Part shown: positions 1 through 64,000 of the stretch, piece by piece | How positions within the stretch are numbered: position 1 is the first letter of the stretch | How the letters are laid out: each line of letters starts with the position of its first letter | NCBI GenBank assembly: GCA_024277375.1 | Contig: JAJRVD010000027.1 | Coordinates: 19,063 to 83,062 of the forward strand | DNA from: Candidatus Omnitrophota bacterium | GTDB taxonomy: Bacteria; Omnitrophota; Gorgyraeia; Tantalellales; Tantalellaceae | Direction of reading: 5' to 3' | DNA length: 64,000 nucleotides | Program-made: the position numbers and the translations under genes | Notes under the pieces: model-generated | Databases searched by the model: none | Told to the model about the DNA's origin: nothing | The model's input: only the letters and a program-made list of their open reading frames with translations

Positions 1-7
1 GCTTTTC

Positions 8-415
8 GTGATCGCGGTCATTTTGTTATTCTTTAAACGAAAAGACATAAAAATAACAGGAATTCTATTAATGGCTGCTCTTGCATGTTCTTATCAAGTA
101 GTGCATTTTCTTAAGATGTCTTTTTCGCGGCCTAGGCCATTTATTACTCTGGAGGCCGTGAACGTGCTAATTGAGCAAAAAGGTTTTTCATTTCCGTCAG
201 CACATGCCGCAATGGCTTTTACTGCAGCCGTAATATTGACTAAGTGTTTAAAAAAAGGGTATATATTTTTTGCAATAGCTGCAACAGTAGCGATTACAAG
301 GATTTATATAGGCGTGCATTATCCATCTGATGTAATCGTGGGGTCTCTCCTTGGATGCCTGATAGGGTATGCTCTTATCAATATTTCCAGTCGAAGTAGT
401 TTATACAACAAATAA
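8..415 (+). CDS. PAP2-family lipid phosphatase, 5'-partial (reading frame open to window start)
   Basis: All three PAP2 signature motifs are present: KMSFSRPRP (KX6RP), PSAH and TRIYIGVHYPSDV (SRX5HX3D-like). It is hydrophobic and membrane-embedded. The frame is open upstream of position 8, so the N-terminus is probably missing. Confidence 0.6.
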   Translation: MIAVILLFFKRKDIKITGILLMAALACSYQVVHFLKMSFSRPRPFITLEAVNVLIEQKGFSFPSAHAAMAFTAAVILTKCLKKGYIFFAIAATVAITRIYIGVHYPSDVIVGSLLGCLIGYALINISSRSSLYNK

Positions 416-493
416 TGATCATTATTTGAATTAGGTTGCTTGTATTCTAAGCTTTTGTTATAATAACAAAACAATTGTTAGGAGTAAGTAAGT

Positions 494-3400
494 ATGGATA
501 TGAAAGAACCCAGATCTAAAATAATAATCAAAGTTATATCTCTTTCGGTGAGTATTCTCATGCTCTGGCAGGGCCTAGTGTGGGCGAATCCTGAAATCTT
601 CTCAAAAAGTAAAACTACTTTGCAACCGCTTACTTTGCGTGCTCGTGGTGATTATAGTATTTGGTTCGTAAAATCCCTCTTGGTTTCCCTCGAGAAAACC
701 GAAAAAAATATCACTAATCAAAATTTCTCTCAGGTAGCCAATATTGTCAAATCTGAAATACGTGCGATGCTTGCGATAAAAACCGGCGAGGCGGAAACGC
801 ATGATTTCCATTCTAAGCTTTTTGCGCTATTTAGCGATATTGAGACACAGGAAAAGCATAGGTTTTACCGTAAGTTTTTTCTCATTGATATGGGAGTGTT
901 TTGCATAAGATATTATTTTTCGGAAGATGTCCGAGATCCAGGAGATCAATATCAGGTTATTTCTGATGAAAAAATAGGTCGGTATCTTTATAAACAGCTT
1001 TTGCTGAAAAGAGAATTTTCTGACGATGGTATTATCAAGAAAGAAGCTGCATACAGGCTTTATGAAGCGCTTGTAACCCATCCAAAAGAAGAACCGGTTC
1101 CTAAAAAAGAACAAGATACCATATTCTTTGATGGGGAAATGGTAAAAGCAATGGATACTGATCGATATTTAATCGAAGATGCGACTGTCTCTGATGCAGA
1201 AGTAATATCTGAAATGTATAGAAATAGTATAAATCTTGAAGATATGAGTCCTTCACGTTTGATTAAGATAATCAGCCAGGGGAAGATTGGTGAAAACCAG
1301 AATACTTATTTAAAAGTGTGTCGTGATCGTCAAAGCGGGAAAGTTGCCGGTTATATTTTTGCCATTGATGGGGAAAATGGACAGGGAAATGTCTACATAA
1401 AGCATTTAGTGATTTCAACATGGTACAGACGGCAGTACGTCGCCCAGACACTTCTTATGGATATGTGTAGGACGATGCAAACGAAAAGCTATGAGAGTTG
1501 TACTATACTCCCGATTTATCCCGCTGTTACGGATATAACTAAGTTCTTGGGGTTTAAATGGGATCGCAATATAGCGATGTTCAGGAAAACTTTTGAGGAA
1601 AATTCTTGGGATGGATGTATTGCCAGGGGAGATTCGGATGAGTTGTTTAAGCGGTTCGAGGATATGTTTAAGGTCAAAGGAACCATTAAACCTTTGAGGG
1701 ATTCCTTCCGGGATGGATTGTCAGAGGCAATTGATGAGATCAAGGCTAGACTTGAAAAAATGGAAGAGAGTATTCCCAGGAGGGACAATCAGTGGAGAGG
1801 GTCTATAAAAATAGCTAATGATGAGATCGAGAAGATCTTGAAAAACATAAGATCAGATCGGGTTGTAGAATTCAGGGGAATAGTGTTACCGTCCGACTAC
1901 TTAAATATAAAGCCGAAAGAATGGCTCCTAGGATTTAATACAATTGGACTTGATCTTGATGAAAAATACGAGCAAAAAGGAATGAGGGCTTTAAGGCAGA
2001 GGATAAACAAGTTAGTGCCTGGGGCGATCGGTCTTTCATCGCAGGTACTTGATATTATGGAGTCGCGTCCGGCTGGTAGTGTTGTTCAGGAGTTTCTTTT
2101 TCACGAAATTATTTGCCCAAGAATTGGACACCGATTGTCGAGAGTGTTCCAGGAGGAATTGTTTCCTGAAAACTACCAAAGGTTATGGACATCAGGAAAA
2201 GGCGGATACAAAGACGGAATCTTGGGGCATATGTTGAAAGAGGTTATAATCGATGAAAACAAGAAAACTAAAAAGAGAGATAGAGACAGAAAACAAAAGA
2301 GAGTAAAACGAGCTAAAAAAAAGTTATCCAAAGTTGAAGCAGGCGAAAAAAAACCAGTGCGGGAGAAGCCGGGGAACGGCATAGTATTGCGCAAAAAAAC
2401 GTCTCCGGCGAGGATAAAGTGGATAAAGAATAAGTTCTTTCCAAACGCAAAGGATGATCAATATGCCATCGGAGGGGCTCCTCTGTTTGAAGAAGCCATA
2501 TTTTATTATAGTTTCGCCGTTTCAGGGATCCACATGGCGAATCTCACAAATGTGTATTTCGCGGCGTTTTTGGTGGCTCTTAGAATTTTGTTTTATTTTT
2601 TGCATACGGATAAAGATAATAAAAAAACGGAACGCACTTGGTTTGAAAAATGTGGTATTCCATTTATCATGACGATAATAGGTGTGCTGGTTGTATTGGT
2701 GCCTTTTATTTATCCTGTTACCGCCGGTGCGGAAGCAACTTTTATTAAAAGTGCTACGGGAATGCTGATTTTTACGCATAGCCTTCTAAATTGTTTTGCT
2801 GTTAACGCGGGTTGGTCTCCGGCGAATGTATTGAATTTTTTTGGGCCGAAGATACCTGCGACTTCGAAAGATGTTTTAAGGTTTATGGAAAGGATTTTCG
2901 GAAAGTTTAAATTGAAAGGGAAGAATTTTTTAGAAATAGGATTTGTTGATAGAGAAGACTATGTTTCTGACCTGAGAGACGCGGGTGTTAATGTTACCAG
3001 GATAGAATCTGCGTCTTTGAGTGCGCACCTTTTTAAATTTAAAAAATATTCTTTTCAGACTGTATTTATGCATCAGATGCCGGGGGAGATGGCCGATGAG
3101 GTTAAAGTTGTGAAAACCTTTCGTGGTGTAGCGCGTATTATGGATATCCAGGGCCGTTTAGTGATTTTTGATGAAGAAATAAAAAAACACACAAGAAAAT
3201 CTATTGAGAAAGTCTTGTCTCAAGCCGGATTGCGGATAGAGTCTATGAGTAAATATCCGGGAGTATTAGTTGTTTGTAAGGATACTATGTTGGAATATCG
3301 AATGTGGAAGCTTTTGGAAAAGTGGTTGGATCTTCTGGAGAACGATGGATATGATATTGAAGAGGTATCCGATACCCTGCTTGAGCGCGAATATGGCCAT

Positions 3401-4876
3401 GCAATTACACATTATCTCCTGGGTAAAGTCCTCAATATCGTTCGAGATAAGGGTATGACACCATTTGCTGAAAAAATAATAGAATTTATACTTGTTGTTA
3501 ATAAATCCGTAAATGTTTCAGGGATGAGATTGTTTTTTAAATTTCTCAATTCCGCTAAGCCCGCCAAGGTCGAAATCGCTTCTTTCATCATAAAAGGAAT
3601 GGGGATGAAGGCTGTAAGCCACTTAGTGTCCGAAGGTTCAGGGAAGAAGAGTGAATATAAAAGAGATCTCTATTTGGGTTTGTTGGCTCATGTCGTCGCG
3701 GAGAATTTAAATGTAACGCGGTTGGCTGCATATTACAAAAAAGTTAAGCACCCTCGTAAAAAGAAGTTTTTTGTCGAGGCGATGGTAGCTGCCGGAGAGA
3801 AGCTTGTGAAAAAGATAAAGCACAAGAGAAAGGTCGCAAGTGAAATAATCATAACGACAGAAAGTTATAATGAAAAAATATATATGGAAGAATTCATGGG
3901 ATATTCAGGGGAACTATTGAATGATATCGCTGCGGAAAGAGATAGAGCCGCAAAGGTGCTAAAGCCGGGTGTGATACTAAAGCTTCAAAAATGGTTTGCG
4001 CCGCACATGTCACCGGAAAAGTACGCGGTTAAGAGGGCTCCGTGGATTGAGGAGGGTATATTCTTTATGTTGCCGGCCCTAGCCGCGGAAGGTATAAATT
4101 ATTGGGTCCGATGGGGAGGTTGGGGAACACTTGTTCTTATATCCCTTTCGAGGATATTATTATTTTTTCTGCACGAAGGTGCACGCGGTAACGCTCCACC
4201 GAAAGAGTATATTGTTCCATTGATCGTTGCTGCTTTAGGTTTTGTGTATGCAATGCTTGTCCCACAGGTTGCTCTCTCCGGTGTTTTAAACATGTTTTTT
4301 ATCCTGACCCTTTTTTTTGCGATCGGATATACGCACTATAGTCTCAATAAATTCGCCCTCCATACAGGTATCCCCCCGGCGAGTATTGCTAAAAGTAACA
4401 GTAGACACAAAACTTCCTATCTTGTGTTATGTTTAGAGGATGTTGTCAAGGGGAGCAAAGGCAAAGAGAGGCAAGTATTAAGTATTAACGGGGCAGTGTC
4501 AGAAGAAGATATATATTCATTGCTTCAGAAAGGAATTTTTGTGACAAATGTGAAATTAAGCCAAATAGATGACCCTGATTCGGAGCTATTGAGAAATGGT
4601 TATTTTGATGTTACGGTTATAAAGGATTTTGGTGAGGCAAACAATAGGAGGGGCGAAGTATGGAAATATATTTTCCAAAGTCTCAAGCCTTCGGGGTTGG
4701 TAGTTGTTACAGATAAGCAGATCTTTGATGAAAGCGTTGCTGATGAGACATTAGATCTATCAGCTCTTGTTGCTAAGTTGTATAATTCGTCGTCAAAAGT
4801 TTGGCTTATCAAGAAGAAGCGAAGTTTTTCAAGCAGAGAAATACGGAATATTGATGAGGAGTTGTATCGCTTGTAG
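494..4876 (+). CDS. Giant (1460 aa) secreted/polytopic membrane multi-domain protein of unknown function
   Basis: A 4.4-kb uninterrupted ORF with an AGGAG-like RBS before the ATG and an N-terminal signal/TM segment. A GNAT acetyltransferase-like core is visible (GYIFAIDGENGQGNVYIKHLVISTWYRRQYVAQTLLMD, about nt 1180-1560). A K/R-rich linker follows (KKTKKRDRDRKQKRVKRAKKKLSK, about nt 2264-2444). There are several TM helices. Two degenerate SAM-methyltransferase-like segments occur (FLEIGFVDRED...GRLVIFDEE near nt 2900-3280, and GYFDVTVIKDFGE...LKPSGLVVV near nt 4480-4760). Confidence 0.75.
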   Translation: MDMKEPRSKIIIKVISLSVSILMLWQGLVWANPEIFSKSKTTLQPLTLRARGDYSIWFVKSLLVSLEKTEKNITNQNFSQVANIVKSEIRAMLAIKTGEAETHDFHSKLFALFSDIETQEKHRFYRKFFLIDMGVFCIRYYFSEDVRDPGDQYQVISDEKIGRYLYKQLLLKREFSDDGIIKKEAAYRLYEALVTHPKEEPVPKKEQDTIFFDGEMVKAMDTDRYLIEDATVSDAEVISEMYRNSINLEDMSPSRLIKIISQGKIGENQNTYLKVCRDRQSGKVAGYIFAIDGENGQGNVYIKHLVISTWYRRQYVAQTLLMDMCRTMQTKSYESCTILPIYPAVTDITKFLGFKWDRNIAMFRKTFEENSWDGCIARGDSDELFKRFEDMFKVKGTIKPLRDSFRDGLSEAIDEIKARLEKMEESIPRRDNQWRGSIKIANDEIEKILKNIRSDRVVEFRGIVLPSDYLNIKPKEWLLGFNTIGLDLDEKYEQKGMRALRQRINKLVPGAIGLSSQVLDIMESRPAGSVVQEFLFHEIICPRIGHRLSRVFQEELFPENYQRLWTSGKGGYKDGILGHMLKEVIIDENKKTKKRDRDRKQKRVKRAKKKLSKVEAGEKKPVREKPGNGIVLRKKTSPARIKWIKNKFFPNAKDDQYAIGGAPLFEEAIFYYSFAVSGIHMANLTNVYFAAFLVALRILFYFLHTDKDNKKTERTWFEKCGIPFIMTIIGVLVVLVPFIYPVTAGAEATFIKSATGMLIFTHSLLNCFAVNAGWSPANVLNFFGPKIPATSKDVLRFMERIFGKFKLKGKNFLEIGFVDREDYVSDLRDAGVNVTRIESASLSAHLFKFKKYSFQTVFMHQMPGEMADEVKVVKTFRGVARIMDIQGRLVIFDEEIKKHTRKSIEKVLSQAGLRIESMSKYPGVLVVCKDTMLEYRMWKLLEKWLDLLENDGYDIEEVSDTLLEREYGHAITHYLLGKVLNIVRDKGMTPFAEKIIEFILVVNKSVNVSGMRLFFKFLNSAKPAKVEIASFIIKGMGMKAVSHLVSEGSGKKSEYKRDLYLGLLAHVVAENLNVTRLAAYYKKVKHPRKKKFFVEAMVAAGEKLVKKIKHKRKVASEIIITTESYNEKIYMEEFMGYSGELLNDIAAERDRAAKVLKPGVILKLQKWFAPHMSPEKYAVKRAPWIEEGIFFMLPALAAEGINYWVRWGGWGTLVLISLSRILLFFLHEGARGNAPPKEYIVPLIVAALGFVYAMLVPQVALSGVLNMFFILTLFFAIGYTHYSLNKFALHTGIPPASIAKSNSRHKTSYLVLCLEDVVKGSKGKERQVLSINGAVSEEDIYSLLQKGIFVTNVKLSQIDDPDSELLRNGYFDVTVIKDFGEANNRRGEVWKYIFQSLKPSGLVVVTDKQIFDESVADETLDLSALVAKLYNSSSKVWLIKKKRSFSSREIRNIDEELYRL

Positions 4877-4921
4877 AACGGATTAATAAATAAAGAACAA
4901 GCGTGCGACCGTTTTAAAGAT

Positions 4922-5728
4922 ATGGACAATAATTCTGCTGTAACATTTCATTTGATCAAAAGAGTAAAAAAAATATATGCCAAAAAAAATCATGTCATGG
5001 CGGGAATGATTGGAGATATTATTTATGAGCTAAATCATCGATCCGCTTCGGATGGAATATCGTTAATACCATACTTGTTCGATACTGGAGACCCTGTGGC
5101 AACGTTTGTGGGTAGGAAAATTTTGAGAAAAATAGGGAAAAACAGTTTTCATGCACTTATAAACTACGGAGTTAGTGATGGTAGTGGCACTGGAGGCGAG
5201 GTGTGCGGTGAGATTCTTACGGAGCTGATAAGGGAAAATATGGGGATAGGATACGTAGTTGCTATTTACAAGAAGTATTCCGAAAGCGACAAAAGTAGCG
5301 ATTTGGTCAAAAGAATGTTCATTGTCAAAGCGGTATCAGATTCGGGGCAGCAAGGACAGATGCAAGTAAGAAATTTCAAAAAACGAATGAAGGACAAAAT
5401 AAAAAAAGCGCCTTCGAAGATCGGAAAAAGTTCATTGAGAGCGGAACGAGAAGTTGTCAGTATGTTGCTAAGGGATGTAGAGAACTATAGTGCGAGCCAT
5501 AGTTCTCAAAACCGCTTAAGAGACAAGGATTTATCCAAAGAACCCGATGAAAAGATCGCGAAAACGAAAGCGGATAGCATGATGAGTATGTTGATCTCTT
5601 CTGTGAAGCTTAATCGGGGAGTTAAGGTATTGGTGTTTGATCTTGGCGCCGGCAATGGCGAGATGAAAAATACAGTAATGAGTATTGTAGAAACGGATAT
5701 AGCGCGGGTAAAAGAAAATGATATATAG
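4922..5728 (+). CDS. Hypothetical protein (268 aa), co-oriented with and tightly following the giant ORF
   Basis: The ORF follows the upstream giant ORF after a 45-nt gap. No recognisable motif. Its stop (TAG) directly abuts the next ATG. Confidence 0.45.
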   Translation: MDNNSAVTFHLIKRVKKIYAKKNHVMAGMIGDIIYELNHRSASDGISLIPYLFDTGDPVATFVGRKILRKIGKNSFHALINYGVSDGSGTGGEVCGEILTELIRENMGIGYVVAIYKKYSESDKSSDLVKRMFIVKAVSDSGQQGQMQVRNFKKRMKDKIKKAPSKIGKSSLRAEREVVSMLLRDVENYSASHSSQNRLRDKDLSKEPDEKIAKTKADSMMSMLISSVKLNRGVKVLVFDLGAGNGEMKNTVMSIVETDIARVKENDI

Positions 5729-6607
5729 ATGGGGGAAGCTTTAGGAAATATGGATATAATTGTAGGCGTTGGTAAAAGTCTTGCGAAGAAGGCAATGAAG
5801 ATCTCAACTTTAAATGGAGGGAATATAAGTCCTGAAGCTATGGAGATCATTGCCGGCGAACAAAACAGAAGACATTACATTCATTTTATAAACAAAGCTG
5901 CGGTAACTTTTGTAGATAAGGATGAACTTCTCCGAGACGCTAAGGGCAAATACGAATTTGACGAGAAAAGAGCAAAAAGATTAGCAGACAATGTTGTGGG
6001 GGCATTAATTGTCGCTGCTGAAAATAAGGAAAAGCCATTGGAAGCGTTGATATTTGATCTGGAGCTTGGCAAAGGAAAGATGAGAAAGATCATAAGGGGG
6101 ATGGTTGAAGATGGCATAGTGAAGATAAAAAAGAACAATAAGGAGTTAGGTATATTTTTAGAAGGCGTCGAAATATTTTTTGGAGAGGGGGAAGTTTTTG
6201 CCAAAAGGATGGTAAACATTACGACCTTGGGCAAAGGCGTAAGAGATCCTGAGGGTCTTATAGTTATTTCTAATGACAAAAACAAAGAATATTATGCGGA
6301 GCTTATCAACAAAGCGACAATGACATTTGTTAACGATAGCGATCTTGCCGAGGATGATTTTGTGTGCCTGCCGGCTATTTTACTGTGTACTTTGGGTAAA
6401 TATCTAAATTGGCCGGTTGAAGATCTGATTAAGCATTACAAGAATATTCCAAATGCCAAAAAATATAGCGATGATTTTTATAAGAAATTATTTTCACCTA
6501 AGAATAAGACGTTATTGATTAAGCTTATACCAGGCGCGGCAAAAATAGATTTTAACAAGTCTGATGATCTAGTAGATGCTTGGGTAAGGATATTAAAGAG
6601 CGCGTAG
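5729..6607 (+). CDS. Hypothetical protein (292 aa) with an internal duplicated motif
   Basis: The ATG immediately follows the TAG of the upstream ORF, which suggests an operon. An internal repeat is present: HYIHFINKAAVTFVDKDEL (about nt 5873-5930) and EYYAELINKATMTFVNDSDL (about nt 6290-6350). No known domain is recognised. Confidence 0.45.
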   Translation: MGEALGNMDIIVGVGKSLAKKAMKISTLNGGNISPEAMEIIAGEQNRRHYIHFINKAAVTFVDKDELLRDAKGKYEFDEKRAKRLADNVVGALIVAAENKEKPLEALIFDLELGKGKMRKIIRGMVEDGIVKIKKNNKELGIFLEGVEIFFGEGEVFAKRMVNITTLGKGVRDPEGLIVISNDKNKEYYAELINKATMTFVNDSDLAEDDFVCLPAILLCTLGKYLNWPVEDLIKHYKNIPNAKKYSDDFYKKLFSPKNKTLLIKLIPGAAKIDFNKSDDLVDAWVRILKSA

Positions 6608-6621
6608 AGGCCGCTCCTACG
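6604..6621 (+). repeat. Partial copy of REP family B (AGGCCGCTCCTACG core)
   Basis: gtagaggccgctcctacg matches the core of the REP sequences that flank the RAYT gene at 55965-56526. It lies at the 3' end of pabB. Confidence 0.5.
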
Positions 6622-6622
6622 A

Positions 6623-8035
6623 TTATTTAGATAGGCTGTCTATGAGCGCGCGCGCCTTTACGAGAGTTTCTTCATATTCCAGCTCGGGGTCACTGTCGGC
6701 GACAATACCGCCACCCGCGGCGAAATATACTTCGGTCCCTTTTACTACCATTGTGCGGATAGCGATATTAAGGTCCATAGTATCATGGAAACTTATGTAG
6801 CCTATAGAGCCTGTGTAGATGCCCCTTTGTGTAGGTTCCAACTCATCCAGTATTTCCATAGCTCTTATTTTAGGGCAACCTGTTATTGACCCTCCGGGAA
6901 AAGCGGCTTTTATTACCTCCACCAGGCTTGAAGTTTTATTTTGCTCTCCTTGTATAACGGATATTGCCTGAAATACGGTAGGATATGTTTCGATCCTTCT
7001 GGATTCGACAACTCTGATCGATCCTGGTACGCAGACCCGGCCGAGATCGTTCCTCTCGAGGTCCGTTATCATGGATAGTTCCGCTGTATCTTTAGTGCTC
7101 GTGTCTAATTCAAGCTTAAGAGCTTTGTCTTCCTGGGGATTGCCTCCACGTCGGCGAGTTCCTTTCATGGGACGTGTCTCGATAGTGTTTTGGCGTTTTC
7201 TCAAAAAGAGTTCGGGGCTTGAGGAAATGATCTTAGAGTCTATAAAATTCAGATACGCGCTGAAGGGTGAGGGGTTTAATTTGTTTAGTTTTAAGTATAA
7301 ATCATATGGATCATGTGGCCATGTGGTTTTAAAGCGTTGAGAAAGACATGCCTGGTAGATGTCACCCGCGCGAATATGTTCGATAACGCTTTTTATGGCG
7401 TTGGTGTAGGATTTCTTGGTAAAATTTAATTCGATAGATCCTGATACTGATATTGGGGTCAGGTCTCCACATTTGACATTGTGAGGTCTTGTCGGAAGTG
7501 TCAAATGTGGAGACCTGACCCCAATATGCGCGACAGTGATCCGGCCAGGCTCTTGCCTGTCATAGATAAGGATCGTTCGGTAAAAAACAAAGTAGATATC
7601 GGGGAGGTCCAAGTCATCTTGCGCTTTTTGCGGCAGTATTTCCAGACGATCTTTAAGGTCATAGGACAGGTAGCCTATGCCTCCGGCGGTGAAAGGCAAG
7701 TTGGTCGTATTATTGGTTTTATAGTGTGTGAGTATGGACTCCAGGCATTTAAAAGGATCTTCCTGAATGCTGAAACTGTCCCTTTCAGTTCGAATGGTCA
7801 AGTTTGTGCCTTTGCCCTTAAAAGTGAGGAAGGGGTGCGTTCCGATAAAGGAATACCTGCCCGCATCTGTTTCAAGGGAGCTGTTCAGGAAAGAAGTGTC
7901 ATCTTGATCGGAGAAGTGAGAATAGAGATCCTCTATCGAACAGTTAATGGGGATTTGTTCGACAGTTGGGGTAGAGTTTATTTTTGGGAGATTTGATAAT
8001 AGTTCGCGGCCGGAGGCCGCTCCTGCGTTATTCAT
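6623..8035 (-). CDS. pabB: Aminodeoxychorismate synthase component I (PabB; chorismate-binding enzyme, TrpE/PabB family)
   Basis: C-terminal chorismate-utilising signatures are present: PGGSITGCPKIRAMEILDELEP, RGIYTGSIGY and AGGGIVADSDPELEYEETLVKA. These are near-identical in pattern to E. coli PabB. The 470-aa length fits. The first roughly 12 codons are encoded by a REP-B repeat, so the true start is uncertain. Confidence 0.8.
   Translation of the reverse strand: MNNAGAASGRELLSNLPKINSTPTVEQIPINCSIEDLYSHFSDQDDTSFLNSSLETDAGRYSFIGTHPFLTFKGKGTNLTIRTERDSFSIQEDPFKCLESILTHYKTNNTTNLPFTAGGIGYLSYDLKDRLEILPQKAQDDLDLPDIYFVFYRTILIYDRQEPGRITVAHIGVRSPHLTLPTRPHNVKCGDLTPISVSGSIELNFTKKSYTNAIKSVIEHIRAGDIYQACLSQRFKTTWPHDPYDLYLKLNKLNPSPFSAYLNFIDSKIISSSPELFLRKRQNTIETRPMKGTRRRGGNPQEDKALKLELDTSTKDTAELSMITDLERNDLGRVCVPGSIRVVESRRIETYPTVFQAISVIQGEQNKTSSLVEVIKAAFPGGSITGCPKIRAMEILDELEPTQRGIYTGSIGYISFHDTMDLNIAIRTMVVKGTEVYFAAGGGIVADSDPELEYEETLVKARALIDSLSK
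8002..8027 (-). repeat. REP family B copy (gttcgcggccggaggccgctcctgcg)
   Basis: A near-exact match to the REPs flanking the RAYT at 55965-55991 and 56501-56526. It contains the GCGGCC-GGAG-GCCGC hairpin. It overlaps the pabB start and the ispH stop. Confidence 0.7.
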
Positions 8036-8871
8036 GGCGCAATATTCCTAAGTTGTTTTACTATTTCTTTTGTAATGTAGTCAGGAGTGGAGGCGCCGGC
8101 CATTATACCAACTTTTTTTATGTTCTTGAACCATATGGGTTTAAGGTTTTTAGCGCACTCGATCCAATGGGTTTTATCATTTATGCTTTTTGATATCTGA
8201 TAGAGCCTTTTTGTGTTAGCGCTGGTTTTCGAGCCGATAATAAGAATAAGATCATTTTCTTTTGGCAGTGAGTTTATTTCTTCCTGTTTTACCTTTGTCG
8301 TTCGGCATGTTGTATCGTAAAGCTCAACGTCAGGTATTATTTTTACAAGACGTTGCATGATATTGTTTATATTTTCGATCGTCTGTGTAGATTGGGTAAC
8401 TACCGCAGCTTTTTTAATATGTCCCAGCTTTTCGCGTGAAATATCCCGCGGGGACTCGATCGTTATCGGTTTTTTCTTAAGCTGTCCGGCAATGCCCTTA
8501 ACTTCATCATGGTTATTGTCGCCGATTATAATGATCTTATGGTCTTTTTCTAATTTTTGCGCGATTTTGTATATGTCCTTCACCATAGGGCAAGTAGCAT
8601 CTTCGATCTTATAACCCGACGCTGAGGCTTTGTCGAATGTTACTTGCGGGGCGCCATGAGCCCTGATGATAAGAATAGCGTTTTTCGCGGGGCGTATACG
8701 TTGTATCTTTTTTATGCCTTTTTCTTCAAGTTCCCGGACGACAAAGCTGTTATGTACTATGTCGCCCAAGACATATACGGCTTTTTCCCCATCCGCGAGA
8801 TCCTTGCTAAGGTCTATCGCGCGTTTTACGCCGAAACAGAATCCTGAACTTTTGGCTATGTTTATTTTCAT
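8032..8871 (-). CDS. ispH: 4-hydroxy-3-methylbut-2-enyl diphosphate reductase (IspH/LytB)
   Basis: The N-terminus MKINIAKSSGFCFGVKRAI, the three conserved Cys contexts and the VVTQSTQ motif match IspH. At 279 aa it is typical of IspH. It overlaps pabB by ATGA. Confidence 0.9.
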   Translation of the reverse strand: MKINIAKSSGFCFGVKRAIDLSKDLADGEKAVYVLGDIVHNSFVVRELEEKGIKKIQRIRPAKNAILIIRAHGAPQVTFDKASASGYKIEDATCPMVKDIYKIAQKLEKDHKIIIIGDNNHDEVKGIAGQLKKKPITIESPRDISREKLGHIKKAAVVTQSTQTIENINNIMQRLVKIIPDVELYDTTCRTTKVKQEEINSLPKENDLILIIGSKTSANTKRLYQISKSINDKTHWIECAKNLKPIWFKNIKKVGIMAGASTPDYITKEIVKQLRNIAP

Positions 8872-10013
8872 GTTATTAGGGATTTTTTTGTCAGGCCTTC
8901 GGCCTTTCTCTCAATGACAGTTTTTGAGGATAGATCGGTGATGAAGCTTGTGAGGGTATTTTTGTGCTTTATTGCCATCTTTAGGGTTTTGAGAGCGATA
9001 TGTGCTTCTTTGAAAAAAGAATCGGATGTTTTTAAGCAATGATCACGCGCCCCGGTCGTTTTTATTAATTTGCGGATCTTTAAGAGGTCTTGGTAGGTCT
9101 TTTTATCTTTTTTCATAAGACGAGCGAAGGTTGCTTTGTCCTTTCCTTTCAGGTCTTTATAGGTTTTCCATACCAGGAGCGTTTTTTTTGACTCGTCCAG
9201 GTCGGAAAGTATGGGTTTTCCTGTTTTTTTGCTTGTAGAAAAAACATCTAAAAGATCATCTTGTATCTGAAAAGCCTGTCCCAGGGCCAGGGCCAGTCCG
9301 GACAGCTTCTTCTGTTCGGCTTTGGAGGCGCCGGCTAATATCGCGCCGATAAGAAGAGGTCCTTCAAAGGTGTATCTGGCGGTCTTTAGGATATAGGTTA
9401 GAAAAACGTCGCGCCTCGTGATCTTCTCTATCTCTTTGACGTTGTTAACGACATCAAGAAATTCACCGATTCCGGTAGCGGCCGCGATATTGGTAAATAT
9501 CTTTAGAGCTTCTTTTTTACGCTTAGGCGGAGCATCAAATTCAGAAAGGGCGTCTACCGCCATCGCGAACATAATATCGCCCGTCACAATGCTCAAATTC
9601 GCTCCCAGATCGTTATTCAAGGGTACTCCCAGTTTTGAGTTGAATACTCTGTGTAAGGTGGGTTTGCCGCGTCTGAGATCGGAATTGTCTATAACATCGT
9701 CATGTACCAGCAAAAAATCGTGCAAGAGTTCAAGTGATAAAGAGCTCCGTAGAAGCTGTTTTCGTGGAACTTTACGCTTTTTTGTATATCCGAGGTATCC
9801 TAGGATGAAGAGCAGAGGCCGGATACGTTTACCGCTCCGCCCGAGGAAGTTCACGAGGCCGCTGAATAGCAGTCCGGAGGCCTTTTTGAGCTCCAGATTC
9901 TCGGTTGTTTCTTTAAGAAAGAGACCGAGCTCCATATCTATATCATTTCTTAGCTTAGCAAGCATGTTCAATACTGTATCATAAGTGTGATGGAGGGGCA
10001 ATAATATTCGCAT
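8868..10013 (-). CDS. Polyprenyl diphosphate synthase (trans-isoprenyl diphosphate synthase family)
   Basis: The first DDxxD motif is LLVHDDVIDNSDLRRGKPT. The second is FQIQDDLLDVF. KRIRP is near the N-terminus. The 4-nt overlap with ispH suggests an isoprenoid operon. Chain-length specificity cannot be told from the sequence. Confidence 0.85.
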   Translation of the reverse strand: MRILLPLHHTYDTVLNMLAKLRNDIDMELGLFLKETTENLELKKASGLLFSGLVNFLGRSGKRIRPLLFILGYLGYTKKRKVPRKQLLRSSLSLELLHDFLLVHDDVIDNSDLRRGKPTLHRVFNSKLGVPLNNDLGANLSIVTGDIMFAMAVDALSEFDAPPKRKKEALKIFTNIAAATGIGEFLDVVNNVKEIEKITRRDVFLTYILKTARYTFEGPLLIGAILAGASKAEQKKLSGLALALGQAFQIQDDLLDVFSTSKKTGKPILSDLDESKKTLLVWKTYKDLKGKDKATFARLMKKDKKTYQDLLKIRKLIKTTGARDHCLKTSDSFFKEAHIALKTLKMAIKHKNTLTSFITDLSSKTVIERKAEGLTKKSLIT

Positions 10014-10088
10014 TTTTAGCTTGAAATGGGGACCATATATTGTATAATAGGTAGCTCAATCAAGCACATTAAAAGGCGGGAGTTGATC

Positions 10089-10325
10089 ATGAAACCTAGA
10101 AAGAATTTTAGAAGTCGTCCCAAAAAGAATGGGGCAAAGAAAAGACAGAAAGTTTTAAGCCAAAAGAGAAGATTGGTCGCGGCAGGTGAGGACAAAGACA
10201 AAGTGGAAAAGCTGACACCAGTTGAGACCAGAAATCACCTTAAGGTAGTCGCTAAAAAGAAATCCGTAAAACCCGCGGTAAAGAAAAAGGCGAAGGCGCC
10301 TGCTAAAACTAAGGCCAAAGCGTAA
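10089..10325 (+). CDS. Small lysine/alanine-rich basic protein (histone H1/Hc1-like composition)
   Basis: MKPRKNFRSRPKKNGAKKRQ ... KKKSVKPAVKKKAKAPAKTKAKA. GGCGGGAG lies 8 nt upstream of the ATG at 10089. This is a low-complexity call only. Confidence 0.35.
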   Translation: MKPRKNFRSRPKKNGAKKRQKVLSQKRRLVAAGEDKDKVEKLTPVETRNHLKVVAKKKSVKPAVKKKAKAPAKTKAKA

Positions 10326-10352
10326 ATGGGAGGGGTATATTGCAATGTGCCC

Positions 10353-12245
10353 CTATAGAAATCTATTGTAAAAAACAAGGCTTCTTTTAGCTATCTTTAT
10401 CCAGCTGAATTCATCTTTAGCTAATTTAAATCCGTTTTTGGCGACCTTGTTTCGCAAAGCAGTATTCCGATTAAAGACCTTGTAAGCTCCTGCAAGGTCT
10501 TTTTTATTGGCAGGATTTACTATGAGACAGTTTTGTTTGTTCTTAAGGTATTTTGTTATTCCCGCGCGTTCGCTCGCTATCAGGGGGGTCCCGCACGCCA
10601 TCGCTTCCGCTGCCGTCATGCCGAAAGGTTCGAATTTTGAGGGAAGTACAAAGAAATTCGCCCTGCGGTAATAGATGGGCATAAGCTCATCTTTAATGTG
10701 GTGGGCAAAAAACACTCTGCTTTTTATATGAGTTTTGTTGATTATTGCCATAAGGTTTTTTCTTAGTCTTTTCTCTTCGGGGGTGGGGTTCTTGGACCCT
10801 CCGCCGATTACCAGAAAAAGATCCTTTTCTTTTGTTACAATTTGAGCGAAAGCGTTTAACAGGTAGTCGAGACCTTTGTTGGTAGCGAATCTACCTACCC
10901 AGAATATATAATTTTGAGGTACATCTATCTTTTTCTCTTTTTCCCCTTTTTTGAGGGGGCGAAAAAATGACGTATTTACGCCCGCGGGCAGTACAGCATA
11001 ATTCTTCTTATTGTAATTGTAAAACCGCTTGGAGTGTTTTATCATATCTGTCGATGTCATTACCAGGCCCCTGGTTTTTTTGTAAACGATCTTCTCTATT
11101 TTTATACGCTTTTTGAAATTGTAAAGTTTTTCCATCTTGATCGGATCGCCGCCCATGTGTTCTTTTTTCCAGGCACCCAAAGAGTGGAAAGTATGAAAAA
11201 AGCAGGTTCCCAGACGTTCAGTAAGTGTCATCGCTACGTATCCGGCGTCCCAGTAATGAGAGTGATATATGTTGTATTTCAGGTTCTCCTTTTTGATGAA
11301 TTTCTGCATGTTATCTACGAACTCATCCAAATAGGGGAGAAGTCTCTCTTTCGCGATAAATTTTGTTCCTCCACACGGTATCCTGATGATACGAACATCT
11401 TTTGTGACGCGCTCAACCGCTTTTTTCCCTTGAAATTTACGCGTATAGATATCTACTTTTATACCTTTTTCGGCTAGGGCTTTGGAGAGTTCAAGGACAT
11501 ATGTTACTTGCCCGCCGGTATCTGTTTTGCCAAGAATTGGTTTGGGGTCGACATAGCCATGGACAGTAAGCATGGCTATGCTTTTGATTTTTCCCGCGTG
11601 TTTTTTTAACTCAATTATTGAATAATTCGCATCAAGGATGATATCCGCGAGTTTATTATGTTTTGAAATTATTCTGTGTTCGATGGCTAGAATATGTTCG
11701 TCAAATTTATCTATTTTGTCACGTTTTCTGGCCATACGAGCTTCCAGGGTTTCTTTATGCGTGCGCGCGAGGAATATTTTTTTATCTATGTTCTTAAGAA
11801 GAGAAGTGAAGGTTCCTTCTACGATCAGGACCTTAGTGGTTTTACATTTTAGGGTCTCCCTGTCGATCTTATTCTTCTCGAAATCGACAAGAGGTTTGTT
11901 GATCTCGGTCGTTTTAAGATTTTTAAAACGCCTGATATGGCCATTTATCGAGGTGAGGTTTACCTCGCTCGTTCCCACGATTGAGATATCCTTTCGCCGC
12001 AGCTTATAATTGGTCTTTGGCGGATGCTTAAAGTAATCGTCCTGATGGAGTATCAGCGTTTTTATCTTTTTTTTCTCCAAGAGAGCCTTTAGCTCGTATG
12101 CGATCTCAGATTTACCCGATCCGGATTCGCCTCCTATGCCAATGACGTACTTGTCAGATGGGGATATCTCCGGCGAGATCGCTTTAGCTATTTTTCTCGC
12201 CGCGTCGGTATGGTGGGGTTTTATTAAGAGCTTATCGCCTATCAT
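10353..12245 (-). CDS. Fusion protein: N-terminal uridine-kinase/PRK-like P-loop domain plus C-terminal GT4 glycosyltransferase (sucrose-phosphate-synthase-like)
   Basis: The N-terminus carries Walker A VIGIGGESGSGKSEIA and LILHQDDYF, as in uridine kinase/phosphoribulokinase. The C-terminal 420 aa carry GT4/SPS signatures: TGGQVTYVLELSKALAEKG and EPFGMTAAEAMACGTPLIASERAG (the EX7E motif). Confidence 0.75.
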   Translation of the reverse strand: MIGDKLLIKPHHTDAARKIAKAISPEISPSDKYVIGIGGESGSGKSEIAYELKALLEKKKIKTLILHQDDYFKHPPKTNYKLRRKDISIVGTSEVNLTSINGHIRRFKNLKTTEINKPLVDFEKNKIDRETLKCKTTKVLIVEGTFTSLLKNIDKKIFLARTHKETLEARMARKRDKIDKFDEHILAIEHRIISKHNKLADIILDANYSIIELKKHAGKIKSIAMLTVHGYVDPKPILGKTDTGGQVTYVLELSKALAEKGIKVDIYTRKFQGKKAVERVTKDVRIIRIPCGGTKFIAKERLLPYLDEFVDNMQKFIKKENLKYNIYHSHYWDAGYVAMTLTERLGTCFFHTFHSLGAWKKEHMGGDPIKMEKLYNFKKRIKIEKIVYKKTRGLVMTSTDMIKHSKRFYNYNKKNYAVLPAGVNTSFFRPLKKGEKEKKIDVPQNYIFWVGRFATNKGLDYLLNAFAQIVTKEKDLFLVIGGGSKNPTPEEKRLRKNLMAIINKTHIKSRVFFAHHIKDELMPIYYRRANFFVLPSKFEPFGMTAAEAMACGTPLIASERAGITKYLKNKQNCLIVNPANKKDLAGAYKVFNRNTALRNKVAKNGFKLAKDEFSWIKIAKRSLVFYNRFL

Positions 12246-12329
12246 GTGAACCGTCCTTTAGAGTAGAGGGTAGGGGCGTAATGCGTTACGTCCCTACGTT
12301 TTAATATTATTTATTGTGAACGATTTTTA

Positions 12330-12357
12330 TTGCTATATATCTCGCAGTACTTATAAT
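12330..12357 (+). promoter_or_regulatory. Candidate sigma70-type promoter for glgP (TTGCTA-16 nt-TATAAT)
   Basis: TTGCTA at 12330-12335 and TATAAT at 12352-12357 with a 16-nt spacer, about 55 nt upstream of the glgP start. It lies in the divergent intergenic region. Confidence 0.25.
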
Positions 12358-12410
12358 ATACATGAAAATGACGAAATATCCTACACATATAAAGCGTTGA
12401 TCAAATTATC

Positions 12411-14861
12411 GTGAGAAAAACTGAAAAAGAAAAGATTATAGAAGACCTTAAAAGTGATTTTTTGCGTAATCGCAAATACTCGCTTGCCAAAGATGTTTAT
12501 ACCTCCACTGATTACGATAATTTTAAGTCATTGGCTATGACGATACGTGATCGCCTGATCGAGAGATGGATACTGACCCAACAGAGGTATCATGACGAGA
12601 ACAGTAAAAGAGTATATTATCTTTCCCTGGAGTTTCTTCCCGGTCGATTTTTATCTAACAATATGATCAATTTGGATATTCTCGAAGAATGCAAGAGCGC
12701 CGTTAGTGAAATTGGATTAAATCTGGAAGACTTATGCGAACAGGAAGTAGACCCCGGGCTTGGCAATGGCGGGCTTGGCAGGCTAGCGGCTTGTTTTCTC
12801 GACTCGATGGCTACGCTTGGTATCCCAGCGACAGGTTACGGGATCCGGTATGATTATGGAATATTTAAACAAAAAATTGAAAAAGGATTTCAGGTAGAAG
12901 TTCCGGAAGAATGGCTTCGCCTGGGCAACCCATGGGAATTTGAAATGCCGGAGGTGACGCTTAAGATCCGTCTTTACGGTAAAACCATTAAACGTACGGA
13001 CAAAAATGGTAAGTTATGTGTGGATTGGGTGGATACCAGTGACATATTGGCAATGCCTTATGATACCCCGATCGCCGGATACAGGAACGGTGTGGTCAAT
13101 AACCTGAGACTTTGGTCAGCGAGAAGTACTGAAGAATTCGATCTTGATTATTTTCATGATGGAGACTATATAAAAGCATGTGAAGACAAGATAGTTACTG
13201 AAAATATCTCGCGAGTACTCTATCCGAGCGATAATGTGTACAAGGGCCTTGAATTGCGTCTTAAACAGGAATATTTTTTCACCTCCGCGTCAATACAGGA
13301 TATTATTCGTCGTTTCAAGATGCACAATAACGACTTTAGCGCTTTCCCTGAAAAAACAGCGATCCATCTCAATGACACGCATCCGGCTGTAGCGATAATA
13401 GAGTTGATGCGTATTCTTTTGGACGAAGAAGAATTAGATTGGGATATGGCCTGGGGTATTACGACCGGAACATTCGCTTACACCAACCACACGATCCTCC
13501 CCGAGGCCTTAGAGGCCTGGCCGGTATCGCTCTTTGGTAAACTATTGCCCAGGCATCTTGAGTTGATCTATGAAATAAATATGAGGTTTCTTAAGGACGT
13601 AGCCAAACATTTTCCGCACGATCAGGATAGGCTTAAACGTATGTCGTTAATAGAAGAAGGACCAAATAAAAAGTTGAGAATGAGTCACCTATGTATCGTA
13701 GGAAGTCATTCGGTGAATGGAGTTTCAAAGCTTCATACGGAATTATTGAAGACGACTCTTTTTAAAGATTTTTACGAGTTTTGTCCGGAGAAGTTCAATT
13801 CGAAGACGAACGGTATTACACAAAGACGGTGGCTTAAAAAAGCAAATTCTTCTTTAGCTCAGTTAATAACCACCAAGATCGGTGATGAGTGGACCGGAGA
13901 TCTTACACAATTAAAAAAATTAATTCCATTGTCATCCGATCGGCTTTTTAAGAAAAAATGGAGTCAGATCAAAAGGGATAACAAAATAAAGTTTGCCGAG
14001 TACGTAAAGAACGGAACGGGTGTTATTATCGATCCTGATTCTATTTTTGATGTGCAGGTAAAAAGAGTGCATGAATACAAAAGACAAGTTCTTTTCGCGT
14101 TCTATCTGATAGCGCGCTATCTCAGGATAAAACATAATCCAAAAAAAAACGTAGTTCCAAGAACGGCTATTTTTGCCGGGAAGGCCGCCCCGGGATACGC
14201 GAGAGCGAAGCTGATAATAAAATTCATCAATAATATCGCGGATGTTATTAATAAAGATCCGGAGATAAATGATAAGTTGAAAGTTGTTTTTCTGGAAAAC
14301 TATTCTGTGTCCATGGCAGAGAGGATATTTCCGGCAAGTGATCTGTCGGAACAGATATCAACCGCCGGGAAAGAAGCCTCGGGTACCGGAAATATGAAGT
14401 TCATGCTTAATGGCGCGCTTACTATAGGGACATGGGACGGCGCGAATATAGAGATCGCCGAGGAAGTTGGCCTCGATAATATTTTTATTTTTGGACTAAA
14501 AGCGGATAAGATCGCTCAGATCAAGGCAACAGGGTATAATCCGCATGAGTACGTCAAGAAAAACCCGCTTCTGAATGAGTCTCTTTCTCTTATTAAGGAA
14601 GACTTTTTCTCGCAGTTTGAACCCGGGATATTTAAACCTTTGTGCGATTCACTTATCTGGCATGACGAATACATGATCTTTGCCGACTTTGAGGATTATG
14701 TCGCGACACAAGATAAAGTTTCAAAGGCATATCGTGATCAGGAAAAATGGACAGAAAGATCTATAATGAACACCGCTAATTCCGGAAGGTTCTCCAGTGA
14801 CAGGACAGTTGCTGAGTATGCCGAAGACATCTGGGGAGTGGATCATAACGGAAAAAAATGA
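12411..14861 (+). CDS. glgP: Glycogen/alpha-glucan phosphorylase
   Basis: The pyridoxal-phosphate site EASGTGNMKFMLNGALTIGTWDGANIE is present. At 816 aa the length fits. The overall GT35 pattern is present (LGNGGLGRLAACFLDS). GTG start. Confidence 0.9.
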   Translation: MRKTEKEKIIEDLKSDFLRNRKYSLAKDVYTSTDYDNFKSLAMTIRDRLIERWILTQQRYHDENSKRVYYLSLEFLPGRFLSNNMINLDILEECKSAVSEIGLNLEDLCEQEVDPGLGNGGLGRLAACFLDSMATLGIPATGYGIRYDYGIFKQKIEKGFQVEVPEEWLRLGNPWEFEMPEVTLKIRLYGKTIKRTDKNGKLCVDWVDTSDILAMPYDTPIAGYRNGVVNNLRLWSARSTEEFDLDYFHDGDYIKACEDKIVTENISRVLYPSDNVYKGLELRLKQEYFFTSASIQDIIRRFKMHNNDFSAFPEKTAIHLNDTHPAVAIIELMRILLDEEELDWDMAWGITTGTFAYTNHTILPEALEAWPVSLFGKLLPRHLELIYEINMRFLKDVAKHFPHDQDRLKRMSLIEEGPNKKLRMSHLCIVGSHSVNGVSKLHTELLKTTLFKDFYEFCPEKFNSKTNGITQRRWLKKANSSLAQLITTKIGDEWTGDLTQLKKLIPLSSDRLFKKKWSQIKRDNKIKFAEYVKNGTGVIIDPDSIFDVQVKRVHEYKRQVLFAFYLIARYLRIKHNPKKNVVPRTAIFAGKAAPGYARAKLIIKFINNIADVINKDPEINDKLKVVFLENYSVSMAERIFPASDLSEQISTAGKEASGTGNMKFMLNGALTIGTWDGANIEIAEEVGLDNIFIFGLKADKIAQIKATGYNPHEYVKKNPLLNESLSLIKEDFFSQFEPGIFKPLCDSLIWHDEYMIFADFEDYVATQDKVSKAYRDQEKWTERSIMNTANSGRFSSDRTVAEYAEDIWGVDHNGKK

Positions 14862-16879
14862 AGAAATATTTGTTGCACGACGATAATGGTAAACTAGAGA
14901 CCCATATAGATTTCAAAGGGAGTCTTAACGATCAGCAGTATGAAGTTGTAACCGCCGCGGAAGGCCCATGTCTTGTTCTCGCCGGCGCGGGAAGCGGTAA
15001 GACCCGAACTCTCATATATCGCCTGGCATATCTTTTGGAACGTGGAATCCCCCCGGGTAATATTTTGCTTATGACCTTTACTAATAAGGCAGCGAGAGAG
15101 ATGCGCGAGCGCACTGAAATGCTTTTAAAGTACAGGCCCAAAGGGTTATGGAGCGGGACATTCCATCATGTGGGGAATAGATCTTTACGCGCGTACGCTC
15201 CCGAAGTTGGTTACGAACGAGACTTTGGTATACTTGACCAGCATGATTCCCGTGAGATTATTAAGTCATGTGTAAAAAAAATGCGTATTAGTCCGGGAAA
15301 AGAAAAGTTTCCTAAGCCGTCGGTGATACAGGCAGTAATAAGTCTCGCGACAAATACCCAAAGAATCACTAAAGAAGTCTTGGAGGATAGATTCCCGTAT
15401 CTATTGAAATTCGCGCCACAGATAAGCGCGATAAAAGATCTCTATGAAAAAAAGAAAGTTTCATCGGGGAACATGGATTATGACGATCTTCTTTCAAAAT
15501 GGAAATGGCTTCTGGAGAACGTAACTGAGGTAAGAAAAAGATATTCTGAGCAGTTTCGGTACATAATGGTAGATGAATATCAGGATACGAACTTTCTTCA
15601 AGCGGACATAATAAATATCCTTAGCGGTCACCACTGTAATTTATTGGCGGTAGGAGATGACGCCCAATCTATTTATTCATTTCGCGGTGCCCGAGTAGAG
15701 AATATACTACAGTTCCCAAAAAAGTTTAAGAGCGCCAAGGTCTTTAAACTGGAGATCAACTATCGTTCAACTCCCGAAATACTGGACTTGGCGAATGATT
15801 CTCTTTTAAATAATGAGAACCAGTTTGAAAAACAGCTTAAAGCGGTAAACCCGTCTATAGATAAGCCCGCGCTGGTCGAAGTAAGAGATCCTTATGCTCA
15901 GGCGAAATTCATCGCGCAGAGGGTAAAAGAAATGCGTGAAGAGGGTATTGAGATGAAAGATATCGCTGTTCTTTTCAGGGCGCATTATCAGTCAGCCGAG
16001 CTTGAAATGGAGCTTGTTAAGAGAGGAATGCCATATATTGTCCGAGGAGGAATACGCTTTTTTGAACAGGCTCATATCAAGGATGTATTGGCTTATTTGA
16101 AAATAGTCATTAATCCTATTGATGAAGTAGCCTGGATCCGGGCTCTTGTTCTGTGTCCTGGTATCGGACCGGGATATGCGGAGAAGATATATTCCGCTTT
16201 TTGCGGATCGGGCACTGATATTGCAAGATTTCTGAAAAGTGGTTTCGTGAATAATTTGCCCAAAAAAGCGCAGGATGGATACGGGCGATTTCAGAAGATA
16301 ATGCGCGCTATAATTTCTGAAGATGTCAACGGTGATACCGGGAGCATGATAGCAGCCGTATTGGACGCGGGGTATGAAACGCATCTTCAGGTAGCTTTCG
16401 AGAACGCGAAAGACCGCGTAGACGATATACATGAACTGATAAATTTTTCTCATGAATATGAGACATGCGCGGATTTTTTAAGTGATATAACGCTCAGGGA
16501 AGGATTTAGGGGAGAGATTGTTCAGGACGGGCAAGACGAAGAATAACAGCTTGTGCTTTCAACCATACATCAGGCAAAAGGTTTAGAGTGGAAGGCTGTT
16601 TTTGTGATAGGTCTTTGTGAAGGGCAGTTCCCGCATCCCAAGGCTTATGCGGAATCGGCGGAGATGGAAGAAGAGAGGCGTCTTTTTTATGTAGCGGCAA
16701 CCAGAGCGGAAGAATTTTTATACCTTATTCATCCCCGTACGCGTTATGACTATCAGCAGGGGACGGTAATAGCTCGCCAGAGCAGATTTCTTGAAGAATT
16801 GGATCCGGATGATTATGAGGTGTGGGAAGTGGGGTCGAATTCGTTCCCAAGCAACGAAGAAAGGACCATTGAGCTGTAA
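14858..16879 (+). CDS. uvrD: UvrD/PcrA-type ATP-dependent DNA helicase, interrupted by one in-frame TAA (16544-16546); possible pseudogene or readthrough
   Basis: Walker A LAGAGSGKTRTLIYRLAYLL and motif II MVDEYQDTN are present. The C-terminal piece (16553-16879) carries motif VI, LSTIHQAKGLEWKAVFVIGL...RRLFYVAATRAEEFLYL. Both parts are in the same frame and are separated only by TAA, CAG, CTT. The track splits the gene into 562-aa and 108-aa ORFs. Confidence 0.8.
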
Positions 16880-17301
16880 TGAAACAATTTGCCGCGGGCG
16901 GTGTGGTAATAAAAAAAGAAAGAGGAATCCCAAAAATTCTTCTCATAAAAGATAGCTACGGTCATTGGACCTGGCCGAAGGGGCATATGGAGAAGAAAGA
17001 AACGCTTGAAGAAACGGCCCTGAGGGAGATCGCCGAGGAGACCGGCCAGAAGAAAACAGAGATAGTGAAAAAGATAGGGGAGCAGAAATATATTTTTACG
17101 CTTCGTGGTAAAAAAATATCTAAAATCGTTTACATTTTTTTGATAAAAGCACAGGCGCGAGAAAAACTTGTAGTACAAGCTTCGGAAATAGAGAAGGCAA
17201 AGTGGTTCCGGGCAGAAGAGGCGCTGGAGAAGATAGAGTACAAAGGTTCTCGCGCGCTACTTAAGAAGGGAATAGAGGCGTTTAAAAGGAAATATTGCTG
17301 A
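16879..17301 (+). CDS. NUDIX hydrolase
   Basis: A canonical Nudix box GHMEKKETLEETALREIAEETG (GX5EX7REUXEEXGU) is present. TAATG overlap with the helicase stop. Confidence 0.8.
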   Translation: MKQFAAGGVVIKKERGIPKILLIKDSYGHWTWPKGHMEKKETLEETALREIAEETGQKKTEIVKKIGEQKYIFTLRGKKISKIVYIFLIKAQAREKLVVQASEIEKAKWFRAEEALEKIEYKGSRALLKKGIEAFKRKYC

Positions 17302-17306
17302 TAGGT

Positions 17307-17414
17307 GACGTAGGAGCGCCTTCCACCGCCGCCAAGGTCTTCGACGGACAGGCCGGCCGCGAACATAAAAATTGTCATCCTGAGCGAGGCCGTTAGGCCG
17401 AGCCGAAGGATCTC
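17307..17414 (+). repeat. Composite intergenic repeat: REP-B variant (gacgtaggagcgcc...ggccgcgaac) followed by REP family C (tgtcatcctgagcgaggcc...gccgagccgaaggatctc)
   Basis: Both halves recur elsewhere in the window. Family C is at 29647-29695, 42445-42521 and 55372-55415. Confidence 0.6.
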
Positions 17415-17420
17415 TGAAAA

Positions 17421-18044
17421 ATGAGTACTATTATAAAATCCATATTTTTCGATCTTGGTAACGTCTTGGTTAAACTTAAGCCGGAAATGCTTGCGGAGGG
17501 TTTTGCCCCTTATTGTAAGGCTAAAAAGGGTGAGATCATCCCCTATGTTATGGAGCAATCCAAGCAAGTGGATAGATACATGGAAGGTAAATCCACGTCT
17601 TCTCAGTTTTATACAAACACCTGCAAATATTTTAAAATGAAGATCAAGTATTACGACTTTTACGAGATCTGGAACAGTATGTTCGATCCGTATCCGGAGA
17701 TGGATGATATTATAAGGACTCTTAAAAAAGACTATCCCGAAATTAAATTGCTGCTGCTTTCTAATACCAATGAGGCGCATTACGGATATATTAAAGAGAA
17801 GTATAAGATCTTGGAAGTATTGGATCATCATGTGGTTTCACACGAAGTCGGTGCTCAAAAACCTGACCCCAAAATATTTAATGAGGCGTTAAAGATAGCC
17901 GGTAGTATTTCCAAAAATACCTTTTATACGGATGATCGTCAGGATCTGATTGATGCCGCGCGTGTTATGGGTCTTCGGGCGTTTCAATTTACAGATCACG
18001 AATCTTTTAGCAAACAACTCTCCAAGTTTGAAATTAACGTATAA
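17421..18044 (+). CDS. HAD-superfamily phosphatase, YihX-like (alpha-D-glucose-1-phosphate phosphatase type)
   Basis: The N-terminus IFFDLGNVLV matches the YihX-type motif I. A C-terminal YTDDRQDLIDAA motif IV-like segment is present. Confidence 0.7.
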   Translation: MSTIIKSIFFDLGNVLVKLKPEMLAEGFAPYCKAKKGEIIPYVMEQSKQVDRYMEGKSTSSQFYTNTCKYFKMKIKYYDFYEIWNSMFDPYPEMDDIIRTLKKDYPEIKLLLLSNTNEAHYGYIKEKYKILEVLDHHVVSHEVGAQKPDPKIFNEALKIAGSISKNTFYTDDRQDLIDAARVMGLRAFQFTDHESFSKQLSKFEINV

Positions 18045-18060
18045 GAATAGGTAGGCTTGA

Positions 18061-18152
18061 TATATGAGGGGCCATACCGTGCTCAAACATGCGGAAGAAC
18101 AGAAGTATTATTCTGTTCTTCCGAACTGCGCGCGGTATGGCCCCTCATATAT
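18061..18152. repeat. Compound hairpin (20-bp outer stem atatatgaggggccataccg / cggtatggcccctcatatat enclosing an inner 11-bp hairpin)
   Basis: Outer arms at 18061-18080 and 18133-18152 are perfect inverted repeats. The inner segment ggaagaacagaa...ttctgttctcc also pairs. The motif ccgaactgcgcgcggta recurs at 48987-49003. Confidence 0.6.
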
Positions 18153-18240
18153 CAAGCCCTGGAATAGTAATGTTATCCTGAACGAAATGTTCGTAGGGCA
18201 TGAAGCTGAATGATTTCAATTGAAAGCTATTCTGTGGAGT

Positions 18241-18280
18241 GGGGGGACAGAGCCTTTTTGGGCAAAAAGGCTCTGTCCCC
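18241..18280. repeat. Palindromic repeat family A (GGGGACAG-N-CCTTTTTGGGCAAAAAGG-N-CTGTCCCC)
   Basis: A perfect hairpin with a roughly 17-bp stem. Related copies are at 18694-18733 and 55531-55590. Confidence 0.65.
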
Positions 18281-18451
18281 ATTTTAACTATAGATGTAGT
18301 GTGGGATGTTAAATGATTATAATAAAAGCACTTATGCTCAAAAGCCGTTAACATTCAAAAAGGTAGCCATGTGGCCTTGCTAATGTTGTTACTATTGGGT
18401 AACATATAAGTGCAAATAAAAGGTAGATAGGGGCTAAAGAATATATCTTTG

Positions 18452-18597
18452 TGGGGGCGCGGCATGCAGACTGTGTCGTAATTTGTTTCGCGGATGACCG
18501 CATACAACATATTGTAGGGGTTCGATTTATCGAACCCGATATAACGGGCTTGATGAATCAAGCCCCTACATTATGACACAGTCTGATGCCGTGCCCC
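18452..18597 (+). repeat. Family D structured repeat, copy 1. It is about 115 nt, with an outer stem cagactgtg/cacagtctg and two internal hairpins. It could be an ncRNA or a MITE.
   Basis: The core tgtgtcgtaat...gtaggggttcgatttatcgaacccgatataacgggcttgatgaatcaagcccctacattatgacacag is conserved in 4 copies. The outer stem pairs with a G-U wobble (tgtgtcgtaat / attatgacaca). The internal hairpins are ggttcgat..atcgaacc and gggcttga..tcaagccc. Confidence 0.7.
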
Positions 18598-18693
18598 TAC
18601 GGATGATTTTTTTTGCTCGGTTATTTCAAACATTTTAAAAGCATATGAGGTGCAGGCGATGAAACTGTCATTGAGAAGAGGAGCTAAGAGCAA

Positions 18694-18733
18694 GGGGGAC
18701 AGCCTCTTTTTGGCCAAAAAGAGGCTGTCCCCC
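18694..18733. repeat. Palindromic repeat family A copy (gggggacagcctctttttggccaaaaagaggctgtccccc)
   Basis: A perfect hairpin. It lies inside the first 35 codons of the six-frame ORF 18650, so the real start of the giant gene is probably downstream at 18755. Confidence 0.65.
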
Positions 18734-18754
18734 TTGCTACGTTGTTCGCTCGTG

Positions 18755-21700
18755 ATGACGGGGAAGGGTATTGCCTCGCTGGTCACTTTGATAGCTTTTG
18801 TATTAAATATTTTAGGCGCGGAAGTTATTAGTATAAAAGCATATGCCGCTATTTCCCCTGAAATAGCTTCTACCAATCCCGCTGAGTATAATTTTCTGAA
18901 TGTCGATTCTTTTACATTACCCAAATACCTTGGAACCATAAAAGATTTGTGGAAGTCTGCCTCCGGACGAGACACGGTTATTCATATCCAGGACGCTCAT
19001 TGTAACTATGCCGCGCAGGATACGATAGCTAAGATGATAGAACGTATCGATTCGGAGTACGATATAGACGTGATAAATCTTGAAGGCGGCGCGGAGGATT
19101 ATGACCTGTCTTTGTTTACCGATATTGAGGATAAGGGCGTAAGACAAAAAGTAGTCGACTATTTTATGAAGCTTGGCATGGTCTCCGGTGCCGAAAGCTT
19201 TGTTCTTAATAATCAGGATAAAGCAAAGTTATGGGGCGTCGAAGACGTGGATCTTTATTTTGACAACCTTAGCGCCTACCGGAATTCGCTGGAGTACAAG
19301 GAAGAAGTTGACGGGTATCTTAAAATGCTCAGCCGTTTGCTGAATGAACTTAAAATAAACGTTTATTCGAACGAACTTTTGGAGTTTGATCTTAAATATT
19401 CCGCTTACAAGGCGGGTAATCTGGCTTTCAGAGATTATGTGATCTATATTCGTGATAAGGCCGCGAAATGTGCTATCGACATGGAGGAGTTTGAGAATAT
19501 TGCGTTATTGTCTGAGTCTCTTGAACTTGAGGGCAAAATTGATTTCAAAAAGGCCAATCGCGAGAGGGATATGCTCATAGAAGAGCTCCGGCGCATGGTC
19601 TCGAAAAACGAGCTTGAAAACCTGGTGCTCAAGACCTTACAGTTCAAGAAAAAGATAATTTCCCGGAAAGACTATTATACGTATCTTTTTGAAAAAGCGC
19701 GGCTTGTGAACATCGGCTTGGATGGGTTCGGCGAACTCAGGAAATACACTGACTATATCTCAAAGTATCAGACCGTTGATAGATCAAAGATATTAGAAGA
19801 AATGTCTATTATTGAGGATGCGATCAAGGATGTTCTATGCGTAAAAGATAAAGATCGTACGCTTGTCAGGTTGTCCAAGAATTTCGCGCTCCTAAAGAAC
19901 ATATTCAACGTCTCGCTCACAAAAGACGACTATGTGTATTACAAAACCAACGAACCCGCGTTCGCGGTGAAAAACTATATTTCATTCATTAAGGCTAACG
20001 ACTCATCATTGCGTGGAGCTGTGCCTTTCTCGCCGTTGCGAGGAGCCGACCTATCCTCTGTCATTGCGAGCCCGCCGAAGGCGGGAGAAGCAATCTCTGA
20101 AAACATCTATAATCTCGACCGCCACCGCGAACAAATATCCCGTTTTTACGAAGATGGCATCAAGCGTGACGATGCATTCTTGCGCAACCTCAGGTTTCAA
20201 CGTAAGCAGGGAGTAGGAAGCAGGGAGCAGGGTGTCGTAGGAGAGGCCTCTAGCCGTGAACAAAAAACGACAATTTTAGTTACCGGCGGATTTCACACCA
20301 AAAATTTATGCGAGCTGTTTAAAGAGAAAGGTATCTCCTACGTTTCTATCATGCCTAACTTCCGGAATGAGAATGGTTATGAAAGCCCGTATTTTAACCT
20401 TCTCGCTGGTAAGAAAAATGATGTAGCCGCGGCGCTTACAAGTGATATATCTTCGTTGGCGTTATATTCTGATTTATTGCAGAACGGTCTAAACAATGGA
20501 GATTTTACCTCGAATGTTAAAGCGGTTAGAAGGTTGTGGGTAAGTCTGGTTGCCGCTCAGATCAGGAAAAACGGGAGAAATGTCATATTCGGAGATATTA
20601 ATGGTCGTTATAGACGCTATTCATTCAACTCCGAAGATGGTGATCCTGTAGCGGGACTTACAATAAACGGAAAACAGGTATACGCAAGGAATTTTGGTGG
20701 GGAAAGATCCCTTCAGGCTGAAGCGAAGGCATTATATGAGGAAATTTCCAGAGATATTGTATCCTTTGCCGCGGAAAGAGAGGAGATAAAGTCCGCGGTT
20801 GTCAGGTTAAGAGAGATCTTTAGTACTTTTCCCGACGTTGTTATCTCTGAAGTGAGAAATTTCTGGGAAAATGAAAAAGAAAGCACCGGAAATGTTTTCA
20901 GAGCTGTCGAGTTCTTTGATCTGATGCCCGAGATAATGCTTAATGCGAAAGTAGAGCGGTTGAAAGAAGCGGCGTTGAGTTTTGTCGACCGTCAACTGGA
21001 ACATATTTTTGACAGAGAAAACGCGGTGGCCATATATAACGAGATAATATCTACCGACGAAGGTATTCCTCAAGACCTGCTCAAATACGCTTTGTACTAC
21101 AGGAATCTAAAGGAGGGTAAAACTCTTACGGATGAGCAGTTGGCCCTGCATGGCCTCAGCAGCAAAGAGGACTTCCCATATTCCCTCGAGGTCGATCGTG
21201 TCTTAAAACACAAGGATGATAGTAATCCTAAAAAACTTTTGCTTATTTATAATGCTGAACATACCAGTATGGTAGGGATGGGAGACCAGATATCAAATGT
21301 GGTTCCCCTGGTTCAGGCACTTAAGGATAAATATCCCAAGTTGGACATAACCATATATACGGATAAACCCTTTGTGTATGAGGCTCATGACAATGTCCGT
21401 GTATTTAGCATGTCTTCTCCCGGAATAAATGCCGAAGAGGTTTTTGATATGGCGATCGATTATTCGGACAGTAAGAGTCGAGAGGAATATCCGGATAAAT
21501 ATTTAGTTCAAGAAGCGCAGATCTCTATTGTAGGGGATTTCAATAATTTAACAGTTAAGGCTAAGGGGTTACCGCCTTTGGGCATAAAAGTTCGTAATCG
21601 AAGTAATGCATATTCATTAAGCTTACGGTTATGTGCCGAATTGAGACTTCCTGTCAGGATAGGAACAGAACAACCTCAGACAAGTTCGATAGTTCTTGGC

Positions 21701-24700
21701 CCGGGTAGTGAGGAAGCCGATATGTGGTGGGAGGAAAATGTAGTATTGAAAAACACAGAAAAGAGAAAAGTCGTATTTTTGAATCCGTATGGAGGGGAAT
21801 GGAAGGAAAAGGGATACATTTATAACGATAGGCTAGTCAAGGATATAGAAGCCCTTCTTGAAGACGGAAACTATATTGTTATATCTCCAAATGACACTCG
21901 TTGGGGTACTCGTGAAAAAATCGAAGAAATGCTGAAACTATTAGATGCAGCAAAACAAAAATACATTACTATTTCAAAGGGTCCGTCAGAGGCTGGAAAT
22001 TTAATAAAACATTGGTTATATAGGGCTGATCATATTGTCACGGTTGAGGGTGGTACCGCGCATTTGGCCTACAATTTGGGTAAAACATTTACGCTTGTCT
22101 GGAAAAGAGGCGCGGGATTACTACATGATATCCCGCCTATGTGCGATCTTGGTCAGGAGTTAATCCCGATAGGAGGTAAACCGCAGGATATAGTGGATGC
22201 TGTTAAAAGAGCTTTTGAGAGTGACGATGAAGGCTCAAAAGTTACTAGTATCGGAACCGGAATTTTGCGAAAAACAAAAACAGTACTATCCGGTCTTTTG
22301 GTCTTTCTTGCCGGATCTTCAGCTTTGCAAATACTTTTGGCGGGCGATCTCTTCGCGGCGACGCCGGATGCGATTATGCAGGCTACTGCGACGCCGTGGG
22401 GCTGGATTGCAGTAGTGGTGGTTGCGGGTTTTATTGTGTATAGGTATTTTGCGATGTCTGCAGAAAGAATGGGTACAAAAGTTATTCCATTGGGAATAGC
22501 AGGTTTGATCTTTATGGGGGTTCAATGTAGCTATGCAGCCGCGTTGTCTCCACGTGAGGGTAAAACAAAAATATTAGTTTCATCTGCTGAGTTTCAGGAA
22601 AAACAGCAGCAGATCCGAGAAATGATAAAAGGGCTTGCGGATAGCGAAGAACATCTTTCAGGGAAAGAAAGGGAGTTGCTTGAAGGAATATTAAGTCTTA
22701 TCGAGGATGGAGATATCAAGATTAAATATGATCCTGAAAGGAATTATGCGTATGCCGATAAAGAGAATAAAGAAGTCGGGTTGCCTGAGAGTAGCTTCAT
22801 GGACAGGTATCGATTGGCGAGTGCCATAATTCATGAATTATTACATCAGCTATGCGCGAAACGTAATATCGATTTTTCAGATAAGATTAAAACGAGTGGG
22901 TTTAATGATTCAAATGATTATTGGCAATGGCTTGATCCCGGGGAGGAAGGATGGGTGCTCCGAAATACCATGATGATCATGAATCAAATCCCGATGGAAG
23001 CATTAGGCCTGAAACTGCTACTTGCGGAAGTCCCAAATCAAGAATCTTTCAATACTCAGATATTGACATATGATAACGAACCCATTACGAATGTTGACAG
23101 AATTATAGAATTGGCAAAAGATCCGGAAATGGTTATGGAAAAAAGAAGATTTCTGGTGAAGTTGTTACCTCTCATAAGCCTTAATATCGCGGAAAAAGTC
23201 GGAAACACCGGGATCATAAGGCCAGTTGACGCGGAAACCTCAAAAGAGGCAGAAGAGGCTTTGCTGGCTTTGAAAAAGTATTATGAGAGCGAACAAAATA
23301 TATTAGCAACGAAACATAAAATCCTGAAAAACAATAAGAAGAGACCCAAGCTGGTTAATGGGGCGGTCCGTCTGTCCTGGAAAGATCCCTCCAAGCTAAC
23401 ATCAGAAGATAAAGATCTCGTTGAATGGTGGTCAAATGTTAAATTGCTGGAAACGATAGAGCTATCAAGAAGGATGCTTAACGAGAGCAAGGTAAGTGTA
23501 GATAAAAAGTTAGATGAGTTTACTGTCCTAATAGTGGATGGGATCAAGCGTGAAATGAAGGTATCTGATTTGAGAATAGGGATGGCACGTATGTTGTATG
23601 GGAGTGAAGAAAAACTCGTAAAAGATGTCTTGAGGGAGTTGAAGCCTTGGGAAATCGACCTGATCGTGTATTACCAAAAAGAGATAAGGATCAAGCTAAA
23701 ACAGACTATTTCATATTATGAGGGAAGAGAGTTTGAGTTTAATAAGAACAACTTAACGGGAGCAATTAGCACGATAATGATGTCGCTTTTGCGGGATGTC
23801 TCAAAAACCGAGTATAACAGCATTTATGATCATAATAATCGTGGCCTTAAATGGGATGACCCGGGACGGTGGCATGGGCTCACGTTTGATGATAGATGGT
23901 ATGAGATCGGCAACCTGAATGGTTTATCATATAATTACTATAACGAACATCGTAAAAATGAAACAGAGGAAGAAAAGTACAAAGCTGATAATCCAAACAG
24001 GCCGAAAAATTTCGTTAACAATAACGCGACAAAAGGGTTTCGCGTGGATATGAGGGAGACATATTTATTCATGCGCTTCTATCCTGAAGAACTAGCTAAG
24101 ATCGTTAAGAAGGACAGAGGTGTAGCCGCAAAAGTAGAATTATTGGAAGAATATATGGGCAAATTGAAGCGGAATGTTAATAAAACAGCAAAATGGAGAG
24201 GAGACAGACAAAAAAAGAAAGAGAGTGAAAAGACATCAGACGGTATCAATACACTTAAAGGAATAATGGCTTTCGCGATAGCCCTGCCGCTTGTGCAGAT
24301 GCTTTTGGCGGGCGATCTCTTCGCGGCGACACCGGGGGTGCTTGTGCCCTCGATATTTAACTCGTTTAATGTTATAGGGTTCTTGTTAACGGTGGTGTGC
24401 TTAGGTTTAGCCGGGCTTATTCTTTATTATGATACCAATGATGCGGACGAATGGGATGATATCCCAGAGAGTGAGTCGATAAGGGCCTGGCAGGTTCTCT
24501 TAGGAGGGCGTGAGTGGGAAAAGATGGGGAAAGAATTCACTGACCGCTTAGCGATCTTGACCCCACAGGAGAGTGAGAACCGAACACTTCTTTTTGAGTT
24601 TTTGGAGAGATTCGGAAGAAAAGATTTACTCGCCCATATCAAGAGAAAACCGGATGAATTTTTGCCTGTTCTTGAGCATTTGAGGGGTAGTGAATTCATT

Positions 24701-27700
24701 TCAGGATACTTTGGAGAATTACTATATAGGGTAGACCGGTCGGGGGAGAAAGAACAGGAATTGCTGGATCTTGACTTGAAGACAGAACCATTGAAGGTAT
24801 GGGAATTGATAGATATTCTCATTGAAGTTGATTCATTTCAGCAAGATCTATACGAGTTCCTGACAAAAGATACCGCATATTCGGCAATACCCGGACAACA
24901 GTATTTGCCGCTTAATGTGAATGTCGTAAATGTTGTAGGGCAGATGGTTGAAGAAACGAGAAGTGCAAATCGGGTGAATATAAGGGGCAATCTTATCGCG
25001 ATAAGCGGGCAATTCCCCGGATATTATGCCGCTATTTGCGATTCTATTCTGAGGAATCCTGCCAGGATTCTAGAATTTGACATTGCCCCGGAAGTTGTAG
25101 AAAGAAATCTAAAATTTCTTCAACCTGAAAATTCCAAAGATCATATAACCTCTTTTGAGGGGTTTGTGGCGTTTCTGAAGAGGGAAAGTAAAGTTACCGA
25201 TAATATGGGGAAATCACCCATTGGTAAAGGTGTTCTGGATATATCGAAACGTGTTTTTAAATTCTTCGGCAAGGAAATAACTCCGGTTGTTGAAAATACA
25301 TGGATCCCGGTATTTGAAGAACTTGTGATGTTTTTGGTTTTGGCGGGCGGATATTTGGGCGGGTTATTCGTTCTTTCCGCACTGCCGTATATCCTCACCA
25401 GAATTATATTTACCGCATGGCACCTGAAAAACGAAAGTGGCACCTGGTTGCAGAAAATGCTTGTGCCGGGCATCGCGTCTGTGTTTGCGCTTATACCGGT
25501 GATGGCGGTTTTGGTATTGCCGGCGGTGTCCGCAGAGTTAATGTTAGCGGCGGCATTGGCTTTGGGAACCGGAACACATGTGCTAGGAAACCGGAGAGTA
25601 CACAAAAAGCGGATGGATGCATTTAAGCGTATCTTCGAAGAGAAAAAAGAAACTCTCGTTAAACAGGTAAGTGATGAAGAATTATTGGATGAATTTATCG
25701 GATATCTAGATGTGAATGTCAAAGAACTATTCGGGATCGGATTGCTTCTTGAGATAAGAGAGTTCTCTAAGTCTATACCTTTATCCAGAGATGAACAAAC
25801 TCGTCGCGGAAGACAAAGGGCGATTCTTTTAATGGCCGGGTTGAATGTCAGCGAAACGGAGTTGTACAAAGAAAATCAAAGAAAGATCGAGGAAGAACGC
25901 GTAATAGCGGAAGATCTAAATGGTATGGAAAATATTCATGATCTGATAGAGGGAAAGTTTGTTACGGTAAAACAGCTGAAAAGGGCCATAGAACTGTCCG
26001 CTGGGAACATAACCTCAGCGCTTGAAACATTAAATAAACTGAAAGACGTTATTAAAAAACACGGTATCGATGAGCTGTTTGAATTAGCCGATTTGGAGCG
26101 CGTATCCAATAATGTTCCGTGGAATTGTTTTGAATGGGTTGATTATGATTCCGCGCGAGATTTATTGGATCAATACGGCATCAAGCCATTTCTCAAAATG
26201 AGACGTTTGGGAGTAGGAGAATATTCATATCGTTCCATAGATTCTTATTCTCTGACGCTTCGGGGCATATTTAATTTGGTTAGGGACATGAGAGATGGGG
26301 ATATCAGTGAGAGATATGGGATAAGTGTTACCGGTTCTAATGTCGAGAAAATAACCATCAACATCATCAAAGAAAAGATATCGCTAAAAGGGCCGTCCAG
26401 TTTGCCTGTTAACATGTTCCCGGAAGATGAGATCGAATTTTTAGAAAAAAGTCATGAGGATACATACCGGCGTGAGAGCGAAAAAAACATGGATCGTTAT
26501 CTGAACAGGGAAAAACATAAAAAAGCGATATTGTCGTATATGCTGCTTTGCGAACGTTACGGCCCGGATAACATTAGGCGTCTTGTGCGGGATAACGTGC
26601 TGGAGAAGTGGAGCGAAAAAGTAGAGTCAATTAAAGACCAGTTGAGAGATCTAAAATCCGTGATCGACTTGCCGAGTGTCGGGATAGAACCGTTTGTTGA
26701 GTTTTCCGGAGGGAATGAAGACGGGCTTTGGCCGCTGACATTTATTGAAAAAGAAAAATGGGCACAATTTCTTACGTCGATACTAATTCAAAGAGGAGAT
26801 GTCACCGCGAAAAATAAAAGGCTCAGCGATCTTTATATCAACAATATGCTCGCTTCGGTAGGGAACAATATTGTTCCGAATGTGTCTATGATCAATGTTA
26901 TCGCGGAACTCCTTACACATAACGCGCAAAGCGGGGTACATCCCGTAGAGAGTTTTTTGCTTTCCGCGCTTGGTGAAGCGGGATTAAACAAGGGTTCAAT
27001 AGAAAAAATCTTAGAATATCTGGCGAAGAACAAAAAAAGTGAGATAAAAAGGTCGCAAATTATACGGGCCTTAGCCGGTATATATTGGGGATTTAAGTAT
27101 GAACGCTTTTCGGCGGGAACAATAGATACGCGAATGATAAACGCTATTATCGAGACGGAAGACACTCGCCGATTAAGCGCGGCGCTGAATTTTATCCCCG
27201 CGTTAATTGATCTTCTCGAGTCGGGAATACTTGCCAAAGAAGAGATCGAAACCGGGACAAGATCGGGAAATATAGTTGACAAAATCGGAGGGTTATTGAA
27301 AAGTAAGATTGAAGAAACATTTAGTATAAAGATCAGTGATACCGATTTGGAGGTACAGGCGGCTCTTTCCGACACGTATTTTCTGGCGGATTTATTCAGT
27401 TTTCGAAGAAAGTATAAGGAAGAAGACGAAAACGCCTATAAGATATTCCTGGGATTGGTCAAAGCGTATTTTGAGAACGGCAGTAAAGGTGTGAGAGAAT
27501 ATAAAAACTCAAATGAGCTTGTCAATGTACAAATCCCTGAAAGGATAAAGGAGAAAGGATTTGAACAACTTTCGCGCCTCAGGACGTTCGCGCGGTCGGG
27601 GGAAGGTGAAGAGATGAGTGTATTTGACCGACTATTTAAAACAACATTAAGAAATTATGATGAGCATTCTAAGGAAATGAAATTTGATCCCGGTTCGATC

Positions 27701-29623
27701 AGCGCGGCGTCAACGGAAGAAATAAGTAACTTTGAGAAGAGTATAGAGGAGTTTCGCGGGGGAATAAGTAACATTGAATTAAAGAAAGCTGTAGAGCATG
27801 CTATAGCGTCGGGAGATACTAATACGTTAAAGAAGTTAGAAAATCTATCACGTCCGGATAAAAAGTCACGCGGATATGCTATCGGATCGATCGAAAAATT
27901 GTACGCGATGCGGCAAGAAGGTAGCGTGGTCGAAGCGGCTATGATAATCAAGAGCCTGCGCGGTATCAAAGATATTTCCGTCGGGGAACAGGAAAAAGAG
28001 CTCAGGACATTATATTCCTCCAGCAAAGAAAAGATTGAGGAGCTTATTCCGACATTGAGGTATATCCGCGGCAAAATGCAGGCTAAAAATAAACCCGTAG
28101 CGATAATTATAGGAGGAATGATTGGTTTATTGACAGGATTGGAAAAATTCTCAACAGGAAAGAGCGATATATTATCGGAGAAGAAAATCACGGCGGAAAT
28201 AAGTTTTGACCTGAAAGAGATCTTAAAAATAGGGCGTTACGGCGCCAGCGGCGAAGGTAATTGCCAGCATAGCAATAGTCCGGGTGAGAGCAACCATAGT
28301 TTAATGAGTTTTATAGGGGACGCTCATGAACTTATTATTCTGTTTAGAGATGATGACGGTATTGTCGTAGGGCAGGCGCTGATGCACGGAGTATACCTGG
28401 AGACCGGAGATTTTGTTTATATGAAAGAGGATGTTTACACTAATGATAATTCCCTGAAAGCGTTGATGGAAACCGCGGCAAGGAGAATGGGTAAGGCAAT
28501 AGCTAATTTTTACGGAATTAAAGTTTTAGATCCAGGGGCAGTCGAGAATAAAAAGATTTTTAATAACATAAAAATACCGCCAAGTAAGGTATTTCGTTAT
28601 TTAGACTCATTGGGCGGAGAAGTGTACACGTTTATGGAATCCATGCCGCTTGAAAAACCTTTATTGGCAGGGGTAGTTGAACCTATACACATTCGGGGCG
28701 GACGGGAAAGTAGCTATAGATTGTCTCCCATCGGCGGGATGTTGAGTGCGGATCAGCTGATCGCCCGTGCACAGGACCCTAAGATTTCTGCCGCGGAATT
28801 GGTCGGAAATCTGAAGCTGACCGGATTAGATCAAGCACATGTGGTTCAGGAGGCTTTGGCTGATCCGGAATATGCCGACAAGCTCAAAGAATTTAACAGG
28901 TTGCTTGCCAGGGCTCTGGGGGGAACCGAACTTGTCGAAAAGGCGAAAAGGGAGGAGAGGGAAGAAGCGATCGAAGATCGGCAGGCGGTGACGGTGGAGG
29001 TATTTGGGGAGGTTAACAGGAAAACCGATACGGTGAGAGCGGTTATAGGTGTTCCCAAAGGCATGCCGCAGAAAGTACTGCAGAAAATGCTTCGTGAAGT
29101 TAACAGAGGCCTTGCCAAAAATGGGTTTGGAGAGAGAAACGATACGCATCAGGTCATAGTGTTTGAAATGGATGCTGACAATAAAGATTTAACGGAAAGT
29201 AACCAGGCCGCGGCAGTAGAAAAAGCCCGGAAAGATCTATCCAAAAAAGGAATGATCGTTCTTTTTTCGCCCGAGACGGACAAGTTGCCGCTTGCGGAAC
29301 TCACGGTTGAAAAGTACAAGGATCAAGAAAATATTACTATTATCAGAGATGCTTATTCAGATTCCAAGCCGCAAGAAAAACAGTTCCTTGATGTTGATGT
29401 AAGGGCGGCACTCGCTAGGCATATAGCTTTTTATTATAACGGCAGTGATCAAGCATCCGCGATAAGCGCGATAAATGCTTTGATGAGGCAGATATCCGAT
29501 GAGCATAAGGACATATCGGATATAAACGAACTATTGGCCATGGTTGTTAGAATAAGGCCGATCGATTATGGGGAAATAACGCAGTGGGCCGAAGCGCAGA
29601 TAGCGACGGCAACGTCGCTGTAA
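18755..29623 (+). CDS. Giant (about 3620 aa) polytopic membrane multi-domain protein with an embedded GT9 (heptosyltransferase-like) domain
   Basis: A 10.9-kb open frame. The ATG at 18755 is the first start downstream of the family-A palindrome. An N-terminal TM helix is present. Region nt 18920-20450 carries IHIQDAHCNYAAQ and ILVTGGFHT, a weak resemblance to the TraB/GumN/ChaN fold. Region nt 21230-22110 matches the GT9 pattern: KKLLLIYNAEHTSMVGMGDQISNVVPLVQALKDKYPKLDITIYTD and ADHIVTVEGGTAHLAYNLGKTFTLVW. An HExxH motif (IIHELLHQL) is near nt 22835. There are two TM bundles, each beginning with the identical motif LLAGDLFAATP (nt 22339 and 24301). A further 4-helix TM bundle is near nt 25300-25600. 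Confidence 0.8.
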   Translation: MTGKGIASLVTLIAFVLNILGAEVISIKAYAAISPEIASTNPAEYNFLNVDSFTLPKYLGTIKDLWKSASGRDTVIHIQDAHCNYAAQDTIAKMIERIDSEYDIDVINLEGGAEDYDLSLFTDIEDKGVRQKVVDYFMKLGMVSGAESFVLNNQDKAKLWGVEDVDLYFDNLSAYRNSLEYKEEVDGYLKMLSRLLNELKINVYSNELLEFDLKYSAYKAGNLAFRDYVIYIRDKAAKCAIDMEEFENIALLSESLELEGKIDFKKANRERDMLIEELRRMVSKNELENLVLKTLQFKKKIISRKDYYTYLFEKARLVNIGLDGFGELRKYTDYISKYQTVDRSKILEEMSIIEDAIKDVLCVKDKDRTLVRLSKNFALLKNIFNVSLTKDDYVYYKTNEPAFAVKNYISFIKANDSSLRGAVPFSPLRGADLSSVIASPPKAGEAISENIYNLDRHREQISRFYEDGIKRDDAFLRNLRFQRKQGVGSREQGVVGEASSREQKTTILVTGGFHTKNLCELFKEKGISYVSIMPNFRNENGYESPYFNLLAGKKNDVAAALTSDISSLALYSDLLQNGLNNGDFTSNVKAVRRLWVSLVAAQIRKNGRNVIFGDINGRYRRYSFNSEDGDPVAGLTINGKQVYARNFGGERSLQAEAKALYEEISRDIVSFAAEREEIKSAVVRLREIFSTFPDVVISEVRNFWENEKESTGNVFRAVEFFDLMPEIMLNAKVERLKEAALSFVDRQLEHIFDRENAVAIYNEIISTDEGIPQDLLKYALYYRNLKEGKTLTDEQLALHGLSSKEDFPYSLEVDRVLKHKDDSNPKKLLLIYNAEHTSMVGMGDQISNVVPLVQALKDKYPKLDITIYTDKPFVYEAHDNVRVFSMSSPGINAEEVFDMAIDYSDSKSREEYPDKYLVQEAQISIVGDFNNLTVKAKGLPPLGIKVRNRSNAYSLSLRLCAELRLPVRIGTEQPQTSSIVLGPGSEEADMWWEENVVLKNTEKRKVVFLNPYGGEWKEKGYIYNDRLVKDIEALLEDGNYIVISPNDTRWGTREKIEEMLKLLDAAKQKYITISKGPSEAGNLIKHWLYRADHIVTVEGGTAHLAYNLGKTFTLVWKRGAGLLHDIPPMCDLGQELIPIGGKPQDIVDAVKRAFESDDEGSKVTSIGTGILRKTKTVLSGLLVFLAGSSALQILLAGDLFAATPDAIMQATATPWGWIAVVVVAGFIVYRYFAMSAERMGTKVIPLGIAGLIFMGVQCSYAAALSPREGKTKILVSSAEFQEKQQQIREMIKGLADSEEHLSGKERELLEGILSLIEDGDIKIKYDPERNYAYADKENKEVGLPESSFMDRYRLASAIIHELLHQLCAKRNIDFSDKIKTSGFNDSNDYWQWLDPGEEGWVLRNTMMIMNQIPMEALGLKLLLAEVPNQESFNTQILTYDNEPITNVDRIIELAKDPEMVMEKRRFLVKLLPLISLNIAEKVGNTGIIRPVDAETSKEAEEALLALKKYYESEQNILATKHKILKNNKKRPKLVNGAVRLSWKDPSKLTSEDKDLVEWWSNVKLLETIELSRRMLNESKVSVDKKLDEFTVLIVDGIKREMKVSDLRIGMARMLYGSEEKLVKDVLRELKPWEIDLIVYYQKEIRIKLKQTISYYEGREFEFNKNNLTGAISTIMMSLLRDVSKTEYNSIYDHNNRGLKWDDPGRWHGLTFDDRWYEIGNLNGLSYNYYNEHRKNETEEEKYKADNPNRPKNFVNNNATKGFRVDMRETYLFMRFYPEELAKIVKKDRGVAAKVELLEEYMGKLKRNVNKTAKWRGDRQKKKESEKTSDGINTLKGIMAFAIALPLVQMLLAGDLFAATPGVLVPSIFNSFNVIGFLLTVVCLGLAGLILYYDTNDADEWDDIPESESIRAWQVLLGGREWEKMGKEFTDRLAILTPQESENRTLLFEFLERFGRKDLLAHIKRKPDEFLPVLEHLRGSEFISGYFGELLYRVDRSGEKEQELLDLDLKTEPLKVWELIDILIEVDSFQQDLYEFLTKDTAYSAIPGQQYLPLNVNVVNVVGQMVEETRSANRVNIRGNLIAISGQFPGYYAAICDSILRNPARILEFDIAPEVVERNLKFLQPENSKDHITSFEGFVAFLKRESKVTDNMGKSPIGKGVLDISKRVFKFFGKEITPVVENTWIPVFEELVMFLVLAGGYLGGLFVLSALPYILTRIIFTAWHLKNESGTWLQKMLVPGIASVFALIPVMAVLVLPAVSAELMLAAALALGTGTHVLGNRRVHKKRMDAFKRIFEEKKETLVKQVSDEELLDEFIGYLDVNVKELFGIGLLLEIREFSKSIPLSRDEQTRRGRQRAILLMAGLNVSETELYKENQRKIEEERVIAEDLNGMENIHDLIEGKFVTVKQLKRAIELSAGNITSALETLNKLKDVIKKHGIDELFELADLERVSNNVPWNCFEWVDYDSARDLLDQYGIKPFLKMRRLGVGEYSYRSIDSYSLTLRGIFNLVRDMRDGDISERYGISVTGSNVEKITINIIKEKISLKGPSSLPVNMFPEDEIEFLEKSHEDTYRRESEKNMDRYLNREKHKKAILSYMLLCERYGPDNIRRLVRDNVLEKWSEKVESIKDQLRDLKSVIDLPSVGIEPFVEFSGGNEDGLWPLTFIEKEKWAQFLTSILIQRGDVTAKNKRLSDLYINNMLASVGNNIVPNVSMINVIAELLTHNAQSGVHPVESFLLSALGEAGLNKGSIEKILEYLAKNKKSEIKRSQIIRALAGIYWGFKYERFSAGTIDTRMINAIIETEDTRRLSAALNFIPALIDLLESGILAKEEIETGTRSGNIVDKIGGLLKSKIEETFSIKISDTDLEVQAALSDTYFLADLFSFRRKYKEEDENAYKIFLGLVKAYFENGSKGVREYKNSNELVNVQIPERIKEKGFEQLSRLRTFARSGEGEEMSVFDRLFKTTLRNYDEHSKEMKFDPGSISAASTEEISNFEKSIEEFRGGISNIELKKAVEHAIASGDTNTLKKLENLSRPDKKSRGYAIGSIEKLYAMRQEGSVVEAAMIIKSLRGIKDISVGEQEKELRTLYSSSKEKIEELIPTLRYIRGKMQAKNKPVAIIIGGMIGLLTGLEKFSTGKSDILSEKKITAEISFDLKEILKIGRYGASGEGNCQHSNSPGESNHSLMSFIGDAHELIILFRDDDGIVVGQALMHGVYLETGDFVYMKEDVYTNDNSLKALMETAARRMGKAIANFYGIKVLDPGAVENKKIFNNIKIPPSKVFRYLDSLGGEVYTFMESMPLEKPLLAGVVEPIHIRGGRESSYRLSPIGGMLSADQLIARAQDPKISAAELVGNLKLTGLDQAHVVQEALADPEYADKLKEFNRLLARALGGTELVEKAKREEREEAIEDRQAVTVEVFGEVNRKTDTVRAVIGVPKGMPQKVLQKMLREVNRGLAKNGFGERNDTHQVIVFEMDADNKDLTESNQAAAVEKARKDLSKKGMIVLFSPETDKLPLAELTVEKYKDQENITIIRDAYSDSKPQEKQFLDVDVRAALARHIAFYYNGSDQASAISAINALMRQISDEHKDISDINELLAMVVRIRPIDYGEITQWAEAQIATATSL

Positions 29624-29646
29624 CAGTGGATAGTTGTTAGTGAATA

Positions 29647-29695
29647 GAGATCCTTCGACTTCGTGCTCTTCGGGCACTCCGCTCAGGATGACAGG
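29647..29695 (-). repeat. REP family C copy, reverse orientation (cctgtcatcctgagcggagtgcccgaag...)
   Basis: It is the reverse complement of the family C consensus. It is intergenic, between the giant ORF stop and the era stop. Confidence 0.55.
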
Positions 29696-29756
29696 GGTGG
29701 AGGCATTACATAGCATCATATACTACGTGCGCTGTACGCTATACGATGTACGCAAA

Positions 29757-30653
29757 TTAGTCTGAATATCCCATCTCTCTGAGGGCGTTGGGGTCTCTTT
29801 TCCATTTCTCGGATACTTTTACCCAGAGGTCCAGGTATATGTGGGTGTCCACAAGCAGTTCTATGTCGCGCCGGGCGAGTTTACCTATTTTTTTCATCAT
29901 CTCGCCCCCTTTGCCGATGATGATCGATTTCTGGCTGGCGCGCTCGACAAAAACTGTCGCGAAGATCTTTAAAGCTTTGGTTTCTTCATCTTCGGTAATG
30001 TCGTCTACGATAACGGCAATAGAGTGGGGAACTTCTTCATGAGTGAGTATTAATATTTTTTCACGTATGATCTCCTGTATGTGGAACTGTTCACTTTTAT
30101 CCGTTAGCTGGTCTTCCGGATAGAGAGGGGGACCTTCTATGAGATATGATTTTATAACTTTGAGGAGATTGTCCAGGTCTCCCTGTTTAAGGGCGCATAG
30201 GGGCACGATCTCGTCAAACGGATACATCTTCTGAGCTTTTTCTATCAAGGGCAGAAGAATCCTTTTATTCTTCACTTTATCAACTTTGTTTATGACTAGT
30301 ATCACTATTTTGTCCCCCTTAGGATCAGGAAGACGTTTTATGATATTTTTGTCTCTTTCGTCAAAAGCTTTTCCTTTCTCTGTAACAAAAAGGACTATTT
30401 CCGATTCCATGAGAGCCGATTGTGCTCTAGAAAGCATGAGTTTTCCCAATAAGTCATGAGGTTTGTGTATGCCGGGTGTGTCAATAAACACTATCTGAGA
30501 GTTTTTATCGCTAAGAATACCGGTAATAGTGTCCCTGGTCGTTTCCGGCTTTTTAGAGATAATGGCAAGTTTTTCTCTTAAAAACCCGTTCAGCATGGTG
30601 CTTTTGCCCACGTTTGGCTGTCCTGATATGGCTACAATTCCTGATCTATACAT
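29757..30653 (-). CDS. era: GTPase Era
   Basis: G1 motif AISGQPNVGKST, a DTPG G3 motif, NKVD G4 and a C-terminal KH domain are present. At 298 aa it is typical. Confidence 0.9.
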   Translation of the reverse strand: MYRSGIVAISGQPNVGKSTMLNGFLREKLAIISKKPETTRDTITGILSDKNSQIVFIDTPGIHKPHDLLGKLMLSRAQSALMESEIVLFVTEKGKAFDERDKNIIKRLPDPKGDKIVILVINKVDKVKNKRILLPLIEKAQKMYPFDEIVPLCALKQGDLDNLLKVIKSYLIEGPPLYPEDQLTDKSEQFHIQEIIREKILILTHEEVPHSIAVIVDDITEDEETKALKIFATVFVERASQKSIIIGKGGEMMKKIGKLARRDIELLVDTHIYLDLWVKVSEKWKRDPNALREMGYSD

Positions 30654-30762
30654 AGTGGGATGATTATAACATAAGTAAGCGGGTTATGTCCTTAAATAAA
30701 AATTTTATTGGCATTTCAGGTTTTAACCGTATAATGTAATAGTAATTCGTATGTAGCTCGTT

Positions 30763-30810
30763 AAAGGGACAGTCCACGCACTCACTACGTTAGTTTGGGA
30801 CAGTCCCTTT
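30763..30810. repeat. Palindromic repeat family A-prime (AAAGGGACAGTCC-acgcactc...-GGGACAGTCCCTTT)
   Basis: Related copies are at 32247-32292, 48932-48983 (inverted) and 51151-51192. It lies in the era/mgtE divergent intergenic region. Confidence 0.6.
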
Positions 30811-30832
30811 CCCGATGCGTGAGGAATTTTAT

Positions 30833-32194
30833 ATGACAAATCCACAAGACAAAAAGATCATCACACAGAAAGAGCGTTTGACCCTGCTCAGGTCTCTTTT
30901 AGAGGAAGCGCGGAGTGAACGTTTTTTGGCGTTCCTGAAAGAAACCAAGCCTGAAGATGTCGCTGAACTTTTAGGAGAGTTTTCCTCTGACGAGAAGCTC
31001 ACTATATTTAATTCTCTCTCAGACGAGAATGCCGCGGTTGTTCTTGATGATACCGATCCGCAGACTCGTTTGCAATTATTGCAGAGAGTTAATAACGACA
31101 AGCTGGCTAAAGTGCTTGATGAGATGCCTGTTGATGAAGCCGCTGACGTCATAGAGGAAGTTCCGAAAAAAGAAAGAGAAGACCTGCTTGACCTTATGGA
31201 AGAAAAAGACGCCGAAGAGGTCGAGGAGATATTAAGTTATCCGGAGGACTCCGCCGCGCGCGTCATGAACCCGGAGTTTATTTCAGTAAAAGGTGACGCT
31301 GATGTGGAAGACTCCATCCAAAATATCAGAGGTCAGGAGCTGGATGAAGACGTTTTTTATATTTACGTTATCGGGGAAAAAGATAAGTTTTTGGGTGTTG
31401 TACCGATAAGAAAGCTCTTGACGTCCAAGGCGGGGACGTTGGTGAAGGATATAATGGAAGAAGATGTTCAATCTGTTCTGGTTGATACTGACCAGGAAGA
31501 GGCCGCTTTGATCATGAAAAAGTATGACATTTTTTCTTTGCCGGTCGTAGATGATAAAGGGTGCCTGGTGGGGCGTATCACGGCAGACGACATTATTGAC
31601 GTTATGGATGAAGAGCGAGGGGAAGATATAAGCCGCATGACAGGAACCATAGAGGAAGAGCAGGGTACGGAGACGGCTTTTGCCGCGACACAGAACAGGC
31701 TTCCCTGGCTTATTGTCTGTATGCTGGGTAGCATTGTCACGGGTTTGGTTATTCAAATGTTTGAAGTTACGCTTGCCGAGACCATCGCGTTGGTTTCTTT
31801 TATTCCGGTGATCACGGCGACCGGCGGCAATTCCGGGGTTCAGGCGTCAACTGTTGTAGTTCGGGAAATAGCTCTGGGGCAGATGAAGTATTCTAAGGTT
31901 GGGGGCGAACTTTGGAGGCAACTGAAAGTAGCGTTAAGTCTGGGGCTTGTGTGCGGAACTTCCTTAACGATCTTAGCGAATTTCTGGAAAAAGAACAGCC
32001 TGGTGGGAATGGTAGCGGGACTTTCTATTTTTCTGGTTGTGATATGGTCGAATTTTGTAGGCGTATTGATCCCTGTCATATTCAAAAGAATACGTATAGA
32101 CCCGGCGATAGCCTCAGGGCCCCTCATTACCACTCTGAACGACGTTATTGGTGTATTCATATATTTGAGTGTTGCCGCTTTTATTCTGGCATAA
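30833..32194 (+). CDS. mgtE: Magnesium transporter MgtE
   Basis: An acidic N-terminal domain, tandem CBS domains and C-terminal TM helices with the GGNSGVQASTVVVR motif are present. The ATG at 30833 has a GAGGA RBS 8 nt upstream. The track ORF starts 18 nt earlier. Confidence 0.85.
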   Translation: MTNPQDKKIITQKERLTLLRSLLEEARSERFLAFLKETKPEDVAELLGEFSSDEKLTIFNSLSDENAAVVLDDTDPQTRLQLLQRVNNDKLAKVLDEMPVDEAADVIEEVPKKEREDLLDLMEEKDAEEVEEILSYPEDSAARVMNPEFISVKGDADVEDSIQNIRGQELDEDVFYIYVIGEKDKFLGVVPIRKLLTSKAGTLVKDIMEEDVQSVLVDTDQEEAALIMKKYDIFSLPVVDDKGCLVGRITADDIIDVMDEERGEDISRMTGTIEEEQGTETAFAATQNRLPWLIVCMLGSIVTGLVIQMFEVTLAETIALVSFIPVITATGGNSGVQASTVVVREIALGQMKYSKVGGELWRQLKVALSLGLVCGTSLTILANFWKKNSLVGMVAGLSIFLVVIWSNFVGVLIPVIFKRIRIDPAIASGPLITTLNDVIGVFIYLSVAAFILA

Positions 32195-32246
32195 TTGAGT
32201 TCGTTGCGTTTGTTGTGGAGTTTATTGAGTTGTTCGAGAATGCTAA

Positions 32247-32292
32247 CCGGGGACAGTCCACGCACTCGCGTTGCTCGCTTGGGACAGTCCCC
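32247..32292. repeat. Palindromic repeat family A-prime copy (ccggggacagtccacgcactcgcgttgctcgcttgggacagtcccc)
   Basis: About 85% identical to 30763-30810. It sits directly after the mgtE stop and may act as a terminator. Confidence 0.6.
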
Positions 32293-32323
32293 TAACGCAA
32301 GAAACTCTAAAAGGGAGAATGAA

Positions 32324-32515
32324 ATGGGAAAGATATTGAGCCTGTTGATCGGAGCGATCGTTGTTGTTGCCGGACTGATCCTTCTTTTCGCGTGGTGGTA
32401 CGAGCTTGTTATTGTTTTTAAGGGGATACTGCCATTGGTACTTTTGGCGGGCGGAGTTATAGCTGTTTTTGCCGGTATCGGCGAATTTAAAGATGTTTTG
32501 AAGAGTAAGAAATAA
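32324..32515 (+). CDS. Small (63 aa) two-TM membrane protein
   Basis: MGKILSLLIGAIVVVAGLILLFAWWYELVIVFKGILPLVLLAGGVIAVFAGI. An AAGGGAGAAT RBS precedes the ATG at 32324. The upstream part of track ORF 32195 is repeat sequence. Confidence 0.4.
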   Translation: MGKILSLLIGAIVVVAGLILLFAWWYELVIVFKGILPLVLLAGGVIAVFAGIGEFKDVLKSKK

Positions 32516-32521
32516 ATCATG

Positions 32522-32609
32522 ACGTAGAAGTCGTATTATCCTTCGGATAATGGGCGGCGAACAATAAATTTATTCGCGGTCCATCGCCGAAGGCGATACC
32601 GCTCCTACG
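32522..32609. repeat. Inverted doublet of REP family B variants (acgtagaagtcgtattatccttcgg ... ccgaaggcgataccgctcctacg)
   Basis: The two arms are reverse complements of each other (about 22/25 positions). They are separated by an AT-rich spacer gcgaacaataaatttattcgc. Confidence 0.6.
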
Positions 32610-32621
32610 GGACAGAAAAAA

Positions 32622-33173
32622 ATGAACACAACAATAATTATATTTCTTGTATTGTTTTTGCAGGGGTGCGGGGATCGCGGGGTCGATATAGAGAAAAAGG
32701 TATTAGCCTTTGATCCGTCTTTTCAAAACGCTATCAACGTGCGGAATTCGTTGGCTGAAGAGATAAGCGCTCGTCAAATAAGTTATAACGAAAAAGAAGC
32801 TGATTTTGTAGAGAGGATAAATGTTCTTAATGCCAAAAAAGAAACGGCAAAAAGAGAGTATTTTGCCTCGGTTGAAGAGATAAAAAGACGGTTGGATCCC
32901 AGAAAAAGAAGTTTAAGGCAGGAGCTTATTGATATTGAACGACGTTACAGAAACCAGAAGACAGAATTAGAGTACATTGATCGGGATATAAAAGAGATCA
33001 GCGCGCTGATCGATAAAAAGGATCGACTGATATTAACCCCAGAGGAGATACGTTCCTGGAATGAACGGCTTGCTGTTCTGATAGACAAAAGGTCCGACAT
33101 AACTTCGAAAAAAGAAGAACTAAAGCAAGAGATAGAAATAACGAAATTAAAAATAAAGGTGCTGGAAATATAG
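32622..33173 (+). CDS. Coiled-coil lipoprotein (183 aa)
   Basis: A lipobox LFLQGC follows a signal peptide. The rest is charged, heptad-like coiled-coil sequence. Confidence 0.5.
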   Translation: MNTTIIIFLVLFLQGCGDRGVDIEKKVLAFDPSFQNAINVRNSLAEEISARQISYNEKEADFVERINVLNAKKETAKREYFASVEEIKRRLDPRKRSLRQELIDIERRYRNQKTELEYIDRDIKEISALIDKKDRLILTPEEIRSWNERLAVLIDKRSDITSKKEELKQEIEITKLKIKVLEI

Positions 33174-33220
33174 TGCAGAGGTTGCCACGTCGTCCGCTTC
33201 GCGGACTCCTCGCGGTCGAA

Positions 33221-33331
33221 TTGTGTCGTAATTCGTTTTGCGGACGCTCGCATGCAATATATCGTAGGGGTTTGATCCATAGAACCCGATATAACGGGCT
33301 TGATGAACCAAGCCCCTACATTATGACACAG
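33221..33331 (+). repeat. Family D structured repeat, copy 2
   Basis: ttgtgtcgtaattcgttttgcgg...gtaggggtttgatccatagaacccgatataacgggcttgatgaaccaagcccctacattatgacacag. It is 55 nt upstream of purH. Confidence 0.7.
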
Positions 33332-33385
33332 CTTGAATGACGGGAGAGGCACTGTACGCTAAACGCTAGAAAAAAGGAAGTTTTC

Positions 33386-34945
33386 ATGAAAATTAAACGA
33401 GCATTGATCAGTGTGTCGGATAAGGCTCACTTGGAGGGTTTTGTAAAAGTGTTGGATCAGCTGGGAGTAGAGATAATTTCTACCGGTGGAACCGCAAAGA
33501 TGATCAGTTCCTTAGGTGTCTCCGTTGTGGAAGTTTCTGATTATACAGGGCTCCCTGAAATGATGGATGGAAGGGTAAAAACACTCCATCCGAAAATACA
33601 CGCCGGACTTTTAGCTGTTCGTGATAATGATGAACATATGAGCCAAATGAAAGAGCAGTCCATCCCGACAATAGATATGGTAGTGGTTAATCTTTATCCG
33701 TTCGAAGAGACTGTCGCGCGTCCAGGGGTGACAATGGAAGACGCGATCGAAAATATTGATATCGGAGGACCTAGTATGCTTCGCAGCGCGGCAAAAAATT
33801 TCAGATCGGTCGCTGTTCTAAGCTCGCCGGAGCAGTATGGAAGTATTATTGATGAGTTGGAGGCTACCGGCGGCGAAATCTCAGAGGCCACTATGAAAGG
33901 TCTTGCGGAGAGCGTATTCGCGAGGACAGCTCAGTATGACGGTGCTATAGCCAATTACCTCTCCGGTGCCTCCGCGGCCTCAGAGGATGAGGATGATCTT
34001 CCGGATGAGATAAGCATAAAATTAAATAAAGTGCGGTCTCTCAGGTATGGTGAGAACCCGCATCAGAAAGCGGCTTTTTACGCGGAAGCCGCGTCTAAGA
34101 ATTCGTGGATAACCGAAGCTGAACAGTTGCAGGGTAAGGAACTTTCGTTCAATAATATAATAGACCTTTCATCCGCGTATGAGATGGTAAAGGTTTTTGA
34201 GCAGCCTGCCGTAAGTATCGTCAAACATAATAATCCTTGCGGCGCGGCAACAGCTGAAACGTTGGAACAAGCCTACTTAGGCGCGCTTGATTGTGACCGC
34301 CTAAGCGCGTTCGGCGGTATCATGGGGTTTAATCGGGCCATAGGCGGGCAGATGGCCGAAGTTATATTAGAAGAGGCTGATTTTGTGGAATGCGTGATCG
34401 CACCGGACTTTGACGCGGAGTCTTTAAAAGCGTTCAGTGTTAAGAAGAACCTCAGGGTATTGAAAGTTCCGATCTCGGATGTATCGACCGAAAAAGATAT
34501 CAAAAAAGTCCCGGGCGGTGCTTTGGTCCAGGATGCCGATGCCGGGGTGATATCTGAAAGTGACATTAAAGTTGTTACGAAAAATAAACCTTCGACGGAA
34601 TTGTTGGACGCGATGATGTTCGCGTGGAAGATCGTAAAATTCGTTAAAAGTAACGCCATAGTGTTAGCTAACGGGACTAAAACCGTTGGTATAGGCGCGG
34701 GGCAAATGTCACGAGTGGACTCGGTGATAATCTCTATACGCAAAGCCGCCGACAGAACAAAAGGTGCCGTTCTTGCCAGTGACGCTTTTTTCCCGAAAGC
34801 GGATTCTATTGAAGAAGCGCACAAAGCGGGTGTAGCCGCTATCATCCAGCCGGGTGGCTCTATACGAGATGAAGAGGTTATCGCCGCTTGCGATAAGTTC
34901 GGGATCCCGATGGTTTTGACAGGTATGAGACATTTTAGACACTGA
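33386..34945 (+). CDS. purH: Bifunctional AICAR transformylase / IMP cyclohydrolase PurH
   Basis: The N-terminal MGS-like domain KRALISVSDK and the typical C-terminal end ...GMRHFRH are present. At 519 aa the length fits. Confidence 0.9.
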   Translation: MKIKRALISVSDKAHLEGFVKVLDQLGVEIISTGGTAKMISSLGVSVVEVSDYTGLPEMMDGRVKTLHPKIHAGLLAVRDNDEHMSQMKEQSIPTIDMVVVNLYPFEETVARPGVTMEDAIENIDIGGPSMLRSAAKNFRSVAVLSSPEQYGSIIDELEATGGEISEATMKGLAESVFARTAQYDGAIANYLSGASAASEDEDDLPDEISIKLNKVRSLRYGENPHQKAAFYAEAASKNSWITEAEQLQGKELSFNNIIDLSSAYEMVKVFEQPAVSIVKHNNPCGAATAETLEQAYLGALDCDRLSAFGGIMGFNRAIGGQMAEVILEEADFVECVIAPDFDAESLKAFSVKKNLRVLKVPISDVSTEKDIKKVPGGALVQDADAGVISESDIKVVTKNKPSTELLDAMMFAWKIVKFVKSNAIVLANGTKTVGIGAGQMSRVDSVIISIRKAADRTKGAVLASDAFFPKADSIEEAHKAGVAAIIQPGGSIRDEEVIAACDKFGIPMVLTGMRHFRH

Positions 34946-34949
34946 TCCC

Positions 34950-36290
34950 ATGGAAGCTCACACCGATACTATTACCTATCTCAATTCTTTGATCAATTAT
35001 GAGAAGAGCGGGTTTGGCCCGGATTGTAAACATTTTGATCTGGATAAATTGCGCGTGGTTCTTGAAAAATCAGGGAATCCCCATCATGATTACAGGTGTG
35101 TGCATGTTGCCGGGACAAAAGGCAAGGGGTCCATATGTGAATTTGCCTCAGGTATTTTGCAAGCATCTGGCTATAGGGTGGGTCTATTTACTTCACCTCA
35201 TCTTAGTTCTCCGAACGAAAGAATAAAGATAAACGGAAATATGATACGCGATGATGACATTGCCGGCGTGGTCAGTTGTCTGAGGGAACATCTGGGGCAC
35301 GCGGAAGGTGAGTTCACTTTTTTCGAGGTATATACGCTGCTTGCCTTGTTATATTTCAGCAAAGAAAAAGTAGATCATGCTATTTTTGAAGTGGGTCTTG
35401 GGGGACGGTTAGACGCTACCAATGTGATATTTCCGGACGTGTGCGCCATTAGTCCTGTAAGTTACGATCATATGGAAGTTTTGGGCTCTAAGATCGATGA
35501 GATAGCTATTGAGAAAGCGGCGATAATAAAAAAAGGCACACATTGTGTAAGTGCCGAGCAGATCCCATCGGTTTTGAATGTTATAGATAAAAGATGCCGG
35601 GAGGTCGGGGCATCTTTGTCTGTTGTCGGCAAGGATATAACGTATAAGCCTACCAGTTTATCCGAGGTCGGAAGCTGTTTTGACGTAATAAGCAGGGACA
35701 CGGCGCGCCGTGCCCCTGCCATAAAAAGATACGAGGGATGCAAGGCGAATATGCCCGGTGAGTTCCAAGTTTCTAATGCCGCCACGGCTGTAGGTATATG
35801 TGAAAAACTTCTCGGCGCAGAAAAAACGGATATGGAGGCGTTTAAGCGCGGTATCCAGAACGCGTTTCTCCCCGGGAGATTGGAGACCTTGTGTCGGTGT
35901 CCTGCAATTGTTATTGATGGCGCCCAAAATGGTGCCAGCGCGGAACATCTGAAATATTCTGTTGAACAAATCTTCAAATATGATAAATTAATACTCCTCC
36001 TGGGGATCTCGGACGATAAATACGTAAAAAGTGTATGTCGCGAGCTTGTGCCTATAGCGGATGAAATAATACTTACTCGTTAGTCTAGCAGTCGAGCTAC
36101 GGATCCACACTTGATAAGAGGCCATATAAGAGGTAAGCGAGTTAATGTAACTAAAAACACGATCGAAGCTCTGGGGTTGGCGCTTAAGACCGCCGGAGAA
36201 AATGATATGATCCTGGCGACGGGGTCGTTTTTTTTGATTGGAGAAGTTAGGGGATTAGTATTAGCACAACAAATTCAAACGACACAATAG
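34950..36290 (+). CDS. folC: Folylpolyglutamate synthase/dihydrofolate synthase FolC with a single in-frame TAG at 36081-36083
   Basis: The Mur-ligase P-loop VHVAGTKGKGS is present. The same frame continues past the TAG for 68 codons. These encode the conserved FolC C-terminus ...[34 protein letters not shown], consistent with the VLVCGSFHTVAHV end of E. coli FolC. The track ORF stops at 36083. Confidence 0.8.
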
Positions 36291-37657
36291 CGGCGATATC
36301 TACACCTCTCGGAGAGGGGGGTATCGGGGTAATACGTCTAAGCGGAAAAGACTCTCTCGAGATCGCGGATAAGATCTTCTCTTCGCCCAAGGATAAGGGT
36401 TTATCTTCTTCAGAGAGTCATACGGTGCGTTATGGACATATTAAATCCCCTTCAAGCGGTGAGATCGTGGACGAGGTTCTCCTTACCGTTCTTCGCGCTC
36501 CAAGAACTTACACCGCTGAAGATGTCATCGAAATAAGCTGTCATGGCGGCACCATGTCCCTGAAGAAGGTACTTGAGCTGTGTCTTACCGAAGGTGCGCG
36601 TCTGGCGGAACCCGGCGAATTTACCAAACGCGCTTTTTTAAGCGGCAGGATCGATCTGTCTCAGGCGGAAGCGGTATTGGATATTATCAAGTCTGAAACA
36701 GATACTTCTCGCAAGGTTTCTGTCGATCAGCTTCGCGGTGTTTTTTCTGAGGAGATCCGCGCTTTACGTGCGGCTATCGTGGAAACCCTCGCTCTTATTG
36801 AGCTGACGATCGACTTTTCTCAGGAGGACGTGGATTTTCCTGAACCTGAAGAGACGATCGAAAAAATAAATGATATAAATCAGTCGCTTCAAAAGGTTCT
36901 CGGGACTTATGACAAGGGGATGATCCTGCGTCAGGGGGCTAGTGTTGTTATCTGCGGAAGACCAAATGTAGGCAAATCGAGCCTTATGAACGCTTTGTTA
37001 AAACATGACAGGGTAATAGTAACTCCTGTCGCCGGGACGACCAGAGATGTGATAGAGGAGTCCATAGACCTGTCGGGAGTTAAAGTAAGGTTATCTGATA
37101 CGGCAGGCATAATAGAAACTCGCGACAGAGTCGAAGTCGAGGGCATAAAGCGATCAAAGGAAAAATTAGAAGCTGCGGATATTGTTATCTTTATGTTGGA
37201 CTATAGCCGTGTTTTTTCTGAAAAAGACGCGGCCATATTCAATACTATCAAGGACAAAAAGGTTGTCGTGGTTGTGAATAAGACAGATCTTTCCGGAAAA
37301 CTCAGGATCAAAGAAGTTAAAGAAATGTTGGGTGTCAAAAATACCGTGGAACTGTCGGTTCTGAAAAATAAAGGTATTGAAGAACTGGAAGACGCCATAG
37401 CGGAAAAACTTTTTGAAGGCAAAAGCGGTATTCCGGAAGGTCCCATAGTTACGAATATGCGGCATAAAACGCTTTTGGAGAAAGCTGTCAGGAGTATGGA
37501 CAGATGTATTAAAGAAGCGATAGATAAAGAGTTTAAAAGTGAACTGGTTGCCAGCGACCTTAATGACGTGGTTTATCATCTTGGCCTTATCATAGGTGAA
37601 TCCGTCAGTGACGACGTGCTGGACAAGATATTCTCACAGTTCTGTGTGGGCAAATGA
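36260..37657 (+). CDS. mnmE: tRNA modification GTPase MnmE (TrmE); probable non-canonical ATT start
   Basis: The conserved N-terminus [23 protein letters not shown], the G domain [16 protein letters not shown] and the C-terminal CVGK are present. There is no ATG, GTG or TTG in frame between the upstream stop (36248) and the conserved N-terminus. ATT at 36260 is preceded by AGGGGA 5 nt upstream. The track ORF starts at an internal GTG (36425). Confidence 0.8.
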
Positions 37658-37674
37658 CGCATAAAGGAGTGATC

Positions 37675-38244
37675 ATGGATAAAGAAAAAATAAAAAAGGC
37701 AATAAGAGACATCTTAGAAGCGGTAGGTGACGATCCGGAAAGAGAGGGCCTTAAAAATACCCCTGAGAGGGTCGCGAATATGTATGAAGAGATCCTGGGC
37801 GGTATGCATCGTTCGGTCGATGATGACCTTAAGGTGTTTTTTGAGCAGGAGCATGACGAGATCATTCTTCTTAAAGACATACCTCTATACTCTCTATGTG
37901 AGCATCATATGGTTCCGTTTATGGGTAAAGCCCATGTGGCATACATACCTGACGCGAACAGAATAACGGGACTTAGTAAAATCGCGAGGGTTGTTGATAC
38001 TCTCTCCAGGAGGCTTCAAGTGCAGGAACGGCTCACGACGGAAATAGCCGGTGTGCTGATGAGAAAGCTTAAACCGAAAGGTGTACTTGTGGTGATAGAG
38101 GCGGAACATCTTTGTATGAGCATGAGAGGTGTAAAAAAACCCGGAGTTCTCACTACCACAAGTGCCGTTAAGGGAATATTTCGTACAAGTCAGAAAACGC
38201 GAATGGAAGCGTTATCCTTAATAGGTCAGCCGAGAAGGTGGTAA
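37675..38244 (+). CDS. folE: GTP cyclohydrolase I FolE
   Basis: The region contains CEHHMVPF, and a Cys-containing C-terminal region is present. An AAAGGAG RBS precedes the ATG at 37675. Confidence 0.9.
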
Positions 38245-38347
38245 TTGATGGATTTTGAAAGACAGTTTGCCTTTTGGGCGTTATTATAATATAATTACAG
38301 CGTATAACCTGACCCACATGTCATTAAAACGTGGAAATTCGTAAAAT

Positions 38348-38809
38348 ATGGAAACACACGGTATTTTTTACCAATTCTTTCATAACCCGGTTGTCGGGGC
38401 TACCTTTTTGGGTTGGTTCATAGCCCAGACTGTTAAGGTGGTCGTTGGTGTTGTGAAGGAGAGGCGATTTAACTTTAAATGGTTCGTGGGCACCGGAGGT
38501 ATGCCGAGTTCACACGCGGCCGGGGTGACGGCTATGGCCACCAGCGTGGGGTTGTATGAAGGTACGGGGACGGCGATCTTTGGTGTAACACTTATGTTTA
38601 CGGTTGTAGTTATCTGTGATGCCCAGGGGGTCAGGCGAGCGACCGGACAACAGGCCGAGATATTGAATAGGATCATGGAAGATATCTACTGGAAGAAGAA
38701 GATCCAGGAGAATCGTCTTAAGGAGCTTATCGGGCATACTCCGATACAGGTAATAGCGGGCATTTTTCTCGGGCTTTTTGTGGGTTTTGTGTTGTATTGG
38801 ATGGGGTAA
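38348..38809 (+). CDS. Divergent PAP2-family membrane protein (DUF212-like)
   Basis: GMPSSHAAGVTAMATSVG lies in a small four-TM protein. The pattern is that of the acid-phosphatase/vanadium-haloperoxidase-related divergent PAP2 family. Confidence 0.55.
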   Translation: METHGIFYQFFHNPVVGATFLGWFIAQTVKVVVGVVKERRFNFKWFVGTGGMPSSHAAGVTAMATSVGLYEGTGTAIFGVTLMFTVVVICDAQGVRRATGQQAEILNRIMEDIYWKKKIQENRLKELIGHTPIQVIAGIFLGLFVGFVLYWMG

Positions 38810-38817
38810 AAGGAGAT

Positions 38818-39747
38818 ATGATTAATCGTAGACTTTTATTGATTCTTATAACCATTATCGCGGTTTTGGCGACCGGATGGTCTTTTGTAGCGCTGAATGG
38901 GGAACGAAGTAAGGTCCCTATAGAGCGTCTGGATAAAGCGGAGCTTGTGTATTCCAGAGCTGAGAGTTTCCTGAAAGGTGCCGATCAGGAGAAAGCGATA
39001 AACGCTTTTATAACGACTGTTAACCAGTACTCGGGCTCTAAATACGCCGAAAAAGCTCTAAGGAAACTGGCATCCATTAGTGTCGGTGACGACGACTACA
39101 AAAAGGCTAATTACTATTACAAACGTCTTTTAAAAGCTTTTCCGGAGATAAAAGATGGAGATCAGATACGTTCCTCTATCGACGAACTTAATGTTAAAAT
39201 GATACAGTCGGCTCTTGTGACTGAAGACAGTATAGAATATGTGGTCCAATCGGGAGATACACTTTTTGTTATAGCAAAAAGATTCAATACGACCGTTGAG
39301 TTGATCAAAAAAACTAATAATCTCAGCAATGATATCATAAGGCTTGGTCAAAAACTAAAGATAATTATTTCTAAATTCTCTATTTTTGTCGATAAATCCG
39401 ACAATATGCTTATACTTAAAAAAGACGGAGAACCGTTTAAGACGTATATGGTGTCCACCGGAAGAAACAACTCAACTCCGGTGGGAGTGTTCACTGTTAC
39501 TGACAAGATGATAAAACCTCCATGGACAAAGCCGGGAGTCGGGATAATTACGGCTGATAGCGACGAATACGAGCTGGGAGAACGATGGATAGCTATATCC
39601 GCTCAGGGGTATGGAATACATGGAACCAATGACGAGAATTCAATAGGTGGACAGGTTACAGCCGGATGTGTGCGAATGCATAATGACGAGGTTATAGAGC
39701 TTTATGATATAATCCCCAGGGGCACAGAGGTAGAAATAATTGATTAA
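38818..39747 (+). CDS. L,D-transpeptidase with LysM domain
   Basis: LysM: YVVQSGDTLFVIAKRFNTTVELIKKTNNL. YkuD catalytic domain: HGTNDENSIGGQVTAGCVRMHNDEV (the H...GC.R catalytic pair). An AAGGAG RBS precedes the ATG at 38818. N-terminal TM anchor. Confidence 0.75.
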   Translation: MINRRLLLILITIIAVLATGWSFVALNGERSKVPIERLDKAELVYSRAESFLKGADQEKAINAFITTVNQYSGSKYAEKALRKLASISVGDDDYKKANYYYKRLLKAFPEIKDGDQIRSSIDELNVKMIQSALVTEDSIEYVVQSGDTLFVIAKRFNTTVELIKKTNNLSNDIIRLGQKLKIIISKFSIFVDKSDNMLILKKDGEPFKTYMVSTGRNNSTPVGVFTVTDKMIKPPWTKPGVGIITADSDEYELGERWIAISAQGYGIHGTNDENSIGGQVTAGCVRMHNDEVIELYDIIPRGTEVEIID

Positions 39748-39760
39748 GAGGTGCAAATTA

Positions 39761-39835
39761 ACGTAGGAGCCGCCTCTGGCGGCGAATTGTAAATAATGTT
39801 CGCGGAATATCACCGAAGGTGATACCGCTCCCACG
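39761..39835. repeat. Inverted doublet of REP family B variants (acgtaggagccgcctctggcggcgaa ... ccgaaggtgataccgctcccacg)
   Basis: Same architecture as 32522-32609. It lies between the L,D-transpeptidase and accA. Confidence 0.6.
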
Positions 39836-39852
39836 AAATATGGAGAGTTGAA

Positions 39853-40809
39853 ATGGCGATAGTTCTGGATTTTGAAAAACCTATAATTGAGCTGGAAGAC
39901 AAGATAGAAGAGCTTAAAAAATTTACCAGCAAAGAAGATATAGATCTTTCCGCTGAGATAGTAAGCCTTACCAGGAGATTGGAACGGCTCAAAAAAGAGA
40001 TCTTTGAGAATCTGACTTCGTGGCAAAGGGTTTTACTGTCACGTCACCCGGAACGTCCGTATACACTTGATTATATAGGTCTGATCATGGATGAGTTCGT
40101 TGAAATACATGGAGACCGACATTTTTCCGATGATAAAGCTCTCATCGCTGGATTAGCTGAGATGGATGGGCAGAAGTTGATGGTGATGGGGCATCAGAAA
40201 GGGCGTGAGACAACCGAGAATCTGGAAAGGAATTTCGGGTGCGCGCATCCTGAAGGATACCGTAAAGCGATGCGGCTTATGCGTTTGGCGGAGAAATTTG
40301 AGATCCCGATAGTTACTTTCATAGATACGCCGGGGGCTTACCCGGGGGTGGGGGCTGAAGAACGTGGGCAAGCTGAGGCCATAGCTTATAATTTGAGAGA
40401 AATGGCGGGATTAAAAGTTCCGGTTGTTGTGGTGGTAATAGGTGAAGGCGGTTCCGGTGGAGCTCTTGGTATAGGTGTAGGCGATAAAATATTTGTTTTG
40501 GAAAACGCGTATTATTCGGTCATATCTCCGGAAGGATGCGCGGCTATTTTGTGGAGAGAGCGTTCGAAAGCGCCGGCGGCCGCTAAAGCACTCAGGCTAA
40601 CGGCACCGGAACTCCTTGAACTCGGAATAATCGATGGCATGATCAAGGAATCTCTGGGCGGTGCTCATAGGAACTCGGCAAAAACGGCAGCTCGCATAAA
40701 ATCGGCGATAAAAAAGAGTTTGCAGGAGCTATCTGTGCTTTCTCCCGACGAATTAGTGCAGCAGCGGTATGAAAAATACAGAGAAATGGGTGAGTATAGA
40801 GAGAGTTAA
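39853..40809 (+). CDS. accA: Acetyl-CoA carboxylase carboxyltransferase subunit alpha
   Basis: [66 protein letters not shown] matches AccA nearly motif for motif. 318 aa. Confidence 0.9.
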
Positions 40810-40812
40810 AAT

Positions 40813-41223
40813 ATGAAACAAAAAACAAGCATAGCAAATGATAGCAACCTTTTAAAAGAAGTCAGCAAGGACCTGATAAGCGCCTTGAAAGATAAAGAGG
40901 TCGTTGAAGAGATCATTTTTGATATTCATGTGGCTTTTGAAGAAGCCTTACGCAATGCCATGATCCATGGTAATAAGAATGATCCGGATAAAGAGGTTAG
41001 TGTGGAAATAGAACTATCGGACGATGCTGTAACTATTTGCATTGAAGACGAGGGAGAGGGCTTCGACCCGGATAAATTACCGGATCCGACGTTTGGTGAG
41101 AATTTACTCAAAGAAAGCGGACGCGGGGTATATCTCATGCGACACCTTATGGATGAAGTGGAACATGAGAATGATGGCAGAAAAGTAGTTATGAAGAAAC
41201 TTTTCGAAAAAAAACATTTGTAA
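40813..41223 (+). CDS. Anti-sigma-factor-type serine kinase (RsbW/SpoIIAB-like HATPase)
   Basis: N-box EALRNAMIHGN and G-box ICIEDEGEGFDPD are present. The 136-aa size is typical of RsbW. Confidence 0.7.
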   Translation: MKQKTSIANDSNLLKEVSKDLISALKDKEVVEEIIFDIHVAFEEALRNAMIHGNKNDPDKEVSVEIELSDDAVTICIEDEGEGFDPDKLPDPTFGENLLKESGRGVYLMRHLMDEVEHENDGRKVVMKKLFEKKHL

Positions 41224-41240
41224 AAATAGATGGAGGCAAA

Positions 41241-41573
41241 ATGCAGATCAACCTGGAAGAAAAAAATGACATAGCCGTTTATCGTGTAACGGGTGATATC
41301 GACATCGAGTCGTCTCCGGAGGTTAAAAAATTTTTTGATAAAGTAGCGAAAGAACAAAGGAGCAAGGTTCTGGTCAACTTAAAGGAAGTGAATTATGTTG
41401 ATTCGTCCGGTCTTGCCACGCTGGTTGAGATATTCAAGAACCTTCGAACATATGGAGGGAAACTTAAACTATCGAATCTTTCCGCTAAAGTTAATGGTCT
41501 TTTTGAAATAACAAAGCTGGACAAGCTGTTTGATATTTCCGAAGAAGAGGATGACGCTTTAAGCTCGTTCTAA
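41241..41573 (+). CDS. STAS-domain anti-sigma-factor antagonist (RsbV/SpoIIAA-like)
   Basis: 110 aa. The phosphorylatable Ser context is VNYVDSSGLATLVEI. Confidence 0.75.
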   Translation: MQINLEEKNDIAVYRVTGDIDIESSPEVKKFFDKVAKEQRSKVLVNLKEVNYVDSSGLATLVEIFKNLRTYGGKLKLSNLSAKVNGLFEITKLDKLFDISEEEDDALSSF

Positions 41574-41593
41574 ATCAGTGTAGGATTAAAAAC

Positions 41594-42391
41594 ATGAATA
41601 ATCCAATAGCCGCTATAGGCAGAGTATCAATTAATGTTTTTCAGGATACGATCAAAATACTGGGTCTTTTTTTTAATACGATCTGGTGGATAATTGTTGG
41701 TCCGTTTAAAGGAAAAACCGCCAGTCGCACGAGTGTTTTTGAACAGCTGGTATTCGCGGGGACCCAATCCGTCATTATCGTCTTTTTTATAACCTTTTTC
41801 ACCGGTATAGTTATAGCTATGCAGAGCGCTTATCAGCTTAAACAACTGGGTGCTGTAATATATGTCGCGCCCATGGTAAGCATAAGCATGGCGAGAGAAT
41901 TAGGCCCGGTGTTTGCCGCGTTAGTTGTTACCGGGAGAGTCGGCTCGGCTATTACAGCGGAACTCGGTACAATGAAGGTTTCTGAGCAGATAGAAGCATT
42001 AGAGACAATAGCGCTTGATCCGGTCAGATATCTTGTGGTTCCTCGTTTTCTGGCATTATTGATCATGTTGCCGTGTCTGACTATCATGGGGGACCTGATG
42101 GGGATATTGGGTGGCTTGGTCGTAGGAGTGTTTAACCTCAACATTAACCCATATAGATATGTTACTTTCTCATTCGACCTTATGACCTGGAAAGACATAT
42201 GGACGGGTTTGGTGAAAAGCGGAGCGTTCGCGATCATTATATCGCTAATTTCATGTCATGTAGGGTTGGAGACCCGCGGCGGCGCGGAAGGTGTTGGAAA
42301 ATCTACAACGCTAAGTGTTGTTTTAAGTTTTATTTTGATTATTTTGTTCGATTGTATTTTGACGGGAATATTTTTCTTTTCTAACATGTAA
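41594..42391 (+). CDS. mlaE: Phospholipid ABC transporter permease MlaE
   Basis: A 265-aa polytopic MlaE/Ttg2B-type permease. It is followed by the mlaF and mlaD homologues. Confidence 0.8.
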   Translation: MNNPIAAIGRVSINVFQDTIKILGLFFNTIWWIIVGPFKGKTASRTSVFEQLVFAGTQSVIIVFFITFFTGIVIAMQSAYQLKQLGAVIYVAPMVSISMARELGPVFAALVVTGRVGSAITAELGTMKVSEQIEALETIALDPVRYLVVPRFLALLIMLPCLTIMGDLMGILGGLVVGVFNLNINPYRYVTFSFDLMTWKDIWTGLVKSGAFAIIISLISCHVGLETRGGAEGVGKSTTLSVVLSFILIILFDCILTGIFFFSNM

Positions 42392-42400
42392 ATTCCTCAC

Positions 42401-42553
42401 ATAACTTACGCGACCGAAGGAAGCGTAAGTTATAAGTGGGGAATTTATCCTGAGCGAACGAACGAAGTGAGAGAGCCGAAGGATCTCATTCCAGATTCTT
42501 CGCTTCGCTCAGAATGACAGGAGTAGAGATTGCACGGGCCTGCGGCCCGCGCA
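42401..42553. repeat. Cluster of three hairpins between mlaE and mlaF, including an inverted doublet of REP family C (42445-42521)
   Basis: First hairpin: ataacttacgc..gcgtaagttat (42401-42433). Family C doublet: atcctgagcgaacgaacgaag...cttcgcttcgctcagaatgacagg. Third hairpin: gggcctgcggcccgcgc (42536-42553). Confidence 0.6.
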
Positions 42554-42593
42554 ATGAGGACATGACGAAAAGGCGAAACACAACAAGAATATC

Positions 42594-43394
42594 ATGGAAA
42601 ATAGAGAAGTAGTGATAGAAGTAAAAGATCTGGTGCGTAAGTTCGGAGACAGGACCGTTCTTAACGGAGTTAATCTCAAGGTGCATAGAGGTGAGATATT
42701 CGTTATTATGGGTGGTTCCGGATGCGGGAAAAGCACGCTTTTACGCCATATTATAGGTAATTTAAAACCCACATCGGGAAGGGTCGAATTGCTGGGTACG
42801 GATATTACGGACTTTTATGGGACAGAACTGGATGGTGTGCGCAAAAAGATAGGCATGTCATTCCAGTCTTCAGCGCTTTTTGACTCAATGACGGTTGCCG
42901 AGAATGTGAGTCTTCCCCTGAGAGAGCATACAAAACTCGAACAAAGCGTTATAGATATAATGGTGAAGATGAAGCTGGAGCTTGTGGGGCTCAGAGGGTT
43001 TGAAGACCTGTTGCCCAGTGAGATATCCGGTGGGATGAAAAAACGTGTGGGTCTTGCGCGCGCGATCGCCATGGACCCTGAAATTATTTTTTATGATGAA
43101 CCGACGGCCGGGTTGGATCCCATCGTCGCGGCAGTTGTAGATAAGCTTATTATCGACCTTGCCCGTAAACTTGCTATTACAAGTGTTGTTGTTACGCACG
43201 ATATGAAAAGCGTTATGACTATCGCGGATAGTGTAGCGATGCTTTACGAGGGGAAAGTGCTGGAAACCGGGACGGTAGAGGAGATAAAAAATTCAAAGAA
43301 TGAGATGGTTCAACAGTTCATTAATGGTGATCCGGACGGCCCTATACGATTTTTTCAACAGAAAGACGATTATTTAGAGCATTTAACGCAATAA
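42594..43394 (+). CDS. mlaF: Phospholipid ABC transporter ATP-binding protein MlaF
   Basis: Walker A GGSGCGKSTLL, signature LSGGMKKRVGLARA and Walker B IIFYDEPTAGLD are present. Confidence 0.85.
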   Translation: MENREVVIEVKDLVRKFGDRTVLNGVNLKVHRGEIFVIMGGSGCGKSTLLRHIIGNLKPTSGRVELLGTDITDFYGTELDGVRKKIGMSFQSSALFDSMTVAENVSLPLREHTKLEQSVIDIMVKMKLELVGLRGFEDLLPSEISGGMKKRVGLARAIAMDPEIIFYDEPTAGLDPIVAAVVDKLIIDLARKLAITSVVVTHDMKSVMTIADSVAMLYEGKVLETGTVEEIKNSKNEMVQQFINGDPDGPIRFFQQKDDYLEHLTQ

Positions 43395-43409
43395 AAGAAG
43401 GAGATAAAA

Positions 43410-44003
43410 ATGAGATTTAACAATGAAATAAAAGCCGGGATAGTTGTTGCGGCAGCGATCGCCGCGGGGATGCTTTTCTTTCTTAAAACAGGGACAAATT
43501 ATACTGAGACATATGAGGTGAAGACATATTTTCAATACGCCGGAAATCTTACTGCTGATGCTACAGTGAAACTCGCGGGAATTGAAGTGGGTAGGCTTAA
43601 AGAAATGAAATTCGTGTATACTCCCGAGACGAAAGTTGAGTGTATTCTTGAAATTGACGGAGTGGCGAGAATACGAGAGGATTCGCTTGCCTACATAGAT
43701 ACCGCGGGTTTCGTGGGCGACGCGTATATCGGTATTACCGCGGGAGAATCTTCTGAATTTTTGAAGGCTGGAACCACACTCAATAGTGAAGATCCGGTCC
43801 AGATGCGGCTTTTGATGAAAAAGGCTGATGATATTACGAAGAATCTGGATAGTATTCTTGTCGATATCAAATCTATTGTTTCCGATAATAAGGGGAACAT
43901 AGATGATATCGTAGTCAACTTAGAAGCTACTACTGAGAATTTCAAGGAATTCAGCGAGGATGTTAAAAAACATCCGTGGAAACTCATGTTCAAAGGGGAA
44001 TAG
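43410..44003 (+). CDS. mlaD: MCE-domain substrate-binding protein MlaD
   Basis: An N-terminal TM anchor and the MCE domain VKLAGIEVGRLKEMKF are present. It lies in an operon with mlaE and mlaF. Confidence 0.75.
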   Translation: MRFNNEIKAGIVVAAAIAAGMLFFLKTGTNYTETYEVKTYFQYAGNLTADATVKLAGIEVGRLKEMKFVYTPETKVECILEIDGVARIREDSLAYIDTAGFVGDAYIGITAGESSEFLKAGTTLNSEDPVQMRLLMKKADDITKNLDSILVDIKSIVSDNKGNIDDIVVNLEATTENFKEFSEDVKKHPWKLMFKGE

Positions 44004-44012
44004 TATATAAAC

Positions 44013-44528
44013 ATGATAAAAAAAATTATCATATGTGTTGCCTTCCTCTTAAGCCTGACTTATCTTACGTACGCCTCTAGCGATACGATCGTAATACTTT
44101 CTTTTGCCGGTGATGTGAAAATCATACCTTCCGGCGGAACAGATCCTGTTTTTTGTAATCCCGGTATGATATTGAAAGAAGGGACGCGTATTATTACGGG
44201 AGAAGAATCCTATCTTGAAATGGCTTTTGATAGATCCAGCCGAAACATCGTAATAGTAAAAGAGAACAGCGAAGTCGTCATTAGGCTGGACGGGATAGAC
44301 AAGATCAGTCTTATAGACGGTAAAATGTATACGCTTCTGCGGGAGCTTAAGAAAGGCGCGACTTTCAGGGTCCGGACACCAAGTGCCATATGCGGTGCTC
44401 GTGGTACCGGATGGAGCGTGTCGGCGGATGAAAACGTAACAGAGATCATATCTTTTGACGGCAGGGTTTTTGTTCGGGGCATAAACAGTGACGGGTCGGG
44501 AGCGGAAGAAGAGGTCTGGATCGAGTAA
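44013..44528 (+). CDS. Secreted FecR-domain protein (171 aa)
   Basis: A signal peptide is followed by the FecR-domain pattern GDVKIIPSGG...LKEGTRIITGEESYLEMAFDRSSRNIVIVKENSEV...FRVRTPSAICGARGTGWSV. Confidence 0.6.
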   Translation: MIKKIIICVAFLLSLTYLTYASSDTIVILSFAGDVKIIPSGGTDPVFCNPGMILKEGTRIITGEESYLEMAFDRSSRNIVIVKENSEVVIRLDGIDKISLIDGKMYTLLRELKKGATFRVRTPSAICGARGTGWSVSADENVTEIISFDGRVFVRGINSDGSGAEEEVWIE

Positions 44529-44872
44529 GGATATTCCAGGAAGATAAGAAAGTTCGAACGCCCCGGTAAAATGGAGAAGGTATCAGAAGCTAAGCTATCA
44601 GACTTGTTGGCGGAATTCGGGATCAAGAAAAACATACAAGATCATGACAAAATAAAAGCTATCAGTAAAATGCAGCGGATGAGAGAGGAACACACCGAAC
44701 ATTTGCTTGAGAAAAAAGATGAGAGTAGGTTTGATCAGATGCGTGATGATAAAAAAAATGACAGATCCTCGGGCGGCGGTCAGAAACACTAGGGTTAGAT
44801 TGGTCACACTGCCAAGTGGTCAATAAATAGGCTTGTGCAAAATGGAACTTTTGTTATTCAGGGTGTGTCGTA

Positions 44873-44977
44873 ATTCGTTTTGCGGATGACAGCATACAAC
44901 ATATTGTAGGGGTTCGATTCATCGAACCCGATATAACGGGCTTGATAAATCAAGCCCGTACATTATGACACAGTCTG
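44873..44977 (+). repeat. Family D structured repeat, copy 3
   Basis: gtgtgtcgtaattcgttttgcggatgacagcatacaacatattgtaggggttcgattcatcgaacccgatataacgggcttgataaatcaagcccgtacattatgacacagtctg. It lies between the two FecR-domain paralogues. Confidence 0.7.
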
Positions 44978-45030
44978 ATAAAAAACAGCGTTTCGCACAA
45001 GTCTAGTCAATGAATACAAAGGAGGGTGAT

Positions 45031-45930
45031 ATGAAATTTTTTTTAACCTTTACAGTATGCGCGATATTCGCGATCTGTGCCTCTTTCTCAGGGCATGCTT
45101 TGCCGGAGAAAGTAAGTATCATTTCTTATGGAGGGGATGCCAAAGTTGTTTTCGCGGGCCAGACAGACTCTATCGCGTGTAAGCCGGGAATGCTTTTAGA
45201 GGCGGGAGCGCGTCTCATAACCGGCAAGAACTCTTTTATCGAAATAGCTTTTGATGAAAACGCGGACAATATCGTAAAAGTTGAAGAAGAAACAGAGGTT
45301 ATTATCAAATTGTCGGGTATAGACAAGATCGAACTTGTTGATGGTGAGATGTTCACGCTGTTACAGGCTTTGGATGGAAAAGAAACTTTTCAGGTTCGTA
45401 CGCCGTTCGCGACCTGTGGAGCCAGGGGAACCGGGTGGAGGACTAAAACAGATGGCAATACCACTGATGTGGCGGTTATCAGGGACAAAGTTTACATTCG
45501 CGGTATAAATAAAGACGGGTCTGACATGGAAAAGAAATTTTGGGTTAAGGAGGGTTTTGAGAGAAAGGTAAATAAATTTGAGCGTCCCGGAAAAACGCAA
45601 AAAATAGATAAGGTAAGGTTTTCTGGCATGGAAAAAGAGATCAAGGTTCTTCAAAAGACCAAAGACAAAAAAAGAGTCCTGCCTAAGGAACCGATAAGGA
45701 CGCTGGAGAATCCTATTGTGAATAAATTGGACGATACTATCGACAAGATGGATAGGATCGACAGAATAGTGGGCCGTCAGGAGAAAGTAGAGATTAGAGA
45801 AAGGATAGACGACAGAAGAGAAGGCTTCAGAGATATAAAGAGAGATAATGTTTTAGACCGTAAGAGTGACAACAAAGTAGTGAATATACGTTTACGGAAA
45901 CCGAAGCCCGATGGCGGAGGAAATCAATAA
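45031..45930 (+). CDS. Secreted FecR-domain protein paralogue with a K/R/D/E-rich C-terminal extension
   Basis: Signal peptide. Its FecR-like segment (…FQVRTPFATCGARGTGWRT) aligns with the 44013 paralogue over about 150 aa. An AAGGAGGG RBS precedes the ATG at 45031. The C-terminal 120 aa are highly charged. Confidence 0.6.
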   Translation: MKFFLTFTVCAIFAICASFSGHALPEKVSIISYGGDAKVVFAGQTDSIACKPGMLLEAGARLITGKNSFIEIAFDENADNIVKVEEETEVIIKLSGIDKIELVDGEMFTLLQALDGKETFQVRTPFATCGARGTGWRTKTDGNTTDVAVIRDKVYIRGINKDGSDMEKKFWVKEGFERKVNKFERPGKTQKIDKVRFSGMEKEIKVLQKTKDKKRVLPKEPIRTLENPIVNKLDDTIDKMDRIDRIVGRQEKVEIRERIDDRREGFRDIKRDNVLDRKSDNKVVNIRLRKPKPDGGGNQ

Positions 45931-46961
45931 TGCGAAGATATTTCCTCGGCACATGTGTCCTTTTTATAGCCTTAGCCTTCGGTGGGGTAAGATCTTTTGC
46001 CGTTGATGAACAGATAACGGATAGGTATCCTTCTACAAGCCAGCCTCCGGAGAAAATAAAAGAAGTTGAGGAAGATGTTCCTTTCGAGCGAAAGCTCACA
46101 GAAATTACCGGATTTGTAGATCTACAGCAGGGCTATGACAATAATGTTGATCTTAATTCACAAAGACACAAAGATGGATTTTTGCAGGGGACGGCAAATA
46201 TAGACGTCAAATATGAACAGGCGGATAATTTAAAGTTGCGTGCGGGGGTAGATCTCTTTGAAGCGATTTACTATAAGCACAATGTTAATAACCTGTTAGA
46301 TGTGTCTCCTTATGCTGGTTTTGATCTGGAGATAACGCCTGAGATCATTTCCCGTAATCGTGTTATGTTTGAATATTTTTCTTATCCGAACAAGAAGGAA
46401 AGTACGTTTTCCGGGATCGTCCTTACATCGTATCTAAGGCATTATATTTCAAGAACGTTATATCAGGAAGTCGGATATGAATATATTCGGAGGTGGTATC
46501 CTGATAAGAAGGTGGCTCTCCATGAAGCGCAAGAAGGAAATATTGACAGGGGTGACGAGCGATATAGAGTCAAGTATAACGTAGGGATGTATTCGGATCG
46601 TTTTTTTGTGCGACTGAGCAATGAGTTCGCCCGGAATAACTCGAATTATACGTATCAGGAATATTATGATTATTGGTACTACAGGGTTAAGCCGTCAATC
46701 ATGTATTTCTTTACGGAAAAATTATATACAGCGGTAGGCGTTATTTATAAACGCACGAAATACAAGGATCGGCGTAGTACCGACGATCCCACGAAGATAG
46801 TAATAGATAACACTGTCATATGCGATGCTACCCTGTATTACGATATTACTTCCGGTATGACGTTCGGCCTTACGTATGCTTATAGCGAAAATTTTTCTAA
46901 TGATCCATATCAGCAATATTCAGGCAGTGTGGTTTCCGGAGGGATCTACTACAGTTTCTAA
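45930..46961 (+). CDS. Putative outer-membrane beta-barrel protein
   Basis: A signal peptide (ALAFGGVRSFA) is present. The sequence alternates and is rich in aromatic and Tyr residues. The C-terminus ...GGIYYSF ends in Phe. The stop overlaps the start of the upstream gene. Confidence 0.45.
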   Translation: MRRYFLGTCVLFIALAFGGVRSFAVDEQITDRYPSTSQPPEKIKEVEEDVPFERKLTEITGFVDLQQGYDNNVDLNSQRHKDGFLQGTANIDVKYEQADNLKLRAGVDLFEAIYYKHNVNNLLDVSPYAGFDLEITPEIISRNRVMFEYFSYPNKKESTFSGIVLTSYLRHYISRTLYQEVGYEYIRRWYPDKKVALHEAQEGNIDRGDERYRVKYNVGMYSDRFFVRLSNEFARNNSNYTYQEYYDYWYYRVKPSIMYFFTEKLYTAVGVIYKRTKYKDRRSTDDPTKIVIDNTVICDATLYYDITSGMTFGLTYAYSENFSNDPYQQYSGSVVSGGIYYSF

Positions 46962-46963
46962 AT

Positions 46964-48880
46964 ATGTTTAAAGAGTTTGATAGAACGAAAGTATTTTATT
47001 TTTTATTAATAGCCTCTCTAGTGGGGTTATTCCTCTATTTTTCATATTCCAGAGCATTTGATGAATTTGAGAACAGTGCTATTGATTTCCGTTTAAAATT
47101 GCGTCCGCACCAGGATGTTAGTGATGATATAGTTATTATTGAGATTGGTGATGACTCTATAGAGAAACTGGGGAAATGGCCTTTTCCCCGTAATTATCAC
47201 GCCCTTCTTACAAACGCGCTAAAACATTCCGGGGTAAAGACCATAGTTTTTGATATATTTTTCAGTGAAGGCAAAAAAGAGGATGAAGAGTTTGCCAGGG
47301 CTATTAGAGAAGCCGGTAACGTATATATGCCTCATGTTTTTGAGTTGGATAGGGAGAATCCGGACAGATCACGTCTTTGTGCCACAGGTTTTGCCGCTCG
47401 TTTGATAGAAGTGTACAAAAAGCCCGCTAAGGGTGTTGGTTTTATTAATGTTGTTCCGGAGATCGATGGTAAGATCCGCAGAGTTCCCCCTTTTGTCGAA
47501 TATGAAGGTGTATACCATCCGCATATAACCGTTTTAGCTGTACTGAATAACTTGGGATATAGCTTCAGCGACGTCAAGATCATTCCTCAGAAAAGTTTTA
47601 TTGTCTCTGAGGATCTGGTTATCCCTTTGGACGAGAATTCTTCGATCCTGGTTAATTATCCGGATGTTTGGGGCAAAGCTTTTCGACACTATTCCTACAT
47701 AGATATATTGCAATCTTACCTGGCGGATGTAACAGGACAGGAACCCATCGTGGACTTAAGTGAACTGAAAGACACGGTTTGCTTTATAGGCCTTACAGCG
47801 ACAGCATCACCGGATGCTCATCCATCGCCGATGGAACCGCTTTATCCGGGAGTAGGGGTTCATACGAGTCTTTATAACAGTGTGTTGAATAAAAGTCTTT
47901 TAGTAAGATTGAACCGGTGGTGGAATCTTCTTATTCTGATTATGCTGTGGGTGCTTACGGCATTCGTTACATCAAGAAGTCGTAAAAGGTTTGTTATCCC
48001 TTTTATTGTTCTTCTTATGGTGTCCTTTGTCTCCGCGGCGGTACTGCTCTTTTGTTTCGCGGGTATATGGATAGATGTTTTTTATCCTGTTGTTACGGTA
48101 GCCGCCGTGTATGTTGTTTTCGCGTTCAAAAAATATGTGGGTGAAATACAAAAGCGTGAGATATTAGAGAAAGAACTGGATATCGCGAAAAATATACAAC
48201 AGAGTTTTCTCCCCAGAGAGATCCCGGAGGTGGGAGGCATTAAGATAGGCGTTGAAATGTTAACGGCACGTCAGGTAGGTGGGGATCTTTATGATATTGT
48301 GCAGCTTGACGAGGATAGACTTGGCGTTATGTTGGGCGATGTTTCGGGGAAGGGGGTTCCGGCGGCTCTTTATATGGCAAGGGTTGTAAGTGTTTTTAAA
48401 ACCTATGTAAGGAAAGGCGCCGTCGCCGAGGTCGTAAAAAAAGTAAATGAAAGGTTGGTTGACGAGGGCGGCAGTAATCTTTTTGTAACGTTGACGTATA
48501 TGGAGTTCAAGACAAAGACCAATACTGTAGACATGGCGATAGGAGGGCATTTGCCTACTATTGTTATAGGCCCGGATGGGAATGTGGAGCTTCTTAATGT
48601 TGAGGAAGGAATGCCTTTGGGGCTTATAAGCAGTGACTTTTCACAAATAACATATAAGTATAAACCCGGAAGCATCTTTGTGCTTTATACCGATGGTGTT
48701 ACCGAGGCGATGAACCTGAAAAAAGATATGTTTGAAGAAGAGCGTCTTGTAGAACTTTCTAAAACACTAAAAGGATGTTCGCCAGAAGAAGTTGTAAAAA
48801 CAATTCACAAGGCCGTAGATGACTTTGCTGGTAAGGCCAAGCAATTCGATGACATCACGGTGATGGCGATTAAAACGTAA
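46964..48880 (+). CDS. CHASE2 sensor domain - PP2C-type serine phosphatase (RsbU/SpoIIE-like)
   Basis: The N-terminal CHASE2 pattern is DDIVIIEIGDDSIEKLGKWPFPRNYHALLTNALKHSGVKTIVFDIFF. TM helices follow. The C-terminal PP2C signature is GDVSGKGVPAALYMA...DGVTEA. Confidence 0.8.
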   Translation: MFKEFDRTKVFYFLLIASLVGLFLYFSYSRAFDEFENSAIDFRLKLRPHQDVSDDIVIIEIGDDSIEKLGKWPFPRNYHALLTNALKHSGVKTIVFDIFFSEGKKEDEEFARAIREAGNVYMPHVFELDRENPDRSRLCATGFAARLIEVYKKPAKGVGFINVVPEIDGKIRRVPPFVEYEGVYHPHITVLAVLNNLGYSFSDVKIIPQKSFIVSEDLVIPLDENSSILVNYPDVWGKAFRHYSYIDILQSYLADVTGQEPIVDLSELKDTVCFIGLTATASPDAHPSPMEPLYPGVGVHTSLYNSVLNKSLLVRLNRWWNLLILIMLWVLTAFVTSRSRKRFVIPFIVLLMVSFVSAAVLLFCFAGIWIDVFYPVVTVAAVYVVFAFKKYVGEIQKREILEKELDIAKNIQQSFLPREIPEVGGIKIGVEMLTARQVGGDLYDIVQLDEDRLGVMLGDVSGKGVPAALYMARVVSVFKTYVRKGAVAEVVKKVNERLVDEGGSNLFVTLTYMEFKTKTNTVDMAIGGHLPTIVIGPDGNVELLNVEEGMPLGLISSDFSQITYKYKPGSIFVLYTDGVTEAMNLKKDMFEEERLVELSKTLKGCSPEEVVKTIHKAVDDFAGKAKQFDDITVMAIKT

Positions 48881-48931
48881 CCTGCTATATGTGCTGAGAT
48901 AAATATGTGGATGATGCTAAAACATGTGGAG

Positions 48932-49011
48932 AAATAGGGGACTGTGCCAAGCGGCGAAGCCGCGCGTGGACTGTCCCCTATTTCTCCCGAACTGCGCGCG
49001 GTACCCCTGCC
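48932..49011 (-). repeat. Family A-prime palindrome (inverted orientation) followed by the ccgaactgcgcgcggta motif
   Basis: ggggactgtgccaagcggcgaagccgcgcgtggactgtcccc is the reverse complement of the 32247-32292 copy at about 85% identity. The 17-nt motif is shared with 18121-18137. Confidence 0.55.
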
Positions 49012-49092
49012 AATACCTGAGAAGCATGAAGTAAAATAGAAGCGGGATCTGCCCGCGAACCAAAAAAGTGTCAAAATATCAAAAGGAAAAAT

Positions 49093-50721
49093 ATGAAGTT
49101 AGAATTAAAAAAATTAAATAATTTTACACCTCGGAAAGGGCCGCTTTTGCTTATAATTATGGATGGTGTGGGGATAGGGCCTGAAGATGAGTCCAATGCC
49201 GTCTATGTTGCTAAGACACCATGCCTGGATCGTTTGTTTAGCAGCGATTTGTACTCTACGCTACAAGCGCACGGTGTCGCGGTGGGGCTTCCGAGCGATG
49301 AAGATATGGGAAATAGCGAAGTCGGACATAATGCTTTGGGTGCGGGACGTGTTTTTGCTCAAGGCGCTAAAATGGTAAATAATGCCATAAGCGATGGGAC
49401 TATTTTTAAAACGGATATATGGAATAAATTGTCGAATAAAGGGGAAAATGATGGCGGTACGATCCATTTTATAGGGCTCTTGTCGGATGGCAATGTTCAT
49501 TCTCATATTGAACAGTTGTTCGCGATGATAAAACAGCTTGCCAATGACGGTGTTAGAAGTGTGCGTGTGCATGTGCTTTTGGATGGTAGAGATGTTTACG
49601 AGAAATCCGCGTTGACGCACATAGATAAGACAGAGGAAGTGCTTGTTAAGATACGTTCCGAGAAAGGATATGATTATAGGATAGCTTCAGGCGGCGGACG
49701 AATGGTGACGACAATGGATCGATATAGTGCTGATTGGAGTGTTGTGAAAAACGGATGGGACGCGCATGTGCTCGGCAAGGCACGTCGGTTCTCTTCAGCG
49801 CGCGAAGCGGTAGAGACGTATTATAACGAAGATCCTAAAGCGACCGATCAGTATTTGCCGACTTTTGTCGTCGAGGAGGATGATAAGCCCGTGGGTCCTA
49901 TTGTTGACGGGGATTCGGTGATATTTTTTAATTTTAGAGGTGATCGCGCGATCGAGATCTCTCGCGCGTTTGAAGAGAAAGATTTTTCTGAATTTGATCG
50001 AGAAAGGGTTCCTGATGTTCTTTATGTCGGGATGATGGAATATGACGGAGATCTGCATATCCCTGAACATTTTCTGGTAGATCCGCCGCAGATCGACCGT
50101 ACGCTTTCAGAATATCTGTGTTCAGCGAACGTTAGTATGTTCGCGATCTCTGAAACTCAAAAATTCGGACATGTGACTTATTTCTGGAACGGGAATAAAT
50201 CGGGATATATTTGTCCCGATATTGAAGAGTATATCGAGATCCCTTCGGATAAAATACGGTTTGATAAAGCGCCCGGGATGAAAGCGGCGGAAATCACGGA
50301 TAAGACCATAGAATTATTAAAAAGCGGTAAATTCCGCTTTGGACGTCTTAATTTCCCGAACGGGGATATGGTAGGGCATACGGCATCGGAAAAAGCCGTA
50401 ATAGAAGCGGTAGAGTCGGTAGATGCCTCTGTTCAAAGACTTCTGGATGTTATAAAAGAACTCGGCGGTGTTGCTCTAATTACGGCCGATCATGGGAATT
50501 CTGATGAGATGTTTACTATAAAGGATGGTAAACACATACCTAAAACGGCCCATACCCTTAATCCTGTGCCTTTTGTGATATATGATCCTGAGTACTCAGA
50601 GGAATATAAGATGCGGGATCTGTCCGAAAGAGGACTTTCTAATGTAGCGGGTACGATCCTCAACCTTCTGGGGTATGAGAATGTAGAAGATTATGATCCA
50701 TCGCTGGTGGAGCTTAAATAG
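49093..50721 (+). CDS. gpmI: 2,3-bisphosphoglycerate-independent phosphoglycerate mutase
   Basis: N-terminal LLIIMDGVGI is present. The metal-binding region contains TADHGN. 542 aa. Confidence 0.85.
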   Translation: MKLELKKLNNFTPRKGPLLLIIMDGVGIGPEDESNAVYVAKTPCLDRLFSSDLYSTLQAHGVAVGLPSDEDMGNSEVGHNALGAGRVFAQGAKMVNNAISDGTIFKTDIWNKLSNKGENDGGTIHFIGLLSDGNVHSHIEQLFAMIKQLANDGVRSVRVHVLLDGRDVYEKSALTHIDKTEEVLVKIRSEKGYDYRIASGGGRMVTTMDRYSADWSVVKNGWDAHVLGKARRFSSAREAVETYYNEDPKATDQYLPTFVVEEDDKPVGPIVDGDSVIFFNFRGDRAIEISRAFEEKDFSEFDRERVPDVLYVGMMEYDGDLHIPEHFLVDPPQIDRTLSEYLCSANVSMFAISETQKFGHVTYFWNGNKSGYICPDIEEYIEIPSDKIRFDKAPGMKAAEITDKTIELLKSGKFRFGRLNFPNGDMVGHTASEKAVIEAVESVDASVQRLLDVIKELGGVALITADHGNSDEMFTIKDGKHIPKTAHTLNPVPFVIYDPEYSEEYKMRDLSERGLSNVAGTILNLLGYENVEDYDPSLVELK

Positions 50722-50778
50722 TCTTGACTATTAGGCCTTAAAATAATACAATTATTCCTCTGATCTTTCGAATATAAA

Positions 50779-50865
50779 GCCGGAGTGGTGGAATTGGCAG
50801 ACGCGCTGGATTCAAAATCCAGTGAGGGCAACCTCATGTGGGTTCAAGTCCCACCTCCGGTACCA
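50779..50865 (+). tRNA. tRNA-Leu (anticodon CAA)
   Basis: A cloverleaf can be drawn by hand. Acceptor gccggag/ctccggt. Anticodon arm ctgga-ttCAAaa-tccag. Long variable arm. Encoded CCA. Confidence 0.8.
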
Positions 50866-51020
50866 AAATTCCTGAATAACAGGAATTTTGTGAACAGATA
50901 TCTTGAAAAACAGATATCTGTTCAGTTCGTTCGGCGCAAAACCATCGGAAATAAATTCCCGTGATTTTGCTTCTCGCGAACTTTTACCGGAATGGGGATC
51001 TTCTTGGTGGGGGCGCTTAA

Positions 51021-51043
51021 GGGATTTCCCACCTCCGGTACCA
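51021..51043 (+). other. Duplicated 3'-terminal fragment of tRNA-Leu(CAA)
   Basis: gggatttcccacctccggtacca; the last 17 nt are identical to the 3' end of the tRNA-Leu 160 bp upstream. This is a candidate att-type direct repeat or a decayed tandem tRNA. Confidence 0.5.
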
Positions 51044-51060
51044 GTTTGCATGAAATATGT

Positions 51061-51136
51061 GGGGCTGTAGCTCAGCTGGGAGAGCGCGTGCATGGCATGC
51101 ATGAGGTCAGGGGTTCGAGCCCCCTCAGCTCCACCA
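51061..51136 (+). tRNA. tRNA-Ala (anticodon GGC)
   Basis: ggggctgtagctcagctgggagagc...cgtgc-atGGCat-gcatg... Carries the G3:U70 identity pair. T arm aggggttcgagcccct. Encoded CCA. Confidence 0.8.
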
Positions 51137-51150
51137 TTTCAACAAAAAAG

Positions 51151-51192
51151 AGGGACTGTCCCGAGTGAGCGCAGCGAACGGGTGGACTGTTT
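51151..51192 (-). repeat. Family A-prime palindrome copy directly downstream of tRNA-Ala
   Basis: agggactgtcccgagtgagcgcagcgaacgggtggactgttt is related to 48932-48983. It may serve as a terminator for the tRNA pair. Confidence 0.5.
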
Positions 51193-51339
51193 AAAAATAT
51201 ACTTTTTTAGTCTGTTGTGGGCGTAAGTACGCGTTATTGGAATAGTTTACGAAGTTCAAGGGTTTTTACTCTGTTTTTTGTCTGCTTTGTATCATGTATC
51301 ACACAAAGTTCCCCTTGAACCGGACGCGAGATAACAAAA

Positions 51340-51759
51340 ATGGAGGGGAAAATGGATAAGACGAAAATGGAGGGGTTCGGACCGCATTTGATGCTGGACC
51401 TCAGACAATGTAATCAGGAAAAACTAAAAGACTATAGTCTTATATTTAATATTCTGCATGAGCTTCCCAAAAAGATCGGGATGACAAAAATAACTCAGCC
51501 GTATGTATTTCCGTATTCCGGCCTTGTTCCTGAAGATAAAGGCATAACGGGAACGGTGATCATAGCGGAAAGTCATATTTCAATACATACTTTTCAGGAG
51601 AAAGACTATTGTTTTGTAGATGTATTTTCCTGTAAGGAATTCTCCGTTGAATTCGCCGCGGAATACCTTATAAATGCTTTTGAATCAAAGGAATTCGATA
51701 AACACATAGTTCATAGGGGTAGATATTTTGCGATACATCCAGAACTTGAAAAAGTATAG
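51340..51759 (+). CDS. speH: S-adenosylmethionine decarboxylase proenzyme (SpeH type, pyruvoyl-dependent)
   Basis: GPHLMLDL and the self-cleavage site context IIAESHISIHTFQE (the E-S bond) are present. A second in-frame ATG at 51352 lies after GGAGGGG and may be the real start. Confidence 0.8.
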   Translation: MEGKMDKTKMEGFGPHLMLDLRQCNQEKLKDYSLIFNILHELPKKIGMTKITQPYVFPYSGLVPEDKGITGTVIIAESHISIHTFQEKDYCFVDVFSCKEFSVEFAAEYLINAFESKEFDKHIVHRGRYFAIHPELEKV

Positions 51760-52609
51760 AAACTTCGGAGATATTTCGGGATCATTAACAGAGCTGGATT
51801 CGGCACGAATAGTGATCTTGCCGATCCCTTATGATAAAACAAGTACATGGATCAAGGGGGCCGATAATGGCCCCCTTGCTATTTTAGAGGCCTCGCGCGC
51901 GCTTGAATTATACGACATTGAAACTGATTATGAGGTTTATAAACACGGTATATATACCTGTCAACCGATTGTAACCGATTCCTCGCCCGAGGAAATGGTG
52001 CGGGAGGTCAAAAAAACAGTGCTTGGCCTTTTAGAGGATGAGAAGTTCGTTGTTACTCTCGGCGGCGAACATTCGGTAAGTATAGGCGCGGCGCAGGCTT
52101 ATGCCGATCAGTTTGATGATATTTCCGTGCTTCAATTGGACGCTCATTCGGACCTGAGAGATGAATATGAGGGGAGCCGATATAATCATGCCTGCGCGAT
52201 GGCTAGAATTAGTGAAATAGCTCCAATAGCGCAAGTCGGAATAAGGAGTATGGATTCGTCCGAGAAAAGTAAATTGGATAGTAAGAATGTATTTTTCGCC
52301 AGGGACATATGCGGGAAAGACGATTGGATAGACAAAGCAGTTGGTTGCCTTAAGCCTAACGTATATGTTACTATAGACTTGGATATGTTCGATCCGTCCA
52401 TTATGCCGGCAACCGGTACCCCGGAACCCGGTGGTCTTGATTGGTATTCGGTATTACGCTTTTTAAAATCCCTTAGCGAAAATAAAAATGTAGTGGGGTT
52501 TGATATCGCCGAACTTTGTCCGATGAAAGACAATAAGATCTCGGACTTTACAGCGGCAAAGCTTGTGTATAAGTTTTTAAGTTATGTGTTTAAAACTAAG
52601 GGAAAATGA
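51728..52609 (+). CDS. speB: Agmatinase / arginase-family ureohydrolase
   Basis: Mn-binding motifs GGEHSVSIGA, DAHSDLRD and DLDMFDP are present. It overlaps speH, which suggests a polyamine operon. Confidence 0.8.
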   Translation: MRYIQNLKKYRNFGDISGSLTELDSARIVILPIPYDKTSTWIKGADNGPLAILEASRALELYDIETDYEVYKHGIYTCQPIVTDSSPEEMVREVKKTVLGLLEDEKFVVTLGGEHSVSIGAAQAYADQFDDISVLQLDAHSDLRDEYEGSRYNHACAMARISEIAPIAQVGIRSMDSSEKSKLDSKNVFFARDICGKDDWIDKAVGCLKPNVYVTIDLDMFDPSIMPATGTPEPGGLDWYSVLRFLKSLSENKNVVGFDIAELCPMKDNKISDFTAAKLVYKFLSYVFKTKGK

Positions 52610-55116
52610 TGAAATTATATAATTTCAATGAAATAGAGGAAACCTGGCAGGACTGGTGGCGCGAGACGGGTCTGTTCAAGGTTGATGAAAAAAACATTAA
52701 AGATAAATACTATTGTCTGATGATGTTCCCTTATCCGTCCGCGGCCCTGCATGTCGGTCATGGACGCAATTATATAATTGGCGATGTTGTGGCCAGATAT
52801 AACATGATGAAGGGGCTTAATGTCCTTACTCCTATGGGCTGGGACGCGTTCGGTCTGCCCGCTGAAAACGCGGCTATCAAAAATGGGATCGATCCCAAAA
52901 AGTCTACACTTAGCAATATTAACATGATGAAAGCTCAGTTGGCTTCCTGGGGTGTAAATTACGATTGGGATCGTGAGGTTACTTCATGCATGCCGGACTA
53001 TTATAAATGGACCCAGTGGATATTTCTGAAATTATATGAAAAAGTACTTGCGTATCGAAAAAATGCTTTCGTTAACTGGTGCTCTTCGTGTAATACGGTT
53101 CTCGCGAACGAACAGGTCATAGATGGAGCTTGCGAAAGATGTGATACCGAGGTCGATCAAAAAAGGCTGGAACAATGGTTTTTTAAGATCACGGATTACG
53201 CGCAGAAACTTATCGATGACCTGGATAAACTGGATGAATGGCCGGATAAGGTTAAAACAATGCAACGCAACTGGATCGGTCGATCAGAGGGTGTGAATAT
53301 CGATTTTCCTGTCTGTCATTCTGAGGCCTCGCCTGTCCCGAGTGAAGTCGAGGGGAAGAGCCCGAAGGATCTCAACCTTACCTGTTTTACTACCCGTGTA
53401 GATACTATTTATGGCTGTACATATATGGTTCTTGCCGCCGAGCATCCTATGATAGAAGAGCTCATAGCCGATAATCCCGAAAAAGACAAGATAATGAAAT
53501 TTGTGCAGGAAGTTCGCTCTAAATCACGCATACAACGCGTACAAACAGATACCGAAAAGAGAGGTATCTTTACGGGGCGTTACGTAATAAATCAGGTGAA
53601 TGGCAGGAAAATACCTTTATGGATAGCCGATTATGTCCTTATGGAATATGGCACGGGAGCCGTTATGGCAGTTCCCGCGCATGATCAGAGAGATTTTGAA
53701 TTCGCTAAAAAGTATGACCTCCCCGTCGAAGTCGTTATAGATGATCCAAAGGATCATCTAGATGCCGGTAAGTTGACCGAAGCTTATGAGAACGAAGGCG
53801 TGCTTACCGCTTCAGCGCAGTTTGACGGAATGAAAAATAAAGACGCGATGGAGTCTATAGCCGACTACATGGAAAAAGAAAAGATCGGCGAGAGAACTAT
53901 TCACTTCAAACTCAGAGACTGGCTTATTTCACGCCAAAGATATTGGGGCGCTCCCATACCGATGGTATATTGCGATAAGTGCGGTATTGTCCCGGTCCCG
54001 GAGGAAGACCTGCCTGTTCTTCTCCCCGAAGGTGTGGAATTCAGGCCCACGGGCGAATCCCCTTTAAAAGAAGCCTCGGATTTTGTTAAGACAACGTGCC
54101 CTGAATGCGGAGGAAATGCCAGGCGTGAAATTGATACTATGGATACTTTTGTGGATTCAAGCTGGTACTACCTGAGATATATATCACCGAAGGCTGATGA
54201 CAAGCCTTTTGAAAAGGCTGACGTGAACGGCTGGTTGCCGGTAGATCAATATATCGGTGGGGTAGAGCACGCGATATTGCACTTACTGTATTCGCGTTTT
54301 ATTACCAAAGTTCTTTCCGATATGGATTATATAGGCTTTGATGAGCCGTTCAAGCGTCTTTTTACTCAAGGGATGATAGTTAAAGACGGCGCTAAGATGT
54401 CTAAATCTAAGGGCAATGTGGTAGATCCGGCTGAACTTATAAAAAAATATGGAGCGGACACGGTTCGTTTGTATACACTCTTTTTAGGCCCGCCGGAAAA
54501 AGACGCCGAGTGGTCGGATAGGGGAGTTGAAGGGTCGTTCAGATTTGTAAAAAGAGCATGGAATCTTCTTGAAGTTCTTGGATCAGCGCCTGAGTTTGAG
54601 GGGAATAAAGAGGCCTCTCTGGGGCTTTTAAGAAAAATGCATCAGACCATAAAAAAGGTAACAGATGACATAGAGGATTCTTTTCATTTTAACACGGCCA
54701 TAAGTGCTGTTATGGAGCTTGTCAATTATGTGTACTCCGGGTTGAATGATAACGGCAAAGATTGTTTTAGCAAAAAATGTATGGAAGAAGTAGTAAAGAA
54801 TATGACGCTTCTCTTGGCGCCGTTCGTGCCGCATATCGCGGAAGAGATGCATAAACAAACCGGTGGAGAGAAGAGCGTTTTTGAGGAAACCTGGCCGTCT
54901 TTTAACGAAGATATGTTAGTGGAAGACATTATAGTTATTCCTGTCCAAGTTAATGGTAAACTTCGAAATACCATAGAGATGGCTAGAGGCATTGACGAAG
55001 AGACGGTCAGGGAGACCATTTTAGCGGACGATAAAACGAAGCCATGGTTAGAGGGTAAACAGATCCGCAAGTGGATAATAATCCCCGATAAGTTAGTGAA
55101 TATAGTTGTGCAGTAG
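52606..55116 (+). CDS. leuS: Leucine--tRNA ligase
   Basis: HIGH motif HVGHGRNYIIGDV, KMSKS motif KMSKSKGN, and the editing and Zn-binding regions are present. 836 aa. Confidence 0.9.
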   Translation: MMKLYNFNEIEETWQDWWRETGLFKVDEKNIKDKYYCLMMFPYPSAALHVGHGRNYIIGDVVARYNMMKGLNVLTPMGWDAFGLPAENAAIKNGIDPKKSTLSNINMMKAQLASWGVNYDWDREVTSCMPDYYKWTQWIFLKLYEKVLAYRKNAFVNWCSSCNTVLANEQVIDGACERCDTEVDQKRLEQWFFKITDYAQKLIDDLDKLDEWPDKVKTMQRNWIGRSEGVNIDFPVCHSEASPVPSEVEGKSPKDLNLTCFTTRVDTIYGCTYMVLAAEHPMIEELIADNPEKDKIMKFVQEVRSKSRIQRVQTDTEKRGIFTGRYVINQVNGRKIPLWIADYVLMEYGTGAVMAVPAHDQRDFEFAKKYDLPVEVVIDDPKDHLDAGKLTEAYENEGVLTASAQFDGMKNKDAMESIADYMEKEKIGERTIHFKLRDWLISRQRYWGAPIPMVYCDKCGIVPVPEEDLPVLLPEGVEFRPTGESPLKEASDFVKTTCPECGGNARREIDTMDTFVDSSWYYLRYISPKADDKPFEKADVNGWLPVDQYIGGVEHAILHLLYSRFITKVLSDMDYIGFDEPFKRLFTQGMIVKDGAKMSKSKGNVVDPAELIKKYGADTVRLYTLFLGPPEKDAEWSDRGVEGSFRFVKRAWNLLEVLGSAPEFEGNKEASLGLLRKMHQTIKKVTDDIEDSFHFNTAISAVMELVNYVYSGLNDNGKDCFSKKCMEEVVKNMTLLLAPFVPHIAEEMHKQTGGEKSVFEETWPSFNEDMLVEDIIVIPVQVNGKLRNTIEMARGIDEETVRETILADDKTKPWLEGKQIRKWIIIPDKLVNIVVQ

Positions 55117-55371
55117 CAATAGTAAACACAGTTCGAATTCTTTCCCCGCGGAAATTTTTAACGCTTTTTTATCTTATTCTTAGCCCCGGCAAAACTCGTC
55201 CTTGATCAAACAAGTTTGTTCAAGGACTCAAACAGTTGCCGGTAGGTAGTTTGCCTTGCGAACAAGCTGAAAAGGCTAAATTTCCGAGGGGCCCCTTTAA
55301 TCCGAACTGTTTTTACTGTATTCACTCATTCATCGACGGCTGTATCTGCCGGTATTTCAAGTTCCCGCGAG

Positions 55372-55415
55372 CTGTCATCCTGAGCGAGGCCCGAAGGGCC
55401 GAGTCGAAGGATCTC
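55372..55415 (+). repeat. REP family C copy (ctgtcatcctgagcgaggcccgaagggccgagtcgaaggatctc)
   Basis: Matches 17373-17414 at about 90% identity. It carries an internal ggcc-N-ggcc hairpin. Confidence 0.6.
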
Positions 55416-55530
55416 ATAATATTGAATAAACAACATTTTTATTATACTTAACTTTGACTTAAAAGATAAGATATATTGAATAAAAATCAATAAAATGATA
55501 AAATTAAGAGCAACAGAAAGATAGTTGACA

Positions 55531-55590
55531 ATAGGAGCAATGGGGACAGCCTCCTTTTGACCAAAAGGAGGCTGTCCCCATTGCTCCTAT
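55531..55590. repeat. Family A-type perfect 28-bp-stem palindrome (ataggagcaatggggacagcctcctttt-gacc-aaaaggaggctgtccccattgctcctat)
   Basis: The two arms are exact reverse complements. It ends 18 nt upstream of the comEA start codon. Confidence 0.7.
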
Positions 55591-55608
55591 TGCCAGGAGA
55601 GATGAATT

Positions 55609-55965
55609 ATGGAACAAAAATCCGATTATTCTGAAAGAATAGTGCTGATCGGTCTTTGCGTTATATTATTCGCGGGTGCACTGTTCCTGAATGAGAAAGA
55701 CTCTCTTCAAGTCGAACGGCCGGATCTTATGAAAATTAAAGAGTTCTTGGATGAGAGGAAAATAGTTAATATAAATTCGGCTACTCCCGGTGAACTTACA
55801 GATCTTCCCGGGATCGGGAACGTGATGGCTCAAAGGATAGTGAAATATAGAAATGAGAATGGTAGTTTTAGTTTCGCTGATGATCTGTTAAAAATTAAAG
55901 GTATAGGCCCGAAGAAACTCGAGAAGATGAAGAGCTACATTAACGTAGGAGTGGCCTCAAGATAA
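55609..55965 (+). CDS. comEA: ComEA-like competence protein (TM anchor plus tandem helix-hairpin-helix DNA-binding motif)
   Basis: INSATPGELTDLPGIGNVMAQRIVKYRNENGSFSFADDLLKIKGIGPKKLEKM. The last 6 codons are REP-B sequence. Confidence 0.7.
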   Translation: MEQKSDYSERIVLIGLCVILFAGALFLNEKDSLQVERPDLMKIKEFLDERKIVNINSATPGELTDLPGIGNVMAQRIVKYRNENGSFSFADDLLKIKGIGPKKLEKMKSYINVGVASR

Positions 55966-56526
55966 CGTAGGAGCGGCCTCCGGCCGCGAACATTATGAAA
56001 AAAATTCACAAACAAAATAATTTACGAAAGGCCAGGATATACAATTCGGAATATCCGTACTTTGTAACAATTTGTACCGACAGTGGGCAGGAGTTGTTTG
56101 TGGGGAAAAATATTCCGGAATTATTGATAGAGAGCATTAAATGGTTCGCGGATAATTCATTGATACTGAATCTCGGATTTGTGATTATGCCTGATCACTT
56201 ACATTGGGCGTTTGCTTTAGTAAGGGGAGAAAAATTGGATAATATTATGCGACGATACAAAAATTGTACCGCTCAAAAGAGAAAAGATCTTAAAGATGAT
56301 GACATTCGGATGTGGCAAAAAGGATGTTATGATCACTTATTGAGGAATGTATAGGATTGTGAAGTAAAACTCAAATATATGCATAACAACCCTGTTCGAA
56401 AAGGCCTGGTAGATATCCCAGAGGAATATCTATACTCTACAGCTAATGAGAAATACACGGATATGATAAATTGGGAGTATGTCTGGGGTTTATGAAATAT
56501 GTTCGCGGCCGGAGGCCGCTCCTACG
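55943..56526 (+). mobile_element. REP-RAYT unit: IS200/IS605-like Y1 HUH transposase gene flanked by inverted REP family B copies
   Basis: Left REP at 55965-55991 (acgtaggagcggcctccggccgcgaac), with a partial copy at 55943-55958. Right REP at 56501-56526 (gttcgcggccggaggccgctcctacg) is the exact reverse complement. It is inserted in the 560-bp gap between comEA and comEC. Confidence 0.75.
55995..56495 (+). pseudogene. REP-associated tyrosine transposase (RAYT, IS200-like TnpA) with an in-frame TAG at 56352-56354 between the HUH and catalytic Tyr motifs
   Basis: The HUH motif is VIMPDHLHWAF. The same frame continues after the TAG as DCEVKLKYMHNNPVRKGLVDIPEEYLYST. This is the Y-x3-NPV-K/R-GLV catalytic-Tyr region typical of RAYTs. 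The total would be 166 codons. Confidence 0.7.
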
Positions 56527-58092
56527 ATGAAAAGGCCGATATTATTGTTGATAATTTCATATTTCGCGGGATTAATAGTTGTCGGGGTGACCGGAATTGC
56601 GATAGTTCCCGGGATTACAGTCGTCTTAATAACGTTTATTACTCTATCCGCCGTATTCTCGAAGAAGAAAAAAGTTTTTTATGCGCTTCTATGTGTTTTC
56701 TTTTTTTTGTTGGGAATTTTTAGATACTCTTCTGCCGTAACACCGGGCGCGGGGAATATATGTAATTTTGTGTCTGAAGAACCTGAGAGAGCTGTTCTTT
56801 ACGGAATTGTCGCTAGCCCCGGCGAGCATAAAGGGAAGTCATTTCGGGAACGTTTTGTGTTCCAGATAAAAGCGGAACGGCTGCTTATAGATGGGGAGGA
56901 ACATAAGGTTACGGGAGGCGTACAAATAGACCTTTATTCTTTGCGCAAGAAGCCCGCATTGGGGAATAGATTGGTTATTGGCGGTAAAATATTTCTGCCA
57001 AAAGGGGAAAGCGGACCCGATGGTTTTGACTATAAGGCTTACCTAAAGCGAAATAGTATTTACGCGGTAATGAGATCTTCGGAGGATGATTATTTTTTAA
57101 AGGTTGAGACCGGAAAGAACCCGATTATGCAATGCCAGCGATTTCTTTCGGAGGCCAGGACCCAAACGGACAGGCTATTCACCAAATATCTTCATGGTCA
57201 GACTCGTGACATTACCCGATCCATAGTTCTCGGCCTGCGTAGTACTCTAACCAAAGGCACAACTACCATATTCAGAAGGACAGGTACGATGCATATCCTG
57301 GCGGTAAGCGGTTTGCATATAGGGGTTGTAGCACTGATGTTGATGGGATCTTTGAAACTTATCAAGTGTCCGAAGATGGTAATGTGTTTCCTTGTGATAG
57401 CCGGGATATGTTCGTTTGCTGTTTTTACGGGCGCGCGAACATCTTCGATACGCGCCGCGATAATGGCGTCGTTCCTCTTGGTGGGTTTGGCGATGGAATG
57501 GAGGGTAGACATAATAAATACACTCATCCTGTCAGCGTTTATAATTACGTTTTTTCTCCCGGGGCAATTATTTCAACCGGGTTTTATCCTCTCGTACACA
57601 GCGGTCCTTTCGATAATTTACATAACACCCGTTACGGATCGGATGTTGAGAATCGTAAAGGGCGAAAGGTTTGAAAGCAGGATGGCGAGAATCCGGAGGT
57701 ACGCGTTAAAGTCAGTATCGGTATCGGTCGCGGTGTGGATAGGTATGGCCCCGGTGATCGCGGCATATTTCAACATAGTTACGCCTTCGGTGATATTGTC
57801 TAATCTTGTAGCGATCCCGATGCTTATAGTCGTGATCGGCCTGGGTTTTTCTCTGGCATTGGTTGGCGCGGTAAAGATTCTTGTGCCGATAGCCTTTGCT
57901 GTTTCCGGCATCCTGAATTTTTTGATACCACTTTTTTTAAAGACACTCCGGGACATCTCCAGTGTGCCTTTTTCGTTTATCGAAGTGCCCACGCCAAATT
58001 GGTTATTTATAGCGGGATACTATGCCGTTCTGGCGGGAGGATTAGTGAGAATTCGTTCAAACTGGTACGCCCGACAGGATTCGAACCTGTGA
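56527..58092 (+). CDS. comEC: ComEC/Rec2-family DNA internalisation channel protein (lacks C-terminal metallo-beta-lactamase domain)
   Basis: The ATG at 56527 immediately follows the right REP. A DUF4131-like N-terminal region is present (DYKAYLKRNSIYAVM). The competence-domain signature is HILAVSGLHIGVV. Polytopic. The last 10 codons overlap tRNA-Arg on the opposite strand. Confidence 0.75.
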   Translation: MKRPILLLIISYFAGLIVVGVTGIAIVPGITVVLITFITLSAVFSKKKKVFYALLCVFFFLLGIFRYSSAVTPGAGNICNFVSEEPERAVLYGIVASPGEHKGKSFRERFVFQIKAERLLIDGEEHKVTGGVQIDLYSLRKKPALGNRLVIGGKIFLPKGESGPDGFDYKAYLKRNSIYAVMRSSEDDYFLKVETGKNPIMQCQRFLSEARTQTDRLFTKYLHGQTRDITRSIVLGLRSTLTKGTTTIFRRTGTMHILAVSGLHIGVVALMLMGSLKLIKCPKMVMCFLVIAGICSFAVFTGARTSSIRAAIMASFLLVGLAMEWRVDIINTLILSAFIITFFLPGQLFQPGFILSYTAVLSIIYITPVTDRMLRIVKGERFESRMARIRRYALKSVSVSVAVWIGMAPVIAAYFNIVTPSVILSNLVAIPMLIVVIGLGFSLALVGAVKILVPIAFAVSGILNFLIPLFLKTLRDISSVPFSFIEVPTPNWLFIAGYYAVLAGGLVRIRSNWYARQDSNL

Positions 58093-58139
58093 CCCTCTGC
58101 TTAGAAGGCAGATGCTCTATCCAGCTGAGCTACGGGCGC
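58063..58139 (-). tRNA. tRNA-Arg (anticodon TCT)
   Basis: The reverse complement is gcgcccgtagctcagctggatagagcatctgc-ctTCTaa-gcagagggtcacaggttcgaatcctgtcgggcgtacca. Confidence 0.8.
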
Positions 58140-58147
58140 TCCAAGTT

Positions 58148-58231
58148 TGGTGCGGATGAAGGGATTCGAACCCCCACGGTAAAACCACTGGCTCCTAAGG
58201 CCAGCGCGTCTGCCAGTTCCGCCACATCCGC
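58148..58231 (-). tRNA. tRNA-Leu (anticodon TAG)
   Basis: The reverse complement is gcggatgtggcggaactggcagacgcgctggc-ctTAGga-gccag + long variable arm + gggggttcgaatccc...cacca. Confidence 0.8.
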
Positions 58232-58247
58232 ATTTATGCATATATAG

Positions 58248-58325
58248 TGGTCGGGAAGGTGGGATTCGAACCCACGACCCCCTGCTCCCAAAGCAGGTAC
58301 GCTAGCCAAACTGCGCCACTCCCCG
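58248..58325 (-). tRNA. tRNA-Pro (anticodon TGG)
   Basis: The reverse complement is cggggagtggcgcagtttggctagcgtacctgc-ttTGGga-gcagggggtcgtgggttcgaatcccaccttcccgacca. Confidence 0.8.
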
Positions 58326-58550
58326 AAATATTCTCAAAATAGAAACCTCATTATAGCAATGCCGTTTTTCGAAGTCAAGAACTGTTCGATATTTACCCGA
58401 TCCGGGTCTTTTCCGGGCCCTTTCCAGACCTTTCAGAAACTTCTTGTCTGCCAAATAGTACTGTAATATAATAACTTATCTTTTTTATGCAGGGAGTAGG
58501 GGCACAGCATACCGTGCTTCCACGTATACGAAATTACAAACAGAGAGGAT

Positions 58551-60065
58551 GTGGCGGGGATGTTTAGAACTTTTCTTGTATTAGTGTTGTGTCTATCTTT
58601 TTCCTGCGGTGATGTTTTTGCCCAGGCGAAGGCGGATGACGAGCTTTTGAAAAAGGGTATTTATCTGTTTCGTCAGGAAAACTATGATGAGGCTCTTGAC
58701 GCTTTCAGCGAGGTGATAAAAAAAGATCCGAAGTCTTCTCTGGCAGAGTACTACATGGCTCTCACGTATAAGAGAACAGAAAACTATGTTGCTTCAAGAG
58801 AACATTTCGAGAAATCCTTAAGTTTAACTCCGAAGATCAAAGGCGCGCTTATAGAGTTGGTCGATCTCCTTTACCGTCTTGGGGAATATGACGAAGCTAA
58901 GAAATGGATCAAGATTGCGGAAGAGGAAGGTGTACGTCCCGCCCAGACAAAATTCCTTAAAGGTCTTACTCTTCAGAAGAACGGGGAATACGTTGAAGCC
59001 ATAAAAGCGTTCGCGGACGCTAAAGATCTGGATGATAAGCTGATACAATCGGCGGATTATCAGACCGGTGTTTGTTATCTGAAAATGAAGAGATATTCTG
59101 ACGCTCGGGATCTTTTTAAAGATGTTTTTGCCGTGGACCCTTATTCGGATATTGCCGAACAGGCTAACACATATGTCGTGGCTTTGGAACGTAAGATCGA
59201 AAAAGACAAACCTTTTCATTTTACGGCTAAAGCCGCCTTCGAGTACGATTCTAATGTTATTTTAAAACCTACGGATTCCACTCTTGTCTCGGGGGTGACC
59301 GACCAGGATGACACCCGACAGGTATTTGACCTGAAAGGCGATTATACGTTCAAGACGGAAGATAATTTCCTCAGCCTGAAGACAGGATATGGGTTTAAGG
59401 TCTCCAAACAAAATGATTTCGGCGCTTACGATCTCGTCGGCCACAACGTTTCGGCCCAGGGTAGTATTTCGTTTAAGAAAGTGCTTGTTACATTTCCGGT
59501 GAACTACAGCTATACGGTAGTTAACGAGAAAAATTATCTTTCAAGTTTTACCGCCGGAAACATTAATAATTTCATGTTGGGTAAAACTCAAATGGCGCAG
59601 TTAGGCGCGCTCTATACACACGATGACTATTTGCGACCCTCGGCTACCGCAAGTGAAGACAGAACAGGAAATGAGCTTACGGCGATCGCCGGATGGTTCC
59701 ATTTTTTTAACGGGGGAAAAGGATTTGTGAATTTGAAATACAGCTATAACAAAGATTGGACGAAAGGTGCTAACTGGCAATACTCCGGACATAAGATCAA
59801 TGCCGGTGTTTTGTATCCCTTTTGGGACAAATTTAAGTTGAGCGTAAATGGTGAAGTGTTCCTGCAAAATTTTGATAATACCCATACGGTTTTTGACAAA
59901 AAGCGGCAGGATCAGGTATATACGGCCGCGTCACTTTTGTCTTATGAATTTTTAAAGAATATGGAAGTTCAGGTTCGGTATACATATGTGAACGAAAGAT
60001 CGAATCTTAGTGTTTATGAGTACGACAGGCACATAATAAGCACGGGTGTACAATATAAGTTTTAG
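58551..60065 (+). CDS. Secreted TPR-repeat protein with C-terminal outer-membrane beta-barrel (Slam/DUF560-like architecture)
   Basis: A signal peptide is present. About 200 aa of TPR-like repeats follow (YYMALTYKRTENYVASREHFEKSL...). The C-terminal half alternates in beta-strand-like fashion and ends GVQYKF. Confidence 0.55.
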   Translation: MAGMFRTFLVLVLCLSFSCGDVFAQAKADDELLKKGIYLFRQENYDEALDAFSEVIKKDPKSSLAEYYMALTYKRTENYVASREHFEKSLSLTPKIKGALIELVDLLYRLGEYDEAKKWIKIAEEEGVRPAQTKFLKGLTLQKNGEYVEAIKAFADAKDLDDKLIQSADYQTGVCYLKMKRYSDARDLFKDVFAVDPYSDIAEQANTYVVALERKIEKDKPFHFTAKAAFEYDSNVILKPTDSTLVSGVTDQDDTRQVFDLKGDYTFKTEDNFLSLKTGYGFKVSKQNDFGAYDLVGHNVSAQGSISFKKVLVTFPVNYSYTVVNEKNYLSSFTAGNINNFMLGKTQMAQLGALYTHDDYLRPSATASEDRTGNELTAIAGWFHFFNGGKGFVNLKYSYNKDWTKGANWQYSGHKINAGVLYPFWDKFKLSVNGEVFLQNFDNTHTVFDKKRQDQVYTAASLLSYEFLKNMEVQVRYTYVNERSNLSVYEYDRHIISTGVQYKF

Positions 60066-60080
60066 CGGATCCCCGTCTTT

Positions 60081-60200
60081 CAGACTATGTCAAGATGTAG
60101 GGGCTTGATTTATCAAGCCCGTTATATCGGGTTCGATGAATCGAACCCCTACAACATTATTGCAGGCAGCCCGTCGCGAAATGACTTTTGGTACAGTCTG
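60081..60200 (-). repeat. Family D structured repeat, copy 4 (inverted orientation)
   Basis: The reverse complement reads cagactgtacc...gtaggggttcgattcatcgaacccgatataacgggcttgataaatcaagcccctacatcttgacatagtctg. The core and outer stem are conserved and the 5' arm has diverged. Confidence 0.65.
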
Positions 60201-60239
60201 TTCGCGATGGATGACAGACAAGACAATGGAGGTAATATA

Positions 60240-63200
60240 ATGAAGAGTATAAAACTGGTCGTAGCGGTAGCGGTTTCGCTGTTACTCGCGTTTCCTATGA
60301 GTGTTCTTGCTGATGTGGTTGGTACGGTTACTTGCATCGAAGGCAGGGTTGATAGACTGGATATAGAAGGGGATAAGTATCTTCCTCTCGTAGTAGGCGA
60401 GGATATCTCAGTCGGCGACGCGATAAGAACAAAGAGTTTTTCTAAAATGGAAATTTCTTTTGAGGATAATTCTGTTGTTCAGCTGGGTGATAGCTCTCAG
60501 ATCAGGATCAAGGATTATACCGTGGGTGATGATGGATATAGGAAAAGCAGCGCCATAGATCTTGATAGAGGCAAGATACGTGCTATTGTGTCAAAAACTC
60601 CGGAGTTAACGCCGTTTGATATCAACACACCAAACGCATCCGGTTTTGTTAAAGGATCCGATATTTTCGTATCGTTCCTGCAGTCATCCACGAATGTATT
60701 GGTGACGGAAGGGACATTTACAATGGCCAACCCGACGTTTCCTGATGATCGTATAGACGTGAATCCCGGTATGACTTCGCTGGTGCCTTACAACGCGCCC
60801 CCCAAAGATCCGCGTGCTTTTTTGCCATCGGAGAAAGCAAAATACGAAGATGCAATTAGTCCCATTGTTAAAAAAACCGAAGGCGTAACGGAGAAACATT
60901 TCACCAAAGCTACGGTTTCCAAAACGTCCGGTGAGGTTAGAGTGCAGTCCAAAGGCACAAAAGAGTGGAAGGTGGTAACGAAAGATGTTGTGCTGAACGT
61001 GGGAGATCGAGTCGAAACGGGTAAAACCGGGAATATTCAGATAGTTTTTGATAACGGCCTTATCATAGAGCTACGCCCAAATACGCAACTTATTATTGTG
61101 AAGCTTAATCGTAACCCGAAAACAGGTGATTACGAAAGCATATTTGAATCAAAATACGGTAAGCTTATAGCCAAACTTCAGAATAAACCTGCCACGTCTA
61201 CGTTTCAGGTTAAGACTCCGCATGCGGTATGCGGTATACGCGGAACGATAATGTATCTTGATATCCTGCCTAATGCTACCAGAAGTTTTTTTGAAGGTGG
61301 TGAAGGTTTTGTGGCGGACGCCGCTACAGGCACGGCAAGAATAATACAGTTGGGAACTACCGCAACGACAGATGGTCAGGGGAATACGACAGAATCTGAG
61401 ACTACCGATGAGGAACGTTCCGGATTCGGTAGTGGTTTTGGTTCTGAGGGTGGCGATGAATACGGTTATTCAGGCGGAGGAGGTGGTGATCCCGCTGGTG
61501 ACCCTGATCCGGATCCGGCTCCGGCACCGGATCCCGCGCCGGTAGACCCGGACCCATCGGGTGGTGATGACCCCACAGGAGGTGATGTCGGAGACAATAT
61601 TACGAACGATATTATCGTTGACTTGACCAACCAGGAGCAGATAGTTCCGGTGGTGATAAATGATGAAAATACCGGCCCTGTTGATGTGAGAGCCGATTAT
61701 AACGGCACATATGGGTGTTACGGCTCTTTCGCGGCCGATCCGGAAAGTTGGGTGAGAGGCGTAATATCGGGTTCAACCAGCGGTGCTCCATGGATGGGTA
61801 TCTATCCGGCGGCGTTTGCGGGGGAATACTTCAATCCGAACGGATTAGACCTTTTTTGGGGTGAACTCGAAGGTGAAGGCTCGGACGGTGGAAGCATATA
61901 CGGGCGCATGGTCGGCGCTTCCGGTGATGCGCATGGAACGGAAACAGTGCTAGCGTCCCTATATGTGGATCCGTCCAATACGACGGGATGGATCTTTAAC
62001 GGTAATGACACTTCGGATGTCTTCTTTATACCCGTTACAGAAAGCCCTGTCCCGGCGGAAAATTTGCTGGATTCGATAAATGAAAGCGATGTGGAAACCG
62101 AATTGTGGTTTGATTTTTATAGAGATGAAGGCTATTTCGAAGGTGAATGCGAGGTCAATCAAATAAGCATCGACAGAGAAAACTGGGGTATATGGGAAGG
62201 TATTTTTAGCGCGTGGTATGACAACCCTGAAGGCATTGAGAACTGGACCGGTGTCAATATAGATGAGGCATTTGGTTCATGGCAGTATGGCCTTTTGATG
62301 GAAAGAAGAGTGTTGTCAGCACGAGTGATGGATTTTGACGGATTCGGCGAGGGTTATTCCATCACTGTTGTTGAGGGGATAGATGATCTGGAAGGATTTC
62401 TCCGAATGGATGTTATGGGGATGTATCTGGATTCTTACAGTCTTAACACTATGTATGGGACTATCGTGGGTACGTATGAGGCTAGAGATGGTTATTATTT
62501 CGAGGGTGTTGGCGCGGGAGGATGGAGTCAAAGTCCGCTTGCGTGGAGTGCGGAAGTGGATGCGTATTATCACTATCTCGATTATGGTGAGATTACTAGT
62601 GACGATTGTGAGTACGTTCATGCCGGTTTAGCGGGCGCTGTAACTTCACCGTTCGTTTCGCCCGGGACTCCGGTCGCGATCACCCTTATGGGGGAGACAG
62701 AACCCTATGGGTATATTTCATGGTGGGGGTATGTGTCCGAAAATGAGATGAGCGATGGTAGTGTTCTTCCCGACGGTTTTATCGGGGGGCGCACGAATTC
62801 CTGCGAGGGGATGCTTGCCAGTTTGTATATAGACGGCGACGGTCATGCCGGAACATTGTGGGGCAACTTTGACGGTGAATATTATGAGAATTTTGACATG
62901 TGGATGGCGACGGGAAGTATGACCGCTACGCAAAGAACCGTAGGGTATGACCCAGGGAGCTATGACACGGATGTTTACTATATGGATGGCGATATATACG
63001 GAGACTTTAATGATACGGGAGGGGAGATCTATTCTGACTATGGGATATACGGTGTGGCATATGGAGAACTGGGCGCGTACACAGCGTGGTTGATCAATCC
63101 CGAAACGGGTGATGCTGAACCGTGGGGTATATACAATATTGAACTTGGTGGTTATTTTGACTATCCAGATACATCGGACGACTGGACTCTTTATCTTGGT

Positions 63201-64000
63201 TGTGATAACGGTGAATGGCGTGATCTGGATCCGGATGAAAGATGGTTTGCGACCGTAGAAGGCAGTCAGTGGTCGGATCAAAGAATAGCGGGTACCTTAT
63301 ACGGAAGATATATGACTTCCAGGGTGCTGGGGACTATCAGCGGCGAAGTTCTCGGAAGCTATGATACGGAAGATTATGAGTCTTGGGAGGCGATAGCTCT
63401 CGGGGTGTTTACGGAAGAACCTCTTTCTCACCGTGGAAAAATCGAAGATGGTGAATTTTACGCGTTTACATTTGATGGGAGAATGGAATTCGGATTGAAT
63501 CCGGAACCCATCGGAGACATGAATGGTGTTATGGGTGGTGTGGGATCCTTGTGGTCGGGAGCGGATGACGTAACGTTATTGGGGTCGAGCCAATTGTATG
63601 ATAGTCTATCTTCTTGTGTGTGGAGGGCTCCTGTGTATAGTCGTAATGATGGAAGAATAACTTACACTACTTATGATGGCGGCGCTTACTATGGTTTCCT
63701 TCTCGGTTCACAGCGTGAGACTGAGATTGAAGGGGTGATGAGAGCACTGTACTTAGGACCGCCTGACGAGGATGGGAATATGGACGTTGGATTTGTTTCC
63801 GGTGATTTTTCCGGGGTGAATGCTCCCGATCTGGATATGTTCTGGATGGAAGGTTCCCTAGAGACAAATAGTATGGGTGTTTTTACGGAAATGCCGGGGA
63901 TATCATCACCTGAAGATCTGTACTTTTATTTCTCCGAGAACGATGAAGAGAGTTTCTTGGCCGGGGTAGGTGTTTGCCTGGGGGATCCGGAAGGAGAATC
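60240..64000 (+). CDS. Giant secreted protein (more than 1250 aa, 3'-partial). Two N-terminal FecR domains, a Pro/Asp/Gly-rich linker, and a long W/Y/G/D-rich repetitive region
   Basis: The ORF runs from the ATG at 60240 to the window end without a stop. It is absent from the track because it is unterminated. The signal peptide is MKSIKLVVAVAVSLLLAFPMSVLA. FecR domain 1 spans about aa 25-130. FecR domain 2 spans about aa 235-340 (…FQVKTPHAVCGIRGTIMYLD). The linker is PDPDPAPAPDPAPVDPDPSGGDDPTGGD, near nt 61490-61600. Confidence 0.75.
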   Translation, partial: MKSIKLVVAVAVSLLLAFPMSVLADVVGTVTCIEGRVDRLDIEGDKYLPLVVGEDISVGDAIRTKSFSKMEISFEDNSVVQLGDSSQIRIKDYTVGDDGYRKSSAIDLDRGKIRAIVSKTPELTPFDINTPNASGFVKGSDIFVSFLQSSTNVLVTEGTFTMANPTFPDDRIDVNPGMTSLVPYNAPPKDPRAFLPSEKAKYEDAISPIVKKTEGVTEKHFTKATVSKTSGEVRVQSKGTKEWKVVTKDVVLNVGDRVETGKTGNIQIVFDNGLIIELRPNTQLIIVKLNRNPKTGDYESIFESKYGKLIAKLQNKPATSTFQVKTPHAVCGIRGTIMYLDILPNATRSFFEGGEGFVADAATGTARIIQLGTTATTDGQGNTTESETTDEERSGFGSGFGSEGGDEYGYSGGGGGDPAGDPDPDPAPAPDPAPVDPDPSGGDDPTGGDVGDNITNDIIVDLTNQEQIVPVVINDENTGPVDVRADYNGTYGCYGSFAADPESWVRGVISGSTSGAPWMGIYPAAFAGEYFNPNGLDLFWGELEGEGSDGGSIYGRMVGASGDAHGTETVLASLYVDPSNTTGWIFNGNDTSDVFFIPVTESPVPAENLLDSINESDVETELWFDFYRDEGYFEGECEVNQISIDRENWGIWEGIFSAWYDNPEGIENWTGVNIDEAFGSWQYGLLMERRVLSARVMDFDGFGEGYSITVVEGIDDLEGFLRMDVMGMYLDSYSLNTMYGTIVGTYEARDGYYFEGVGAGGWSQSPLAWSAEVDAYYHYLDYGEITSDDCEYVHAGLAGAVTSPFVSPGTPVAITLMGETEPYGYISWWGYVSENEMSDGSVLPDGFIGGRTNSCEGMLASLYIDGDGHAGTLWGNFDGEYYENFDMWMATGSMTATQRTVGYDPGSYDTDVYYMDGDIYGDFNDTGGEIYSDYGIYGVAYGELGAYTAWLINPETGDAEPWGIYNIELGGYFDYPDTSDDWTLYLGCDNGEWRDLDPDERWFATVEGSQWSDQRIAGTLYGRYMTSRVLGTISGEVLGSYDTEDYESWEAIALGVFTEEPLSHRGKIEDGEFYAFTFDGRMEFGLNPEPIGDMNGVMGGVGSLWSGADDVTLLGSSQLYDSLSSCVWRAPVYSRNDGRITYTTYDGGAYYGFLLGSQRETEIEGVMRALYLGPPDEDGNMDVGFVSGDFSGVNAPDLDMFWMEGSLETNSMGVFTEMPGISSPEDLYFYFSENDEESFLAGVGVCLGDPEGE

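Follow-up and report, generated by a model that had tools for sequence, protein, structure and literature searches.

Three adjacent open reading frames of a Candidatus Omnitrophota genome as pieces of one, probably recently interrupted, membrane-protein gene

The three plus-strand open reading frames (ORF1 to ORF3) lying between positions 494 and 6607 of the window, i.e. the whole 64-kb stretch of DNA analysed here, are almost certainly collinear pieces of one ancestral gene and not an operon, because they share a single frame, because homology extends over both TAG codons that separate them and because the N- and C-terminal domains carried by ORF1 and ORF3 stand on a single uninterrupted chain in relatives. 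We consider it somewhat more probable than an even chance that this membrane-protein gene was recently broken by two nonsense changes. The first-pass annotation had placed the ORFs exactly as in Table 1 (1460, 268 and 292 aa, with gaps of 45 and 0 nt) and had taken them for a three-gene cluster; in the deposited record they also figure as three separate proteins. The placement was confirmed, but the cluster is best read as one gene, given the shared frame, the two TAG separators, the open spacer and the homology across both stops.

Table 1. Features of the 494-6607 gene, in coordinates of the window.
Feature	Position	Strand	Description
Shine-Dalgarno-like motif AGGAG	480..484	+	9 nt 5' of the ORF1 ATG
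Whole read-through frame	494..6607	+	2037 sense-or-TAG codons, then terminal TAG; almost certainly a single ancestral gene; no frameshift
ORF1	494..4876	+	1460 aa; N-terminal 72% of the gene; ends at TAG #1
NTD1, family N-terminal domain 1	500..1102	+	hydrophobic signal/anchor (aa 10-28) and ~150-aa domain; HMM i-E 4.7e-45
GNAT-like domain	1172..1564	+	aa 227-357; inserted between NTD1 and NTD2
NTD2, family N-terminal domain 2	1694..2263	+	aa ~401-590; invariant GWLLGFNT-type and LFHExxCPxxGH...QExLFPENY motifs
Basic K/R linker	2264..2428	+	25 K/R vs 5 D/E in 55 aa
Membrane module, copy 1	2393..2893	+	aa 634-800; four long helices; family-invariant E, FxxxH, HxxxN
Alpha/beta segment 1	2864..3313	+	first read as methyltransferase-like; no GxGxG, no significant methyltransferase match
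Helical segment 1	3314..3952	+	paralogue of the ORF2 body
Membrane module, copy 2	3953..4453	+	aa 1154-1320; homologous to copy 1
Alpha/beta segment 2	4424..4873	+	second copy
TAG #1, in-frame	4874..4876	+	opposite Glu of the paralogous repeat; near alpha/beta-to-helical boundary
45-nt spacer	4877..4921	+	15 in-frame sense codons; gapless alignment to the paralogous repeat
ORF2	4922..5728	+	268 aa; helical segment 2, linker, first third of partial CTD copy
Additional, incomplete CTD copy	5549..5935	+	spans TAG #2; HMM positions 9-136 of 223, i-E 9e-15
TAG #2, in-frame	5726..5728	+	abutted by the ORF3 ATG (TAGATG); opposite Glu in copy 2, D/E/S in relatives
ORF3	5729..6607	+	292 aa; remainder of partial CTD copy and full CTD, then terminal TAG
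Full family C-terminal domain (CTD)	5963..6604	+	~215 aa; HMM i-E 8e-60; stops at the family's conserved terminus

With starts at 494, 4922 and 5729, each leaving a remainder of 2 on division by 3, the three ORFs share one frame. Its only internal stops are two TAG codons, numbers 1461 and 1745. The 45 nt between ORF1 and ORF2 are open in this shared frame, without any stop, and the Met that opens ORF3 at the TAGATG junction aligns with a Leu conserved in relatives. No terminator-like or promoter-like signals were detected at the junctions between the three ORFs. No motif comparable to the AGGAG of ORF1 was found at ORF2 or ORF3, an absence to be read with caution as SD use is weak across the genome.

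Homology runs across each of the stops. Around TAG #1, residues 924-1113 of the read-through product align with residues 1436-1660 (E 3e-7), so that the second membrane/alpha-beta/helical repeat of ORF1 continues into ORF2. Around TAG #2, residues 1675-1815 align with residues 1813-1954 (E 1e-25), revealing a repeat of about 135 aa over the ORF2/ORF3 stop; this TAG splits the partial CTD copy internally, after helix 2 and before strand 2. The internal duplication that had been attributed to one of the two small ORFs is thus real but was misplaced, since its first copy begins in ORF2 and crosses the stop into ORF3. Both ORFs had been described as devoid of recognisable motifs, whereas they carry copies of a conserved family domain.

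Matches to the last ~200 aa of ORF3 were obtained in 77 cluster representatives, in every case at the very C-terminal end; NTD1 of ORF1 stands at the extreme N-terminus of 41 of them, on polypeptides of up to 4986 aa. In P0002 (3545 aa), the N-terminus of ORF1 (alignment E 2e-12) and the C-terminus of ORF3 are matched in one chain. No internal stop was present in any of the seven genomic relatives having both ends within the locus; three further relatives show no stop up to the edge of the locus, over 666 codons in one, which is on a short contig, and over at least 3488 codons in the other two. Short proteins made of the CTD only, found elsewhere, are contig-edge truncations or remnants. By the refuting conditions that the first-pass annotation had named, the GNAT and methyltransferase matches fell below significance, and ORF2 and ORF3 are conserved with ORF1 only as parts of the same protein in relatives. 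NTD2 directly follows NTD1 in 9 to 13 relatives, the membrane module is present in nine (11 copies), and the cargo domains of relatives include enolase, low-molecular-weight phosphatase, class I methyltransferases, a PMT_2 glycosyltransferase, TPRs and ParE. This family, unnamed and delineated in the present analysis, appears to be undescribed and Omnitrophota-wide, with constant domains at both ends and, between them, exchangeable enzymes and one or more copies of the four-helix module. All its named members are Candidatus Omnitrophota, to which it seems limited as far as sampled. The 494-6607 gene shares its NTD1, NTD2, membrane module and CTD, but would have NTD and CTD on an uninterrupted polypeptide only if the TAGs were read through.

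No known relatives were found for NTD1 (HMM built from 40 relatives), NTD2 or the CTD, and NTD2 matched no entry of Pfam or PDB. The predicted structure of the CTD is a five-stranded alpha/beta/alpha fold (pLDDT 91). All family-conserved CTD residues are retained in ORF3, whose end (...ILKSA) aligns with ...MLARA of relatives in the family pattern ...L-x-x-A. Several elements of ORF1 recognised in the first reading were recovered: the signal peptide, as an N-terminal hydrophobic segment; the extremely basic linker; and the polytopic membrane segment, which is present as two homologous copies.

Its GNAT core was upheld in part. The region scores below the Pfam gathering thresholds (16.7-20.1 vs 23.6 bits for PF13673; 15.9-19.0 vs 20.7 bits for PF00583), but GNAT profiles align over aa 227-357 with their motif A/B core, and the same residues match 670-800 of P0022 (E 6e-6), a region that itself passes Pfam GNAT (36.2 vs 20.7 bits). 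In GNAT acetyltransferases the acetyl-CoA loop of motif A reads Q/R-x-x-G-x-G/A; here the loop is RRQYVA, against RGRGLA in P0022, with a Tyr at the central Gly position. The domain thus looks like a degenerate GNAT, its identity being supported via P0022, and its activity is doubtful because of this Tyr.

The two segments that had been taken for Rossmann methyltransferases fared less well. Neither was matched by a methyltransferase family of Pfam at E <= 10 or by a methyltransferase model of NCBIfam, where the hits stayed at chance level (E 0.094 and 0.037). When the segments were compared by hhalign with genuine methyltransferase domains from relatives, the probability was only 5.9% (P 0.0064, 63 columns aligned around an 'LKPGG'-type strand). 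Direct reading bore out the suspected loss of the SAM-binding glycines, GxGxG being absent after strand 1, where the segments read LEIGFVDRE and LSINGAVSE. On these comparisons, the methyltransferase likeness is unproven. Across 13 copies of the membrane module, E33, H71 and H129 are invariant and F67 and N133 nearly so. A conserved E, FxxxH and HxxxN on successive TM helices is a feature of CPBP/Rce1-like proteins (PF02517), but the PF02517 profile matched only two of the 13 copies, without significance (best E 0.023); no NCBIfam match was obtained, the PDB profile search was empty and no structural similarity to Rce1 was established. From its residue pattern, the four-helix module with this E/H/H-N constellation could be a new intramembrane hydrolase.

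How the two TAGs are to be read depends on the code in use. TAG terminates at least seven other well-formed genes in the window, among them an SPS-like gene of 630 aa (634 aa in a relative), and none of the five tRNAs of the window is a tRNA-CUA. Recoding of TAG, as pyrrolysine or by amber reassignment, finds no support in the window, where TAG ends ordinary genes and tRNA(CUA) is absent; no report of recoding in the phylum was found in the literature searched. A UvrD-like helicase gene (14858-16546) is also interrupted, by an in-frame TAA that leaves positions 2-154 of UvrD_C (Pfam) upstream and 288-346 downstream, where motifs V and VI are intact. Because TAG is a normal stop elsewhere and because the UvrD-like gene is broken by a TAA, ordinary nonsense mutations are favoured over TAG recoding. 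The family member of one relative (L013) has an in-frame TAA within a methyltransferase domain. At the syntenic position of a distant relative, the family member is reduced to a C-terminal remnant of 334 aa, preceded by non-coding sequence and a gene for an IS transposase, which suggests that the locus is prone to decay. The disruptions found in the 494-6607 gene, the UvrD-like gene and L013 are all nonsense and never frameshift, in a search biased toward in-frame cases. Otherwise the window looks clean: an ORF of 3657 codons and some 40 further genes are intact and free of obvious frameshifts.

A genuine operon of independently evolved genes, in which two accessory proteins would follow a leading GNAT/methyltransferase membrane enzyme, would be what standard ORF calling suggests from three close ORFs on one strand. 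This is extremely improbable in view of the collinear homology over both stops, of the in-frame coding sequence that occupies the 45 'intergenic' nucleotides and of the 41 relatives in which the NTD of ORF1 and the CTD of ORF3 are in one chain. Functional fission is far more plausible although still unlikely: the stops would be fixed and three polypeptides, produced by termination-reinitiation, would reassemble or act separately. The TAGATG junction, with its ATG in place of the conserved Leu, and the ATG located 45 nt past TAG #1 would suit such a mechanism, abutting or overlapping stop-start junctions being common in the genome; TAG #1 also lies near a domain boundary, and the three proteins were deposited separately. 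However TAG #2 cuts through a domain, ORF2 lacks an SD with its ATG 45 nt from the stop, no relative shows the same split, and the short CTD-only proteins are truncated at contig edges or are remnants, as noted above. We rate as equally unlikely an error of sequencing, assembly or consensus, the real gene being intact and the stops being mistakes or minority alleles. The genome is metagenome-assembled and this sequence has been seen once (single-member clusters, single contig), three in-frame stops per 64 kb is a high density, and another public contig examined begins with adapter, showing that public assembly quality varies. On the other hand the window is otherwise clean, and stop-making substitutions at three places without indels would be an atypical error profile.

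Slightly better placed, but unlikely too, is a functional gene with leaky or suppressed amber codons, in which near-cognate decoding or a suppressor tRNA would produce nested isoforms of 1460, 1744 and 2037 residues. Both stops are TAG in a frame otherwise flawless for 6.1 kb, the CTD keeps all its conserved positions, and bacteria are reported to have widespread in-frame stops that evolve under purifying selection (PMC7918605); the in-frame stop of the UvrD helicase, a housekeeping-type protein with intact motifs V and VI, would moreover be tolerated more easily if read-through were appreciable. These points are opposed by the many normal genes of the window ended by TAG at homologue-matching lengths, by the lack of tRNA-CUA over 64 kb, by the absence of a stop at either position in any relative and of recoding reports for the phylum in the literature searched, and by the other interruptions, which are TAA, no amber-specific mechanism covering them all. 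The broader proposal that the stops are leaky gates, the lineage tolerating or exploiting read-through to yield nested isoforms with or without the CTD and UvrD being rescued likewise, is very unlikely; the family and the possible new intramembrane hydrolase in its modules do not depend on it.

We return to a gene broken by nonsense mutation as the preferred reading. The chance that both TAGs are genuine and inactivate the gene, rather than being read through, dividing it functionally or arising by error, is about even or slightly better. The intact gene would have encoded a 2037-residue, membrane-embedded, multi-domain protein comprising NTD1, NTD2, membrane modules, variable cargo (in this gene one GNAT-like and two degenerate alpha/beta domains) and the CTD. 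It was probably a scaffold anchored in the membrane and holding enzyme domains at its cytoplasmic face, and its conserved ends may have served in targeting or assembly. Two point changes would then have created the amber codons 1461 and 1745. Under the standard code, translation would end at TAG #1 and deliver a 1460-aa membrane protein lacking the CTD; ORF2 and ORF3 would be remnants, untranslated or poorly translated, of a gene that is pseudogenised or polymorphic. The flawless frame of 6.1 kb, with no frameshift, argues against inactivation, as do the identity of the two stop codons, the lack of frameshifts among the disruptions listed above and the TAGATG, which is compatible with termination-reinitiation. 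Because the frame is intact and ORF3 has lost none of the conserved CTD residues, inactivation would have to be very recent, or the downstream parts would still be under selection.

Substrates of type IX secretion possess a conserved C-terminal sorting domain, the T9SS CTD being a small beta-sandwich. By analogy only, the present family may be likened to such cargo in having a conserved N-terminal signal and an extreme C-terminal domain around variable domains, but its CTD is an alpha/beta/alpha domain of ~200 aa and its members contain internal membrane modules and cytoplasmic-type enzymes. The window copy resembles the nonsense-interrupted bacterial genes of Belinky et al. (2021, PMC7918605), which are otherwise intact in-frame coding sequences with premature stops, but differs in having two stops within one gene. 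The closest parallel is found in the same phylum, with the long multi-enzyme membrane proteins of Omnitrophota (10.1101/2023.11.21.568195; 10.64898/2026.06.07.730766), which likewise combine a signal peptide and TM helices with cytoplasmic-type enzyme domains along one polypeptide. Methyltransferase (PF08241), HATPase, GNAT (PF00583) and HAD were described there as a co-occurring module (10.64898/2026.06.07.730766), and the same mix is encountered in the 494-6607 gene as well as in three relatives, P0022, P0033 and P0036. The gene is far shorter, with 2037 aa against the >= 10,000 aa emphasised by West-Roberts et al. (2023, 2026), and neither of these texts mentions the NTD1/NTD2 and CTD pair or the E/FxxxH/HxxxN module, or discusses an interruption like that of the window copy.

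Most likely, then, the locus is an ordinary, recently broken gene rather than a new kind of operon. Three deposited 'hypothetical proteins' should be annotated as one interrupted gene, and orphan ORFs beside giant genes in Omnitrophota MAGs merit a check for in-frame stops. If the stops were read through, this would speak for a relaxation of termination in a lineage that is uncultured and dependent on a host. The family itself, with at least 77 clusters sharing conserved termini and a membrane module and differing by swappable enzymes (enolase, phosphatase, methyltransferase, GNAT, ParE), provides a handle on the construction and evolution of the long multi-enzyme proteins of this phylum.

The first-pass annotation placed three plus-strand ORFs within 494-6607, separated by gaps of 45 and 0 nt, and both their positions and the gaps were confirmed. 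Direct reading of the junctions revealed that each of the three starts is congruent to 2 mod 3, that a TAG stop codon ends the upstream ORF at both junctions, and that the 45-nt ORF1/ORF2 spacer is open in the common frame. The shared frame and the identity of the separating stops had been overlooked. Read through, the region forms a single 2037-codon frame, interrupted internally only by the TAGs at codons 1461 and 1745. When the read-through product was compared with itself, homology was collinear over both TAGs. A duplicated unit in ORF1, made of a four-helix membrane module, an alpha/beta segment and a helical segment, occupies residues 634-1153 in its first copy; the second copy runs from residue 1154 through the first TAG and the spacer into ORF2 (residues 924-1113 versus 1436-1660, the latter range spanning the first TAG, E 3e-7). 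The internal duplication formerly assigned to ORF3 is real, but its first copy starts in ORF2, because the repeat of about 135 aa spans the second TAG (residues 1675-1815 versus 1813-1954, E 1e-25). Judged from these comparisons, 494-6607 is one gene and not three; given the single frame, the homology across both stops and the one-chain relatives, the operon proposed earlier is left without support.

The whole read-through product is a near-orphan among 5.8 billion proteins, its sole non-self match being P0002 (3545 aa), whose N-terminus matches that of ORF1 and whose C-terminus matches that of ORF3. Relatives of ORF3 were collected by an exhaustive HMMER search with ORF3 as query. The 77 matching cluster representatives (the largest of 4986 aa) all align with ORF3 residues ~80-290 at their own extreme C-terminus, and 41 of them start with the N-terminal domain of ORF1. 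All named family members come from Candidatus Omnitrophota. Nine genomic loci, taken from species-representative genomes, were surveyed for internal stops: none occurred in the seven relatives having both ends within the locus, three others were open to the locus edge (one over 666 codons on a short contig, two over at least 3488 codons), and compared with these the window copy was the only interrupted one. Family members are adjacent or tandem paralogues in JBAROK010000027.1 (L001/L002) and in QNCM01000002.1 (L007), where the C-terminal domain (CTD) of one member ends at 10477 and, without a change of frame, the N-terminal domain of the next begins at 10523. The first bases of another contig (L014, ENA ERZ27251120 k141_1965267) are an artefact, as it opens at 1-17 with the Illumina adapter sequence CGACGCTCTTCCGATCT.

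In a distant relative, P0004, the protein that ORF3 matches best apart from itself, occupies the syntenic position and converges on the same pabB-ispH-polyprenyl synthase block as the window gene, with neighbouring proteins 59-70% identical. There it is a 334-aa C-terminal, CTD-bearing remnant, and the sequence upstream of it contains stops and an IS-type transposase gene. At this locus (L010-L012, ENA contigs NODE_12877, NODE_49974 and NODE_73288) either the contig ends ~180 nt upstream of the 334-aa ORF or the sequence continues into an HTH_Tnp_1 transposase gene that has a palindromic end. The presence of only this CTD ORF with contig breaks or a transposase gene suggests that an IS truncated the giant gene there.

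Low-level read-through of the two TAGs in the window gene is one alternative to their being mutations; TAG is an ordinary terminator in the window, ending at least 7 other well-formed genes, and none of the tRNAs within the 64 kb has a CUA anticodon. In-frame stops are also not limited to TAG. The UvrD-like helicase gene is cut by a TAA, past which it stays in frame for 110 more codons carrying motifs V and VI (Pfam UvrD_C positions 2-154 before the stop, 288-346 after it); with it, the 64 kb contain two genes interrupted by nonsense codons. A family member in another Omnitrophota MAG, GCA_018814505.1 (JAHIZQ010000033.1, L013 1-130), has an in-frame TAA inside its class I methyltransferase domain, shortly before the annotated start of the protein P0048. 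Opposite each TAG, the paralogous copy has a Glu, compatible with single GAG-to-TAG changes, which at 22-35% identity is only suggestive. A consensus error and a functional split of the gene via the TAGATG junction are further alternatives. Elsewhere the window shows no evident frameshifts and holds a 3657-codon ORF; given how clean it looks, crude sequencing error is not an obvious cause. Most likely, both TAGs are genuine and recent nonsense mutations, in a pseudogene or as a population polymorphism, and would then behave like the bacterial nonsense mutations reported as common and short-lived (PMC7918605). Any inactivation would be very recent, since the frame downstream is flawless and the CTD motifs are intact.

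Coordinates of the ORFs and other features in the window
Feature	Position (nt)	Strand	Details
ORF1	494-4876	+	1460 aa
NTD2 (second N-terminal domain, in ORF1)	1694-2263	+	ORF1 aa ~401-590
ORF2	4922-5728	+	268 aa
ORF3	5729-6607	+	292 aa
UvrD-like helicase gene	14858-16879	+	TAA at 16544-16546 (gaa TAA cag)
~75-nt intergenic repeat	18512-18586, 33264-33321, 44904-44978, 60080-60154	both orientations	copies 91-95% identical
Second giant gene	18650-29623	+	3657 aa
Three consecutive one-frame ORFs	42594-44528	+	266, 197, 171 aa; separated by TAA and TAG
Third large ORF	~60200-64000	+	signal-peptide-like start near 60.2 kb

The second giant gene had no Pfam match at E <= 0.01 and its membership of the NTD/CTD family was not detectable (HMM E 0.03-0.05), although its C-terminal ~150 aa loosely resemble that family by eye. 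The third large ORF is open for more than 1250 codons and continues past the window end, and ORF lists omitting end-truncated ORFs leave this stretch seemingly empty. The common frame of the three shorter ORFs looks coincidental, because SD-like motifs precede at least the second and third and the third has a signal-peptide-like N-terminus. The intergenic repeat, composed of two hairpin-forming halves, looks like a REP/MITE-type element; two copies lie directly upstream of the two other large genes and none upstream of ORF1.

Between their conserved ends, the relatives carry diverse cargo of cytoplasmic type: enolase, low-molecular-weight phosphatase, methyltransferase, GNAT, HATPase, PMT_2 glycosyltransferase, TPRs and ParE. 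The soluble domains would probably all face the same compartment, most likely the cytoplasm, because the helix modules are even-numbered and a strongly basic linker precedes the first; the conserved termini presumably serve in targeting or assembly. NTD2, for which no relative was found in Pfam or PDB, carries the motif LFHExxCPxxGH...QExLFPENY, whose invariant residues may form a metal-binding or catalytic site. The invariants are E133, H137, C141, H146, R150, Q153, N160, Y161 and D174. The predicted topology agrees with a 2026 preprint in which long Omnitrophota proteins, with co-occurring methyltransferase, HATPase, GNAT and HAD domains, are read as membrane-anchored and multi-enzyme (10.64898/2026.06.07.730766). 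The subfamily with NTD1/NTD2 (N-terminal domains) and CTD, its conserved four-helix module and the stop-codon interruption appear previously undescribed, no description having been found in the literature searched. The window gene is a smaller, interrupted case of the known long membrane-anchored multi-enzyme proteins of Omnitrophota.

Follow-up and report, generated by a model that had tools for sequence, protein, structure and literature searches.

A kinase–glycosyltransferase fusion of Omnitrophota, proposed to be a two-function enzyme acting on sucrose or a similar fructosyl disaccharide

What reaction sequence is catalysed by a protein in which a P-loop kinase domain precedes a glycosyltransferase of family GT4 resembling sucrose-phosphate synthase (SPS)? 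The question is raised by a gene on the reverse strand of a 64,000-nucleotide stretch of Candidatus Omnitrophota DNA (hereinafter, the window), which occupies positions 10353–12245 from the ATG to the stop (stop codon 10353–10355) and encodes 630 amino acids. A preliminary description of the locus had recognized an N-terminal kinase domain with Walker A and QDDYF motifs and a C-terminal SPS-type GT4; both are present in this open reading frame, and Pfam matches both halves (PRK, PF00485; Glycos_transf_1; PF00862). From comparisons of sequences and gene neighborhoods, the fusion is best explained as an enzyme with two activities in the metabolism of sucrose or a close fructosyl-disaccharide relative.

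The N-terminal P-loop sugar-kinase domain (amino acids 1–213; 11607–12245, reverse strand, as are all features of the gene) has the PRK/uridine-kinase/PanK fold and belongs to an unnamed family. It is followed by the eight-residue linker KKHAGKIK (amino acids 214–221; 11583–11606) and by a retaining GT4 domain of the SPS/MshA type (amino acids 222–630; 10356–11582), identified by Pfam and PDB matches and carrying a predicted phospho-sugar acceptor site. The AlphaFold2 model of the 630-residue protein has a mean pLDDT of 90.3 and a pTM of 0.68, with pLDDT below 50 at residues 215–217 only. Judged by sequence, both halves are intact, and all catalytic motifs are present. A terminator-like hairpin with a T-run (10288–10301, reverse strand), found 52 nt 3′ of the stop by a consensus scan only, suggests that the gene is monocistronic in the window. 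On the other side, the intergenic region 12246–12410 is common to the fusion gene and the divergent glgP (12411–14861; Phosphorylase, 1106 bits); consensus scans alone mark in it a putative hairpin with a 12-bp stem (12270–12297) and a putative promoter-like site for glgP (12330–12357).

Membership of the kinase domain in the PRK family at the fold level follows from the PF00485 match at amino acids 34–157 (39.0 bits, gathering threshold 22) and from features of this type, namely, the Walker A motif, or P-loop, GIGGESGSGKSEIA (GESGSGKS, amino acids 39–46; 12108–12131 upon re-translation), the acidic pair D69/D70, and the lid arginines R170, R173, and R175 in RMARKR (11721–11738), the latter identified by family conservation. 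The QDDYF motif (amino acids 68–72, within HQDDYF; 12030–12044) corresponds, in the alignment, to DDY(H) in the PRK structures 5b3f and 9qko; D69, the presumed catalytic base, is what we take to be the equivalent of Asp62 in human UCK2. Among 113 members of the family, Walker A, D69/D70, and the three lid arginines are all either invariant or conserved in at least 90%; G39, G44, and K45 of Walker A and R170 of the lid are invariant, and D69, Y71, F72, R173, and R175 are conserved in at least 90%. Also invariant are MIGDK at the extreme N-terminus, the family-specific motifs PPxxN, VGxxEV, KPLV, and IEH, and the polar residues D4, H12, N79, R83, E94, K117, E189, and H190. Because neither Walker A nor the DD motif nor the set of lid arginines is disrupted, the objection that the N-terminal half might be a degenerate P-loop fails.

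Curated models assign the domain to none of the known kinases of this fold. The uridine-kinase models are not reached by either the whole protein or the domain alone (respectively, 56.7 and 60.5 bits vs. 220.3 for TIGR00235, and 52.6 and 56.0 bits vs. 180 for NF004018), nor is the phosphoribulokinase subfamily model NF005655 (32.7 bits vs. 236); overall, the domain fails every curated equivalog. Compared with uridine kinase, phosphoribulokinase, pantothenate kinase, D-glycerate 3-kinase, the FrcK-like 3c8u, and Bacillus stearothermophilus RBSTP0775 (1rz3), it is at most 21% identical to any member with a solved structure and is set apart by the family-specific motifs. By these scores, the domain is not a uridine kinase, and the earlier suggestion that a nucleotide sugar is made in situ is not supported, as the domain falls below the uridine-kinase models.

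The C-terminal half is matched by Glyco_transf_4 (amino acids 244–426, 73.8 bits), Glycos_transf_1 (436–607, 120.2 bits), and GT-B_Sucrose_synth, PF00862 (220–399, 46.4 bits, gathering threshold 23). Both Rossmann halves, an E-x7-E region (E539, E547), and a confident GT-B model identify it as a retaining GT4 of the GT-B fold. The closest PDB match is SPS of T. elongatus (TeSPS, 6kih, E 2.5e-52), followed by 2r60 (E 1.3e-37) and MshA (3c48, E 5e-36). Residues with roles in TeSPS catalysis (His158 and Glu331) are kept as H354 and E539, and those binding the 6F-phosphate (Arg105 and Arg178) correspond to K299, a conservative substitution, and R380 (PMC7264703); E547, R452, and Q246 match E339, R249, and Q51. 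At the same time, neither the SPS model TIGR02472 (210.5 bits, cut-off 576) nor the MshA model TIGR03449 (191.8 bits, cut-off 462.5) is reached; partners of the same kinase elsewhere, of the Halothermothrix orenii SPS type, also stay below the TIGR02472 cut-off (272.7 bits). Given the SPS and MshA scores, the sugar pair of the domain may be other than glucose and fructose-6-phosphate.

The exact 630-residue protein is already on record (P0001), and both domains occur together in 40 further clusters at 90% identity (P0002–P0041; 620–666 amino acids, 57–69% identity) from independent assemblies, hence faulty assembly does not account for the fusion. In sister Omnitrophota (L001–L003), the halves are encoded by two genes with an ATGA stop/start overlap located where the window protein has its linker. 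The fusion, these overlapping split genes, and the conserved neighbors in many phyla, taken together, indicate that the two halves are functionally coupled. The architecture is recurrent, in these roughly 40 other Omnitrophota clusters, yet uncharacterized: databases give only “glycosyltransferase,” and no paper on a kinase combined with an SPS was found in literature searches. A second fusion lineage (P0336, 35% identical) lies among phage- or mobile-element-like genes. A phage origin was considered and rejected, as no family member is found in IMG/VR and GenBank phages yield weak GT4 matches only. The plasmid collection yielded one weak kinase match, in Gemmatirosa.

The preliminary description had gathered the fusion, glgP, and a YihX-like glucose-1-phosphatase into a compatible-solute or storage-sugar module. 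There is indeed a HAD hydrolase gene nearby (17421–18044), but its best NCBIfam match, the glucose-1-phosphatase model NF006991, reaches only 74.1 bits (cut-off 295), and “YihX-like” is, on this comparison, a resemblance and not an assignment. A functional module is not supported by the kinase loci of 81 genomes outside close relatives, where neither glgP nor a HAD homolog is found near the kinase. In Omnitrophota, the 20-kb stretch is syntenic throughout (HAD–NUDIX–UvrD–glgP … polyprenyl synthase–IspH–chorismate enzyme), and the association of glgP and HAD with the fusion gene is, as far as gene order tells, local synteny only. A link to isoprenoid or envelope metabolism via the downstream polyprenyl synthase and IspH genes was likewise dismissed, as these lie near the kinase in one and none of 81 other loci, respectively. 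Compatible-solute synthesis, in turn, is disfavored because no phosphatase, HAD or other, recurs beside kinase–GT pairs, several of which reside in LacI/DeoR plus ABC-importer operons. In the window, no importer, regulator, or NDP-sugar phosphorylase gene adjoins the fusion gene, a point against the sucrose-breakdown reading proposed below.

The wider family is large (258 representatives at E ≤ 1e-30). Its gene contexts were counted at 81 non-redundant genome loci from many phyla, with genes predicted by HMM-seeded calling and partner enzymes recorded within 3 kb of the kinase. A relevant partner was present in 72 of the 81 loci, the classes being SPS-like GT4 (37), an unknown protein of about 700 amino acids (15), a GH100 invertase-like protein (13), and GH13_18 sucrose-6F-phosphate phosphorylase (8). 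Kinase and GT genes adjoin each other, with either one first, in phyla that include Latescibacterota, Fraserbacteria, Bacteroidota, Proteobacteria, and Thermotogae. In loci of Chloroflexota and Actinomycetota, a phosphorylase of the TtSPP type lies directly 3′ of the kinase gene. In L051, a LacI–SBP–permease–kinase–phosphorylase operon is formed; the GH13_18 neighbor is 59.7% identical to sucrose-6F-phosphate phosphorylase of T. thermosaccharolyticum (6S9V, E 1e-197), and none of the six residues binding the fructose-6-phosphate moiety (R134, R195, Y201, H344, Q345, R399) is replaced in it (PMC6720575). Several GT4–kinase pairs also belong to importer operons (LacI plus ABC or DeoR plus ABC). 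GalT-like or DUF4922 proteins, candidate NDP-hexose phosphorylases, accompany such pairs. Nine loci of the proteobacterial type contain a bona fide GlgC (558.6 bits) with the kinase–SPS pair, and ROK sugar kinases co-occur in some loci. GH100–kinase–MFS loci with a TonB receptor are present in Chryseobacterium taeanense, Kaistella chaponensis, and Epilithonimonas pallida (L048, L062, L065), and a kinase–SPS pair in Wenzhouxiangella limi (L037). In independent fusions, the kinase is also joined to GH100-like domains in five representatives and to a phosphotrehalase-like GH13 in P0275 (NF008183, 589.6 bits, cut-off 535). Identity of the kinases is 38–52% between partner classes vs. 43–65% inside one class, that is, they are equally similar across classes, which argues for one substrate. 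Overall, the proximity of the kinase to enzymes of sucrose and sucrose-6-phosphate metabolism in many phyla suggests PTS-independent sucrose use by phosphorylation and subsequent splitting.

A kinase beside an OtsA-like gene (L080) was set aside as a member of a distinct paralogous subfamily (26–33% identity; 2381 matches). Nor does it qualify as a true Udk (47.5 bits vs. 220.3). In the loci examined (L080, L088, L094, L095, L096), this paralog lies directly 3′ of a beta-PGM–GH65 fusion, which we mention as a parallel and not as evidence.

How the two domains might cooperate can be proposed from these data. Tentatively, and with a likelihood just short of even, we suggest that the kinase makes sucrose-6F-phosphate and that the GT domain reverses the SPS reaction. 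The kinase would transfer phosphate from ATP to sucrose, at the 6-OH of its fructofuranosyl ring, and the GT4 would then run the near-equilibrium SPS reaction backwards, from sucrose-6F-phosphate and NDP to NDP-glucose and fructose-6-phosphate. The fusion would thus be a single-polypeptide machine converting sucrose, ATP, and NDP to NDP-glucose, fructose-6-phosphate, and ADP, with the net effect of PTS-independent sucrose breakdown that keeps the energy of the glycosidic bond in a nucleotide sugar; NDP-glucose could enter glycogen or yield glucose-1-phosphate via an NDP-glucose phosphorylase. In such a scheme, the fused kinase would push SPS chemistry toward breakdown, whereas in cyanobacterial and plant SPS a fused phosphatase draws it toward synthesis. 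The uridine-kinase fold, we propose, could have been recruited because sucrose is nucleoside-like, a furanose with an “aglycone” on the anomeric carbon.

Several of the observed contexts bear on this proposal. The phosphorylase of the importer operon acts on a phosphorylated disaccharide, hence a kinase is needed to supply its substrate, and the source of sucrose-6F-phosphate for bacterial GH13_18 phosphorylases of the SPP type has been stated to be unknown (PMC7178133). A GT4–kinase pair together with a candidate NDP-hexose phosphorylase would sum to the phosphorylase reaction. That several kinase–GT pairs reside in ABC-importer operons with LacI or DeoR regulators speaks for a catabolic role, not a synthetic one. 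Also in favor is the fusion to a phosphotrehalase-like GH13, as enzymes of that class cleave a phosphorylated disaccharide. GlgC at the nine kinase–GT loci can equally be read as a supply of ADP-glucose for synthesis, and the GH100–kinase–MFS loci of Bacteroidota, which resemble fructan/sucrose loci carrying a fructokinase, count against phosphorylation of sucrose itself. For the family as a whole, it is possible, if still somewhat doubtful, that it represents the missing PTS-independent sucrose 6F-kinase, whose product would be passed to any of at least four enzymes splitting sucrose-6F-phosphate, that is, the GH13_18 phosphorylase, the reversed SPS-like GT4, the GH100-like hydrolase, and the enzyme of about 700 amino acids.

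The main rival, and the one nearest to the idea of the preliminary description, is that the kinase is a fructokinase preceding an ordinary SPS, so that free fructose would be converted to fructose-6-phosphate and then joined with NDP-glucose into sucrose-6F-phosphate, for synthesis or recycling of an osmolyte or storage sugar. We consider it rather unlikely, despite a good deal that speaks for it: SPS takes fructose-6-phosphate as its acceptor, and the phosphate-binding residues are retained in the GT domain; fructose would come from the GH100 invertase-like partners, and ADP-glucose could come from the adjoining GlgC; the structural neighbor 3c8u is annotated as a putative kinase of a fructose-transport system; and the SPS gene of H. 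orenii presumably adjoins a PfkB fructokinase gene. On the other hand, a fructokinase would explain neither the LacI/ABC-importer–kinase operon with sucrose-6F-phosphate phosphorylase, where no free fructose is released, nor the fusion to the phosphotrehalase-like hydrolase. As a central metabolite, fructose-6-phosphate requires no source of its own, ROK sugar kinases are already encoded in some loci, and sucrose-phosphate phosphatase is not recurrent in the kinase loci.

Improbable, in our view, is the same logic applied to another sugar, e.g., mannosylfructose-6-phosphate with GDP-mannose or an MshA-like inositol-phosphate glycoside, whereupon the GT of the window type would not be a glucosyltransferase. 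It draws on the shortfall against the SPS model and the comparable MshA score, on the JGI name “mannosylfructose-phosphate synthase” for relatives, and on two genes that adjoin the pair in sister Omnitrophota, one for a GH130 (mannoside-phosphorylase family) and the other an additional GT-B-like gene. Against it, the window has no GH130, a true SPS is the best match of the GT domain among solved structures, and kinases accompanying GTs of the window type are 45–47% identical to those accompanying H. orenii-type SPS or the phosphorylase, compared with 51% among themselves. Very improbable, finally, is that the kinase domain is a ketose-phosphate 1-kinase making fructose-1,6-bisphosphate from fructose-6-phosphate, a nucleoside kinase supplying UMP for the nucleotide-sugar donor, or a non-catalytic nucleotide-sensing domain. 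Although phosphoribulokinase and uridine kinase share its fold and Pfam family, it misses the curated models of both, and the catalytic Asp, lid arginines, and invariant polar residues argue for a catalytic domain with a substrate of its own; the origin of the phosphorylated disaccharide would also be left unexplained.

If sucrose is indeed phosphorylated and then split, a function would be assigned to a family with hundreds of clusters at 50% identity, now called “uridine kinase” or “hypothetical,” and the open question of what supplies sucrose-6F-phosphate to the SPP-type phosphorylases (PMC7178133) would be answered. SPS-like genes of heterotrophic bacteria are usually read as genes of osmolyte synthesis; many “SPS” genes of non-photosynthetic bacteria would then be catabolic, serving energy-conserving sucrose breakdown, and the fusion would provide a compact two-domain catalyst from sucrose to NDP-glucose. 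Even with the fructokinase alternative, the kinases would make up a new and non-orthologous family of sugar kinases devoted to the metabolism of sucrose.

Among the known systems, a precedent for the proposal is AgaSK of Ruminococcus gnavus E1, compared here by description only: a P-loop kinase shares one polypeptide with a carbohydrate-active domain that takes part in sucrose metabolism. Its sucrose-kinase domain of about 215 amino acids, modeled on uridine kinase, is joined to a sucrose-producing GH36, the gene adjoins those of sucrose-6F-phosphate phosphorylase and an ABC importer, and one relative encodes the two domains separately (PMC7688924, PMC6521584). In AgaSK, the GH36 hydrolase is N-terminal and the kinase C-terminal (RgSK, UniProt G4T4R7, residues 724–935), whereas in the Omnitrophota fusion the kinase is N-terminal and its partner is a GT4 transferase. 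The AgaSK-like context, with the kinase beside sucrose-6F-phosphate phosphorylase and an importer, is found in eight of the 81 family loci and is absent in the window, and no GH36–kinase fusion of about 935 amino acids occurs among the best 150 family representatives. AgaSK has been reported to phosphorylate the glucose 6-OH of sucrose, not the fructose 6-OH (PMC7688924), which counts against the fructose 6-OH phosphorylation proposed here.

With SPS (TeSPS, 6KIH; H. orenii, 2R60), the GT domain shares the GT-B GT4 fold, the catalytic His/Glu, the UDP-phosphate Arg/Lys, the fructose-binding Gln, and the two basic residues for the 6F-phosphate. Cyanobacterial and plant SPS–SPP proteins have a C-terminal phosphatase(-like) domain, while the Omnitrophota fusion has an N-terminal kinase instead, which would imply the opposite direction of the pathway. 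The same kinase family adjoins GH13_18 phosphorylases of the TtSPP type (cf. TtSPP, 6S9V; IcSPP, 6S9U; RgSPP), and the proposed net chemistry is alike, from sucrose and ATP (plus Pi) to fructose-6-phosphate and activated glucose; the window enzyme, being an NDP-dependent GT4, would yield NDP-glucose rather than glucose-1-phosphate. Sucrose synthase and TreT of Thermococcus are retaining GT-B enzymes that act in reverse on an imported disaccharide and NDP, keeping the bond energy as NDP-glucose, and the TreT gene, like several of the kinase–GT4 pairs, is part of an ABC-transporter cluster. In contrast to the scheme proposed here, both enzymes use the disaccharide without prior phosphorylation and require no kinase.

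The ORF at 10353–12245 (− strand, ATG start, 630 aa) encodes a genuine, intact fusion protein, a variant of known folds that is so far uncharacterised. According to Pfam, both halves lie in this single frame, namely, a PRK/uridine-kinase domain (aa 34–157, 39.0 bits, gathering threshold 22), followed by Glyco_transf_4 (aa 244–426), Glycos_transf_1 (aa 436–607), and a sucrose-synthase-type first GT-B domain (aa 220–399, 46.4 bits, gathering threshold 23). The structural reading of the preliminary description was right: the kinase–GT4 fusion that it proposed exists, both motifs that it cited were found on re-translation, and HMM comparison of each half, its suggested check, matched PRK, Glycos_transf_1, and the sucrose-synthase-type domain. 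The model of the full-length protein (pLDDT 90.3, pTM 0.68), with a short disordered hinge at residues 215–217, is consistent with two rigid domains joined by a flexible linker. The named homologues come without exception from Candidatus Omnitrophota.

In the alignment of 113 members of the kinase family, that is, relatives of the N-terminal domain, Gly39, Gly44, and Lys45 of the Walker A motif (GESGSGKS, aa 39–46) and Arg170 are invariant, while Glu40, Ser41, Gly42, Asp69, Tyr71, Phe72, Glu143, Thr145, Arg173, and Arg175 are at least 90% conserved; the DD(Y) motif lines up with DDY(H) in phosphoribulokinases of solved structure. A degenerate P-loop, named in the preliminary description as a result that would count against it, is not what is seen: Walker A, Asp69, and the lid arginines Arg170, Arg173, and Arg175 are intact. 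The very confident domain model (pLDDT 96, pTM 0.92) has as structural neighbours pantothenate kinase (18.8), the FrcK-like protein 3c8u (17.6), uridine kinase (17.3), and also PRK and glycerate 3-kinase, with identity to each listed neighbour of at most 21%. Among the curated udk, uridine kinase, and PRK models, none was passed: the domain scores 60.5 bits with TIGR00235 (cut-off 220.3) and 56.0 with NF004018 (cut-off 180), which rules out uridine kinase, and 32.7 with the PRK model NF005655 (cut-off 236). Since motifs and fold are kept and curated models failed, this half is predicted to be a catalytically competent enzyme of the uridine-kinase fold other than uridine kinase.

The closest solved relatives of the GT domain are the sucrose-phosphate synthases (SPS) of T. 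elongatus (6kih, E 2.5e-52) and H. orenii (2r60), and MshA (3c48). Mapped onto the T. elongatus enzyme (residue roles from PMC7264703), catalytic His158 and Glu331 correspond to His354 and Glu539, ribose-binding Glu339 to Glu547, UDP-phosphate-binding Arg249 to Arg452, fructose-binding Gln51 to Gln246, and Arg105 and Arg178, holding the 6F-phosphate, to Lys299 and Arg380, respectively. As the domain scores 210.5 bits with the curated SPS model, below its cut-off of 576, and 191.8 with that of MshA, we class it as an SPS/MshA-type GT4 with a predicted phospho-sugar site, uncertified as SPS.

The same architecture occurs in 40 further 90%-identity clusters (620–666 aa, 57–69% identity), and other Omnitrophota (loci L001–L003) carry a split version, a 219-aa kinase and a 415-aa GT (72% identity to the GT half here) whose genes overlap by ATGA; in the window's fusion protein, the 8-residue linker KKHAGKIK stands at the place of this junction. 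Being fused in some genomes and encoded by separate overlapping genes in others, the halves are a classic Rosetta-stone pair, whose activities probably cooperate. A second kinase–GT4 lineage (P0336) has just 35% identity to the fusion. It sits in a single-strand gene array (L092, 1–17908, Logan contig SRR25904991_97403) with a RecA-like gene, three ParB_N genes, PAPS_reduct, TnpB, and a reverse transcriptase, an arrangement resembling that of a phage or mobile element. Searches of IMG/VR and of GenBank phages turned up no member of the kinase family.

The standalone kinase (~214 aa) is widespread, with 844 word-filtered matches; a search of 1.84 billion proteins gave 258 family representatives at E ≤ 1e-30, rising to 687 when the limit is E ≤ 1e-10. 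At least 122 GTDB species genomes carry it, from Bacteroidota (including cultured Chryseobacterium, Kaistella, and Epilithonimonas), Wenzhouxiangella, Spirochaetes, Thermotogae, Chloroflexota, Acidimicrobiia, Latescibacterota, Zixibacteria, and Alpha-, Gamma-, and Zetaproteobacteria to one Woesearchaeote. We called ORFs and classified neighbours in 81 non-redundant kinase loci, in 72 of which a relevant enzyme is encoded no more than 3 kb from the kinase; the other nine include a locus that is itself a kinase fusion (L050) and several short contigs. SPS-like GT4s of at least three types, window-like (~415 aa), H. orenii-SPS-like (~475–514 aa), and Thermotogae/Bipolaricaulota, are partners in 37 of the 81, in varying gene order. 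GH100 invertase-like proteins are partners in 13/81, some of them accompanied by a TonB-dependent receptor and an MFS protein resembling sucrose transporters, and GH13_18 phosphorylases in 8/81, exemplified by the operon LacI–SBP–permease–kinase–phosphorylase (L051). The GH13_18 partner has 59.7% identity to the T. thermosaccharolyticum sucrose-6F-phosphate phosphorylase (6S9V, E 1e-197) and keeps six of six residues binding the fructose-6-phosphate moiety (residues per PMC6720575). Five family representatives are GH100-like–kinase fusions, and one (P0275) is fused to a phosphotrehalase-like GH13 (589.6 bits, above the subfamily cut-off of 535).

GT4–kinase pairs occur with GalT-like proteins at three loci, with DUF4922 proteins at 11, and beside bona fide GlgC (558.6 bits) at 9–10 proteobacterial-type loci. 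At L016, L018, L026, L037, L046, L056, L069, L075, L076, and others, a divergent DUF4922 protein (GalT/HIT-like) and genuine GlgC flank the pair, which suggests that these SPS-like enzymes use ADP-glucose as their nucleotide sugar.

In 15 of the 81 genomes (Spirochaetes, Acidimicrobiia), the immediate downstream partner is a 665–767-aa protein (e.g., L017 4914–7049, L066 8642–10870) with no Pfam or NCBIfam match, its sole solved-structure match being a weak one to T. maritima maltosyltransferase (1gju, E 1e-4); it could be a new enzyme with sucrose or sucrose-6-phosphate as its substrate. A paralogous uridine-kinase-like subfamily (P0392-like; 26–33% identity to the main family, 47.5 bits with udk versus 220.3) directly follows a β-phosphoglucomutase–GH65 phosphorylase fusion in Chloroflexota (L080, L088, L094, L095, L096), in most cases with ROK (some), a main-family kinase, and sucrose-6F-phosphate phosphorylase downstream. 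This could be a second pair of disaccharide kinase and disaccharide-phosphate phosphorylase, e.g., for trehalose-6-phosphate.

The kinase–GT coupling is conserved and the sucrose theme is recurrent: all recurrent partners are linked to sucrose, sucrose-6F-phosphate, or another phosphorylated disaccharide, the latter itself being the predicted substrate of two types, the phosphorylase and the phosphotrehalase-like hydrolase. Kinase identity of 38–52% across partner classes versus 43–65% within one favours a single substrate. The simplest function fitting all contexts would be a disaccharide kinase yielding sucrose-6F-phosphate. This role is chemically attractive for the fold, since the fructofuranosyl 6-OH of sucrose would match the ribose 5′-OH of a nucleoside, and the glucose on the anomeric carbon would occupy the position of the base. 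The GT4 would then reverse the SPS reaction, converting sucrose-6F-phosphate and NDP to NDP-glucose and F6P; the SPS reaction lies close to equilibrium, and normally it is only the phosphatase that draws it forward. At other loci, NDP-glucose and Pi could be turned into glucose-1-phosphate by a GalT-like or DUF4922 enzyme, which would make the GT4 route equal to the phosphorylase route in stoichiometry. A PTS is not evident within several importer-operon loci. We infer the sugar, the regiochemistry, and the direction, and hold the model of the kinase making sucrose-6F-phosphate and the GT4 running reverse SPS as a tentative one, slightly short of an even chance.

A fructokinase supplying SPS would fit the loci with GH100 or GlgC and the precedent of H. 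orenii, whose SPS gene has a fructokinase neighbour (PfkB), but it is at odds with the phosphorylase operons and the phosphotrehalase-like fusion, and we regard it as rather unlikely. Operation of the same scheme on another sugar, e.g., mannosylfructose-phosphate, agrees with an SPS score below threshold, with the label used by JGI, and with the GH130 and extra GT-B-like genes adjoining the pair in sister Omnitrophota; however, both genes are absent from the window, and this variant seems improbable. We give the least weight to a role as 1-kinase on a ketose phosphate, as nucleoside kinase, or as regulatory domain.

The window neighbourhood bears on what had been proposed beyond structure. Divergent glgP (12411–14861) and a HAD hydrolase (17421–18044) had been joined with the fusion into a module, yet across the 81 loci neither is found near the kinase, nor are IspH, the chorismate-binding enzyme, or UvrD, while NUDIX and polyprenyl synthase appear once each. 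This module finds no support, and neither does the biosynthetic direction suggested with it, as some GT4–kinase pairs lie within LacI or DeoR plus ABC importer operons. At window positions 10013–12411 and 14861, the region is a streamlined version of the block in syntenic L001 and L004: it lacks the GH130 gene and a 356–359-aa GT-B-like gene between glgP and the kinase–GT gene, the membrane protein of ~150 aa that follows glgP, a SpoIIE phosphatase, and the GATase subunit beside the chorismate-binding enzyme. The UvrD-type helicase gene (14858–16879, +), a single 682–691-aa gene in syntenic relatives, is split into ORFs at 14858–16546 (+, 562 aa, N-terminal domain and start of UvrD_C) and 16553–16879 (+, 108 aa, end of UvrD_C, profile positions 289–346), which may mean that the gene is a pseudogene, that it has lost an internal segment, or that the sequence contains an error. 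A near-perfect 12-bp-stem hairpin at 12270–12297 (GTAGGGGCGTAA...TTACGTCCCTAC), in the spacer that separates the fusion gene from glgP, might serve as an operator or a leader structure. Convergent with the fusion gene is a very lysine/arginine-rich ORF (10092–10325, +, 77 aa from ATG, good RBS) without a Pfam match, preceded by a promoter-like site (10021–10048, 11/12 matches); ~100-aa ORFs occupy the equivalent place in L001 and L004. Two giant ORFs, 494–4876 (+, 1460 aa) and 18650–29623 (+, 3657 aa), match nothing in Pfam at E ≤ 1e-4; a 1450-aa L001 protein, similar in size and position to one of the window's giant ORFs, bears HEAT repeats and enolase domains.

The main value of these observations is a family-level pattern leading to a testable hypothesis of PTS-independent sucrose catabolism. 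The source of sucrose-6F-phosphate for the phosphorylase has been stated to be unknown (PMC7178133), and our literature search for “sucrose kinase” returned only papers on AgaSK of R. gnavus, which joins a sucrose kinase domain resembling uridine kinase to a GH36 α-galactosidase and whose gene adjoins that of sucrose-6F-phosphate phosphorylase (PMC7688924, PMC6521584). AgaSK is the nearest characterised analogue of the fusion; as it is likened by description, not by kinase sequence, and no GH36-length protein is among the best 150 family representatives, the family should be kept apart from it and not be filed under its name. With respect to architecture, the SPS–kinase fusion is the mirror image of the SPS–phosphatase fusions of cyanobacteria and plants.

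Follow-up and report, generated by a model that had tools for sequence, protein, structure and literature searches.

Premature TAA and TAG codons in conserved genes of a Candidatus Omnitrophota contig

Interrupted genes of the window

The window, by which we mean the whole 64-kb stretch of Candidatus Omnitrophota DNA analysed here, holds about 41 genes, and among them are five to six premature TAA or TAG codons in conserved genes together with one lost start codon (Table 1). An initial annotation had reported three such stops, in uvrD, folC, and a transposase gene; each of the three was confirmed, but the pattern had been under-counted.

Table 1. Positions of the genes, codons, and repeats discussed in the text
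Feature	Position	Strand	Remarks
Large membrane/modular protein gene, 2037 codons	494..6607	+	Now ORFs 494..4876, 4922..5728, and 5729..6607 in one frame
In-frame TAG, large gene (probable)	4874..4876	+	Same frame on both sides; homologues are single proteins
In-frame TAG, large gene	5726..5728	+	In the first of two tandem domain copies of about 140 residues; ATG directly after
uvrD/pcrA-type helicase gene, 673 codons including one internal stop	14858..16879	+	Pfam UvrD-helicase, UvrD_C, and UvrD_C_2 along the whole length
In-frame TAA, uvrD codon 563	16544..16546	+	Slightly 5' of helicase motif V (STIHQAKGLEW)
folC (folylpolyglutamate/dihydrofolate synthase), 446 codons including one internal stop	34950..36290	+	Pfam Mur_ligase_M; Mur_ligase_C (residues 309-427) spans the stop
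folC codon 358, TAC (Tyr)	36021..36023	+	Asp in 118 of 119 homologues
In-frame TAG, folC codon 378	36081..36083	+	
ATT in place of the mnmE start codon	36260..36262	+	Relatives have ATG
FecR-domain protein gene, 259 codons including one internal stop	44013..44792	+	Pfam FecR; paralogue of 45010..45930
In-frame TAA, FecR-like gene codon 172	44526..44528	+	Missed by the initial annotation
REP-like GC-rich palindrome flanking the RAYT gene	55970..55987	+	Inverted copy at 56505-56522
REP-associated tyrosine transposase (RAYT / IS200-like Y1), 166 codons including one internal stop	55995..56495	+	Between comEA and comEC
In-frame TAG, RAYT codon 120	56352..56354	+	

The uvrD product has 73% identity to intact Omnitrophota helicases of 674 to 697 aa, and all 120 of its best homologues (640 to 710 aa) are continuous. 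Two ORFs lie in the same frame, 14858..16546 (562 aa) and 16553..16879 (108 aa), with only the codons CAG CTT between them. In the read-through protein UvrD_C occupies residues 297 to 624 and UvrD_C_2 residues 566 to 624, and both domains were taken to cross the stop at 563. The claim that this TAA sits in frame at a sense position of homologues was borne out: the stop column holds Glu in 102 of the 120 homologues, Gly in 9, and Asp in 8, and the codon is GAA or GAG in all five syntenic relatives. Changed invariant columns number 1 of 68 after the stop versus 29 of 339 before it, and identity to relatives is 71 to 75% after the stop and 70 to 73% before it. Conservation of UvrD is thus equal on both sides of the stop, with no decay downstream.

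FolC is intact in relatives (432 to 443 aa) and continuous in 119 of 119 homologues. Its TAG falls in frame at a sense position, as had been claimed; homologues hold Ala or Ser there (76 and 35 of the 119, respectively, with Ala in all 14 close relatives). Relatives use GCC or GCT at this position, three changes from TAG, so the lineage must have had a different codon there. Twenty codons upstream lies D358Y, the only private change of a single base at conserved columns that proved strongly radical. From the GAT, GAC, or AAT of relatives, a G>T change can be deduced. Together with the changed invariant columns, 3 of 21 after the stop versus 8 of 144 before it, D358Y gives a hint of decay in the C-terminal part of FolC. 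The lost start codon belongs to mnmE. Residue 6 of its relatives aligns by tblastn at 36275, and the window's ATT AGC ACA (I-S-T) corresponds to ATG AGC ACT (M-S-T) in the relative L007. The open frame at 36251-36424 contains no ATG, GTG, or TTG 5' of the conserved N-terminus, and initiation at 36425, where a canonical start first occurs, would cost 55 conserved residues.

In the FecR-like gene the tblastn match to relatives of 257 to 284 aa continues for about 80 residues past the stop, the window reading VWIE-stop-GYSRKI where relatives have WIEKGFERKV, WVRKGYKRSI, and similar sequences. The stop column holds Glu three times and Lys, Arg, and Ala once each, and in an alignment of five relatives the codons are AAA, AAG, AGA, GCG, and AAC. 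Changed invariant columns are 2 of 10 after the stop versus 8 of 54 before it.

The large modular gene is represented by at least 15 homologues of 1285 to 2441 aa that are single proteins, the N-terminus matching the start of the first ORF and the C-terminus the end of the third. Its internal repeat aligns without gaps over TAG 5726 (34% identity over 142 aa, E=2e-25), the stop facing Glu, and the homologue P0375 also aligns across this codon. TAG 4874 is probably an in-frame stop of the same gene, judging from the shared frame, the undivided homologues, and the next ATG, which lies beyond fifteen further codons and lacks a Shine-Dalgarno-like sequence. Its support is weaker than that of TAG 5726, since no homologue was found that aligns directly over the 4874 junction.

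The RAYT product is 59 to 61% identical to intact Omnitrophota homologues of 165 to 166 aa, some of them annotated as RayT, and its Pfam Y1_Tnp match is weak. Here too the reported in-frame TAG stands, at a column with Lys or Arg in the ten closest homologues and Glu in more distant ones. A Cys replaces the Tyr of the closest homologues in the WQ.GYYDH motif. Exact copies of the flanking palindromic 18-mer occur at 55970 (+), 56505 (-), and 8006 (-), and four matches with up to three mismatches were counted versus 0.05 expected.

Several other same-frame ORF pairs were rejected as interrupted genes. YkuD ends at TAA 39745 as it does in the relative L005, MgtE is complete at TAA 32192, and TAA 40807, TAA 43392, and TAG 44001 are genuine terminators before new genes. 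At TAG 60063 the beta-barrel profile is complete, and the next gene begins with a signal peptide at about 60270.

Extent of the pattern and use of terminators

Internal stops interrupt 3 of about 24 syntenic genes in the window, versus 0 of 317 orthologous gene instances, these being the same syntenic genes from 18 distinct relatives with the same gene order. The 317 orthologues contain no frameshifts either. The density in the window is about 94 per Mb, and the window exceeds its close relatives in internal stops by a wide margin, more than chance can explain; these are not the isolated pseudogenes that the initial annotation had named as the outcome that would overturn its reading. Its observation that no frameshift is involved in any interrupted gene holds for the window at large: none was found among the approximately 41 genes, and all lesions are point substitutions. 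All 21 syntenic genes align in one HSP apiece, and the other genes of the window are covered in full by their Pfam matches. The stops exist in the deposited sequence, are unique to one genome, and lie in genes that are otherwise undamaged. None of the six is TGA, which random substitution would produce in about 20% of in-frame stops; the absence is not significant (P ~0.25-0.31).

All three stop codons serve as genuine terminators, as had been pointed out for pabB (TAA), ispH (TGA), and the gene at 5729..6607 (TAG), and the view that wholesale reassignment is unlikely proved sound. Terminators in the window are TAA 21, TAG 10, and TGA 9, compared with 154, 58, and 89 in relatives; TAA and TAG together terminate 31 of 40 window genes (78%), as in relatives, and terminator usage matches that of orthologues gene by gene. 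We found no shift toward TGA terminators and no nearer back-up stops, the median distance to a back-up being 10 codons versus 11 in relatives. The residues at the stop columns differ from gene to gene, being Glu in uvrD, Ala or Ser in folC, Glu, Lys, Arg, or Ala in the FecR-like gene, Lys, Arg, or Glu in the RAYT, and Glu in the internal repeat; Gln never occurs at the uvrD, folC, and RAYT stop columns of homologues. With neither terminator depletion nor a single consistent residue, codon reassignment is excluded. Recoding to pyrrolysine or selenocysteine was likewise rejected, because both TAA and TAG are involved, at variable, noncatalytic columns of unrelated proteins; no SECIS or Pyl-related RNA was matched in the window. 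Searches of the window with ARAGORN and Rfam revealed no suppressor tRNA, only tRNAs for Leu-CAA, Ala-GGC, Arg-TCT, Leu-TAG, and Pro-TGG.

Origin of the stops

The most likely cause of the stops is substitution-type consensus error in the assembly, to which we assign a probability of about one-half. The stops would then be single-base substitutions specific to one assembled contig, introduced when a short-read metagenome of low depth or low quality was sequenced and assembled, by wrong base calls or a wrong consensus that exchanged bases but neither inserted nor deleted any. The organism's actual uvrD, folC, mnmE, FecR-like gene, and large modular gene would be intact and read by the standard code. 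We infer that the wrong bases come from sequencing or assembly rather than from the cell. The outlying position of the window, with its five to six stops and lost start beside relatives that have no internal stops or frameshifts, favors error, as does the restriction of the lesions to substitutions. The lesions look very recent or unreal, with UvrD undecayed and the rates of private change ordinary in the window. It is also unlikely that folC (pabB and folE being present), uvrD, and mnmE would be lost together in a free-running lineage. Of the testable stop columns, two of three are invariant among five relatives, and such heterogeneous, partly invariant columns are what random hits would be expected to produce.

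Spurious internal-stop pseudogenes caused by base miscalls have been described (Cooley & Wright 2024, PMC11017572), and they resemble the window in consisting of substitutions only, in genes otherwise intact, within an assembly that is an outlier; absence of frameshifts is the pattern described for low-quality short reads. The density, however, speaks against error, being about 100 times the simulated rate: about 94 per Mb here versus about 1 spurious pseudogene per Mb modelled at coverage of 10x or less, in a study that did not extend to MAGs (PMC11017572). At such a density roughly 1 base per kb would have to be wrong, a rate difficult to square with a 98-kb contig unless depth was extremely low; long contigs of very low k-mer coverage do occur in public MAGs, for example one of 95 kb with a coverage of 2.9. 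A second difficulty is the companion excess of radical missense changes, which is not seen in the window. An error process should introduce about 17 missense and synonymous errors for each nonsense one, and a random process that produced six stops should have left about 10 missense changes in the 1936 strongly conserved columns, of which about 5 would be radical. Only 3 radical single-base private changes were found at these columns, whereas natural divergence alone predicts about 6 and divergence plus errors about 11 (P=0.006). A uniform error spectrum is disfavored by a likelihood ratio of about 10, T-directed or G:C>T:A spectra by only 2 to 4. The missing missense excess sits badly with simple random error. 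No other assembly of the organism came to light, as exact 56-mer scans of genome and metagenome contigs gave no match and its protein clusters have single members.

That the stops are instead real nonsense alleles, in a lineage or clone that has lost the function of about 10% of its genes to base substitutions in the very recent past and now carries young pseudogenes, we consider unlikely. Such alleles might come from a substitution-only mutator (a MutY/MutM-type oxidative G:C>T:A process) or from relaxed selection in host-dependent Omnitrophota. The stops are after all present in the deposited sequence, where NCBI-derived gene calls are truncated (P0121, 377 aa; P0336, 562 aa), and the hints of decay in FolC and the Tyr>Cys change in the conserved RAYT motif point the same way, as does the G+C content of the window, at 43.1% the lowest of six syntenic genomes (others, 45.7 to 52.4%). 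The inferable changes are divided: uvrD (GAA>TAA), mnmE (ATG>ATT), and folC D358Y (GAC>TAC) fit G>T, but A>T appears the likelier change for the FecR-like and RAYT stops. The codons of relatives are three changes away from the folC TAG, and G:C>T:A accounts for 6 of 41 private changes, within the 0 to 19% range of relatives and no excess; 8-oxoG damage is therefore not established as a unifying cause. In natural gene decay frameshifts are at least as frequent as nonsense mutations, and six to seven point lesions with no indel in about 41 genes are unexpected on that account; in place of the mixture of frameshifts, deletions, and nonsense found in decaying pseudogenes, the window has substitutions only. 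Nor are radical missense changes in excess, and UvrD is undecayed downstream of its stop. A dominant genotype in which folC, uvrD, and mnmE were knocked out, at such a density genome-wide, would hardly be viable.

A third account, which we regard as doubtful and less probable than real inactivation, holds that the stops are real and tolerated through partial decoding of UAA and UAG, for example by a suppressor tRNA whose gene lies outside the window and whose anticodon is UUA or CUA. Nonsense codons at tolerant positions would be nearly neutral under suppression, while selection would still purge frameshifts and radical missense changes. The corresponding scenario, which we hold equally doubtful, is a natural ochre or amber suppressor tRNA with standard terminators kept, under which UAR codons have drifted into uvrD, folC, the FecR-like gene, and the giant modular gene and are read through in vivo. 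It is the only account to predict directly that UAR codons should be many while TGA, frameshifts, and extra radical missense changes are all absent; six stops made at random would bring an excess of radical missense changes. The conservation of genes on either side of the stops, including the presumably needed folC and uvrD, also fits. Against it stand the lack of a suppressor among the five tRNAs of the window, the continued use of TAA and TAG to end 31 of 40 genes with back-up stops no closer, and the heterogeneous stop columns that never hold Gln. The missing TGA is not significant among six stops (P ~0.25), and suppression leaves the mnmE ATT start and FolC D358Y unexplained.

Context-dependent readthrough was among the options offered initially; as a programmed, regulatory device in each gene, it did not survive closer inspection. 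In every case the downstream frame is open and conserved to the usual C-terminus of the homologues, but the codons at -1 (TTG, ATA, GAA, CGT, GAG, and GTA) all differ, the +4 bases (A, A, C, T, G, and G) follow no common context, and the 90 nt 3' of each stop fold no better than shuffled sequence (z -0.58 to +1.86). Five unrelated genes are hit, and the stops are absent from all relatives and are thus not a conserved regulatory feature. Readthrough of this kind, with no such stop in any orthologue, is effectively refuted. The original list of explanations (nonsense mutation, assembly error, and readthrough or suppression) was the right one but was left unranked, and the initial interpretation as a whole is partly supported.

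Known systems and significance

Natural stop codon reassignment with suppressor tRNAs is exemplified by code 15 (TAG to Gln) in crAss-like and other phages and by TGA to Trp or Gly in Mycoplasmatales and in Absconditabacteria/Gracilibacteria. Like those systems, the window has in-frame stops at sense positions of conserved proteins and no frameshifts. Unlike them, it involves two stop codons that are both main terminators, with heterogeneous residues and no suppressor tRNA in view, and unlike the code 15 phages it is part of a bacterial chromosome with housekeeping genes. A survey of more than 250,000 genomes (PMC8629427) and a k-mer survey of 2026 (10.64898/2026.04.02.715157) report bacterial stop reassignments of TGA only, and none of TAA or TAG in a bacterial chromosome, which also weighs against suppression. 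A search of the literature on recoding in Omnitrophota found nothing relevant.

Laboratory amber and ochre suppressor strains of E. coli carry tRNA anticodon mutants of the supE, supF, and supB/supC type. With a UUA anticodon a tRNA decodes UAA as well as UAG without abolishing normal termination, so that nonsense alleles are tolerated with terminator usage unchanged. Only suppression of this type is compatible with the data, but no such tRNA was seen in the window, and the literature searched documents no natural lineage accumulating many nonsense codons under a suppressor. Recently host-restricted bacteria with shrinking genomes offer another comparison, with young pseudogenes and interrupted genes whose sequences still look intact. 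Their genomes, however, show frameshifts, deletions, and insertion sequences beside nonsense mutations, whereas the lesions in the window are confined to point substitutions.

If the stops are errors, a public contig carries roughly one wrong base per kilobase, truncated “proteins” such as the 377-aa FolC and the 562-aa UvrD have already entered sequence databases, and how densely internal stops occur would serve as an inexpensive quality check on the whole MAG. If instead they are real, the genome of a free-living or host-dependent bacterium would contain dozens to hundreds of in-frame UAA and UAG codons in conserved genes, which would imply natural nonsense suppression of a kind unreported for bacterial chromosomes in large genetic-code surveys. 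Should the suppressor tRNA account prove true, this organism would provide the first case of chromosomal UAA and UAG sense decoding in a bacterium.

In-frame stops and a lost start codon

Candidate interruptions were same-frame coding segments lying one stop apart, each checked against homologues. Across the ~41 genes of the window, which belongs to an uncultured Omnitrophota bacterium, we found five well-supported in-frame stops, one probable stop and one loss of a start codon; the six stops comprise four TAG, two TAA and no TGA, and no frameshift was found in these genes. The initial annotation had described a pattern of in-frame stops in three genes, uvrD, folC and RAYT (REP-associated tyrosine transposase), with no frameshift in any of them. 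The pattern is real and the absence of frameshifts is borne out, but the number of lesions had been under-counted.

Coordinates of interrupted genes and other features in the window
Feature	Position	Strand	Remark
Large modular gene	494-6607	+	ORFs 494-4876, 4922-5728 and 5729-6607
Probable in-frame stop, large modular gene	4874		TAG
In-frame stop, large modular gene	5726		TAG
Glycogen phosphorylase stop/uvrD start	14858-14861		overlap, ATGA
In-frame stop, uvrD	16544-16546		TAA
3657-codon ORF	18650-29623	+	between HAD hydrolase and era
~63-aa protein adjoining mgtE	32324-32515	+	7621-7818 in L003, a syntenic locus of a relative
folC codon 358	36021-36023		TAC (Tyr), D358Y
In-frame stop, folC	36081		TAG
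mnmE start position	36260		ATT
FecR-domain gene	44013-44792
In-frame stop, FecR-domain gene	44526		TAA
RAYT	55995-56495	+	between comEA and comEC
In-frame stop, RAYT	56352		TAG
Palindrome copy	8006-8023	-	GGAGCGGCCTCCGGCCGC
Palindrome copy	39766-39783	+	GGAGCGGCCTCCGGCCGC
Palindrome copy	55970-55987	+	GGAGCGGCCTCCGGCCGC
Palindrome copy	56505-56522	-	GGAGCGGCCTCCGGCCGC
comEC	56479-58092	+	537 codons
tRNA-Arg gene	58063-58139	-
Rejected as internal stops	39745, 40807, 43392, 44001, 32192, 60063		ordinary terminators of same-frame neighbors

The TAA in uvrD divides one frame into ORFs of 562 and 108 codons, with only CAG CTT between the stop and the GTG opening the second, as first described. The split is confirmed by the ORFs, by the Pfam domains UvrD_C (residues 297-624) and UvrD_C_2 (566-624), which both span the stop, and by the best 120 homologues, every one of which is continuous (640-710 aa). 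The stop column holds Glu in 102 of these, Gly in 9 and Asp in 8, and the codon is GAA or GAG in all five syntenic relatives. Identity to relatives is equal on either side of the stop, and columns invariant in the five relatives are changed at 1/68 positions after it versus 29/339 before. The best homologues of UvrD, FolC and RAYT are all Omnitrophota proteins (60-73% identity). Because the 562-aa product (P0336) is clustered in the protein collection under a 55-aa representative (P0337), the window's own UvrD was absent from the homologue search; such clustering of a long fragment under a short representative could mask other truncated proteins. All syntenic relatives carry an extra gene of 148-154 aa, without a known domain, between glycogen phosphorylase and uvrD, which is missing here.

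The stops in folC and RAYT stand at sense columns, as had been claimed. That in folC lies within Mur_ligase_C, at a column that is Ala in 14/14 close relatives and Ala or Ser more widely; that in RAYT falls where close homologues have Lys or Arg and distant ones Glu. FolC also has Tyr at a column that is Asp in 118/119 homologues, and its tail is slightly more altered (3/21 changed columns after the stop versus 8/144 before). Where at least 97% of 120 homologues agree, FolC has one private change and UvrD two conservative ones, which is ordinary when compared with the homologues themselves. The mnmE gene lacks a canonical start codon: its ATT aligns with the relatives' Met1, and ATT AGC ACA in the window corresponds to ATG AGC ACT in L007, another syntenic locus.

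Homology in the FecR-domain gene runs on for ~80 residues beyond the stop, where VWIE*GYSRKIRKFERPGK aligns with WIEKGFERKVKKFESPGE and similar sequences. Homologue architecture makes three adjacent ORFs one gene of 2037 codons, with at least 15 homologues that are single proteins of 1285-2441 aa having an ORF1-like start and an ORF3-like end. An internal domain repeat aligns gap-free across its second stop (E=2e-25), placing the stop opposite Glu. The first is probably also an in-frame stop, judging from the single-protein architecture, the shared frame and the fact that no ribosome-binding site precedes the next ATG. Besides an N-terminal region, the protein has a C-terminal domain of ~200 residues, here tandem-duplicated; no Pfam family was matched by any of the three ORF products, and these end parts recur at the termini of metagenome proteins of 1,300 to 7,272 aa (P0348-P0417).

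Other features of the window

Inverted copies of an 18-nt GC-rich palindromic element flank RAYT (four matches in the window, allowing up to 3 mismatches, versus 0.05 expected), the classic REP/RAYT arrangement, in this case placed between comEA and comEC. comEC itself has DUF4131 and Competence domains without a metallo-beta-lactamase domain, and its 3' end may be truncated or miscalled, because a tRNA-Arg gene on the other strand covers its final 30 nt. The 3657-codon ORF has no Pfam match and resembles a giant gene inserted in this lineage only, HAD and era being adjacent in all five fully syntenic relatives; giant genes are a reported trait of Omnitrophota. The small protein adjoining mgtE is conserved in all relatives, where it carries the magnetosome family MamI (PF26391). 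From end to end of the window (positions 1-64000) the + strand has a strongly positive GC skew (0.06-0.24), nearly all genes lie on that strand, and G+C (43.1%) is the lowest of six syntenic genomes compared (45.7-52.4%).

Missense burden and the origin of the stops

Missense burden was assessed at 1936 columns for which at least 10 relatives were available and at least 90% of them agreed; for six stops in 19,810 codons, random substitution would give ~17 missense changes per stop. A random process making the six stops thus predicts ~10 missense changes at these columns, ~5 of them radical, and natural divergence alone, from the relatives' own ratio, predicts ~6 radical changes. With uniform errors added ~11 are expected, and 3 radical single-base private changes were observed (P=0.006), plus 1 in UvrD's 287 conserved columns. 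Once rate uncertainty is allowed for, the likelihood ratio against a uniform process, whether of error or of mutation, is ~10, but against T-directed or G:C>T:A-restricted spectra it is only 2-4; a skewed-spectrum error process is therefore still compatible with these counts. That none of the six stops is TGA carries no statistical significance (P=0.25-0.31).

Wholesale reassignment, which the initial annotation had thought unlikely, is excluded: TAA and TAG end 31/40 genes, in the relatives' proportions both gene by gene and pooled, and the next in-frame stop is equally distant in the window and in relatives. The context-dependent readthrough also proposed there found no support, and programmed readthrough is barely credible, since the stops are missing from every orthologue, the preceding codons and following bases all differ, and folding of the downstream sequences does not exceed that of shuffled ones. 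Recoding by pyrrolysine or selenocysteine was rejected, given two stop codons, variable columns and unrelated proteins.

Three candidates remain: substitution errors in the assembly, genuine nonsense alleles, and suppression of UAA and UAG in trans. The best explanation would be a substitution-type consensus error in the assembly, to which we assign a probability of about 0.5; part of the probability was given to none of the explanations considered. It is supported by the published behavior of Illumina miscalls, which are substitutions with very few indels, most commonly G>T, A>C and A>T (PMC2532726). The changes that can be inferred here are G>T in uvrD, the mnmE start and FolC D358Y; those in the FecR-domain gene and RAYT are probably A>T, and the folC TAG differs at all three positions from the relatives' GCC/GCT, which implies a different precursor codon. 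Real, recent nonsense alleles are unlikely: natural decay is disfavored by the total absence of frameshifts and by the genes affected, uvrD, mnmE and folC, in a genome with pabB and folE. Genuine UAR suppression is more doubtful still; we know of no bacterial chromosome that decodes UAA or UAG as sense, and the Codetta screen reportedly found only TGA among bacterial stop reassignments. Against that lack of precedent, ~3.6% of RefSeq assemblies fail the internal-stop test (PMC11017572), so the priors strongly favor an assembly problem; a 2026 k-mer survey likewise lists only TGA reassignments as known in bacteria (10.64898/2026.04.02.715157). The window encodes five tRNAs, Leu-CAA, Ala-GGC, Arg-TCT, Leu-TAG and Pro-TGG, and an Rfam search of the window found nothing beyond these. 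The missense burden cuts the other way, against simple random error, and the stop density in the window (~94 per Mb) is uncomfortable for an artefact when ~1 internal stop per Mb is modelled at 10x coverage or less (PMC11017572). The sequence evidence cannot overturn the priors, yet it fits simple random error uncomfortably.

Comparison of the relatives' syntenic loci, which share with the window the order of genes from uvrD through the FecR-like genes, found no internal stop or frameshift in 317 orthologous gene instances from 18 distinct relatives; 3 of ~24 of those syntenic genes are interrupted in the window. Overall, the window's private-change rates and spectra fall inside the relatives' range. 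The interrupted genes are otherwise normal, which leaves three possibilities for the lesions: very recent origin, artefact or tolerance. The interruption pattern is a property of one genome or one assembly, not of the lineage.
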